Shown in pieces: positions 1 to 40,634 of a DNA stretch of 40,634 bases. Under the pieces are notes generated by a model. The model searched no databases and was not told where the DNA came from. It saw only the letters and a program-made list of their open reading frames with translations. This stretch comes from an uncultured Clostridia bacterium. GTDB lineage: Bacteria > Bacillota > Clostridia > Christensenellales > UBA1242. The stretch covers positions 1 through 40,634 of the forward strand of contig CALVNK010000003.1 of NCBI GenBank assembly GCA_944349615.1. The letters are read 5' to 3'. Every line of letters begins with the position of its first letter. Within the stretch, counting starts at the first letter, position 1. The position numbers and the translations under genes are program-made.

Positions 1-1
1 A

Positions 2-1891
2 TACTCATTTGATACGGATGGAGGGTCTACTCATGCAGGCGGAACAGCAAATTACGGATCAAACATAACTCTCCCTAAGCCGAATAAGAAAGGGTACACA
101 TTTAAAGGATGGCAACATAGTATAAATAGAAATACATATCAAGCTGGGAGTTATTCAGTAAATGATACAGCAAATTCAGATGCCACAGTTGTATTTACTG
201 CCATATGGGAAGTGAATACATATACTACAACTTTAAATGATGGCACTGGGGCGGTCACTAATTTTGCAGATATGATGATAACAAACTATAACTATACATA
301 TTCAAGCAATGAATACTGCCATACAGTAAATGGAGTGACAATTACCTATGAGAATGGTACAGGGACACTAACATTGAATGGTACACCAACAAATGCATTT
401 ACTATATTTATCAATACAGATTTATCTTTTAAACAAAACGAGGAGTATTCAGTTAAATATACAAAACAAGAAGGCAGTATGACAGGAGGGGGAGCAGGCT
501 GTTTTGTGCTTGAAATATGTGATGAAAATTGGGCAAATTTAAGTACAAGGAATCATTTAGATTTCCAAATGAACGCATCTTCTGGAGAAGCCAAATTAAC
601 TGTTAATGAAAGCGGAGAGACAAATGGCAAAGGGTTGAGACTGTGGTTTTGGTTTAATGCAAACGCAACGCCCGCTAGAGTATTTAACAATTTTAAAATA
701 AAGATTACACTTGAAAAACTTGGCGAAAATCAAAATGTAATAAAGACTGTAAAAGTAACCTACGGTTCACAATTAAGAGGGGTCTCTATACCAAGCAAGA
801 TTGGATATACCTTCAACGGCTATTTCGACATGGCAAGTGGTGGCAAACAGTACTATAAAGAAACAGGCGTGGCAATTACGGAGATTTGGAAAGAAACAAA
901 TAATATTAACCTCTATGCACAGTGGACACCACATTCTTATACAATAGTATTCGATGGGAATGGCAGTACAAGCGGAAATACCTCTTCAAATAGTGCAACT
1001 TATGATAGCAATGTCGTACTTTCTTCAAATGGATTTAAAAGGACAGGTTATGTATTCACAGGCTGGAATACTAAGTCGGACGGGAAAGGTAAAAGTTATT
1101 TAGACAAAGCAACAGTAAAAAACTTGACAAGCGTTGACGGTGCAACAATCACTCTCTATGCACAGTGGGAGGAGACGATTGCAAGCGGTGCAACTGATAT
1201 ATACTCAACAGCGGGAACATATTACATATCGTCACTAGCAGATTTTGTAAAGCTTATCAATACAACAGAGAACCTTGCTATTGGAAATGGTTATACCTTT
1301 ATCCAAACAGCAGACATAGACCTAAGCGGAACATATTTGCCTATCGGTAGATTAAACTCATTCTCAGGAACTTATGACGGACAAGGATATACAATAAGTG
1401 GACTTAGAACATATAATGGGACAGACGCGGATGGCAACTATCTTGAAACAAATGGCGGACTATTTGCAAATGCAAGTGGAGCGACGATAAAGAATTTGAT
1501 AATAGAAGGGGCGAATATATATGGGCAGAATGCCGGAATAATTGCAGGTAGTGGAAATTCAAGTACAAATATATCAAACTGTGTTGTAAGTGGTATCGTC
1601 AATGGAACAAATGCTGGCAGTATAATAGGCAATGGCAATGGAGCGAACATTTCAATGTGTCTAGCAAAAGGAGTAAACACTGCAAGTTTTGCTTCAGGCA
1701 GTGCAAGTATTGATAGTTGTATCTATGAACTAAACGACACAAATAAAACAAGGGGAAAGAGTAGTACCTTTAATAAGTATAGTGAATGGATCTATCCATC
1801 TAATTTTGCCTATCCAATGCCAAAGGCATTTATGTGGTATCCATATCCTGAACTTACAAAAGAGAGTTTGAATACTTGGTTAAATAGGTAA
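2..1891 (+). CDS. Large surface/secreted protein with Listeria-Bacteroides (InlB B-type) repeats and a GLUG-like/beta-helix C-terminal region; 5'-truncated by the window edge
   Basis: The frame of ORF 212..1891 is open back to position 2 (YSFDTDGGS...KKGYTFKGW...VFTAIWEVN). Repeated motifs KIGYTFNGY..LYAQW and RTGYVFTGWNTK..LYAQW. C-terminal QTADIDLSG..PIG..FSGTYDGQGYTISGL. Confidence 0.75.
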   Translation, partial: YSFDTDGGSTHAGGTANYGSNITLPKPNKKGYTFKGWQHSINRNTYQAGSYSVNDTANSDATVVFTAIWEVNTYTTTLNDGTGAVTNFADMMITNYNYTYSSNEYCHTVNGVTITYENGTGTLTLNGTPTNAFTIFINTDLSFKQNEEYSVKYTKQEGSMTGGGAGCFVLEICDENWANLSTRNHLDFQMNASSGEAKLTVNESGETNGKGLRLWFWFNANATPARVFNNFKIKITLEKLGENQNVIKTVKVTYGSQLRGVSIPSKIGYTFNGYFDMASGGKQYYKETGVAITEIWKETNNINLYAQWTPHSYTIVFDGNGSTSGNTSSNSATYDSNVVLSSNGFKRTGYVFTGWNTKSDGKGKSYLDKATVKNLTSVDGATITLYAQWEETIASGATDIYSTAGTYYISSLADFVKLINTTENLAIGNGYTFIQTADIDLSGTYLPIGRLNSFSGTYDGQGYTISGLRTYNGTDADGNYLETNGGLFANASGATIKNLIIEGANIYGQNAGIIAGSGNSSTNISNCVVSGIVNGTNAGSIIGNGNGANISMCLAKGVNTASFASGSASIDSCIYELNDTNKTRGKSSTFNKYSEWIYPSNFAYPMPKAFMWYPYPELTKESLNTWLNR

Positions 1892-1901
1892 AAAATAAAT
1901 T

Positions 1902-1930
1902 AGACTTGTGTATTTGCATAGGTCTTTTTT
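1902..1930 (+). terminator. Rho-independent terminator
   Basis: AGACTTGTG...CATAGGTCT stem (with G-U pairs) followed by a T run, just after the stop at 1891. Confidence 0.65.
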
Positions 1931-1991
1931 ATTGTTGGACACAATTCAACCTGCTTTATAAAAAAAATTTTAAAAAAAATGGCAAAAAGGG

Positions 1992-2020
1992 TTGACTAAT
2001 TTGTGAAAAATGCATATACT
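1992..2020 (+). promoter_or_regulatory. Sigma-A promoter of the hrcA/dnaK operon
   Basis: TTGACT (1992-1997), 17 bp, TATACT (2015-2020). Confidence 0.85.
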
Positions 2021-2024
2021 ATTG

Positions 2025-2051
2025 CTAGCACTTGAAATATGAGAGTGCTAA
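2025..2051 (+). promoter_or_regulatory. CIRCE element (HrcA operator)
   Basis: CTAGCACTT-N9-GAGTGCTAA versus consensus TTAGCACTC-N9-GAGTGCTAA, directly downstream of the promoter and upstream of hrcA. Confidence 0.92.
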
Positions 2052-2074
2052 AAAAGTCGAAAATAGAGGTTGAT

Positions 2075-3076
2075 ATGGGGTTGTCAGATCGTAAAAAGAA
2101 AATTCTTTGTATGGCAGTTGAAGAATACATCAAAGATTGTTCTCCAATAACAAGTGGGGGAATAAAAGACGCGACAAGCCTTGAGTGTTCAACAGCCACT
2201 CTTCGAAGCGAACTTAATGCGCTTGAAGCCATGGGATATTTAAGACAGTTGCATACATCGGGCGGGAGAATTCCTACTGCACAAGGATATAGATTCTATG
2301 TAGAAAATCTGCTCTCAAATGCCAACTTTACAGAGAGTGAAATTGATAAAGTAGGGCAGATAATAGATTCTAAGACTAATTCACTAAGCGAGATAGTCAG
2401 CGGTATTGCTAAGGCGCTTAGTCAAGCAACAAATTATCCGACCGTTGTCATGGTTGATGGGCTTGAAAATCTCATTTTGACTGAATTTAAAATCATACCA
2501 CTTCTTGAGGACAAACTCATGGTGCTGATTGGCACTGTTGCAGGATATCTCACTCAAAATATAGAGGTGAAAGCAACGAGCGAAGATTGTGAAAATGCAT
2601 CGATTTATCTCACAAATCACTTTAGAGGTGAAACAATTGGAACGATGATTGACAATATTGAGCAGTTTGAAGATGGTATGCACAGTGAAATTGACGCATT
2701 TAGCGAAGTTGTCAAGACACTCATTGCAGGGCTTAAAAAGTTAAACAGCCAAAAGCAATTTAATGTAAGGCGAGAAGGTAGTGCGAAGCTTCTTGAAAAC
2801 AAGGACGGCATAGAAGATGCAAAAAATGTCTTAGGCGTGCTTGAGGACGAAGATAAATTGTCGGACATAATGCAGATCAAGGGGGAAGGCACGATTGAAG
2901 TCACTGTGGCTGACGAAGATGATGCCAAGTGCTCGGTTGTGAAGGCGCCTATCAAGGTTGGCGGACGACAACTTGCCTCGATTGGTGTTATTGGACCTCA
3001 AAGAATGGACTATGCAGGAATTGCAAGTGCGCTTAAGGTGCTGATTGACAACTTAAACGACTTAAAAGGAGAATAG
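2075..3076 (+). CDS. hrcA: Heat-inducible transcription repressor HrcA
   Basis: LSDRKKKIL...ATLRSELNALEAMGYLRQLHTSGGRIPT..GYRFYV and C-terminal IGVIGPQRMDY. Start moved to ATG 2075 (GAGGT SD) because ATG 2039 lies inside the CIRCE. Confidence 0.95.
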   Translation: MGLSDRKKKILCMAVEEYIKDCSPITSGGIKDATSLECSTATLRSELNALEAMGYLRQLHTSGGRIPTAQGYRFYVENLLSNANFTESEIDKVGQIIDSKTNSLSEIVSGIAKALSQATNYPTVVMVDGLENLILTEFKIIPLLEDKLMVLIGTVAGYLTQNIEVKATSEDCENASIYLTNHFRGETIGTMIDNIEQFEDGMHSEIDAFSEVVKTLIAGLKKLNSQKQFNVRREGSAKLLENKDGIEDAKNVLGVLEDEDKLSDIMQIKGEGTIEVTVADEDDAKCSVVKAPIKVGGRQLASIGVIGPQRMDYAGIASALKVLIDNLNDLKGE

Positions 3077-3772
3077 ATGAGAGGAAAACATAGAGAGCGT
3101 GAAGAAAATCTTAGCGAGAGCGAAGAGGTAAAAAATCAAGACATTTCATACGAAGAAATGGAAGAAGACAAGCAAAAATGCAAATGCGATGAAGGTTGCT
3201 CTTGCACAGATGACTGCAAGTGCGGCGAAGATTGCGATTGTTACAAAGGTGACAACAAGGATTGCGGACATTGCCATTGTCATGATAGCTTACAAAACGA
3301 TCAATGTGATTGTTGCGAGGAAAACCATGAAGAAGAATCTAGCAAAAAAGATTTGGCGAGCGAATATTTAAACATGGCAAGACAAATTCAGGCAGATTTT
3401 GAAAACTTTAGGCGTCACGCAGTAGATGACATAAAGAAATCGCGAATAGAAGGTCAGGAGTCGGTAATAGAGGTTTTCTTGCCTTGTCTTGATACTTTTA
3501 AGGAAGCGAAGAAAAGCATAAACGATGAAAATGTGCTTAAAGGTGTGCAGATGATTGAAGATAAAATTCAAGATGCGCTTAAATCACTTGGTGTAGAAAA
3601 GATTGCCTCAGTTGGCGAAAAATTTAATCCGCATCTGCACCATGTAATTGCTGTTATGAAAGACAGCGAAAAAGACAACGATATCATACTTGATGAATAT
3701 CAAGCGGGATATAAATTTAATGACAAAGTTATAAGATATGCTATGGTCTTAGTCAATAAAAAGGAGGATTAA
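3077..3772 (+). CDS. grpE: Nucleotide exchange factor GrpE with a Cys/His-rich N-terminal insertion
   Basis: [37 protein letters not shown]; lies between hrcA and dnaK. Confidence 0.93.
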
Positions 3773-3776
3773 AATT

Positions 3777-5621
3777 ATGGGAAAAATTATTGGAATAGAC
3801 TTAGGTACAACAAATTCTTGTGTTGCTGTAATGGAAGGCGGAAAGCCTACTGTTATTGCAAATGCTGAAGGGGATAGAACAACTCCTTCGGTTGTCGCTT
3901 ATACTAAAGAAGGCGAAAGACTTGTCGGCAAGGTTGCCAAAAGACAGGCAATTGTAAATGCCGAAAACACTGTACAATCTATCAAAAGAGAGATGGGTAC
4001 AAACTACAAAGTTACATTGAATGGCAAGGAATACACTCCACAAGAGATTTCTGCCATGATCTTGTCAAAACTTAAGGCAGATGCTGAGAGCTATCTTGGC
4101 GGAGCAGTTACTCAAGCAGTTATTACAGTTCCTGCTTACTTTAATGACTCACAGCGTCAAGCTACAAAAGATGCAGGTAAAATTGCAGGACTTGAAGTAC
4201 TTCGTATTATCAACGAACCAACTGCTGCCGCTCTTGCTTACGGACTTGACAAGGGTGAAAACTCAAATCAAAAGATACTCGTATATGACCTTGGTGGCGG
4301 TACTTTCGATGTATCTATACTTGAGATTGGTGACGGCGTATTTGAAGTTCTTTCAACAAATGGTAACACCCGTCTTGGTGGAGATGACTTCGATAATAGA
4401 ATTATCGACCTTCTTGTTGAAGAGTTTAAAAAGACAAACGGTATAGACCTTACAAGTGACAAACTTGCTATGCAAAGACTTAAGGAAGCGGCAGAAAAGG
4501 CTAAAATCGACCTTTCAGCTACTCCAAAAACAACAATCTCACTTCCATTTATTTCAGCTGATGCAACAGGCCCTAAACATATGGAATATGAGCTTACTCG
4601 TGCAAAATTTGACTCAATTACAGAAGATCTTGTAAAAGAAACAATCGACTGCACTGTGAGAGCACTACAAGACGCCAAACTTGACAAAAATCAAATTGAC
4701 AAAGTTGTTCTCGTTGGTGGTTCAACAAGAATTCCAGCAGTTCAGGAAGCTGTTAAATCATTTACTGGTAAAGAGCCTTACAAGGGCATCAACCCTGACG
4801 AATGTGTGGCTGTCGGTGCTGCAATACAGGCTGGCGTTCTTGGCGGAGAAGTTAAAGATGTCCTTCTTCTTGATGTTACTCCACTTTCACTTGGTATCGA
4901 AACACTTGGCGGAGTATTTACAAAACTTATCGAGAGAAATACAACTATCCCTACAAGAAAATCACAGATCTTCTCAACTGCTGTAGATAATCAGCCAGGA
5001 GTTGATATCCATGTTCTTCAAGGTGAAAGAGAGTTCGCAAATCAAAACAAGACTCTTGGAAGATTCCAACTTTCAGATATTCCACCAGCACCAAGAGGCG
5101 TTCCTCAAATCGAAGTTACATTCGATATTGATGCTAACGGTATCGTTAAAGTATCTGCAAAAGACCTTGGCACAAACAAGGAGCAGAATATAACAATCAC
5201 TGCTTCATCAAACCTTAAGGAAGAAGATATCGAAAAGGCAATCAAAGAGGCAGAAGCTCACGCTGAAGAAGATAAGAGGAGAAAGGAACTGGTAGAAACT
5301 AAAAACCAGGCTGATAACTTAGTTTACGGCCTTGAAAAGATGCTTAAAGAAAATGGCGACAAACTCGAAGAGGCTGATAAGAAGAAGCTTGAAGAAGCAA
5401 TCGAAAAATCTAAGAAAGACTTTGAGAGTGAAGATATCGAAGTTGTTAAGAAGGCTATTGACGAACTCACAAATGTTTCAAATGGTATTGTTTCTAAGAT
5501 GTACAGTTCAGCAAACCCTAACGGAAATGCTGGTGCAAATGGTGATGCAGGCGCAAGTGATGGCTCAAACGGCGACAATGGCTCAGATCCTGAAGTAGTT
5601 GTTGACGATGACAATAAGTAA
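3777..5621 (+). CDS. dnaK: Chaperone DnaK (Hsp70)
   Basis: [40 protein letters not shown]; AGGAGG SD. Confidence 0.99.
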
Positions 5622-5622
5622 T

Positions 5623-6086
5623 ATGAAATATCTATTGATAGTTGATGTCCAAAATGGATTTATTAATGACAAAAATAGTAAGATTGTTCCAAATATAGAA
5701 AAATTGGTAAAATCCTAGATTTCGATGAGATAATCGTTACTAAATTTATTAATAAACCAGACAGTCAATATTTTAAGCAATTAAATTGGCAAAAAATGAC
5801 AAGTTCGCCGGATATAGATTTGGCATTCAATTTACAAGATCAAGCGAAGGTGACAATTATAGAAAAAACATCTTATTCGCTTCCACAAAACATTGTAAAT
5901 TCTCTTTTTGATGATGATGCCGAGATCTATATCTGCGGACTTAATTATGTTGCTTGCGTGCTTGCGATAGGCTTTCAGTTATTTGATTTAGGATATGGCG
6001 TCAAATTTTTGATGAATGCTATCTCAACTGCAAACTCTGAGCCAATGCCCATTGAATATTTTGAAAAGATTATTATAATAAAATAG
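5623..6086 (+). pseudogene. Frameshifted isochorismatase/nicotinamidase-family cysteine hydrolase
   Basis: ATG 5623 gives MKYLLIVDVQNGFIND...KLVKS-stop (5716-5718). The frame of ORF 5796..6086 continues ILDFDEIIVTKFIN...ICGLNYVACVLA. One extra A in GGTAAAATCC (~5709-5712) would join them. Confidence 0.75.
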
Positions 6087-6123
6087 ATAAAAATTCATAT
6101 ACTTAAAATTTTAAGGAAAAATT

Positions 6124-7245
6124 ATGGCAAATAAAGATTATTATTCAATTCTTGGGGTTGATAAAAATGCAAGTGATGATGAGATCAAATCGGCTTATCG
6201 CAGGCTTGCAAAAAAATATCATCCCGATCTAAATAAAACTGAAGAAGCGGCGGCAAAGTTTAAAGAGATCAATGAAGCCTACCAAGTGCTTGGTGACAGT
6301 CAAAAGCGAGCAAGCTATGATCAGTTTGGCTCAGCCGATGGCAATCCATTCGGCGCAGGTGGAGGCGGTGGCGGCTTTGATGATTTCTTTGGTGGCTCTG
6401 GCGGATTTTCTGATATCTTTTCTGATATCTTCTCTGCTTTTGGCGGAAATGGAAGACGCACGCAGGTTAAAGAACGCGGTCAAGATATAAACACTCAAAT
6501 CACACTTTCTTTTGAAGAAGCATGCTTTGGCTGTGAAAAAAATATCACGCTTTCTAAAATAACAAAGTGTGCTAAGTGCAACGGAACAGGTGCTAAAAAT
6601 GGTAAAGAATTCTCTGTTTGTCCAGAGTGTAATGGTACAGGCAGAGTGCGCTACCAACAAAATACATTGTTTGGTACGACTATTCGAGAAGCAGGCTGTC
6701 CGAAATGTAATGCAACAGGAAAGATTATCAAAGAAAAATGTCCAGATTGCAACGGAAAAGGCTATGAAAAATCTAATAAGACGATCAAAGTCAAATTCCC
6801 TGCTGGAATCGACAATGGTCAAACTCTGCGCATGAAGGGCGAGGGCAATGCACCTGTGCGCGAAGGAATAAATGGAGATTTAAACATCAAAGTCAATGTC
6901 ACGCCACATAAAATCTTGGTGAGAAAGGGCAATGACTTGTATATGGACTTGTATCTTCCTTTCACTACGACTTTGCTTGGTGGCAAGGTTGATATTCCTA
7001 CTTTGGACGGCGTATATCAATTAAATATTCCAGAACTTACCGCATCTGGTACAGTTATGAGAATAAAAAATAAGGGCGTCAAAGTACTTAATCGAGATAG
7101 TTACGGAGATTTGCTTGTAACTATAAAAGCAGAAGTGCCAAAGAGTTTGGATAAATCTGTCAAAGCAAAACTCAAAGACCTTGCATCGTCAATAGGAGAC
7201 AATTCCTATACAAAATACAATAATTACCTAAGAAAAATGAAATAA
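6124..7245 (+). CDS. dnaJ: Chaperone DnaJ
   Basis: J domain with HPD, G/F-rich region, four CxxCx(G/A)xG zinc motifs. Confidence 0.98.
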
Positions 7246-7248
7246 ATC

Positions 7249-7293
7249 AAAAAGACCAAATAGTGTAAAATACATCATATTGGGTCTTTTTTT
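7249..7293. terminator. Bidirectional terminator between convergent dnaJ and rsmE
   Basis: AAAAAGACCAAATA...TATTGGGTCTTTTTTT: A run, stem, T run. Confidence 0.7.
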
Positions 7294-7314
7294 GTTTAAT
7301 AAATTTTAAATTAT

Positions 7315-8013
7315 TTAATTTTTAGTAAAATAGTTTACAAGGGTTAGCAAAGTTAGGCTTGCTGTGTCACAGCGTAAAATTCGCGAGCCGAGTGATGTGG
7401 TGATGACTTTTCTTTGACAAATCTGGGTGGCTTCCTTTTCGCTAAAACCGCCTTCAGCACCGACAATCAATGCAATGTTATCAAAACTTGAAATTTTTGC
7501 AAAATCATAATACTCTTTGCATTTCTCATAAGCAAAGATCACACAGTCAAATTTAGATAATTTTTCTAGCATTTTGTCAAAGGATAAAATGTCATTTGCC
7601 GAGATCAGTTTACTACGCTCACATTGTTTGCAAGCGGTCATGATTTGTGAAGAAAGTCTTTCTTTTTTTAGTGGCATATTCGCAGAATATTCACTTTTGA
7701 AAAAATATAGATCACTCACGCCAAGTTCTATTGATTTTGCAACGGTTTTATCAAAATAATCTTTTTTTGGTAACATTTGAAAAAGAGTGATGTGTTTTTT
7801 AGGATTGCTTTTATTTTCTTGAATATCGTCTATATCACAAATGCATCTATCTTTTAAAATAGATTTTATAGTACAGTAATAGTCATTGTCATCACTGATA
7901 CAGGCGATAAGTTTATCACCTTCGCTCATTCTCAGCACTTTTTTGAGATGAAAAAACTCATCTTCTAAAATAATTATTTCATTTCCTTTTTTTTCGCCAA
8001 AAAATCTTCTCAT
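7315..8013 (-). CDS. rsmE: 16S rRNA m3U1498 methyltransferase RsmE
   Basis: MRRFF, HLKKVLRM, ACKQCERS, IVGAEGGFS, SLGSRILRCDTA (SPOUT motifs). Confidence 0.92.
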   Translation of the reverse strand: MRRFFGEKKGNEIIILEDEFFHLKKVLRMSEGDKLIACISDDNDYYCTIKSILKDRCICDIDDIQENKSNPKKHITLFQMLPKKDYFDKTVAKSIELGVSDLYFFKSEYSANMPLKKERLSSQIMTACKQCERSKLISANDILSFDKMLEKLSKFDCVIFAYEKCKEYYDFAKISSFDNIALIVGAEGGFSEKEATQICQRKVITTSLGSRILRCDTASLTLLTLVNYFTKN

Positions 8014-8134
8014 GAATGTATTATAGCATGATTTTAATATATTTAAAAATAATAATTTAATTTTCCTTTATATTTGCGATTTAGCAAAAAAACATATTTT
8101 TAATAATAAATTTAAGTTTTTTTTGATTTTTTTC

Positions 8135-8449
8135 TTATATTTTTCTATTTTTGCCATTGCATCTTGATAGAAGATAGCCTGCAAAGAAATAGAATGCGCG
8201 GTTATCTATATTACATACAGGGTTCGGTGGCGAGCAAGGCGGAAAATTTGGCTGGCAGGGACATGAAAAGTCGCAACTTGGCTGGCAATGAAATGAAAAA
8301 TCGCAATTAGGTGGTGTGGCGTAATGTGGCGGAGGAAAACAGTTTTGGCATGGATTTGAAAATGTCCAATTGCCTAAAAATCTATTACAGCCACAGGGAC
8401 TACAAAGGTCAATGAAAGCGCCTTGGCGATATCTTGTGTTTATAAGCAT
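8135..8449 (-). CDS. Small Cys/Pro-rich protein (possible spore coat/exosporium-type protein)
   Basis: AAAAGGAG SD upstream of the ATG; 13 Cys in 104 aa; internal repeat CDFSFHCQP / CDFSCPCQP. Confidence 0.6.
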   Translation of the reverse strand: MLINTRYRQGAFIDLCSPCGCNRFLGNWTFSNPCQNCFPPPHYATPPNCDFSFHCQPSCDFSCPCQPNFPPCSPPNPVCNIDNRAFYFFAGYLLSRCNGKNRKI

Positions 8450-8623
8450 TTTTTTCTCCTTTTGTATTTAAGTAATTTTTTTTCAAATTTTTGTTTGTCA
8501 ATAATTTTTATTATTGAAAGTCGAATTCCTGGTAGATACTATGTGATGGTGTGCAAATAGCACACAAATTCGACAGAATTTATTAAAATTTTATGACAAT
8601 AAAATTTTAACAACACATAGTAT

Positions 8624-9652
8624 ATGAATATGACAGTCATTATATCGACTTTGACAATCGTAAGTGTAATCATAGGGTCGGGCTTTATTAGTGGCAAGGA
8701 AATTGCCACTTTCTTTTCACGCTTTGGGACCATCTCATTTGCTTGTATATGCCTAGCATTTGCAATTTATTTTTTTACAATCAAGTTTATTCTAATTCAC
8801 GCATCAAAGATTTTAGATAGGCTTTCTTCTTCTCGTCTTGCAAGCATCTCTAACTTGATTATATCAATAGTCATTACAAGTGCGATGTTTGCGGGACTTA
8901 CCAAGGTTTTACAATTTCATTTTGTCTTTAATTTATTAATCTTATTTATCATTATAATCGGAGCAACTTTTGTTTTCAAAAGGGGGCTGAAAGCACTTTC
9001 GAAAATAAATCTATTTTTTACAGGTACGAGCATCTTGATTTTTTCCTTTTTGATATTTTCAAGGCTTGGTGATAATATTGTTACGCTAAAAAGCAGTATT
9101 TTCGCGCCTATTTACTCGCTACTCTATGTTGCTCTCAATCTATCCCTTTCGATTGTCATCATTGCAAGCATTGGCAAGAAGCTTTCGTCAAGACAAAAGA
9201 CACGAGTGGCATTTCTGTCGGCACTCGTGCTTTGTTTACTTATCTTCATAGTAAATATTGTTTTGCTTCAAAATCAGTCGCTTTTAGGTCAAGATATGCC
9301 CATTTTGTCACTCTTTAGTGGCAAGGCAAGGATAGTCATGCAAATAATTATCTTCATAAGTTGTTTGACCTCCATTTACTCACTTGTATTTTCTACTTCT
9401 GTTTCTTTGCGAGGGCTGTGCAAAAATGAATTTATAAATTTTGGAGTGAGTATAATTTTGCCACTGCTTTTAGGTTTGATTGGCTATGGCGTTATAATTG
9501 ACTATGTCTATCCTATTATCAGCGTGCTTAGTGTAATTGTACTAATCGATCTACTTTTTATACCTTTTTTCAAGCGGACTAACAAGAAAATACATTCCAG
9601 CGGCAAGGATACAAAGAAGGGTGATGCTTGCCATAACGATATCAAGTTTTAG
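8624..9652 (+). CDS. YkvI-like multi-pass membrane protein
   Basis: IIGSGFISGKEIATFFSRFG N-terminal motif, about 10 hydrophobic segments, C-terminal IIDYVYPII. The start may be 8630. Confidence 0.7.
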   Translation: MNMTVIISTLTIVSVIIGSGFISGKEIATFFSRFGTISFACICLAFAIYFFTIKFILIHASKILDRLSSSRLASISNLIISIVITSAMFAGLTKVLQFHFVFNLLILFIIIIGATFVFKRGLKALSKINLFFTGTSILIFSFLIFSRLGDNIVTLKSSIFAPIYSLLYVALNLSLSIVIIASIGKKLSSRQKTRVAFLSALVLCLLIFIVNIVLLQNQSLLGQDMPILSLFSGKARIVMQIIIFISCLTSIYSLVFSTSVSLRGLCKNEFINFGVSIILPLLLGLIGYGVIIDYVYPIISVLSVIVLIDLLFIPFFKRTNKKIHSSGKDTKKGDACHNDIKF

Positions 9653-10363
9653 AATTTGACTTCCGTAATTGATAAGATAGCCAAGTCCTGCCTTGCTTGA
9701 AAGGTATTCGCCCATAATCGTACCCACCCAACTCATGCCGACATTGATTTTTAGTACCGATATGAATTGTGGAAGGGAGTTAGGCAGGATGAGTTTAAAT
9801 AATATTTGGAATTTATTTGCATGCATTGATTTCATTAGAAGCAGTTTATCGCTATCACAAGAAATGAATGCATTCAGCATTGAGATTATTGTCAGTACCA
9901 CGCATATCAGGATACACATCACAATTGTTGCGCCCGTGCCTGAACCTACCCAGAAGATAATCATTGGACCTAGTGCAATCTTTGGCAAAGAATTGAGAAT
10001 GATTAGGTATGGCTCCATCATTCGCCTTAATTTTTCGCTCCACCAAAGTATTATTGCAATTACCACGCCGATTACAGTTGCAAGGGCAAAACCTATCAAG
10101 GTTTCATAGAGCGAAGTCCAAATGTGGATCCAAAGATTTCCGCCCTTTGCAAGATCTATGATGGTTGTTACAATTCTCGATGGACTTGAAAAGAAAAAGG
10201 GATCAAGGACGCCGGTAAAAGCAAGCAGTTCCCATAGTCCAATAAATATTGCAAAGATTGCTAACTGTCCAAAAAGGACAATGACCTTATCTTTTCGTAT
10301 TTTCTTTAAATAATCTTTTCTTGCTTTAGAGTAGTTTATAATTTTTTTCTTTTTGTTTTTCAT
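9551..10363 (-). CDS. ABC transporter permease (NitT/TauT/SsuC-type)
   Basis: FFSSPSRI, LNSLPKIALGP, SWVGTIMGEYLSSKAGLGYLI. ATG overlaps the ATPase stop (TAATG). Confidence 0.88.
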   Translation of the reverse strand: MKNKKKKIINYSKARKDYLKKIRKDKVIVLFGQLAIFAIFIGLWELLAFTGVLDPFFFSSPSRIVTTIIDLAKGGNLWIHIWTSLYETLIGFALATVIGVVIAIILWWSEKLRRMMEPYLIILNSLPKIALGPMIIFWVGSGTGATIVMCILICVVLTIISMLNAFISCDSDKLLLMKSMHANKFQILFKLILPNSLPQFISVLKINVGMSWVGTIMGEYLSSKAGLGYLINYGSQILKLDIVMASITLLCILAAGMYFLVSPLEKRYKK

Positions 10364-11118
10364 TAGACGAGATTTCTCCAAATCATTTCAAAATATTTGC
10401 CAAAATCTTTGTCCTCTCTCTTTGCAAGTGGGCTTGCGCCTTCAAAGTTTATTTCATATATTTCCTTTACATGTGCTGGACGCTTTGATAGCACAATGAT
10501 TTTGTCGGACATACTGAGTGCCTCTGAAATATCATGCGTGACTAAAAGCGCCGTTTTATTTTCGCTTTTGATTATCTCATATACGTCATCACAAACCTTA
10601 AGTCTTGTTTGAAAATCGAGTGCCGAAAAGGGCTCATCAAGAAGAAGCAAGGCTGGATTTAAAACAAGTGTACGAATAAGTGCCACGCGCTGACGCATAC
10701 CACCGCTCAGTTGTCGAGGCTTTTTGTTTTTGAAGGGGTAGAGATCGTATTTCTTAAGTAGACTTTCAGCAAAAGCGAGAGATTTTTCATCCTTATGCTT
10801 TTTTTGAATTTCTAGACCTAAGATGATATTTTGCCAGATTGTACGCCACTCAAATAGATGGTCGCGTTGAAACATATATCCAATTCTATCATCATGCTTT
10901 TTTACTTTTTCGCCGTTTATAAGGATTTCACCAGACGAACAGTTTAAAAGTCCGCAAGTAAGCGAAAGTATGGTTGTTTTTCCACAGCCACTAGGCCCTA
11001 CGAGTGAAGTGAACTGCTTTTCTTTAACTGAAAAGTCCACATTTTCAAGTGCCTTGACTTCGTTTTCCTTGGTCTGATAGAAATATGAAACATTTTTAAA
11101 TTCTAGCAAGTTATCCAT
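10363..11118 (-). CDS. ABC transporter ATP-binding protein (NitT/TauT-type)
   Basis: Walker A GPSGCGKT, signature LSGGMRQR, Walker B LLLLDEPFSALD, H-loop VTHD. Confidence 0.93.
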   Translation of the reverse strand: MDNLLEFKNVSYFYQTKENEVKALENVDFSVKEKQFTSLVGPSGCGKTTILSLTCGLLNCSSGEILINGEKVKKHDDRIGYMFQRDHLFEWRTIWQNIILGLEIQKKHKDEKSLAFAESLLKKYDLYPFKNKKPRQLSGGMRQRVALIRTLVLNPALLLLDEPFSALDFQTRLKVCDDVYEIIKSENKTALLVTHDISEALSMSDKIIVLSKRPAHVKEIYEINFEGASPLAKREDKDFGKYFEMIWRNLV

Positions 11119-11191
11119 GTTGACCTCTACAATATCAGTTTAGATTTTGGAAAGGAAAATGTGACTATTTTTAAAAATTTGGCAGTGAAGG

Positions 11192-11220
11192 TTGAAAGCG
11201 AAAAAATCCTATCCTATAAT
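11192..11220 (+). promoter_or_regulatory. Sigma-A-type promoter heading the phage-like operon
   Basis: TTGAAA (11192-11197), 17 bp, TATAAT (11215-11220); AAGGGGAG SD before GTG 11253. Confidence 0.7.
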
Positions 11221-11252
11221 TTTGCCATAAGTTGCAAAGGGGAGTGAAATAA

Positions 11253-11543
11253 GTGGATGATGAAGATAAATTAAGAAAAGCACTACTCAAGAAAGCACTT
11301 GGATACAATGCTGACGAAGTGGTCGAAGAATATACTTTTGATGACGAGGGCGCGCTAAAGTTGTCAAAAAAGAAGGTCACAAGCAAGCACTATGGTCCAG
11401 ATATCAGTGCGGTCAAAGTGCTTTTAGAGAGATTTTACAAGAGTTATGAAGATAAGATATCCGCTTTTGATGACGAGGAGCTTGAACAAGAAAGATTGCG
11501 ACTTATAAAAGCACTTAAGGAGAGTGAAAATGGAAATAAATGA
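11253..11543 (+). CDS. Terminase small-subunit-like protein lacking the N-terminal HTH
   Basis: ALLKKALGY..EE...KKVTSKHYGPDISA resembles the ALxKRALGY...KKVxKxVxPDxxA segment of Firmicute phage TerS-like proteins. First gene of the module. Confidence 0.5.
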   Translation: MDDEDKLRKALLKKALGYNADEVVEEYTFDDEGALKLSKKKVTSKHYGPDISAVKVLLERFYKSYEDKISAFDDEELEQERLRLIKALKESENGNK

Positions 11544-11745
11544 GTGTAAAACCAAAACTAAATGCGATTTTTATGGTTGTAATAACCTTGCAAAATATAC
11601 ATTTTCAACTAAAGGACTGATTAAAAGAGATCTGTGTTTTTGCGAAGAATGTCTTGAAGGTATGTATCAAGCGATAGCAAAACTTAAGACTCCAAAGTCA
11701 ATCAAAAGTCCGTTTAAACTAAATAAAAGGAACATTGTCAAATGA
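11530..11745 (+). CDS. Small Cys-rich (putative zinc-finger) protein
   Basis: CDFYGC...LCFCEEC; AAGGAG SD; overlaps both neighbours. Confidence 0.6.
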   Translation: MEINECKTKTKCDFYGCNNLAKYTFSTKGLIKRDLCFCEECLEGMYQAIAKLKTPKSIKSPFKLNKRNIVK

Positions 11746-13589
11746 AAAAGGAAGAAGAAAAAATTGTAAATGAAGTGCTTGCCGATTTTAAAGAGCGAGC
11801 AGAAAAACGAAAGAGTCTTGACCTTATCTGGCAGGTAAACATGAATTTTTTAATGGGCAATCAATATTGCAATATTGGCTATGGTGGAAACCTGGAAGAA
11901 AGCGAAAGACAATATTTTTGGCAGGAGCGAGAGGTGTTTAATCATATTGCACCAACTTTCGATATTCGATATGCAAAACTTACCAAAGTGGACACCGAGA
12001 TAAACATTTTGCCTTCGACTAATGACGAGCGAGATGTAAAATCTGCAAAAGTCTCTAAAAAGATAATAAAATCAATCAAAAACAAACTCAAACTGCAATC
12101 TATTATCGCACAGGGAATAAAATGGAGCGAAGTTTGCGGTACTTGTTTCTATAAGATCACTTGGAATAGTGACAAGGGACAGGTGGTTGGTCTAGATGAG
12201 GGCGGACACCCTGTGAAAAGCGGAGAAGTCGAAGTAAGTGTAGTCAGTCCTTTTGAAATCTATCCTGACAATCTTGTCACTGAAAAACTTGAAGAATTGC
12301 AAAGCATAATTCATGCCAAAGCATATTCTACAGAGGAAGTCAAAGCCATGTTTGATGTGACAGTAAAAGGACAAGATGTCAATGTCTATAGTCTTGATAG
12401 TGTCAATTCGAGTATAGGCGGTCTTGGCTTCAATGGCACAATGCCGAAGATGATTGAAAGCAGAAAGAGTGATAGCGTCTTAGTGATAGAAAGATATAAT
12501 AGACCAAACGCCACCTATCCAAATGGCAGACTTACAATAGTTGCAGGTGATAAACTTGTATATGACGGCGATCTTCCATATAAAATTGGAAGTGATGACG
12601 AGCGTGATTTTCCTTTTGTCAAACAAACAGCGATAGAGGAGCCAGGCTCATTTTTCGGCACAAGCATAATTGAAAGACTGATACCTGTTCAGCGCGCATA
12701 CAATGCAGTTAAAAATCGAAAACATGAGTTTATCAATAGGCTCTCTATGGGAGTTTTGTCTGTCGAAGACGGTTCAGTCGATCTTGACAACTTGGAAGAC
12801 GAGGGCTTGAGTCCTGGTAAAATCTTGGTGTATAGGCAGGGTTCAAGCGAGCCTAAATATCTTCAAGGTGAAAGTTTGCCAAACGGACTGAGCGAAGAAG
12901 AAAATGCCTTGCTTGAAGAATTTAATAAGATAAGTGGAGTCAATGATATATTGAATTCAAGTTCGCTGTCATCAAATATAAGTGGAACAGCACTTGAATT
13001 ATTGATTTCACAGGACGAAGAACGCCTTAATGCCTCTATAGAAAGCATAAGAGGCGCAAATATCGAGATTGCACGCAAAATATTAAAACTTTACAAGCAA
13101 TATGCAATTTTCCCGCGTCTTGCCCGCATTGTTGGCGAAAATGGACAAGTTGAACTATTTTACTTTTCATCGTGCGACATCTCAAGTGATGATGTTGAAA
13201 TAGAAAATGTATCAAGTGGGCTTAGCAGTATGACGCAAAGACGAGAGATGATTTTCTCACTGCTTGAGAAGGGGATTTTTAACGATGAAAATGGTCAATT
13301 GTCGAGCAAGATGAAATGCAAGATATTTGAGATGCTTGGCATGGGCAATTGGGAAAGTGCTCAAGACTTAAACGAGTTACATATCAAAAAGGCGGGAAGC
13401 GAAAACCTAAAGATGCTCGATGGAGTCAACTGCAAGGTCAGTGAGATTGACGAAGATAATCTACACATCAACGAGCATATTGCATTTATGCTTGGCAGTG
13501 ACTATGAAAAGATGTCAATGAAAAATTCAAATCTAGAGCGAGTATTTTTAGAGCATATTCGTGCACATAGACAAAAAATGGAGGGATAA
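11742..13589 (+). CDS. Portal protein-like (podovirus/P22-type)
   Basis: 615 aa; W..NMNFLMGNQY, VSVVSPFEIYPD, FFGTSIIERLIPVQRAYN, SGTALELL; precedes scaffold and capsid genes. Confidence 0.72.
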   Translation: MKKEEEKIVNEVLADFKERAEKRKSLDLIWQVNMNFLMGNQYCNIGYGGNLEESERQYFWQEREVFNHIAPTFDIRYAKLTKVDTEINILPSTNDERDVKSAKVSKKIIKSIKNKLKLQSIIAQGIKWSEVCGTCFYKITWNSDKGQVVGLDEGGHPVKSGEVEVSVVSPFEIYPDNLVTEKLEELQSIIHAKAYSTEEVKAMFDVTVKGQDVNVYSLDSVNSSIGGLGFNGTMPKMIESRKSDSVLVIERYNRPNATYPNGRLTIVAGDKLVYDGDLPYKIGSDDERDFPFVKQTAIEEPGSFFGTSIIERLIPVQRAYNAVKNRKHEFINRLSMGVLSVEDGSVDLDNLEDEGLSPGKILVYRQGSSEPKYLQGESLPNGLSEEENALLEEFNKISGVNDILNSSSLSSNISGTALELLISQDEERLNASIESIRGANIEIARKILKLYKQYAIFPRLARIVGENGQVELFYFSSCDISSDDVEIENVSSGLSSMTQRREMIFSLLEKGIFNDENGQLSSKMKCKIFEMLGMGNWESAQDLNELHIKKAGSENLKMLDGVNCKVSEIDEDNLHINEHIAFMLGSDYEKMSMKNSNLERVFLEHIRAHRQKMEG

Positions 13590-13590
13590 A

Positions 13591-14307
13591 ATGGAAGAAG
13601 AATTCAGAGAACAACCGACGACGGAACTGGCAACCGCTTTAGACCGAGCAAATGAGAATAGTGCTGAAAGTGTGGTCGGCTCTCAAGAAAATCTAGGAAA
13701 ATTCAAATCTGCAAGTGCGTTATATGAGGCCTATAATAATCTTCAGTCTGAATTTACTAGAAAATGTCAGCTTTTAAGTGAACTACAAAAAGAAAAAACA
13801 GGGCAAGAAAACAAAGATGACTATAAGGCAAATGATGATCAATCCGCGCCTGCAAGTCAAGACGAAGAAAAATCCCAATTGCAAACCGACAATCTTGAAA
13901 AGACCGATTTGCAAGTTGGCGACTTTGAAAAAAGCCAAAGTGAAATGCAAGCCTCTCTTGCCGAGTTCCTTTTAAGTCACAAGGAAGCTGAAGGTTTCAT
14001 TGATGAGATTAAAGAAAAGATCTCTCAAGGCAATCAAAATCAAAATCCTTTTGAAAGTGCGTGGGAAAGCGTAATGCTTGCTCACTTAAAGTCACAAGAC
14101 CCGAGCGACGTAATTGTAAATCAATATGTGGCTAGTGATGAAAGGATAAAAGACAAGATAATTCAAGACTATCTATTACAATTAAATGAAGGAAAGCCAC
14201 CAAAGACGCTATCTTCAAACAGTGGACAAAGGTTGTCTAGTGTAATTCCTGACAATCCTTTGACACTTGAAGATGCTAAAAAACTTGTTGGCAAAATGTT
14301 TAGTTAA
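13591..14307 (+). CDS. Capsid scaffolding protein-like
   Basis: Acidic and helical; GKFKSASALYEAYNNLQSEFTRKCQ motif; lies between portal and capsid. Start at ATG 13591 after GGAGGG. Confidence 0.6.
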   Translation: MEEEFREQPTTELATALDRANENSAESVVGSQENLGKFKSASALYEAYNNLQSEFTRKCQLLSELQKEKTGQENKDDYKANDDQSAPASQDEEKSQLQTDNLEKTDLQVGDFEKSQSEMQASLAEFLLSHKEAEGFIDEIKEKISQGNQNQNPFESAWESVMLAHLKSQDPSDVIVNQYVASDERIKDKIIQDYLLQLNEGKPPKTLSSNSGQRLSSVIPDNPLTLEDAKKLVGKMFS

Positions 14308-14471
14308 AATAATTATTTAGCGTTAATTTTTATTAATTTAATAAAAAAATGCAAAAAAATCGCAAAAATTTTAAAAAAATCATAAAAAATGCGATATTTT
14401 AATTATTTTTAACAAACGAAAGTTAAAAACAGAAAATAAAAAAATCTAAAGAATTTTAAAAAGGAGAAAAT

Positions 14472-15692
14472 ATGGTTACATTACAAACAGCAGAGAGTGC
14501 ACTTAAAAATGTCTATCTTGGCGTTGTTGCAAACCAACTCAATGTCAAGGCAAATCCACTCCTTGCTAAAATCAAACAATCTACTAAAGATGTATGGGGT
14601 AAGGAAGTAAGAAAACTTGCTCCTTTCGGTATCAATGGTGGAATTGGTGCAGGTAGTGAAACAGACGCCCTTCCATCATCTTCTGCAAACAGCTATGTAC
14701 AGTTTGTTGCAGACCTAAAAAACCTTTATGGTAAAATCGAGTTGTCAGATAAAGCAATAAGAGCATCTGCAAACAATATCGGCGCTTTTGTAAATTTACT
14801 TTCTGATGAAATGGAAGGACTTGTAAAAGCAAGTTCATTCAACCTTGGCAGAATGTTATATGGAGATGGCAGTGGACTTCTTGCAACTGTCAAATCACAT
14901 GCTTCTAAAGTTATCACTTGCGACAAGGTTAACAACATGATCGAAGGAATGCTTATCGATGTTTACAATACATCAAGTACAAAAGTTAATACAAATCCGC
15001 TCAAGATCGTATATGTTGACAGAGTAAATAATACTGTGACTTATGAATCTAGCGAAACTCTTACTATAAGCGAAAACTTTACTCTCTATGTTCAAGGCTC
15101 AAAAGGCTATGAGATTTCTGGTCTTGGCAAGATTTTCTCAAGCGATGACACTATCTATGGCGTAAGCAGGACAGCTCATCCTTGGCTTAAAGCATACACC
15201 TCATCTAGCGAAACAGAGATCTCTGATATCTTAATTCAAGAAGCAATTGACTTTTTGGATATGAATGTTGACAGTCAAATCAACTTCATTGCCTGCTCAA
15301 GTCAAGTTCGCCGTGCATATCAAGAGTACCTTGGAGCATACAGAAGAAATATCGAAGTTATGACTCTTGATGGTGGATACAAGACAATCTCTCACAACGG
15401 CATACCTGTTGTTGCTGACAGATTTGTAGACAATGACACTATGTATCTATTAAATACAAATGATTTCACATTGCATCAACTTTGCGATTGGAAGTGGCTT
15501 GAAGGCGAAGATGGAAGAATTTTAAAACAAAATCAAGGCTATCCAACTTACAGCGCAACACTTGTAAAATATGCAGAACTTATCTGTGATAAGCCATGCG
15601 GACAGGCAAAGATTTCTAAGATCAAATCTACTGTAACAAACCCATTCCAAACTACAGTAAATGTTACAAATAGCGACGGAGAAACTGCTTAA
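14472..15692 (+). CDS. Phage major capsid protein-like (HK97 fold expected)
   Basis: 406 aa; AAGGAG SD; LKNLYGKIELSDKAIRAS, RMLYGDGSG, HNGIPVVADRFV..MYLLNT; followed by a strong hairpin. Confidence 0.78.
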   Translation: MVTLQTAESALKNVYLGVVANQLNVKANPLLAKIKQSTKDVWGKEVRKLAPFGINGGIGAGSETDALPSSSANSYVQFVADLKNLYGKIELSDKAIRASANNIGAFVNLLSDEMEGLVKASSFNLGRMLYGDGSGLLATVKSHASKVITCDKVNNMIEGMLIDVYNTSSTKVNTNPLKIVYVDRVNNTVTYESSETLTISENFTLYVQGSKGYEISGLGKIFSSDDTIYGVSRTAHPWLKAYTSSSETEISDILIQEAIDFLDMNVDSQINFIACSSQVRRAYQEYLGAYRRNIEVMTLDGGYKTISHNGIPVVADRFVDNDTMYLLNTNDFTLHQLCDWKWLEGEDGRILKQNQGYPTYSATLVKYAELICDKPCGQAKISKIKSTVTNPFQTTVNVTNSDGETA

Positions 15693-15717
15693 TTATTTGT
15701 AAATAAAAGTAAGGGGT

Positions 15718-15751
15718 AAGGCAAAAAATAATATTTAAATTTTTTGCCTTT
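15718..15751 (+). terminator. Terminator hairpin after the capsid gene
   Basis: Perfect 12-bp stem AAGGCAAAAAAT / ATTTTTTGCCTT; the T tail abuts the MITE-like element. Confidence 0.65.
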
Positions 15752-16002
15752 CAGACTGTAGACAAACGGCGCGACCGAAAAATTATAAGTAATTTTTCTT
15801 GCATCGTATCGTCAAAGGCTACGCTTATGTCAAGTTGTTAAACAACTTAGACTTTAACGCTCGCCTTTTCCTCTCCCCATAAATGCAAAAGCATTTACGG
15901 GGTACCCCAAAATAAGACGCCCAAAACCAGTCATTTAGGTATACTAAACTCCTGGCTTTGAGCATTTTTCGAGCCTTGCCTCGCTTGTTTTTCTACAGTC
16001 TG
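15752..16002. mobile_element. 251-bp MITE-like element with 16-bp terminal inverted repeats (IS1182-like ends)
   Basis: Left end CAGACTGTAGACAAAC (15752-15767) and right end GTTTTTCTACAGTCTG (15987-16002) match 15/16. Non-coding, with internal hairpins such as CCCCATAAATGC-AAAA-GCATTTACGGGG (15875-15902). Confidence 0.7.
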
Positions 16003-16129
16003 TTAATTCGTCAAAACTTTAATAATTTTTTCTTTAATTTAATAAAAATTTCAAAAAAAACAGAGATTTTTCAAAAAAATATGCGATTTTTTGAAAATCA
16101 AAAGATATTTTTGCAAAGGAGTTATATTT

Positions 16130-16447
16130 ATGAAACATTTGATTGAAGTGACAAGCGATGTCTTCTATATCTGTCAAAGACTAAAAGATATAGACAAAGA
16201 TTACTATATTCTTTTTAATTTGACCAGTAAAAAGTTCGAAGTTCATGTGCGCGGTCAAGGCAAGAATAGTTATGCGTTTACCGTTCCCTTCGACACACTA
16301 GACGAGCGTACACTTTTCTATGCAAGGAAGACCAGAAGAGAGCGCATGGACAGGCTCATTGCAGAAATAGAAAGAGAAAATGAAAAATATTATGAGAGAG
16401 CGATAAAAGAAGGAGTAGATAAGATAAAGGAGGCTCTATGTCAATAA
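16130..16447 (+). CDS. Hypothetical protein of the phage-like operon
   Basis: AAAGGAG SD before ATG 16130; 105 aa; C-terminal coiled coil; overlaps the next gene. Confidence 0.7.
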   Translation: MKHLIEVTSDVFYICQRLKDIDKDYYILFNLTSKKFEVHVRGQGKNSYAFTVPFDTLDERTLFYARKTRRERMDRLIAEIERENEKYYERAIKEGVDKIKEALCQ

Positions 16448-16992
16448 AAGATATAATAATTCTTGCCTGTAGTTTTACCGAAAATGAAGAGCTTAAAGAG
16501 GCACTTTCCTCAAGTACTGCCAGCCTAGATGAAAAGCAGACAGATCTTGTCAATATGTTTGTCGAGTGCTTTAATTTGATAGCAAACGAAATCGCCAGTG
16601 ACTATATTCCGCATTATGAGCGTGAAACTCTTGTCACCAATGATTTCAAGATCAACTATTCGAGTTTTTCGTCTGTTCCGCTTAAAATCGTTTCGGTAGT
16701 TGATAAAAATGGTCACAAAGTGCGCTTTAAAGCATTTGATGACTACCTAATGGCACTTGCAAGTGAAGTGACCGTCACCTATCTATCTCAGCCTGAAGAA
16801 AAGGGGTTAAATGATAGTGTTGCTAGCGTTATTCCAATGCGGATCTATGCCTATGGTATGGCGAGAGAATACTATCTCATGCAAACTCTCTATGAAGAGG
16901 CGGATATATGGCAAGAGCGTTTCGTACAAGCGCTCCAGTCGCTTTCGCGCAGGAAAAATGAAACAATGATGCCTGCTAGGAGGTGGCTATAA
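16438..16992 (+). CDS. Head-tail adaptor-like protein (P22 gp4 / tail tubular protein A position)
   Basis: 184 aa; GGAGG SD; helical termini around a beta core; downstream of the capsid gene. Function inferred from size and position. Confidence 0.5.
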   Translation: MSIKDIIILACSFTENEELKEALSSSTASLDEKQTDLVNMFVECFNLIANEIASDYIPHYERETLVTNDFKINYSSFSSVPLKIVSVVDKNGHKVRFKAFDDYLMALASEVTVTYLSQPEEKGLNDSVASVIPMRIYAYGMAREYYLMQTLYEEADIWQERFVQALQSLSRRKNETMMPARRWL

Positions 16993-18467
16993 TGAGTTAT
17001 GCCGATAAGATCAAAAGCAAGGAAAAAGAGTTTAGATTTAGTCTTTTTGCGTCTAGTTCTGCAAAAAACAGTGATGAACTTGAAAAAGTCGGACTTACAA
17101 AAGAAAAATATAACCTGATTTGCTCTGAAGGTTCGCTTAAGTCTGGCTATGGTTTTGCTGACTTAAAGATGCCGACAAGCGAAACAGACCTAGACAGTGA
17201 AAGTGTGGTTGATTTTCGTGGCGACTCTGTTAAAGCCATCTGGAAACTCAAGTGGTTTGATGTGAGCGCAGACACCAACAAATACTATCTTTTCTATTTT
17301 AATGATGAAGGATATATTTGTTATGACAATATGTTTGGCGTGCGAGTGACTTCGTTTATTGTGCCAAACACTTTCACGCAAACGCCTTTTTGCGCCTATT
17401 ATCGCAAAGGCACTCAAGACGCACTGCTCCTGTCAGGTGAAGGGGACAGTTTGACCGTGCTTACAGGCGGATCAAACGAGAAAAATGCAGACGCGCCCGA
17501 GATTATATCAATTTGCGTATATTCAGACAAACTCTTTGCAATCACTGCCAGCGATAGAGCGTCACTGATCTATACTGACGATATAGAGATTTTGAATTTC
17601 ACTGACGAAAAGACTGCAGAACTTGATTTTGGTGATGAGCGTGGAAACTTGCAAAGACTCATCTCTTTCAATGACTATCTTTACATTTTCCGCGATTATG
17701 GCATAACAAAACTATCGGTGTATGGAACGAGCGAAACCTTTGCCGTAAATCATCTTTATCATAGTGACAGCTACATATATCCAAACTCGATCTGCCTAAA
17801 TGGCGAGGATGTTTACTTTTTAAACTGCAATGGACTAAAGAAATTTAACGGAACAAGCGTAAGCGATCTTGATCTCGATGGCTTTGACCTGATTAAAGAT
17901 ATAAATCAAGCAAAATGCTATGCCTCGATCTATGACGGCAAGTATTATCTTGCGTGCAGGGGAAAGGTCAGCGGTGACGGTGTAGGGTGCGAGAATAATA
18001 CTCAAGGCTACACAAACAATATGCTTTTTGTCTATGACATCTTGACAAAACAGACCGACATTGTCCGTGGTGTTGATATCAATATGCTTTTGACTTTCAA
18101 TAACCCTTTTAAATCAAAATTGCTGGCGTGTTTCAATGGCTCAGATTTAATAGGAAAGGTTGGTCAACTTTCTAAAGATGGCAAATTTTTCTCAAGCCCA
18201 ATAAAGAAATATTGGAAAAGCACTTGTACCGACTTTGGCTATCCAAATGCAAGCAAACGAGTGTCATCTTTCAATATCAAAAGTCTTTATGATTGCAAGG
18301 TGAGGATTGTCAGCGATAAGGATAGTAAAGAGTTTGAGATAGGTGGCAATAGTGACATACAAAAGATTAAAGTAAACCTAAGAGGCAATGAATTCTATTT
18401 TGAAATTACAAGCGAAGATTTGGTGGATATCAGTAATTTTGTTGTAAATGTGAGCGTTAAAGAATGA
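16992..18467 (+). CDS. Tail nozzle/stabilisation protein-like (P22 gp10 / tail tubular protein B position)
   Basis: About 490 aa, beta-rich with propeller-like segments (LISFNDYLYIFRDYGI, ASIYDGKYYLA, MLFVYDILTK) and C-terminal YWKSTCTDFGYPNASKRV. TAATG coupling with the previous gene. Confidence 0.55.
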   Translation: MSYADKIKSKEKEFRFSLFASSSAKNSDELEKVGLTKEKYNLICSEGSLKSGYGFADLKMPTSETDLDSESVVDFRGDSVKAIWKLKWFDVSADTNKYYLFYFNDEGYICYDNMFGVRVTSFIVPNTFTQTPFCAYYRKGTQDALLLSGEGDSLTVLTGGSNEKNADAPEIISICVYSDKLFAITASDRASLIYTDDIEILNFTDEKTAELDFGDERGNLQRLISFNDYLYIFRDYGITKLSVYGTSETFAVNHLYHSDSYIYPNSICLNGEDVYFLNCNGLKKFNGTSVSDLDLDGFDLIKDINQAKCYASIYDGKYYLACRGKVSGDGVGCENNTQGYTNNMLFVYDILTKQTDIVRGVDINMLLTFNNPFKSKLLACFNGSDLIGKVGQLSKDGKFFSSPIKKYWKSTCTDFGYPNASKRVSSFNIKSLYDCKVRIVSDKDSKEFEIGGNSDIQKIKVNLRGNEFYFEITSEDLVDISNFVVNVSVKE

Positions 18468-18562
18468 AACTTGTATATCTAGACACTATTGATAGGATCA
18501 ATCGAGAGAAAATTCAAAGGGAGATAGAGATTGCAAAAAAGTTAATTGTCAAGGAGAATTAA
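18464..18562 (+). CDS. 32-aa microprotein MKLVYLDTIDRINREKIQREIEIAKKLIVKEN (not in the ORF track)
   Basis: ATGA overlap with the upstream stop; its own stop ends 1 nt before the holin ATG, so it fills the gap exactly. Confidence 0.5.
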   Translation: MKLVYLDTIDRINREKIQREIEIAKKLIVKEN

Positions 18563-18563
18563 A

Positions 18564-18788
18564 ATGGATTTCTGGACAGAACTTGTCAAAATCATTGTCA
18601 GCAATGGCATATTTGCAATGCTCTTTGTATTCTTGTTTTTCTATCAACTTAAAGATAGTGCAAAAAGAGAAGAGTCATATATACAGACAATCGAGTCACT
18701 AACCGATCATTTGGATGTGCTCGAGCAGGTGCGTGATGAAATACGCGAACTGAAATCTCTTGTTACAGGGGGAGAAGATGAAGAATAA
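18564..18788 (+). CDS. BhlA/UviB-family holin-like protein
   Basis: SNGIFAMLFVFLFFYQLKDSAKREESY: one TM segment followed by a coiled coil; AAGGAG SD. Confidence 0.8.
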   Translation: MDFWTELVKIIVSNGIFAMLFVFLFFYQLKDSAKREESYIQTIESLTDHLDVLEQVRDEIRELKSLVTGGEDEE

Positions 18789-19110
18789 AATAAAATCTTA
18801 TGGTTTTTGGACAGCTCTTGCTAGTGCTGTGGTCGTGCTTGTCAATGCACTAGGGCAGATGTTTGGCTTTTCAGTAGATAATGAAATAATCACAAATGTG
18901 ATTATGGCTATCGCAGGGCTTCTTGTTGTGCTTGGCGTGGTGACAATGCCAAAAGGCGAAGATGGCAATCAACAGGAAGGGAAGAGCGAAGAAACAGACG
19001 CAGAAAGCAAAGAAACGGACGCAGAAAGCGAAAGTGAAACGCTTTTTCTTGCTGAAGATGAGAAAGACCTTAGCGCAGAAAAGGATCAGGAAACAATGGA
19101 TCATGAATAG
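18778..19110 (+). CDS. Two-TM phage holin-like protein with an acidic C-terminal tail
   Basis: KIKSYGFWTALASAVVVL...LLVVLGVVTMP; GGGGAG SD; tail contains ETDAES twice. Confidence 0.68.
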   Translation: MKNKIKSYGFWTALASAVVVLVNALGQMFGFSVDNEIITNVIMAIAGLLVVLGVVTMPKGEDGNQQEGKSEETDAESKETDAESESETLFLAEDEKDLSAEKDQETMDHE

Positions 19111-19216
19111 TGCTAACGCCAAAATGCGCCTTGTTTTAAAAATTTTTCCTTTTATTTTTAAACAAAAACATTCAAAGACCAATAAAAGCCTTCTTAAAAA
19201 AAGAGGCGAAAAAAAA

Positions 19217-19246
19217 GGGGGATAGCGTAAAACTATCCCTATTTTT
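19217..19246. terminator. Terminator closing the phage-like operon (probably bidirectional)
   Basis: GGGGATAG-CGTAAAA-CTATCCCT stem with an A run upstream and a T run downstream. Confidence 0.7.
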
Positions 19247-19366
19247 GTTTTTGATATATTAAAACAATTTTTAATTTTCTGAAAGTTTTTGATGTTTTTA
19301 ACAATTTTTGTGCCTGATTTTCTGTGAACACTTTTGAATTTTGCATTAATCCTTTAATTGAATTCC

Positions 19367-21523
19367 TTAGTCATAATCAGGGCCATTATCTGTAAGTCCA
19401 CCCCAAAGAGCGCCAGCATAGAATTTGTATCTGTTTGGAGTTGTGTCACTTTTGCGTTTTAACACCTTGAATGTTACTTCAAGATAGTCACAGCCCCCTG
19501 CGCCACCAAACATATCTGAATTAAATCTTCCTGAAAGGTAGGTATAACCATCTGGAATTAGTTCGTTGTCAAGTTCACTTGAGCCTGGCTCTACAATTTC
19601 ATAGTACTTTCTTACATTTGTTGTCCCCTTAAGTACGAGTGGTTCTTCGCTTATAAGCAGACTTGATGAATATCCATTTTCACCAACGTCTGTCATAAGT
19701 ATGTTTTCACCTATGTCAGTCTTGAATACTCCAAGACGCTCGATATCCACTCCGTCAAAGTATATTCCGCTGTAGTGGTCTTCTGGTGCGCCTGTTTCTT
19801 CGGCATCAAAGCCCTTGCCACCTGTTCCATCTGCCCAGTCCCAATATACATTTTCTTGATCCCATGGACCGTCATAAACTCTAATCTGTTTTGACTTGAG
19901 TACGGTGAGTGTGTCTGTCGCGTTGTTGTAATAATTAAGGTCAACGATTATGTCAAGATATTCTTCTCCGTAGACGCCTTCAGTTGTGCCGTCAAGGCCA
20001 GAGTCATATTTGAGTGCAATTCCAACTCCATCAACGCGCACTTCTTCGTTTACCATAAATACGATTGATTGATATTCATAAGGTCTGATTTTGTCTGCGG
20101 AGTTCTCTTGCCCAGGAACTGCAAAACTTTTGTCCGAATATACATTGTTTGATACTCCTGCATATTCCATTACTTCAGATGCAGGGAAGCGCTGGTCAAT
20201 TGTGACATCGCTTCCGCCATCATTTCCAATTGAAACTTCACTACATACATTTTGTATTATGTTTGCAACTGTGCCTTCATAATCTCTGCCAAGTTCAATT
20301 CTACTTGACATAGTGTCAAATTCATAGGAATAAGAATATTCTCCGTTTTCATCTACTGTGACAACTTCGGTGACATTTGAGTATGTGTAAAAGTAGTCTG
20401 AATTATCTACTACATCTCTACCGATAATGTTGTCAAGCACCCACGCCTCAATCTTTTCAATTTGACGATCGGCAAGCCCTACGAAAGAGCCGAGAATTTT
20501 AAAGTTTTCCTTTGCCTTTGCAAGCGCAAGGTCAACACTTGATTGATCATTTGTGGCAGTGTGTCCTGTCACTTGCACATTAGGAGTGCCGTCATTTGCA
20601 AAAGTCACAGTCACTTGAGCGGGCTCTAAGTCCACAGCATAGCAATAGATTGCATACTCAAGCGCCTTAACAAAGTCAGAATATTCTTGCTCCTCGGTTT
20701 CAACAGCATCTTCAGTGCCGAGATAGTAATTTCTAAGAGTGGTTGTGTATGCAGAAGTAGAATAATGGTTATTATTGGTTTCACTCAGTGCAGTATAGAA
20801 ATTGCGTAAACCTGAAAGATCATAAGGAGAATATATTGAATCATAGATAATTACGCTGCCATCAGTTATGTATGATGTTACCGAAGAAGACATTCCGTTT
20901 TTAAATGTTAGATAAGCATTAGTGTCTTGAGAATTATTATTTAATAAAGTCATATTATAAGGGGCGCCCCACTTCCAAGCAAGCGAGGTGTCCGCACCGA
21001 CAATTTGATATTGTTGTGGCAGATTTTGTGATATAGTCAAATCTTCATCACTTATACTACTATTATTGACAATTTGTCTACTTGTTACAGTGCCTTCAGT
21101 ATTGACTTGATAACGCATACTATCATAAAGATAAGGTAAGTTGTTTTCAATATCAAAATTTGGATTGTTTGATTGAATATTGTTATATATGTCCTCACCT
21201 GTGCTTGTATTTGCAATTTCATAAATATTGTATAAAAAGTTTATTATATGCCAAGCATATTGACCATAATAATCATTTGTACCACCAACAGTCGCACCAG
21301 AGCCTTCATCATAGTTATAGTCGTCAGGGCGATAAAGTACCTTTGTGCCGTAAAGACTTGATGATGTGATGGTTTCAGGATCACTTTCTTCAAAGTCATC
21401 AAGTTCAGCAAAGTCATCAAGCTCAGCAAATTCATCACAACCTGAAAGTAATGCAAGTGCAGGGAATATGCACAACATTAATAGACAGATTATTCTAAAA
21501 ATAATAGTTTTTTTCTTCTTCAT
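19367..21523 (-). CDS. Large acidic lipoprotein, unknown function
   Basis: Basic N-terminus, hydrophobic core, lipobox LSGC; 718 aa; D/E/N/Y-rich. Confidence 0.75.
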   Translation of the reverse strand: MKKKKTIIFRIICLLMLCIFPALALLSGCDEFAELDDFAELDDFEESDPETITSSSLYGTKVLYRPDDYNYDEGSGATVGGTNDYYGQYAWHIINFLYNIYEIANTSTGEDIYNNIQSNNPNFDIENNLPYLYDSMRYQVNTEGTVTSRQIVNNSSISDEDLTISQNLPQQYQIVGADTSLAWKWGAPYNMTLLNNNSQDTNAYLTFKNGMSSSVTSYITDGSVIIYDSIYSPYDLSGLRNFYTALSETNNNHYSTSAYTTTLRNYYLGTEDAVETEEQEYSDFVKALEYAIYCYAVDLEPAQVTVTFANDGTPNVQVTGHTATNDQSSVDLALAKAKENFKILGSFVGLADRQIEKIEAWVLDNIIGRDVVDNSDYFYTYSNVTEVVTVDENGEYSYSYEFDTMSSRIELGRDYEGTVANIIQNVCSEVSIGNDGGSDVTIDQRFPASEVMEYAGVSNNVYSDKSFAVPGQENSADKIRPYEYQSIVFMVNEEVRVDGVGIALKYDSGLDGTTEGVYGEEYLDIIVDLNYYNNATDTLTVLKSKQIRVYDGPWDQENVYWDWADGTGGKGFDAEETGAPEDHYSGIYFDGVDIERLGVFKTDIGENILMTDVGENGYSSSLLISEEPLVLKGTTNVRKYYEIVEPGSSELDNELIPDGYTYLSGRFNSDMFGGAGGCDYLEVTFKVLKRKSDTTPNRYKFYAGALWGGLTDNGPDYD

Positions 21524-21608
21524 AACTTTATTTTATCCTAAATTTATCTAAAAATCAATTTATTTAATATATTTTAACAAAAAAATGGCAATTTCTGCCA
21601 TTCTTTTT

Positions 21609-22727
21609 TTAACATAATTCAATATCGTCATCAAAATAATAGTTGTAGGTTGCAAGATTTTGTGTTGACGCTTCAGCCTGTTCAATCTTTTCACCTGTAA
21701 AGGTATATTCAGTTGATTGAGATGTAGTTGTATATTTTCCTTCTTGAATATTGGCAATTATGCTTGTAGGATCTGCTGAAGGTGCTTCAGCAACCATATA
21801 GTATTCTTCGACACCATTCTCCGTGATTTGATATACTGTTATAGGACGATAAGTTTTACCATTGCTAGGAGATGCACTTCCTATGCTGCACCATATATCG
21901 CCTTTAAGGTTATTGTCAGCATCAATTGTTTGTATTACGGTTTTGCCAAGGTCTGTGTTAGGTTTTATATTATCTATTGTTGTTGAAATTTGTTTTTCAA
22001 TAGTAAATGTAGCACTAGGCATTTTACCATTGACTAAATCACTAACATGGCATGCTTGATTGAAAGTTACTTGACCAATAGTAAAATATCTTGTAGTTCC
22101 ATAATCGTGATATAATTTTACCTGTAATTCTTTTATCTGATCATTATTATTACTATTTGTAATCATCCATTCAGCATTTTTAAAATCACTGGAGTTATTT
22201 ATATAGATTAACTGATTTGCTATATCATCCAAATAATTATCATTTAAGATTTGAGTAAACTCGTCAGCAAAATAGTTGATTTCGTCAACTTCGTCAACCT
22301 CGTCAATACTGCCAGGGATTTCAGTTGAAGGATCTTCTTGACCAGGATTTTCTTCTTCTGGAGGTTTATCTTCAGGTGGAACGTCTTCAGGCGGAACATC
22401 TTCAGGTGGGATGTCTTCACCAGGATTTTCGGGATCTGGGTCAATAACAGGATCATCAGGATCAATAACAGGATCATCAGGATCGATAACAGGATCGTCA
22501 GGGTCAATAACAGGGTCGTCAGGATCAACAGGGATAGTGATACCTGGGTTTGTAGTGTCATCAGGATCTTTTTCTTTATCTTTATTGCAACCGACGATTG
22601 TGAATATAAGGCCCACTACAACAAGGACTGTACCAATTTTTGCAAGTGCTCTTTTTGCAAAATTTTTAAGGATACCAAAATTCTTTTTCTTTTTTACTTC
22701 AACTTTTTCAAATTCGTTGCTTTCCAT
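21609..22727 (-). CDS. Lipoprotein with a Pro/Asp-rich tandem-repeat linker
   Basis: GAGGAGG SD before ATG 22727; lipobox IVGC; (PDDPVID)x4 and (PPEDx)x3. Confidence 0.75.
   Translation of the reverse strand: MESNEFEKVEVKKKKNFGILKNFAKRALAKIGTVLVVVGLIFTIVGCNKDKEKDPDDTTNPGITIPVDPDDPVIDPDDPVIDPDDPVIDPDDPVIDPDPENPGEDIPPEDVPPEDVPPEDKPPEEENPGQEDPSTEIPGSIDEVDEVDEINYFADEFTQILNDNYLDDIANQLIYINNSSDFKNAEWMITNSNNNDQIKELQVKLYHDYGTTRYFTIGQVTFNQACHVSDLVNGKMPSATFTIEKQISTTIDNIKPNTDLGKTVIQTIDADNNLKGDIWCSIGSASPSNGKTYRPITVYQITENGVEEYYMVAEAPSADPTSIIANIQEGKYTTTSQSTEYTFTGEKIEQAEASTQNLATYNYYFDDDIELC
22369..22524. repeat. Intragenic tandem repeats: 3 x 15 bp (22369-22413) and 4 x 21 bp (22441-22524)
   Basis: TCTTCAGGYGGRAYR three times; TCAATAACAGGATCATCAGGA-like unit four times. 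Confidence 0.85.
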
Positions 22728-22946
22728 AAACAACCTCCTCAATTTTTTATTGCAATATCAAATGCATATTTCTACATTTATTATAGCATACATAATTAAA
22801 ATTTCAAGTGCTTTTTTAAAATTTATCAAAATATTTTATATCATCTTTTAGTTGTCCATATCAATAAGCTTATTTTGTTTTTTTCAGTCCAAATTCTAGA
22901 GTGATAGGATATGGTCAGAATTTTGCTGTCGGTTTGAGTTTTGCAC

Positions 22947-23040
22947 GGGCTGGCGAATGGTACGTTTCGTACCTGAGCCTTGCCGTATGGCAAGGCGGGG
23001 CAGATTTTTAGCTGGCTAAAAAGCTGCAATTCGCCAGCCC
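22947..23040. other. 94-nt GC-rich four-way-junction (cloverleaf) element; candidate ncRNA or REP/MITE-type element
   Basis: Closing stem GGGCTGGCGAAT/ATTCGCCAGCCC (12/12) encloses hairpins GGTACG/CGTACC, GCCTTGCC/GGCAAGGC and GCAG.TTTTTAG/CTAAAAA.CTGC. Confidence 0.65.
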
Positions 23041-23105
23041 AAAGTAAATACAACAAATTTGGCAAATCAATTGAAGAAAAAGCAAGAAAATGTTAAAATA
23101 CTAAA

Positions 23106-25214
23106 GTGAATATACAAAGGTTTGTCAATTTTCGATGGATATTCTATCCTTTTCTTGCCTGTCTTTTTGGAGTAATTGTTGCGGGCAGGCTTTTTGCAAG
23201 TTCGATTGAAACCTTAATAATTGCGATTATACTTTTAAGTGTGCTGGCTGGTTTTCTTATATGGAAGAAGAAATACAAAATAATGCTCACGTTATTTCTA
23301 TCATTCTTCATAGGTTGCGGGTTATATTTTATAGGTTATTTTACTACAAAGCCGAATGACTATCAAGGGCAGGTGGCAGTCACTGGCAGAGTCAGTGACA
23401 GTTTTGAAGAAAACGACTATGACTATGTTGTAATACTTGATAGTGTCACCATTGACGGCAAAGCGGAGAAGAACATAAAGGCATACATATCAAAAGGCGG
23501 ACAAAAGGTATCAGTTGGAGACACCATCACATTTGAAAGTGAGATAGAGTCTATCGATGTATTTACACTCGGCTCCTTCAACAGTGACTACTATAGAAAC
23601 GGAGTTGGATACACAGCCGAGATTGCCAGCGATGACCTTGTGATACTTGAAAGTGGCAAGGTGTACATAGACGAGCAGATTCGCATGGCGATCAAAGAAA
23701 AGTTATATGAGAATATGACGCAGGACAGTGCTTCTATTTCCTATGCTGTTCTTTTCGGCGACCAGTCGGGTATATCCTTTGAGATAAAGGGAGCCTATCG
23801 CGATTCAGGCATAATTCATCTTTTAGCGGTATCTGGACTCAACATAAGTTTTTTAATAGCAATCATCTTTGGTGGTCTAAAACTTTTAAAGTGCAACAAA
23901 TATGTCAACTTTCTTTTGACATCCTTTATAATCATATTTTATTGTGTACTTTGTGGCATGACGCCGTCAGTTTTGCGAGCAGGGTTTATGGGGATCATCA
24001 TGATCATTGCCATGCTGTTTGGCAGGCGGTATGACTCACTCAATGCAATGGGTGTGGCTGGGTTTACAATACTTTTAATCAGTCCGCTTTCAGCCTTTGA
24101 TGTAGGCTTTTTGATGTCTATTGCTTGCGTATGTGGAATAATTTTGCTTTATCCATGCTTTTACAAATTTTTTGCCAAATTCTGTCCTAATTTAATTGCG
24201 CAGTACCTATCGATGTCTTTTTCAGCACAAGTGACCATATTGCCATTTTTGGCACTCTTTTCATCACAGTTCAACCTTCTATTCTTTATGATCAATTTGA
24301 TTGTTGTGCCACTTTTCTCGATTTTATATCCATTTCTTGTGTTTATGTCAGTGATAGTCTTTATCTTGCCATTTTTATCGCCACTTTTCAAACTTATAGA
24401 CTATGGTATGCAACTTGTATTGATAATAGCAGGCATTTTTGCAAACTCATCACTTGTCGTCAACTTGTCGCCAATGTCGTTTGGAGTGATGTGCTTTTTC
24501 TTCCTGTTGATATTTGTGCTTGGGCAGTTTTTTATGGCAAAAAAGATAAGCAAGTGGGTGCTTTCTTGTGTGCTTATCATGGCACTTTCAATAAACTACG
24601 GCTTTTCTTCTCTTGCCTCCAACATGAAAGCAGGGGTATGTGTCCTGACAAGTTATGACGATCAAGCGGTCATATTACAAAACACATCAGGCGAAAGATT
24701 GCTTGTTGGACAGACTTACATACTTTCTCGCTATATGAATAATCACAATGTCAAAGACTTTGATGGCTATGTCGCGTTTGAGTCCTTGACAAGCGGACGC
24801 ATTGAATATTTAAGTCAATACAATATCACAAGTTACATCGCACGCGAGGGTGACGAAAGCTATGACAGTGTATTTGTAACGACCGAAAACAAACCTATTA
24901 AACTTGGCGACTTTATCATATCTTATCTTGTTGTAGGGGATGATATTCTTGGAGTACAAGTATATTTTGACGAAATAATGGTTTTTGTTGCAAATGATGA
25001 TGAAAGTGGATATAATATAGATTATTACAACTCTGTTTTTGACGCATTTCCGCCTTCACTCGTGGTGGCGGGCGAAAACGATATGCTTTGCAACGGAAAT
25101 TACATATCATATTCAAGATATAAAAACTATTATTCGACCTTTGATTTTGCCTCTGATGGCAACCTGTATTTCAAACTTGATGGTCAATATTTCATTATAA
25201 GGGGGCTTGATTGA
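23106..25214 (+). CDS. comEC: ComEC/Rec2 competence protein
   Basis: GIIHLLAVSGLNIS, PSVLRAGFM, DVGFLMS; N-terminal OB-like region; directly upstream of holA. Confidence 0.9.
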   Translation: MNIQRFVNFRWIFYPFLACLFGVIVAGRLFASSIETLIIAIILLSVLAGFLIWKKKYKIMLTLFLSFFIGCGLYFIGYFTTKPNDYQGQVAVTGRVSDSFEENDYDYVVILDSVTIDGKAEKNIKAYISKGGQKVSVGDTITFESEIESIDVFTLGSFNSDYYRNGVGYTAEIASDDLVILESGKVYIDEQIRMAIKEKLYENMTQDSASISYAVLFGDQSGISFEIKGAYRDSGIIHLLAVSGLNISFLIAIIFGGLKLLKCNKYVNFLLTSFIIIFYCVLCGMTPSVLRAGFMGIIMIIAMLFGRRYDSLNAMGVAGFTILLISPLSAFDVGFLMSIACVCGIILLYPCFYKFFAKFCPNLIAQYLSMSFSAQVTILPFLALFSSQFNLLFFMINLIVVPLFSILYPFLVFMSVIVFILPFLSPLFKLIDYGMQLVLIIAGIFANSSLVVNLSPMSFGVMCFFFLLIFVLGQFFMAKKISKWVLSCVLIMALSINYGFSSLASNMKAGVCVLTSYDDQAVILQNTSGERLLVGQTYILSRYMNNHNVKDFDGYVAFESLTSGRIEYLSQYNITSYIAREGDESYDSVFVTTENKPIKLGDFIISYLVVGDDILGVQVYFDEIMVFVANDDESGYNIDYYNSVFDAFPPSLVVAGENDMLCNGNYISYSRYKNYYSTFDFASDGNLYFKLDGQYFIIRGLD

Positions 25215-26155
25215 AAACTTTAAAACAAAGACTAAAAAGCGGACTTGACAATTTCTATCTTCTTCAAGGCGAAGATAGTTATTTGTATGATAGGGCACTT
25301 TCGATGATTAAAAAGGCTTGCAATATTTCCTTTCCTGATTTTAATTATCAGGTTTTTGACGATGAAAATTTTTCGGCAAACGCCCTTCGAGCAAGCCTCG
25401 AAAGTATGCCTTTCTCAGACGAAAAAAGATTGACTGTTGTAAAAAATGTTGAAAAATTATCTGAAAACGACAAAAAAATCATCACTTCCTATTGCGAAAA
25501 TCCGCTTTCTTCAAGCGTGCTTGTGGTTTGCGACTATGCAAATAAATTTGATTTTTTAAAGCCCTATTCGCAGTTTGTAGATTGCAAACGCTTTGATTAT
25601 CCACTCGCAAAGGCAATTATTGTAAATGATTTCGCAAAATACAACAAGAAGATAAGTGAAGAGGCGATCACTGCTCTGTATGACAGTTGCAATGGCTATC
25701 TTTCAAAGATTTCGCTTGAAATACAAAAAATATCCGCCTACCTTGGTGATGAGGAGTTTGTTACAAAACAAGTTGTCGACAACTTGACCAGCAAGGATAG
25801 CGAATATATGGTTTTTGAACTTACTGAAAGTCTAGGCGCGAAGAAAACAAGTCGGGCAATCGAACTTCTAAACCTTATGCTTAAACAACAAGGACTTTTG
25901 GCTCTCATTACAAATCATTTTCGAAGACTATTTTTTATTTCCATTTCAGATCAAGACAACAAAACGCTTGCAAATCTTCTCGGCGTCAAGGAGTATGCAG
26001 TTACCAAAATGCGCACGCAAGTTAAAAACTTTTCAAAAGTGCAACTTAAAAAGATCTATTCTCTCCTTGAAGAAGTTGATTATATGATAAAAAGTGGTGC
26101 AATGCTACAAGATACAGCATTAAATTATCTTGTCTTTTCAATACTTAATATATGA
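25211..26155 (+). CDS. holA: DNA polymerase III delta subunit
   Basis: YLLQGEDSYL, SMPFSDEKRLTVV, VFELTESL, VDYMIKSG; canonical comEC-holA order. Confidence 0.88.
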   Translation: MKTLKQRLKSGLDNFYLLQGEDSYLYDRALSMIKKACNISFPDFNYQVFDDENFSANALRASLESMPFSDEKRLTVVKNVEKLSENDKKIITSYCENPLSSSVLVVCDYANKFDFLKPYSQFVDCKRFDYPLAKAIIVNDFAKYNKKISEEAITALYDSCNGYLSKISLEIQKISAYLGDEEFVTKQVVDNLTSKDSEYMVFELTESLGAKKTSRAIELLNLMLKQQGLLALITNHFRRLFFISISDQDNKTLANLLGVKEYAVTKMRTQVKNFSKVQLKKIYSLLEEVDYMIKSGAMLQDTALNYLVFSILNI

Positions 26156-26453
26156 TAAGGACAAAACTTAATTTACAATTTACAAAAATTCAGTGAAAAT
26201 TTCATATAATATCTAGTCAGAATTTTTAAAAAAACCTAGTAAAATTTCAATGAAAGTCTACCAAGTATTAAATAAGAAATTTGCTCAGATTTTCAATTTG
26301 ACTTTGGTCACTTGTATATAGAAATTTGTCAAATTTTAATCTATGTCTGGCTAGTTTTTAATAAGATAATTAGCCATTTTTTCATAAAAGCCTTATCAAG
26401 ACTAATAAATTTATTTTTTCAAAATTAAGCAATCATAATTTGATAAATTAAAA

Positions 26454-27259
26454 TAGCATAGTTATTTTTTCATAACTATGCTAATTTTTAGTTATTATTA
26501 CCGAAAGAGAGTGGCTAAGTAACTTTTTCGAGCGCAAGCTATTAACTGTTTTTGCTGGATAGTTATTAAAACATAACTATGTAATATTATTAAATTTAAT
26601 CTTTTAATGCACGAAATTTAATCTTTATTAAGCAAATTTGAAGCGTTTTTTTTGGTAGGGGGAGGGTAACTGAAGTAAGCCCTGCAAACTTATTTTGAAA
26701 AATATGGAATTGAGAGAATTTAAGAATTTAGTTTTTGACTTTACATAAAATCGATTAAAAGTAGCATAGTTATGAAAACATAACTATGTTAGCTTTTAGT
26801 TATACTATGTTTTTTAGTTATGATTTCCGAAAGAAAGTGGCTAGGGCACTTTTTTAACATAAGTTCTCGCTTGTTTTCTTGCAGTCTGTAAATTGTTAAT
26901 ATCTTAGCATAGTTATGAAAACATAACTAAGTTATATTATTATATTTAATCATCTATTGTATTACACAAAATTTAACCTTTATTTACACAAATTTGAAGT
27001 GTTGTGGAGGGTAAACCTAAGTAGCCATGTAAACTTATTTTGAAAATATGGAGTTGAGAGAATTTAAGAATTTAGTTTTTGACTTTATATAAAATTAATT
27101 TAAAACTAAAATAGTTATTAAAAAATAACTATGTTGTATTATATTTAATATTCAATTGCACAAAATTTAATCTTTATTTCTACAAACTTTGAAGCATTGG
27201 GCGGGGGATAAATCTAAGTAAGTCCTGCAAAATTAGTTTGAAAAATGTTGAGTTGAGAG
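26454..27259. repeat. Degenerate non-coding repeat array (A-B-A-B-B') with five ATAGTTAT-N6-ATAACTA(T/A) palindromes
   Basis: Palindrome cores start at 26458, 26559, 26766, 26909 and 27111. Exact 34-bp duplication at 26710-26743 and 27054-27087. CCGAAAGARAGTGGCTA occurs in both A units. Confidence 0.85.
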
Positions 27260-27517
27260 GTAGGCACAGAGACAAAAAATGTAATATGCTGATAAGTAAA
27301 ACTAAATAATCCTTTTTATAAATTTGAGTTTCTAATTATGATTTAAAAAAAACGATTAAAACTTAATTTTATAAAAATATTATGCATGAAATAAAAAGTC
27401 CAGACAAATATATCTGAACTTAAAATAATGAAATCATAAACTTAAAATGTTGAGCGAAATTTAGTAAAGTAAGGCCAAATGTCTAAATAAAGACCTGATC
27501 CGTATGATTTTTTGAGA

Positions 27518-28792
27518 TTAAAATAGAGGAAAAACATATTCTACAGCATACTCTTTTTCTTGTACGCCAATAGAGATATTCCCATCATAAGATATGGTGC
27601 CTACAATTAAATCCATATCCTCATTTACAGCCTCAAAGATTAAAGTGTCTTGATTGTCAGTATACATTTTATTAAAAATATATTCAGAGGTTATTGAGGT
27701 GTAAGAACCGTCCGTAATGTTTATATAATAAATTTCGCTTCCGTTTAAAAAGTAAATTCTATCTTTTATTACAATTCCACTATTCTTTTCAAATTTTTCC
27801 ATTTGAATAGATGTTATTGTAAAAGTATTGTCAGAATGAAATTCACACTTAATTATTTCACCTGGCTTGTCATAGCTAGAATTATTTACTTGTCTAAAAT
27901 AACTTACATTATCATTTGTATAAATCAAAAATTTATTACCTACATAACTTTTATTAACAAAATAAGGGTTTTCAAGTGATGGAATTCGATCAGTATAAAT
28001 CAGATCGCCATTTTCGTTAAAATAACCATTTTCTGTGTAAGCTATTCCATTTATAGCTATATCTACCTCAACATCAAGTTTTTTAATTTTATCATTCGCT
28101 GTAATTATATATCTACTTACATTCGATGCACCATTATGTGTTGAGAAAATATTGCCATATTTATCCGCCATAAATGTAGCGCCAAAGTCTAAGACGAGGC
28201 TTGTATTGAATCTTTCTTTAACTTGTAAAATATTATTTTCGACTGAAAATTGACATATAATTGTATCTTGGTTTTTACGAATTATTGAATAAAAAGAATT
28301 ATCTGTAGCTGAATAAACCCCCATCGTATAGACGTTTACTTGGTATTTTGTTATATCATACATTTTTCCTGTTGGTTTATAAAGTGCAAAAAAGTAATCA
28401 CTTAAGGAATATGAATTTATTTCTTGTGCAATATTGTCAACATAGTGTGTACTATATAGGAGAATAAGAAAATTTCCCAAGTCTTTTACAGCAACAACGT
28501 TGTAGCTTTCTGTAAACGTTTTATCTTCTTCAAAATCAATCTTTCTAAGATGTCCTTCTTCGTCTTTGCCTAATAAATATGTTTTTTTGTGATCTTTGTT
28601 TGATGCAGAAGTCATAGCGTTAGTTCTCATAGTAGAATTATTAACAGTCCCGACAGATAGGGATGTGTAACTTTCGTAATTCGATATTGTTAAATTTAGA
28701 TCACTATGTTTGCTTGAATTGCATCCAACAAGTGTAAATGACCCTAATAACATAAAACAGATCAATAATCCAATAGTTAAAAACTTTTTCAT
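27518..28792 (-). CDS. Lipoprotein, beta-rich, unknown function
   Basis: MKKFL...LVGC lipobox; AAAGGAG SD; AT-rich gene. Confidence 0.75.
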   Translation of the reverse strand: MKKFLTIGLLICFMLLGSFTLVGCNSSKHSDLNLTISNYESYTSLSVGTVNNSTMRTNAMTSASNKDHKKTYLLGKDEEGHLRKIDFEEDKTFTESYNVVAVKDLGNFLILLYSTHYVDNIAQEINSYSLSDYFFALYKPTGKMYDITKYQVNVYTMGVYSATDNSFYSIIRKNQDTIICQFSVENNILQVKERFNTSLVLDFGATFMADKYGNIFSTHNGASNVSRYIITANDKIKKLDVEVDIAINGIAYTENGYFNENGDLIYTDRIPSLENPYFVNKSYVGNKFLIYTNDNVSYFRQVNNSSYDKPGEIIKCEFHSDNTFTITSIQMEKFEKNSGIVIKDRIYFLNGSEIYYINITDGSYTSITSEYIFNKMYTDNQDTLIFEAVNEDMDLIVGTISYDGNISIGVQEKEYAVEYVFPLF

Positions 28793-29435
28793 AATTAAAG
28801 TCTCCTTTACTCACTTTTTATGATATCACAATTTTTAAAATAATACAACTACAGGCAACTTTTTTTAAAATACAAAAAACATAACACTTTCTATATAAAA
28901 TGCCGGAAGCATAAACTCCTCTACAAAAAACTATAATTTAATAGTCTTTGAAGTCGGACACTTTCATTGTTTTTAAATCTCTGCAGTTAAAATTGCATTA
29001 TTCTGCGATTTTTTGGCATACCATTTGCTTGATACATATTTAGATTTATACACAATAATACCATTATTCATAATAAAATTTCCACCTTTTACAAGTTTTT
29101 AATCTAAAATTGCTTAGTTTATTTTATCATTTTCTAAACATTTATTTATAGGTTGTTTTCGTGGTCAGGGGGCAGTTGTTTTATGCTCTGTTTTTCTTTT
29201 TGACTTAAGATTTCGGCGAGCTGGCTTTCTAGTTTTTGCTGAGATTTAATTAATTTTATTTTAATGCATATTGTACGATTTATTTTTATCATAAAATTTA
29301 AAAAAATCAATAAAGAAAAGTAATTAACATAATTTTTATTTAAAAAAATTGGTAAAATATCTTTTAGTATTAAGAAATACAATTTCTATTTGCAATTTTT
29401 GATAAAATATGCTATTGTTAAAGACGGGAGAGAAA

Positions 29436-30749
29436 ATGTATAAGCCAATTGTTGCCGTTGTAGGAAGACCAAATGTGGGCAAAAGCACTTTCTTTAATAG
29501 GGTGTGTGGAAAGAGAATAAGTATAGTTGATGATACGCCGGGCGTTACGCGCGATAGGCTTTATGCTGACGCAAATTGGCAGGGTTATACCTTTTCACTT
29601 GTGGACACTGGCGGTATTGATAGGACAAGCGGTGATGAGTTTCAAAATGACATAAAACAGCAGGCGCTTTTGGCAATACAAGAGGCAGATGTCATTGTGT
29701 TTATAGTTGACGGAAAAAGCGGACTTACCACAAATGACTTTGAAGTTTCTCGCATTTTGCACAAATCAAATAGGCCTATTGTGCTTGTCGTAAACAAACT
29801 CGATAATTTTGAAATAGAAAATACCTATGAGTTCTACAATCTTGGGCTTGGTGATCCTTATCCACTTTCACTTGCGCAAGGAAAGGGTCTAGGCGATATC
29901 TTAGATGAAATTGTAAAACACTTTAAGGATATAGATTTAGAAAAGGAAGATATAAATGCCATAAAAATTGCAATTGTTGGTAGACCAAATGTTGGCAAAA
30001 GTTCGCTTATCAACAGGCTTGTAAATAGGGATAGAGTTGTTGTAAGCGACATTGAAGGCACAACGCGAGATAGTGTGTACGTTCCATTTAGATATGATAG
30101 GCAAGATTTTGCACTTATTGATACAGCAGGTCTTCGCAAACAAAAGGTTGTGGATAATGGCACTATTGAGTCCTATAGCGTGCTTCGAACTATGAGCGCA
30201 ATTGACGATTGCGATATTGCACTTATTGTAGTAGATGGCGGAAAAGACAAGATTACAGAGCAAGATGTCAAGGTGGCGGGATATGTCCATGAAAGTGGCA
30301 AGCCATCAGTTATAGTTGTAAACAAGTGGGACATTAAGAGTAAAGATAAAAACTCCTATTTAAAGATGCTTCAAAGCGAATTATCCTTTATGAGTTATTT
30401 TAATGTTATATTTGTTTCAGCGCTGACTGGCGAGGGGCTTGGACAGATCATGAAGCAGGCTCTAATAAGCTTCCAAAACGCATCAAAACGCATACAAACA
30501 AGCGTGCTTAATGATTTTCTCCATGAAGCAATCTTGTATTTTGAGCCTCAAGCTCGAAGCGGAAATAGGGCAAAGATAAAATACATTACTCAAACTTCCA
30601 CCAATCCGCCAACATTCATAATATTTGTCAATGACGCAAAACTAATAAATTTTTCTTATAAGCGGTATTTAGAAAATAAACTAAGAGAGAGCGTGGACTT
30701 TTCTGGTACGCCGATAAAGCTTGTTTTTAAGGGAAAAGGAGATGAATAA
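29436..30749 (+). CDS. der: Ribosome biogenesis GTPase Der (EngA)
   Basis: Two GTPase domains (GRPNVGKS twice, DTGG/DTAG, NKLD/NKWD) and a KH-like C-terminus. Start at ATG 29436 after GGGAG. Confidence 0.97.
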   Translation: MYKPIVAVVGRPNVGKSTFFNRVCGKRISIVDDTPGVTRDRLYADANWQGYTFSLVDTGGIDRTSGDEFQNDIKQQALLAIQEADVIVFIVDGKSGLTTNDFEVSRILHKSNRPIVLVVNKLDNFEIENTYEFYNLGLGDPYPLSLAQGKGLGDILDEIVKHFKDIDLEKEDINAIKIAIVGRPNVGKSSLINRLVNRDRVVVSDIEGTTRDSVYVPFRYDRQDFALIDTAGLRKQKVVDNGTIESYSVLRTMSAIDDCDIALIVVDGGKDKITEQDVKVAGYVHESGKPSVIVVNKWDIKSKDKNSYLKMLQSELSFMSYFNVIFVSALTGEGLGQIMKQALISFQNASKRIQTSVLNDFLHEAILYFEPQARSGNRAKIKYITQTSTNPPTFIIFVNDAKLINFSYKRYLENKLRESVDFSGTPIKLVFKGKGDE

Positions 30750-30752
30750 AAA

Positions 30753-31880
30753 GTGACCGATATTTTATATTTCATACTTGTTGCCTTTATATCATATTTT
30801 CTTGGCACTATAAATTTTTCCAAGATGCTCTCTTGGTATGTAAAACATAAGGATATAACAAAGATAGGCAGTGGCAATCCAGGGACAATGAATATGCTTC
30901 GTTCCTATGGTTTTGGCATTGCTTTTGCTACATTCCTAGCGGAAATTGTCAAATCAGGTCTTGCCTGCCTTGTTTTTAAATTAATTTTCCCACAATACGA
31001 TCAAGTCATATATTTCGTGAGCGCGATATTCTTGCTTTTTGGCAACAACTTTCCTGTTTGGTCAAAATTTAAAGGAGGCAAGGGTGTCGCAACTCTTGCT
31101 GGTGTATTTCTCTTTTCAAATCTTTGGTATGTGGCACTTACATGGTTTGTTGTCTGCTTCATACTCTTTATGTTTATCGAATATGCAAGCGTAATTTCTT
31201 TCACATACATTGGTGGACTATCGGTGGCATACACTATCTATGCTTTTGTAAGCCAAATCTACTATGCATGGCTTGTAGTTGCAATCATTTGGGTTATGTA
31301 TGTGATTATGCTTGCAAGACATCATGCAAACATTAAAAGGCTGTTTACTCACACAGAAAATAAAATAGATTTCAAGGCAAAACTTGCAAAAGTCTTCAAA
31401 CACAAAAGAGGCGAAACGATCATCGATGAAGAATTTGTTGAGCACACACCTGAAAAAGAGATAATTGTGACACAACTCGAGAAAAAAGAAGAAAAAAATG
31501 ACGAGGCGAGTGAAAAACTCGAAATAGAAAAAAATGAAGATAATGAAAACATAGATTTTGCTCATAAAGGTGGAACAATCAATGATGATGAAAATAACGA
31601 AATCGAAGATGACAAAGAGTTTTCCATTCAAGAAAATACTACTCTAAATGATGAAAAAATAGATCAGGAAGATTTAGACTCTCTATCAGCAAATTTCTCT
31701 ATTGATGAAAAAGAAAATTATAGACAAACGATAGATAGTCAGTTAGAGGACGATGGTATACAAGAAAATGTGACTGACGAAAGTAATGGTGAAATTGAAG
31801 AAAATGCTAATTTTGATATAGAGGATACAGAATTAAAGCCTGAACAGTTGTCTAAGAAAGATGATGACAGTGATGTTTGA
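30753..31880 (+). CDS. plsY: Glycerol-3-phosphate acyltransferase PlsY with a long acidic C-terminal extension
   Basis: GSGNPGTMN, FKGGKGVAT, RHHANIKRL; follows der. Confidence 0.9.
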   Translation: MTDILYFILVAFISYFLGTINFSKMLSWYVKHKDITKIGSGNPGTMNMLRSYGFGIAFATFLAEIVKSGLACLVFKLIFPQYDQVIYFVSAIFLLFGNNFPVWSKFKGGKGVATLAGVFLFSNLWYVALTWFVVCFILFMFIEYASVISFTYIGGLSVAYTIYAFVSQIYYAWLVVAIIWVMYVIMLARHHANIKRLFTHTENKIDFKAKLAKVFKHKRGETIIDEEFVEHTPEKEIIVTQLEKKEEKNDEASEKLEIEKNEDNENIDFAHKGGTINDDENNEIEDDKEFSIQENTTLNDEKIDQEDLDSLSANFSIDEKENYRQTIDSQLEDDGIQENVTDESNGEIEENANFDIEDTELKPEQLSKKDDDSDV

Positions 31881-32172
31881 TAGTAGTTATAAATTTAAAA
31901 ATATATCTTTCTAAATCCTGAATTTTAATAATTTTATAACATTAAATATATAATTTCCATATGATTTTGCTGATTTTTATTGCAAAACATTTATATAAAA
32001 AATCAAAAATATATTGTAGAGTAAATGAATTATATTTGAATTTTATATATAGAATATCGCAAAGTTATACATACAAAGCACATTCAAATAAAATGAATGT
32101 GGTTTTTATGAAATTCTAATTGCTATATTTTTTTTAATTGACAATTTGTAATATAAATATTAAACTTAAATT

Positions 32173-33411
32173 ATGAAATTTAGATTTATACAAGAAATAC
32201 AAACTTTGTTAAATAAGGAACATGTAATTGAAGTCGATAATATGACAATAGTTGAACAACAGTTGGTAGCATCATTGTTATATCCTTATATAGAAGAAAC
32301 ATCTCAATCAGTTAAGTCATCAATAATAGATTCTTCAAAAATAATTAATCAATCATTTTATAAGAATGCTAAAGATGTTCATAATGATAAGTCTAAGGGT
32401 GGTGACAGAACATTATCAAATTTGCCAAATTGTGAAATAATGGCTTGTAAAAAAGTTGGTGCTAAAATTGTCACCGGTCTTGGTGAGAAAATAGAGGCAA
32501 GTTCAAAGCTAGTTGGACGTAAAATTTTTTTTGAGAATAAAGAGATGATGTGTGATTTGCATATCCATACAAATTGTTCTGATGGTGGCTTGGATCCATC
32601 ACTAATTTTAGAAAAAGCCGTTCAAGATGGGGTTAAAATTCTTTCCATTACAGATCATAACAATATAGATGCCTATAGCATATTAAAAAATGTTGCTCAT
32701 GGTGATATATTAATTATAAATGGTGTTGAATGTGATGTAAAATTCCAAGATAAAGATTTGCATATTTTAATGTATGGATTTGATTTGGAGAATAAACATA
32801 TCAAGCAGTTCTTTGGAAAAATACGAAAAGATGACATCAGTTCCTTTAGAAAAATGTTAAAAGAAGTGTGCCAAAAACATAGTTTAAATATATCCGAAAA
32901 AGATATATTAAAATTTGAAAAAGATAATGTATACTTTGATAAAGTTAGATTAAATAATTTTCTTTTTTCTTTAGGTTATGCCACTTCTCCAAGAGAAGCA
33001 TTTAATCTATTTACTAAAGATATTGTCGAAAAGAAAAGAAAGCAAGTAACGGCGGAAGAATTTTTCAAGCTTGCAAAACATTGTAATGCAATTACAATGT
33101 TGGCACATCCTATGAAATATACAGAAAATAAAAATGATTTAAATGAAATAAAATCTTTAATATTGGAACTACAAAAAATAGGTCTTACTGGCATAGAAGT
33201 CTTTAATAACCGCCAAACAAAAATGAATCAAGAAGATCTATTTAAGTTTGCTAAGGAAAATAATCTCGAGTACAGTGCAGGAAGTGATTTCCATTGCAAA
33301 ATAGGAGTTCAAGAAGAAAAAGAAATTGGTCATGTTTTATCACAAAAGATCACTTTAAATATGTTTAGTCCATCTCTCATTAAAACTTTTTTGTTGAGTT
33401 ATAAAAAATAA
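32173..33411 (+). CDS. PHP-domain phosphoesterase with an extra N-terminal region
   Basis: DLHIHTNCSDG, ITDHN, GVE, LAHP, GSDFH metal-binding motifs from about aa 128 onward. Confidence 0.85.
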   Translation: MKFRFIQEIQTLLNKEHVIEVDNMTIVEQQLVASLLYPYIEETSQSVKSSIIDSSKIINQSFYKNAKDVHNDKSKGGDRTLSNLPNCEIMACKKVGAKIVTGLGEKIEASSKLVGRKIFFENKEMMCDLHIHTNCSDGGLDPSLILEKAVQDGVKILSITDHNNIDAYSILKNVAHGDILIINGVECDVKFQDKDLHILMYGFDLENKHIKQFFGKIRKDDISSFRKMLKEVCQKHSLNISEKDILKFEKDNVYFDKVRLNNFLFSLGYATSPREAFNLFTKDIVEKKRKQVTAEEFFKLAKHCNAITMLAHPMKYTENKNDLNEIKSLILELQKIGLTGIEVFNNRQTKMNQEDLFKFAKENNLEYSAGSDFHCKIGVQEEKEIGHVLSQKITLNMFSPSLIKTFLLSYKK

Positions 33412-33490
33412 TTGCTATATAATAAAATTAAAGAACAATGTTTACAAAAATAGATATTTAAAAGATAAACATTTTAATATTACATATTTG

Positions 33491-33519
33491 GAATATCGAA
33501 AGGTTTGCCTGCATAAATT
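33491..33519 (+). promoter_or_regulatory. Sigma-E-type promoter of spoIVA
   Basis: GAATATC, 14 bp, CATAAATT fits the sigma-E pattern (G/T)(A/C)ATA..-N14-CATAcanT; spoIVA is an established sigma-E target. Confidence 0.65.
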
Positions 33520-33544
33520 ATCTTGTCGCATAGGAGGCATAATT

Positions 33545-35020
33545 ATGGAAAAATTCCAAATTTATGATGATATTAAAACTCGTACTAATGGAGACATATA
33601 TATTGGGGTTGTTGGTCCTGTCAGAGTTGGCAAATCAACATTTATTACGCAGTTTATGAAGAAATTAGTACTTCCTAATATCACTGAAAAGAATTCAAAA
33701 GAAAGAACTATTGACGAACTTCCGCAAAGTGCCGATGGCAAGACAATCATGACAACTCAGCCACGCTTTGTGCCTAATGAAGCAGTTGCAATCCAAGTTG
33801 CTGGCGCTGACATGCGTGTAAGAATGATTGACTGTGTTGGCTATCTTGTCAACGGTGTCATGGGACACATAGAAGATGACAAACCTAGGCTTGTCAAGAC
33901 ACCTTGGTCAGAAGAAGAACTGCCTTTTGAACAGGCGGCAGAACTAGGTACAAACAAGGTCATCAACGAACATTCTACAATAGGTATCGTGCTTACCACT
34001 GATGGCTCAGTGACAGAAATTCCACGTTCAAACTATATAGAAGCCGAGGAACGTGTTGTACAAGAAATGAAATTATGCGGAAAACCATTCGTGATGGTAT
34101 TAAACTGCAAGTCGCCATCCTCTAGTGAAGCAAAAAAATTGTCAAATTCACTTTCTGAAAAATATGGAGTGCCTGTCATTGCTTTAAACGCACTTGAGCT
34201 TAAAGATGAAGATGTTGATAAAATATTTGAGAAAATCTTGATGGAATTCCCTGTTTCATCAATTCAAATAAGAATGCCAAACTGGCTTTGCGCACTTGAC
34301 TATAACAATGAAATAATCAGCGAAATTGCAACTGAAATGAGAAGAATTGGCGCAAATATGATTAAACTTAGTGACGCCGATAAAAATCATATTGCTTTTG
34401 AAGAAAGCGAAAATTTTGACCCTATTACCATCTCAGCTGTCAATGCAGGCAACGGTGTTGTCGAGTTTGATGTCATTCCAAAGGCAGACTTATTTTACAA
34501 AGTGCTTTCAAGTCAGTGCGGATACAATATTAAAGATGACTTTGCACTTATCAGCTATATCAAACAACTCGGCAAAGCCAAAGTTGAATATGACAAGATT
34601 AAGGATGCACTTGAGCAAGTTAAGCAGACGGGATATGGCATTGTTGAACCAAAACGCGATGACTTAGAACTTGGCGAACCTGAAATAATTAGACAGGGTG
34701 GAAGATATGGCGTCAAGATCAAGGCGACAGCTCCAAGTTTGCATATTATGAGAGTTGATGTTGAAACAGAAGTTACACCACTTGTTGGCACCGAAGACCA
34801 AAGCCAAGACCTTGCTAAAAATATTGTAGAGCAGTTTGAACAAGACCCTGTCGCTCTTTGGGATACAAATATTCTCGGCAAAAGTCTATACTCTCTTGTC
34901 GGCGACAATATAAACTCTAAGATCGTGACTATGCCAGTTGAAGCTCAACGCAAGATGAGAAAGACACTCTCTCGAATTGTCAATGAAGGCAAGGGCGGAG
35001 TGCTCTGCATATTGCTGTAA
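33545..35020 (+). CDS. spoIVA: Stage IV sporulation protein A
   Basis: IYDDIKTRTNGDIYIGVVGPVRVGKSTFI ... RIVNEGKGGVLCILL; AGGAGG SD before ATG 33545. Confidence 0.97.
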   Translation: MEKFQIYDDIKTRTNGDIYIGVVGPVRVGKSTFITQFMKKLVLPNITEKNSKERTIDELPQSADGKTIMTTQPRFVPNEAVAIQVAGADMRVRMIDCVGYLVNGVMGHIEDDKPRLVKTPWSEEELPFEQAAELGTNKVINEHSTIGIVLTTDGSVTEIPRSNYIEAEERVVQEMKLCGKPFVMVLNCKSPSSSEAKKLSNSLSEKYGVPVIALNALELKDEDVDKIFEKILMEFPVSSIQIRMPNWLCALDYNNEIISEIATEMRRIGANMIKLSDADKNHIAFEESENFDPITISAVNAGNGVVEFDVIPKADLFYKVLSSQCGYNIKDDFALISYIKQLGKAKVEYDKIKDALEQVKQTGYGIVEPKRDDLELGEPEIIRQGGRYGVKIKATAPSLHIMRVDVETEVTPLVGTEDQSQDLAKNIVEQFEQDPVALWDTNILGKSLYSLVGDNINSKIVTMPVEAQRKMRKTLSRIVNEGKGGVLCILL

Positions 35021-35311
35021 AAAATTGAAAGTGTATAAAAATCTGTAAAATTTAACAAAAATGCTAAAAATTTACAAAAAACACAAAAAAATTGTCGATT
35101 TTGATAAATTTTTACAAATTTGATAATAAAATGAATTTGAAGTCGAAATCATTGTTCCTAAGACGGAGGCAATATTTCGACTTTTTTTATTTTTTTAAAA
35201 TTTATAGAATGGATTTTATCTTTGATAACAATTGTCTTTTAGATAAAAAATCTTTAATAATTTTACTATTCAATTTACTTTATAGAAAAAATTTGATATC
35301 ATATATTTGCT

Positions 35312-37519
35312 ATGGAATTCGATGAGAAAATTTTAAATGAAGAGCAGTTGCAACCACTCAAACAGACAGAAGGGGCAGTGCTTGTCACGGCAGGAGCAGG
35401 CAGTGGCAAGACCAGACTCTTGACTTATCGTGTTGCCTATCTGATAGAAGAAAAAGGAGTGTCGCCTTACAATATTTTGGCGATCACTTTTACCAATAAA
35501 GCATCAAATGAGATGAGAGAGCGTTTAATTCAAATGTTGCCACTTGCAAGCGAGATTTGGATATCGACTTTTCACTCAATGTGTGCCAAAATGCTGAGAA
35601 GAGATATTGACAAAATGCCACCATTCACGCGTGACTTTTCTATATACAGCGAAAGCGACAGTGAAAAAGTGTTGAAAGAGGTGTGCAGTGAGCTTGGTCA
35701 AGAAGATGATAAGTTTAGAAAGCGGGCAATGCATCATCTGTCAAATTATAAAAATGGAGTGCAAGAATTAGACGAATATCTATCTTCTCATGAAGATGAA
35801 TATAGTATGGACAAGATCGGCAATGCGATAAGATTGTATCAAGAAAAGTTGAAAAAATACAACGCGCTCGATTTTGACGATCTTCTTCAAAAGACCGTAC
35901 AACTTTTTGAAATGTGTCCGCAGGTTCTTTCCTATTATGCAAACAGATTTAGATATATTTTAGTTGACGAATTTCAAGATACCAACCTTATACAATACAA
36001 ACTCGTCAAGATGCTTGCAAATGTGCATGGCAATATCTTCGTTGTCGGCGATGAAGATCAGTGCATATATTCATGGCGGGGAGCAAACTTTCAAAACATA
36101 TTTAATTTTAAACGAGATTTTAGCGATGTGCATGTCTATAAACTCGAAAGAAATTATCGGTCAAGCAAAGAGATAATCCAGATAGCCAACAATGTCATAA
36201 AGAACAATCGACAGCGTCTTAATAAAAATATGTGGACGGATAAAGAAGAGGGCGAAAAACCCATTCTTTACAACGCGGTCGACGAGCGAGATGAGGCGCT
36301 ATTTGTAGCCAAAACAATCGAAAAGTTAAAAAGTCAAGGCTATAACTACAAGGATATGGCTGTACTTATGCGCATGAACTCACTCTCGCGAAATTTCGAA
36401 GAGGCATTTTTGTCCTATAACATTCCACATAGGATTTTCGGTGGCTTCAAATTCTATGAGCGTGCCGAGATAAGAATTGTAATTGGCTATCTTCGTCTTT
36501 TTACAAATCCCAAAGACGATGTTTCATTTGCTCGTATAATAAACTTTCCAAAGCGTGGAATAGGTGATGGAACGCTTGCTCGCCTTGCTCAAATTGATCC
36601 TAATAAATCACTGCTTGAAAATGCTTTATCTCCAGAATTTACGCAAAATCAAGCAATTTTTAAGAAATTTGCTGAATTTATTGCGATTTTTAAGAAATTA
36701 TCTATAGAAAAACAAAATCCGATCTCAAAATTTGTTGAAAAAGTTATCACTGAATTTAAGATCAAGAGTGCCTATAACATAAAAGATGAAGAAGATTTGA
36801 ATAGGGTGTATAATATAGAGCAGTTTATTCAATCTGTGCGCGAGTATGAAGCGCTCAATCCTGACAGCACACTTTCAGATTTTCTCGAAAGTATTACACT
36901 TTATTCCGATAATGATCAAATAGGTCAAGAAGGTCAGGTGACAATAGCGACAGTTCACGCAGTTAAAGGGCTTGAATTCAAAGTGGTGTTTGTTGTAGGG
37001 CTTGAAGAAGGGATCTTTCCTATTTCAAGGGCGCTCAATTCAAATTTTGAACTTGAAGAAGAACGCAGGCTTTGCTATGTGGCCTTGACTCGAGCAATGG
37101 AACGGCTTTATCTATCCTATGCTTCAAAAAGATATCTATACCACGAAAGTCAATTTCAGGTGCCAAGCAGATTTTGTAGAGAGATTGGACTTTTATCCCT
37201 TGAAAGACCAAAACCAAGGGTCAATGTTGACAGATTTAATTATGAAGATGGCTATAAACAAAATGTGCCAAACAAAATCGCAAATTCAAGCAAAGTTGAA
37301 TTATGGAATAAAAATATACTAAGTGAGAAAAAGGAAGAATACAAACCTAAAAAGGATGTGAGCATATATCAAGTAGGACAAAAAGTTGAACATCCAAAAT
37401 TTGGAGAAGGTATTATATTACAAATTTCATCTGATCATCTAGTTGGCGATATTGACTTTGAGAATTTTGGTAAAAAGAGTTTAATGCTTGAGCTGGCACC
37501 TTTGACTATAATCGAATAA
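35312..37519 (+). CDS. pcrA: ATP-dependent DNA helicase PcrA/UvrD
   Basis: AGAGSGKT, TFTNKA, LVDEFQDTN, VGDEDQCIYSWRGA, EEERRLCYVALTRA, C-terminal HPKFGEG; upstream of ligA. Confidence 0.95.
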   Translation: MEFDEKILNEEQLQPLKQTEGAVLVTAGAGSGKTRLLTYRVAYLIEEKGVSPYNILAITFTNKASNEMRERLIQMLPLASEIWISTFHSMCAKMLRRDIDKMPPFTRDFSIYSESDSEKVLKEVCSELGQEDDKFRKRAMHHLSNYKNGVQELDEYLSSHEDEYSMDKIGNAIRLYQEKLKKYNALDFDDLLQKTVQLFEMCPQVLSYYANRFRYILVDEFQDTNLIQYKLVKMLANVHGNIFVVGDEDQCIYSWRGANFQNIFNFKRDFSDVHVYKLERNYRSSKEIIQIANNVIKNNRQRLNKNMWTDKEEGEKPILYNAVDERDEALFVAKTIEKLKSQGYNYKDMAVLMRMNSLSRNFEEAFLSYNIPHRIFGGFKFYERAEIRIVIGYLRLFTNPKDDVSFARIINFPKRGIGDGTLARLAQIDPNKSLLENALSPEFTQNQAIFKKFAEFIAIFKKLSIEKQNPISKFVEKVITEFKIKSAYNIKDEEDLNRVYNIEQFIQSVREYEALNPDSTLSDFLESITLYSDNDQIGQEGQVTIATVHAVKGLEFKVVFVVGLEEGIFPISRALNSNFELEEERRLCYVALTRAMERLYLSYASKRYLYHESQFQVPSRFCREIGLLSLERPKPRVNVDRFNYEDGYKQNVPNKIANSSKVELWNKNILSEKKEEYKPKKDVSIYQVGQKVEHPKFGEGIILQISSDHLVGDIDFENFGKKSLMLELAPLTIIE

Positions 37520-37701
37520 AAAAGTCTTTATTTTGTTTAAAATTTAGCTTGCAAGGGCAAAAACAATGTAAAAATAAAAATAATTTATAAGCATCGTAAT
37601 TTTAAAAATAAAAGTAAAAAATGCAAAAAAACAATAAAAAATCTTAAATTTTTCGGTTTTTTAGTAAAATATTTGTCAATTTTTAATAAATGGAGTGATA
37701 A

Positions 37702-39669
37702 ATGGACGAGAAAGAAAGCAAGATCAAACTTATGCAAGAACTTATCAGCGAGATTGATAAGCACAACTATAATTATTATGTTTTAGACAATCCTACCATA
37801 TCGGACAGCGAGTATGATAAACTTTATTACAGCCTTGTCGATCTTGAAAAAGAAACAGGTATTATTTTGCCAAACTCTCCAACTCAAAGGGTTGGTGGAG
37901 ATGTGCTTGATAAGTTTGAAAAGAAAAGACATGTTGTGCCACTATATTCGCTAAGCAAGGTACGCGATTTTGATGATCTTACTAAGTGGGTGCATGATAT
38001 GCTTAAATTAAGTCCACATACAAAGTTTGCGCTTGAATATAAATTTGATGGACTGCAGGTGGTGGTTGAATATGACAATGGCAATTTTGTGAGTGCGACT
38101 ACTCGCGGAAATGGTACGATAGGCGAAGATGTTTCCTTGCAAGTCAAGACTATCAAATCTGTGCCACTTACAATTGCCTACAAAGGCAGGTTGATTGTGC
38201 AAGGCGAATGCATGATGACAAACAAAAACTTTGAAATTTATAATAGGACTGCCCAAGAAAAACTGAAAAATCCTAGAAATGCGGCAGCGGGTGCTGTAAG
38301 AAATTTAGATCCAAAGCAGACTGCAAAACGCAACCTTGACTATTTCTGCTACAGCATTTTGTATTGTCCTGAAAGGCATTTTGATACGCAGGAAGAAATG
38401 CATGAGTTTTTACAGCAAAACGGCTTTCAAACAGGGGAATATTTTAAAATATGCAAGGATGAAAGTGAACTTGTTGCAGAAATTGAAAAGGTTGATAAGA
38501 TAAAATCTGGCCTAGATGTCATGATAGACGGAATGGTCATTAAAATAAATGATACAAAATACAGAGATGAAATCGGCTTTACTGCAAAATTTCCTAGATG
38601 GGCAATGGCATATAAATTTGCAACGACTGAAGCGACAACTCTCTTAAAAAGTGTCACATGGCAGGTTGGTCGAAGTGGCAGAGTGACTCCTATTGCAAAT
38701 TTAGAGCCTGTCGAACTTGCCGGTGCGACCATCAGACGCGCAACGCTTAACAATATCGACGATATACGCAAAAAAGATATATATGAAAATGCCATGGTCT
38801 TCATAAGAAGAAGCAATGAAGTTATTCCAGAAATCATGGGACTTGCATCAAAAAACGAGAACTCAAGAAAAATTGAAATTCCATCTCGCTGTCCTTCTTG
38901 TAACAGTCTTTTGGTGCAAAAAGGTCCACTCCTTTTCTGCGAAAATCACTATGGCTGTCGCGAGCAAATTATAGATAGATTATCTCACTTTTGCAGTAGA
39001 AATGCATTCAATATTGAAGGTGTTTCTGAAAAATCGATAGAGGCATTTTATGAAAATCTAGAGGTAACTAAAGCAAGCGATCTATTCTTGCTCAAAGAAG
39101 AAGATCTATTAAAACTTGAAGGTTTTAAAGAAAAAAAGGCAAAAAATATGATAAATTCAATAGAAAACAGCAAAATTATTGAATTAAATCGCTTTTTGTT
39201 TGCTCTCGGCATCATTGAAGTTGGCAGTAAAACTGCTCGTGATATAGCAAGTCATTTTAAAACACTTACTGGTATTAAGAACGCAAGTTTAGAAAGCCTT
39301 GCCGAGATTGAAGATGTCGGAAACATAATCGCTCAAAACATATTTGATTTCTTCCGCGATCAAGAAAATTTGCAGGAAATAGACAGGCTGTTTAAATTAG
39401 GTGTCAAAATAAAAGAGGTTGAAATGGATCAAAAGAGCGATGTTTTAAAGGGAAAGACCATAGTAATAACAGGCACATTATCAAGACCAAGGGCGGACTT
39501 TGAGAGAATGATTGAAACGCACGGCGGAAAATCAAGCAGTAGTGTATCGGCAAAGACCGATTTCCTATTGCTCGGCGAAAATGCAGGCTCAAAACTTGAA
39601 AAGGCGAAATCTCTAGGAGTCAAAATCCTATCTGAACAAGATTTTTTAAAACTTTTAGATGAAAGTTAA
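37702..39669 (+). CDS. ligA: NAD-dependent DNA ligase
   Basis: EYKFDG adenylation motif, NPRNAAAG, PRWAMAYKF, C4 zinc finger, BRCT domain. Confidence 0.97.
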   Translation: MDEKESKIKLMQELISEIDKHNYNYYVLDNPTISDSEYDKLYYSLVDLEKETGIILPNSPTQRVGGDVLDKFEKKRHVVPLYSLSKVRDFDDLTKWVHDMLKLSPHTKFALEYKFDGLQVVVEYDNGNFVSATTRGNGTIGEDVSLQVKTIKSVPLTIAYKGRLIVQGECMMTNKNFEIYNRTAQEKLKNPRNAAAGAVRNLDPKQTAKRNLDYFCYSILYCPERHFDTQEEMHEFLQQNGFQTGEYFKICKDESELVAEIEKVDKIKSGLDVMIDGMVIKINDTKYRDEIGFTAKFPRWAMAYKFATTEATTLLKSVTWQVGRSGRVTPIANLEPVELAGATIRRATLNNIDDIRKKDIYENAMVFIRRSNEVIPEIMGLASKNENSRKIEIPSRCPSCNSLLVQKGPLLFCENHYGCREQIIDRLSHFCSRNAFNIEGVSEKSIEAFYENLEVTKASDLFLLKEEDLLKLEGFKEKKAKNMINSIENSKIIELNRFLFALGIIEVGSKTARDIASHFKTLTGIKNASLESLAEIEDVGNIIAQNIFDFFRDQENLQEIDRLFKLGVKIKEVEMDQKSDVLKGKTIVITGTLSRPRADFERMIETHGGKSSSSVSAKTDFLLLGENAGSKLEKAKSLGVKILSEQDFLKLLDES

Positions 39670-39725
39670 ATTTTATTAAAGGCTACAAGCTATCTTTATA
39701 TAAAGAATCTTAACTAAATCGTGAC

Positions 39726-39754
39726 TTGACAAATTTACATTAACATGATAGTAT
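39726..39754 (+). promoter_or_regulatory. Sigma-A promoter
   Basis: TTGACA, 17 bp, TAGTAT with a TG extension. Confidence 0.6.
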
Positions 39755-39773
39755 ATACGAAGAGGAACTTGTT

Positions 39774-40283
39774 ATGAAAAAGAAAAATGATTTGAATATT
39801 GATCAAAAAATGCTAGCAGATGCTCTTATTAGTGGAGACTGGAATGCTGTTGCAATTGAAATTTTAGAAAAATCTAGAGATGATATGATCTATAAGTATA
39901 TTTTGTTTAACAAAAAGAAAAAACTGATGGAGTTTTTAAGTAGCGGTTTGGGCATTTTAAAATTTATGGGACTTAAGGCTTTGTTAATGCCACAGAATAT
40001 CTTTGGTATAGATGAAACAACTTATCGTCTTGTTGGTGCTATAACGCAAATTACAAGCATGACTGGTCAGTATTTGATAAATCAATGGATTGCAAAAAAT
40101 GATATTCCAGAAGGCAAACTAAAACTTATTATTGATAAGTTGAACAGTATAATACACGACAGAATAGGCGAAGAGATTTTTCCACAGCTTAAGCAAAAAC
40201 AGGACTTAGATCAAATTTTGCAAAGTGTAGAAGATGAACTTTCTAAAATAGATTTACCAGAAGGAGATAGAGATATAGATTAA
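39774..40283 (+). CDS. Hypothetical protein
   Basis: 169-aa ORF with its own promoter, GAGGA SD and a downstream terminator. Confidence 0.7.
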   Translation: MKKKNDLNIDQKMLADALISGDWNAVAIEILEKSRDDMIYKYILFNKKKKLMEFLSSGLGILKFMGLKALLMPQNIFGIDETTYRLVGAITQITSMTGQYLINQWIAKNDIPEGKLKLIIDKLNSIIHDRIGEEIFPQLKQKQDLDQILQSVEDELSKIDLPEGDRDID

Positions 40284-40320
40284 TATGTCTATGGTAAAAA
40301 TTTTATCTATAAAAATAAGA

Positions 40321-40360
40321 GACTGATGTTGAATTAATTTAAAATCACATCAGTTTTTTT
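40321..40360 (+). terminator. Rho-independent terminator
   Basis: ACTGATGT...ACATCAGT stem followed by a T run. Confidence 0.65.
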
Positions 40361-40451
40361 ATAGTTTTTTCAAAATAGTAAAATTGATGCAAAAGAATAT
40401 CAATGCTGTTCTTTGTCAATCTCTAGTATTTTTGAAAATAAGTGAAAACAT

Positions 40452-40479
40452 TTGACAATTTGTAGTGGACATGTATAAT
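40452..40479 (+). promoter_or_regulatory. Sigma-A promoter for a gene beyond the window
   Basis: TTGACA (40452-40457), 16 bp, TATAAT (40474-40479). Confidence 0.6.
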
Positions 40480-40634
40480 AGGTATTGAAGATTAGATAAT
40501 ATATATAAAACAAATACTATGCTTAATTCGTGAGAGGATGACCTGCAAGAAACACGCCGACAAGGGAAAGGAGCTAAATTTTTTACATAGCAAATTTTGT
40601 CTTTTCGATATAAGCGCTTGGCAAAACATTTAAA

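What the first reader, a model, noticed from the sequence alone, without database searches (positions are those of the whole stretch)
11192..19246. Candidate domesticated podovirus-type capsid operon (GTA-like system) in a spore-forming Clostridia chromosome
Seen: a self-contained ~8 kb unit with a sigma-A-type promoter at the start and a terminator at the end. It holds TerS-like, Zn-finger, portal-, scaffold-, capsid-, adaptor- and nozzle-like genes plus two holins, all apparently intact, mostly with good SD sites or overlapping stop/start codons. No integrase, repressor, replication gene, large terminase, tail fibre, endolysin or att-like repeat was recognised, and non-phage genes sit directly on both sides. 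Known: gene transfer agents (RcGTA, BaGTA, VSH-1, Dd1) are such reduced, host-controlled structural modules, often with functions split across loci. Inference: this is a vertically maintained particle-forming system (a GTA, or a DNA-free capsid device) rather than a decaying prophage. I am not aware of a characterised example with this architecture in gut Clostridia.
Basis: partly seen in the sequence, partly recalled or inferred. Interest (0 to 1): 0.9.

Follow-up and report, generated by a model that had tools for sequence, protein, structure and literature searches.

The report
Domesticated podovirus particle system, GTA-like
This 8 kb block is the head, tail and lysis operon of a phage-derived particle machine that a whole group of small-genome gut Clostridia has inherited vertically and kept intact, most likely a gene transfer agent.

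Summary
Window 11192-19246 is one promoter-to-terminator unit. It encodes a TerS-like protein, a Cys4 zinc-ribbon protein, portal, scaffold, major capsid protein, a small unknown protein, a podovirus adaptor and nozzle (both by predicted fold), and two holins. No integrase or replication gene lies on this contig.

The unit is not a decaying prophage. The capsid gene occurs in 60 of 61 genomes of the genus and in 195 of 401 genomes of the order. In the genus it keeps the same gene order and the same left flank. Its divergence tracks an unlinked host gene (Spearman 0.88), and its tree matches that of the neighbouring host genes. dN/dS is 0.02-0.32 in five close pairs. Only one true mid-gene stop was seen in about 100 loci.

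The "missing" large terminase is intact at a second locus in 58 of 61 genomes, next to a sigma-70-region-4-type activator. A coiled-coil protein at a third locus carries the same conserved promoter motif.

The best reading is a multi-locus GTA-like system. Particles, packaged DNA and transfer are not shown. The closest published system is FpGTA of Faecalibacterium (2026); homology to it could not be tested here.

The parts
11172..11220 (+). Conserved promoter: A/T-rich stretch, TGGCAGT, 5 nt, TTGAAA (-35), 17 nt, TATAAT (-10)
   Evidence: The same layout lies upstream of the orthologous operon across the genus. A weight matrix built from 34 of these promoters also finds the sites upstream of the activator gene, TerL and the third-locus gene.
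11253..11543 (+). TerS-like small protein (96 aa); assignment weak
   Evidence: phrog_309 terminase small subunit, E 1.1e-5, C-terminal part of the profile only. No match among solved structures. Predicted complex with TerL gave weak support: score 0.34 against a best control of 0.00. Conserved in 86 loci.
11524..11745 (+). Cys4 zinc-ribbon protein (73 aa), function unknown
   Evidence: C14, C19, C40 and C43 are invariant in 77 of 77 orthologues. No family hit.
11742..13589 (+). Portal protein (615 aa)
   Evidence: Pfam P22_portal E 1.1e-19; phrog_156 E 7.4e-37. 90 of 90 loci carry a single full-length ORF.
13561..14307 (+). Putative scaffold protein (248 aa)
   Evidence: Named from its position between portal and capsid and its acidic, low-complexity sequence. 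No family hit. Conserved in position in 93 loci.
14472..15692 (+). Major capsid protein (406 aa)
   Evidence: phrog_14242 E 7.2e-54. 25-28% identical to the capsid proteins of Jasminevirus podoviruses. Atlas look-alikes are SU10_MCP-type capsid clusters.
15750..16012 (.). MITE-like repeat inserted between the capsid gene and the next gene (not part of the ancestral operon)
   Evidence: 15 or more full or partial copies on other contigs of the genome. Sister strains have 47 nt in place of 15702-16018. Contains a terminator-like hairpin at 15970-15987.
16091..16447 (+). Conserved small protein (about 105-118 aa), function unknown; possibly a head-completion or connector protein
   Evidence: Present in 91 loci, including other families of the order. 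No family or structure hit.
16438..16992 (+). Head-to-tail adaptor (184 aa)
   Evidence: AlphaFold2 model, pLDDT 89.4. Foldseek matches to adaptor chains of podovirus tails: Pa223 9nwi_A TM 0.65, SU10 7z47_A TM 0.59, also GP4, N4 and T7.
16983..18467 (+). Tail nozzle protein (494 aa)
   Evidence: AlphaFold2 model, pLDDT 86.8, pTM 0.87. Foldseek matches: Pa223 tail 9nwi_Y E 1e-18 TM 0.70, VP1 8zkk_O TM 0.72, also SU10, GP4, P22 and T7 gp12. A profile search also hits SU10 7z47_G at E 0.0012.
18546..18788 (+). BhlA-family holin (80 aa)
   Evidence: Pfam Holin_BhlA E 8.8e-16. One hydrophobic segment.
18760..19110 (+). Phage_holin_1-family holin (116 aa)
   Evidence: Pfam E 1.6e-6, above the cut-off. 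phrog_297 holin E 6.6e-13. Two hydrophobic segments.
19218..19240 (.). Two-way intrinsic terminator hairpin closing the operon

Best explanation
The window holds the head, tail and lysis operon of a podovirus-derived particle system that has become a chromosomal trait of this lineage of small-genome gut Clostridia. Record titles of relatives suggest the order Christensenellales.

The system is spread over three loci in this genome:
1. Contig C13: a sigma-70-region-4-type activator (164 aa), the large terminase, and two membrane-anchored surface proteins.
2. This window: TerS-like protein, zinc-ribbon protein, portal, scaffold, capsid, small unknown protein, adaptor, nozzle and two holins.
3. 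Contig C40: a 392-aa coiled-coil protein, possibly a needle or fibre.

Proposed mechanism (inferred). In some cells the activator switches on the shared promoter type at all three loci. Portal, scaffold and capsid protein build procapsids. TerL, helped by the small TerS-like protein, fills them with headfuls of cellular DNA. Adaptor and nozzle close the portal. The holins, together with a cell-wall hydrolase not yet identified, release the particles, which inject DNA into related cells. That is how a gene transfer agent works.

Shown here: gene identities, the split-locus layout, near-universal conservation, synteny, co-divergence with the host, purifying selection, the shared promoter motif, and intact catalytic motifs in TerL.

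Inferred, not shown: that particles form, what they carry, and that DNA is transferred.
For: (1) Parts of a DNA-packaging podovirus particle are all present. Portal and capsid are, adaptor and nozzle folds, holins. TerL has Terminase_6N and Terminase_6C domains. Its Walker A, Walker B and nuclease acidic residues are invariant in 16 of 16 orthologues.

(2) No lysogeny or replication module. No integrase match lies on this contig. Cellular genes lie directly on both sides. In 10 of 10 contiguous-type loci examined from other lineages the roughly 14 kb element has ORFs with homologues on other contigs of this genome within about 4 kb of one end, and in 8 of the 10 on both sides.

(3) Prevalence. 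The capsid gene was found in 24 of 24, then 60 of 61 genus genomes, 48 of 48 among high-quality ones. TerL was found in 58 of 61. In the order the capsid profile matched 195 of 401 genomes, and families split two ways: 20/20, 20/21, 17/20, 10/11 and 6/6 against 0/21, 0/21, 0/20, 0/20 and 0/20.

(4) Synteny. All 10 operon genes lie in the same order in 14 of 14 genus loci, with the same ABC-transporter flank in 13 of 13 loci that reach it. The unit activator, surface protein, TerL, surface protein is kept in 9 of 9 loci.

(5) The split is derived. In 5 of 6 loci from other families TerL lies directly upstream of the TerS-like or portal gene, and the orphan TerL is 51-62% identical to it. Many other lineages keep the element in one piece. 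In genus genomes the two loci lie 7 to 145 kb apart.

(6) Vertical descent. Capsid identity to this genome tracks identity of the unlinked host gene PcrA: Spearman 0.88 over 55 genomes, 0.90 over 32 with full-length PcrA. A portal+capsid+nozzle tree shares 28 of 36 splits with a tree of the neighbouring ABC genes. Label shuffles share 0.24 on average and at most 3. There are no supported conflicts.

(7) Selection. In five independent close pairs dN/dS of system genes is 0.00-0.32, against 0.01-0.10 for host genes. Portal is a single full-length ORF in 90 of 90 loci and adaptor in 76 of 76. Capsid passed that check in 96 of 96, but the check reads through in-frame stops, and one search found one true mid-gene stop among 100 capsid genes.

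(8) Co-regulation. The matrix of the operon promoter, scanned over the whole genome, gives 21 hits of 14 bits or more. Among the top eight are the sites upstream of TerL, the activator gene and the C40 gene. The motif lies upstream of the activator gene in 10 of 16 loci and upstream of the C40-type gene in 12 of 12 loci. The activator matches Sigma70_r4_2 (E 1e-9, an orthologue) and phage transcriptional-activator families (E 3e-8).

(9) Weak evidence. In two metatranscriptomic libraries of one study, contigs about 98% identical cover the whole operon. One is a single 7539-nt contig from 11335 to 19096. Contigs cannot prove transcription.

(10) Context from print. GTA-like packaging of chromosomal DNA was reported for Christensenellaceae genome bins in human faecal virus-like-particle fractions, without the genes being identified (PMC12946183, section 9 and passages read).
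Against: No tool here can show particles, their DNA content or transfer.

No endolysin was recognised in any of the three loci. The DUF7934 gene that sits between nozzle and holins in other lineages is not found in this genome.

No clear receptor-binding protein was found. The C40 protein gives only generic coiled-coil hits. With this query it is found in only 45 of 61 genus genomes, 36 of 48 high-quality ones, at 25-36% identity.

The TerS assignment is weak.

The two large proteins next to TerL have a signal peptide and a C-terminal membrane anchor. They look like cell-surface proteins, not virion proteins.

In this genome a MITE-like insert with a terminator-like hairpin separates the capsid gene from the tail genes. 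It may lower tail-gene expression.

Over all pairs with dS 0.05-1.5 the median dN/dS of system genes is 0.21-0.73, against 0.09 for the ABC genes. Those pairs are near saturation (median dS about 1.3) and unreliable. Even so, the phage-derived genes do evolve about 1.9 times faster than the neighbouring host genes.

Capsid size is unknown. Cultured relatives have 45 kb genomes, so a headful could exceed the roughly 14 kb element where it is in one piece.

A 2.4 Mb genome of another family carries two copies with TerL attached. Some matches in the order may therefore be ordinary prophages.

The ABC genes used as the 'host' tree are linked to the operon. Only the PcrA comparison is unlinked.
Confidence: 0.6

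Rival explanations
1. A domesticated particle system kept for something other than gene transfer. Options include a killer particle like PBSX, programmed lysis that releases DNA or nutrients to kin, or a fixed capsid module that interferes with infecting phages.
For: All the evolutionary evidence fits any selected function equally well. No receptor-binding protein or endolysin was identified. BhlA-family proteins are filed in PHROGs under 'bacteriocin production or immunity'. Two cell-surface proteins are conserved inside the TerL unit.
Against: TerL with invariant ATPase and nuclease motifs and a portal under strong constraint argue that DNA packaging itself is selected. GTA-like packaging of chromosomal DNA has been seen in related gut bacteria (PMC12946183, section 9). 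PBSX-type killer particles are contractile-tailed, whereas this is a short-tailed type.
Confidence: 0.25
2. A cryptic prophage remnant that is decaying neutrally and merely has not been deleted yet.
For: There is no TerL, integrase, replication or fibre gene in the window. A MITE has inserted into the operon in this genome. One capsid gene in about 100 has a mid-gene stop.
Against: The system is present and intact in 60 of 61 genus genomes although capsid identity falls to 45%. dN/dS is 0.00-0.32 in close pairs. Portal is a single full-length ORF in 90 of 90 loci, and the capsid gene has one true mid-gene stop in 100. TerL is retained elsewhere in 58 of 61. All this occurs in genomes of only 0.7-1.5 Mb, where neutral DNA is not expected to persist.
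Confidence: 0.03
3. A still-mobile temperate phage or satellite that integrates at the same site in every species. On this view the conservation reflects repeated infection, not descent.
For: Related capsid genes occur in IMG/VR contigs: 59 loci, a few on contigs of 30-68 kb. A larger genome of another family carries two copies. An integrase-bearing element on contig C23 carries the same promoter motif.
Against: There is no integrase, repressor or replication gene next to the element in the genus or in other lineages. The element is split over loci 7-145 kb apart, with cellular ABC-transporter genes between TerL and the rest. Divergence tracks an unlinked host gene and the tree of neighbouring host genes. 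Almost every genome has one copy.
Confidence: 0.03

Closest known systems
FpGTA of Faecalibacterium prausnitzii (Borodovich et al., Nat Commun 2026, PMC12946183; I read sections 9 and 26 and passages of sections 7, 8 and 10)
   Same: Both are chromosomal, podovirus-like clusters without integrase in gut Clostridia. Both have a small TerS, TerL, portal, scaffold, capsid and short-tail genes in roughly 10 kb. In both, further genes sit at a second locus far away (125 kb in FpGTA), and the cluster is conserved across the genus. The same paper reports GTA-like packaging for Christensenellaceae genome bins.
   Different: Gene order differs: FpGTA has TerS before TerL, while here TerL comes before the TerS-like gene, or is at another locus. 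FpGTA operon II holds baseplate, fibre, receptor-binding protein, holin and endolysin genes. Here the holins end the head-tail operon and no endolysin was found. The capsid profile matched only 15 of 384 sampled genomes of the class outside this order. The families are unnamed, so that says nothing firm about Faecalibacterium.
RcGTA-type gene transfer agents of Alphaproteobacteria (recalled; context from abstracts listed)
   Same: Both are vertically inherited across a large clade, under purifying selection, with structural genes in a head-tail cluster plus extra loci under a common regulator, and unable to transmit themselves.
   Different: RcGTA is siphovirus-like, with an unrelated gene set and regulators (recalled). 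The system here is podovirus-like, with its own sigma-region-4-type activator.
Jasminevirus podoviruses of Arthrobacter and other actinobacteria (for example phage Brad, MH450114.1)
   Same: They are the closest cultured phages: capsid 25-28% and portal 22-26% identical over more than 85% of the length. They share a Terminase_6N TerL upstream of the portal, then scaffold-position gene and capsid.
   Different: They are complete 45 kb phages with lysins, many tail genes and replication functions. The similarity is distant and the host phylum is different.
Solved podovirus tails: Pa223, VP1, SU10, GP4, P22, T7
   Same: The adaptor and nozzle folds match (TM 0.59-0.72).
   Different: Sequence identity is 8-14%. 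Those phages also carry fibres or tailspikes and ejection proteins that were not recognised here.

Membership tests
Gene transfer agent (functional class) | Phage-derived structural and packaging genes in the host chromosome, without integration, replication or lysogeny genes | tested here: met
Gene transfer agent (functional class) | Vertical inheritance across a clade, with purifying selection | tested here: met
Gene transfer agent (functional class) | Cannot transmit its own full gene set | tested here: inconclusive
   The loci lie 7-145 kb apart in genus genomes, which argues for it. Capsid capacity is unknown, and in other lineages the element is one block of about 14 kb.
Gene transfer agent (functional class) | Particles carry random pieces of host DNA and deliver them to recipient cells | not testable with these tools
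   The only indirect pointer is GTA-like packaging reported for Christensenellaceae genome bins (PMC12946183, section 9). Whether those bins carry this cluster is unknown.
Gene transfer agent (functional class) | Coordinated regulation of dispersed loci | tested here: met
   The same promoter motif lies upstream of the operon, the activator gene, TerL and the third-locus gene. This is sequence evidence only.
FpGTA family | Sequence or structural homology of capsid and portal to the FpGTA proteins named in PMC12946183 | not testable with these tools
   The sequences are not held in any collection I could read.
P22-like portal (Pfam PF16510) | Score above the Pfam gathering cut-off | tested here: met
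   70.9 bits against a cut-off of 26.1.
SU10-type major capsid protein (Pfam PF17236) | Score above the Pfam gathering cut-off | tested here: not met
   14.3 bits against a cut-off of 24.1. It is still a capsid protein by phrog_14242, E 7e-54.
Intact temperate prophage | Integrase, repressor, replication genes, TerL and fibres contiguous with the structural genes | tested here: not met
Capsid-forming phage-inducible island (cf-PICI; features recalled) | Integrase, replication/primase module and att sites together with its own capsid genes | tested here: not met
   No integrase on the contig. The location is fixed and syntenic, and the loci are split.
Encapsulin nanocompartment (features recalled) | HK97-fold shell protein without portal or terminase | tested here: not met
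   Portal and TerL are both present and constrained.

The most novel reading that the evidence does not exclude
This may be an ancient gene transfer agent family, domesticated independently of the alphaproteobacterial GTAs and perhaps of FpGTA. On this reading it is ancestral to a large part of the order: near-universal in many families, absent from others. It is retained even in genomes of about 1 Mb and run by its own sigma-like activator through a regulon of three loci. It would be the genetic basis of the GTA-like packaging of Christensenellaceae DNA seen in human faecal virus-like-particle fractions.
Probability: 0.45. Interest if true: 0.8.

Novelty: new member of a known kind. Interest (0 to 1): 0.7.

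Why it matters
Few GTAs are known outside the Alphaproteobacteria. The first one from the human gut, FpGTA, was published only in 2026. That paper saw GTA-like packaging in Christensenellaceae but named no genes for it.

This locus offers a concrete, testable gene set for a whole order of common, mostly uncultured gut bacteria. It comes with a candidate master activator and a promoter motif that marks further members of the regulon.

These bacteria spend more than 1% of a genome of about 1 Mb on the system and keep it under purifying selection. That suggests a strong benefit and gives a handle on how reduced-genome gut bacteria exchange or repair DNA.

It also matters for virome work. IMG/VR already holds 59 fragments of such clusters filed as viral. 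If they are GTAs, they are not phages.

Tried and rejected
Searches that gave nothing useful:
- Profile searches of the small unknown protein, the adaptor and the TerS-like protein against sequences of solved structures. The capsid profile gave only weak capsid hits, E 0.04 and 0.22.
- The protein atlas. It confirmed a capsid family and gave no lead for the C-terminal half of the C40 protein (best score 0.85).
- Pfam and PHROGs for the zinc-ribbon protein, scaffold, the small unknown protein, and the 718-aa, 377-aa and 342-aa flank ORFs.

The 342-aa ORF is an 11-segment membrane protein. The 718-aa and 377-aa ORFs look like a lipoprotein and an anchored surface protein. I do not count them as parts of the system.

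A sigma-54 reading of the TGGCA...TTG motif was considered and dropped. The spacing is one base too long, the -12 GC is missing, and a sigma-A -10 box follows at 17 nt.

dN/dS over all pairs was set aside as saturated. Only the five independent close pairs are used. A sixth pair repeats one genome that was fetched twice.

In the tree test, 3 of 42 rows were dropped as duplicate sequences, and one locus from another family was dropped because its ABC gene is not orthologous.

'Stops inside' flags proved to be the genes' own stop codons at the end of the match.

Read laying. Bins 19509-20842, over the 718-aa ORF, have almost no cover in the two RNA libraries. This cannot be read as silence, because that gene is variable between strains. 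Contig depths of 69, 310 and 140 across the operon cannot rank genes.

Predicted complex of TerL with the TerS-like protein: weak support. The median score was 0.34 (runs 0.34, 0.30, 0.45) against a best control of 0.00. Partner pLDDT was at least 74, and the runs agreed in at least 90% of contacts. By the tool's calibration the mark was reached by 58 of 80 solved complexes and 2 of 110 mismatched pairs. However, a pass at or below 0.60 was seen in only 7 of those 80 and in both mismatches, so a pass at this level is more often wrong than right. My own alignments were used.

Supplementary files of PMC12946183 could not be seen. They may list the Christensenellaceae genome bins and particle proteins, and may bear on the link proposed here.

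Literature searches for a described GTA gene cluster in this order found only PMC12946183: 4 terms; 'FpGTA'; 'gene transfer agent' with 'Christensenell'; 'GTA-like', Clostridia, portal, major capsid.

Full report
WHAT IS THERE. The window is a whole 40.6 kb contig of a genome of 1,103,572 bases in 85 contigs, 93.9% complete and 0.96% contaminated. Between 11192 and 19246 all substantial ORFs lie on the + strand. The best promoter-like site of the region, TTGAAA-17-TATAAT, lies at 11192-11220, and a two-way terminator hairpin lies at 19218-19240. Region-wide counts of such sites are not above chance, so position and conservation carry the argument.

Family searches identify four genes. The portal scores 70.9 bits on P22_portal (cut-off 26.1) and E 7e-37 on phrog_156. 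The major capsid protein scores E 7e-54 on phrog_14242. There is a BhlA holin and a Phage_holin_1 holin. The 96-aa first gene matches only the C-terminal third of a small-terminase family (E 1.1e-5). The 73-aa gene has four Cys invariant in 77 of 77 orthologues.

Two genes without any family hit were modelled from alignments of orthologues. The 494-aa protein (pLDDT 86.8) matches tail nozzle proteins of podoviruses: Pa223 at E 1e-18 and TM 0.70, VP1 at TM 0.72, and SU10, GP4, P22 and T7 gp12. The 184-aa protein (pLDDT 89.4) matches their adaptor proteins.

The flanks are cellular. To the left lie hrcA, grpE, dnaK, dnaJ, rsmE and an ABC transporter. To the right lie surface-protein-like ORFs, comEC and holA. 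SpoIVA is in the window. The closest cultured phages are Jasminevirus podoviruses, at 22-28% identity.

IT IS A FIXED TRAIT OF THE LINEAGE. The capsid gene was found in 24 of 24 other species of the genus in a first draw. In a larger draw it was found in 60 of 61 genomes, 48 of 48 among those at least 90% complete. Almost all have one copy, at 45-100% identity. The one genome without a match is 84% complete.

In 14 of 14 genus loci fetched, all ten operon genes are present in the same order. The ABC transporter flank is the same in 13 of 13 loci that reach it. The right flank varies. Over about 100 loci the ORF lengths are stable. Portal is a single full-length ORF in 90 of 90 loci and adaptor in 76 of 76. 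Capsid passed that check in 96 of 96, but the check reads through in-frame stops. The only true mid-gene stop is in one capsid gene, locus L130.

THE TERMINASE IS ELSEWHERE. A Terminase_6N search of the genus found an intact ORF of about 475-510 aa in 58 of 61 genomes. In this genome it lies on contig C13 and has both ATPase and nuclease domains. Walker A, Walker B and nuclease acidic residues are invariant in 16 of 16 orthologues.

TerL sits in a conserved unit found in 9 of 9 further loci. The unit is a 164-aa protein, a 268-aa protein on the other strand, TerL, and a 786-aa protein. The 164-aa protein matches phage transcriptional-activator families (E 3e-8), and an orthologue matches Sigma70_r4_2 (E 1e-9). 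The 268-aa and 786-aa proteins have a signal peptide and a C-terminal anchor. Orthologues of the 786-aa protein carry GLUG and InlB-repeat-type domains. They look like surface proteins.

In 5 of 6 loci from other families of the order, TerL lies directly upstream of the TerS-like or portal gene and is 51-62% identical to the orphan TerL. Many other lineages keep the whole set in one block of about 14 kb. The split is therefore derived. In genus genomes the two loci lie about 7 to 145 kb apart.

VERTICAL DESCENT AND SELECTION. Identity of the capsid protein to this genome's copy tracks identity of the unlinked host helicase PcrA. Spearman is 0.88 over 55 genomes, and 0.90 over the 32 with full-length PcrA matches.

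A FastTree of portal+capsid+nozzle (39 rows) shares 28 of 36 splits with a tree of the adjacent ABC genes. A thousand label shuffles share 0.24 on average and at most 3. No supported splits conflict. Patristic distances correlate at 0.92, and the phage-derived genes evolve about 1.9 times faster. These host genes are linked to the operon, so this shows that capsid genes have not been replaced, not that the species tree is matched. The PcrA comparison fills that gap.

dN/dS (Nei-Gojobori, my script) in five independent close pairs is 0.00-0.32 for system genes. Capsid is 0.02-0.08, portal 0.03-0.05, nozzle 0.05-0.11, and holins up to 0.32. Host genes are 0.01-0.10. Over all pairs with dS 0.05-1.5 the medians are higher, 0.21-0.73 against 0.09 for the ABC genes. 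Those pairs are near saturation and I do not rely on them.

WIDER RANGE. The record titles are uncultured Clostridia, several labelled Christensenella sp. or Candidatus Onthoplasma.

In the order, 195 of 401 sampled genomes match the capsid profile, and families split two ways. Some are near-universal (20/20, 20/21, 17/20, 10/11, 6/6). Others have none (0/21, 0/21, 0/20, 0/20, 0/20). Outside the order but within the class, only 15 of 384 sampled genomes match. Nine of those are in one family.

In ten contiguous-type loci from other lineages, ORFs with homologues on other contigs of this genome lie within about 4 kb of one end of the element, and in eight of the ten on both sides. That leaves no room for lysogeny or replication modules. 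IMG/VR holds 59 relatives, most on short contigs.

A SHARED PROMOTER LINKS THREE LOCI. Upstream of the operon the genus keeps an A/T-rich stretch, then TGGCAGT, 5 nt, TTGAAA, 17 nt and TATAAT. I built a 28-nt weight matrix from 34 such promoters and scanned this whole genome on both strands. It gave 21 hits of 14 bits or more.

After the training site itself, the best hits are:
- C40:2747, 27.8 bits, 68 nt upstream of a 392-aa coiled-coil protein.
- C23:15885, 26.4 bits, upstream of a Terminase_4 small terminase on an integrase-bearing contig.
- C13:8833, 24.8 bits, upstream of TerL.
- C45:5432, 23.6 bits, upstream of small unknown ORFs.
- C13:10182, 17.7 bits and eighth overall, 73 nt upstream of the activator gene.

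The motif lies upstream of the activator gene in 10 of 16 loci examined. It lies upstream of homologues of the coiled-coil protein in 12 of 12 loci, at 14.6-29.3 bits and in the right orientation. That protein is very divergent. It matched 45 of 61 genus genomes at E 0.001 or better, at 25-36% identity, and gives only generic coiled-coil hits. I read it as a candidate needle or fibre, with low confidence.

EXPRESSION HINT. Runs holding at least half of the sampled words are labelled chicken, bird or gut metagenomes: 17 of 24 rows, with 14 studies among the holders. In two metatranscriptomic libraries of one study, contigs about 98% identical cover the whole operon. One 7539-nt contig runs from 11335 to 19096. 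Contigs in an RNA library do not prove transcription.

The same contigs show that 15702-16018 of the window is replaced by 47 nt in sister strains. That stretch holds a repeat of about 265 bp with inverted ends, present in 15 or more copies in this genome. It is a MITE-like insertion peculiar to this genome.

INTERPRETATION. The system has intact packaging, capsid, portal, adaptor, nozzle and lysis genes. It has no mobility genes. It is split over loci, inherited vertically, under purifying selection, and carries a common promoter with its own activator. This is the anatomy of a gene transfer agent.

The closest published case is FpGTA of Faecalibacterium, which is podovirus-like, has two operons 125 kb apart, makes particles of about 40 nm and packs about 8.5-9 kb. 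The same paper reports GTA-like packaging for Christensenellaceae genome bins without naming genes (PMC12946183; I read sections 9 and 26 and passages of sections 7, 8 and 10). I could not test homology to FpGTA.

Gaps remain. No endolysin was found. The DUF7934 gene present in other lineages is not found in this genome. There is no clear receptor-binding protein. The TerS call is weak: the predicted complex with TerL gave only weak support, 0.34 against a control of 0.00. Capsid size is unknown.

A selected function other than transfer, such as a killer particle or programmed lysis, cannot be excluded. Neutral decay and an active mobile phage are both contradicted by the data.

VERDICT. The system is a new member of a known kind (GTA-like elements). 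It has an unusually broad and clean phylogenetic footprint, and it comes with a testable regulon.

Noticed in passing
window 15750-16012 (within 15702-16018): A MITE-like repeat of about 265 bp with inverted ends, present in 15 or more full or partial copies on other contigs of this genome. Here it is inserted between the capsid gene and the next gene. Sister strains have 47 nt in its place. It carries a terminator-like hairpin at 15970-15987.
   Followed up: partly
own genome, contig C23 (locus L154) 11800-15885, minus strand: The operon's promoter motif scores 26.4 bits upstream of a Terminase_4 small terminase, a ParB-like nuclease/methylase, a radical SAM protein and unknown genes. The contig also has an integrase. 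This may be a satellite or other mobile element that uses the same late-promoter type.
   Followed up: partly
locus L130, 10001-11188: This is the only true mid-gene stop seen in a system gene: an in-frame TAA at codon 243 of the capsid gene in one genome bin of another lineage. It could be a real pseudogene or an assembly error.
   Followed up: no
loci L084, L031, L032 and L033, between the nozzle and holin genes: Other lineages carry a gene of about 300-340 aa of Pfam family DUF7934 (E 1e-30 to 1e-54) inside the element. It was not found in this genome. Its role (lysin or fibre?) is unknown.
   Followed up: partly
The genome search family code f96 (class-level draw): Outside the order, nine genomes of one family match the capsid profile, eight of them at about E 1e-145. 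The tally for that family was not shown. This may be a second clade with a fixed copy.
   Followed up: no
window 5796-6086: A 96-aa ORF between dnaK and dnaJ matches only part of the Isochorismatase domain, below the cut-off. It is possibly a gene remnant.
   Followed up: no
window 8135-8449 (minus strand): A 104-aa Cys- and Pro-rich ORF without family hits, conserved weakly next to rsmE in some genus genomes.
   Followed up: no
window 26001-29000: A stretch of very low G+C (0.25-0.29, against about 0.35 elsewhere) holds a 424-aa ORF on the minus strand with no family hit.
   Followed up: no
window 23106-25214: comEC, the DNA-uptake channel, lies 2-4 kb downstream of the holins here and in many genus genomes. 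The comEC-holA pairing is, from recall, common in Firmicutes, so this is probably coincidence.
   Followed up: no
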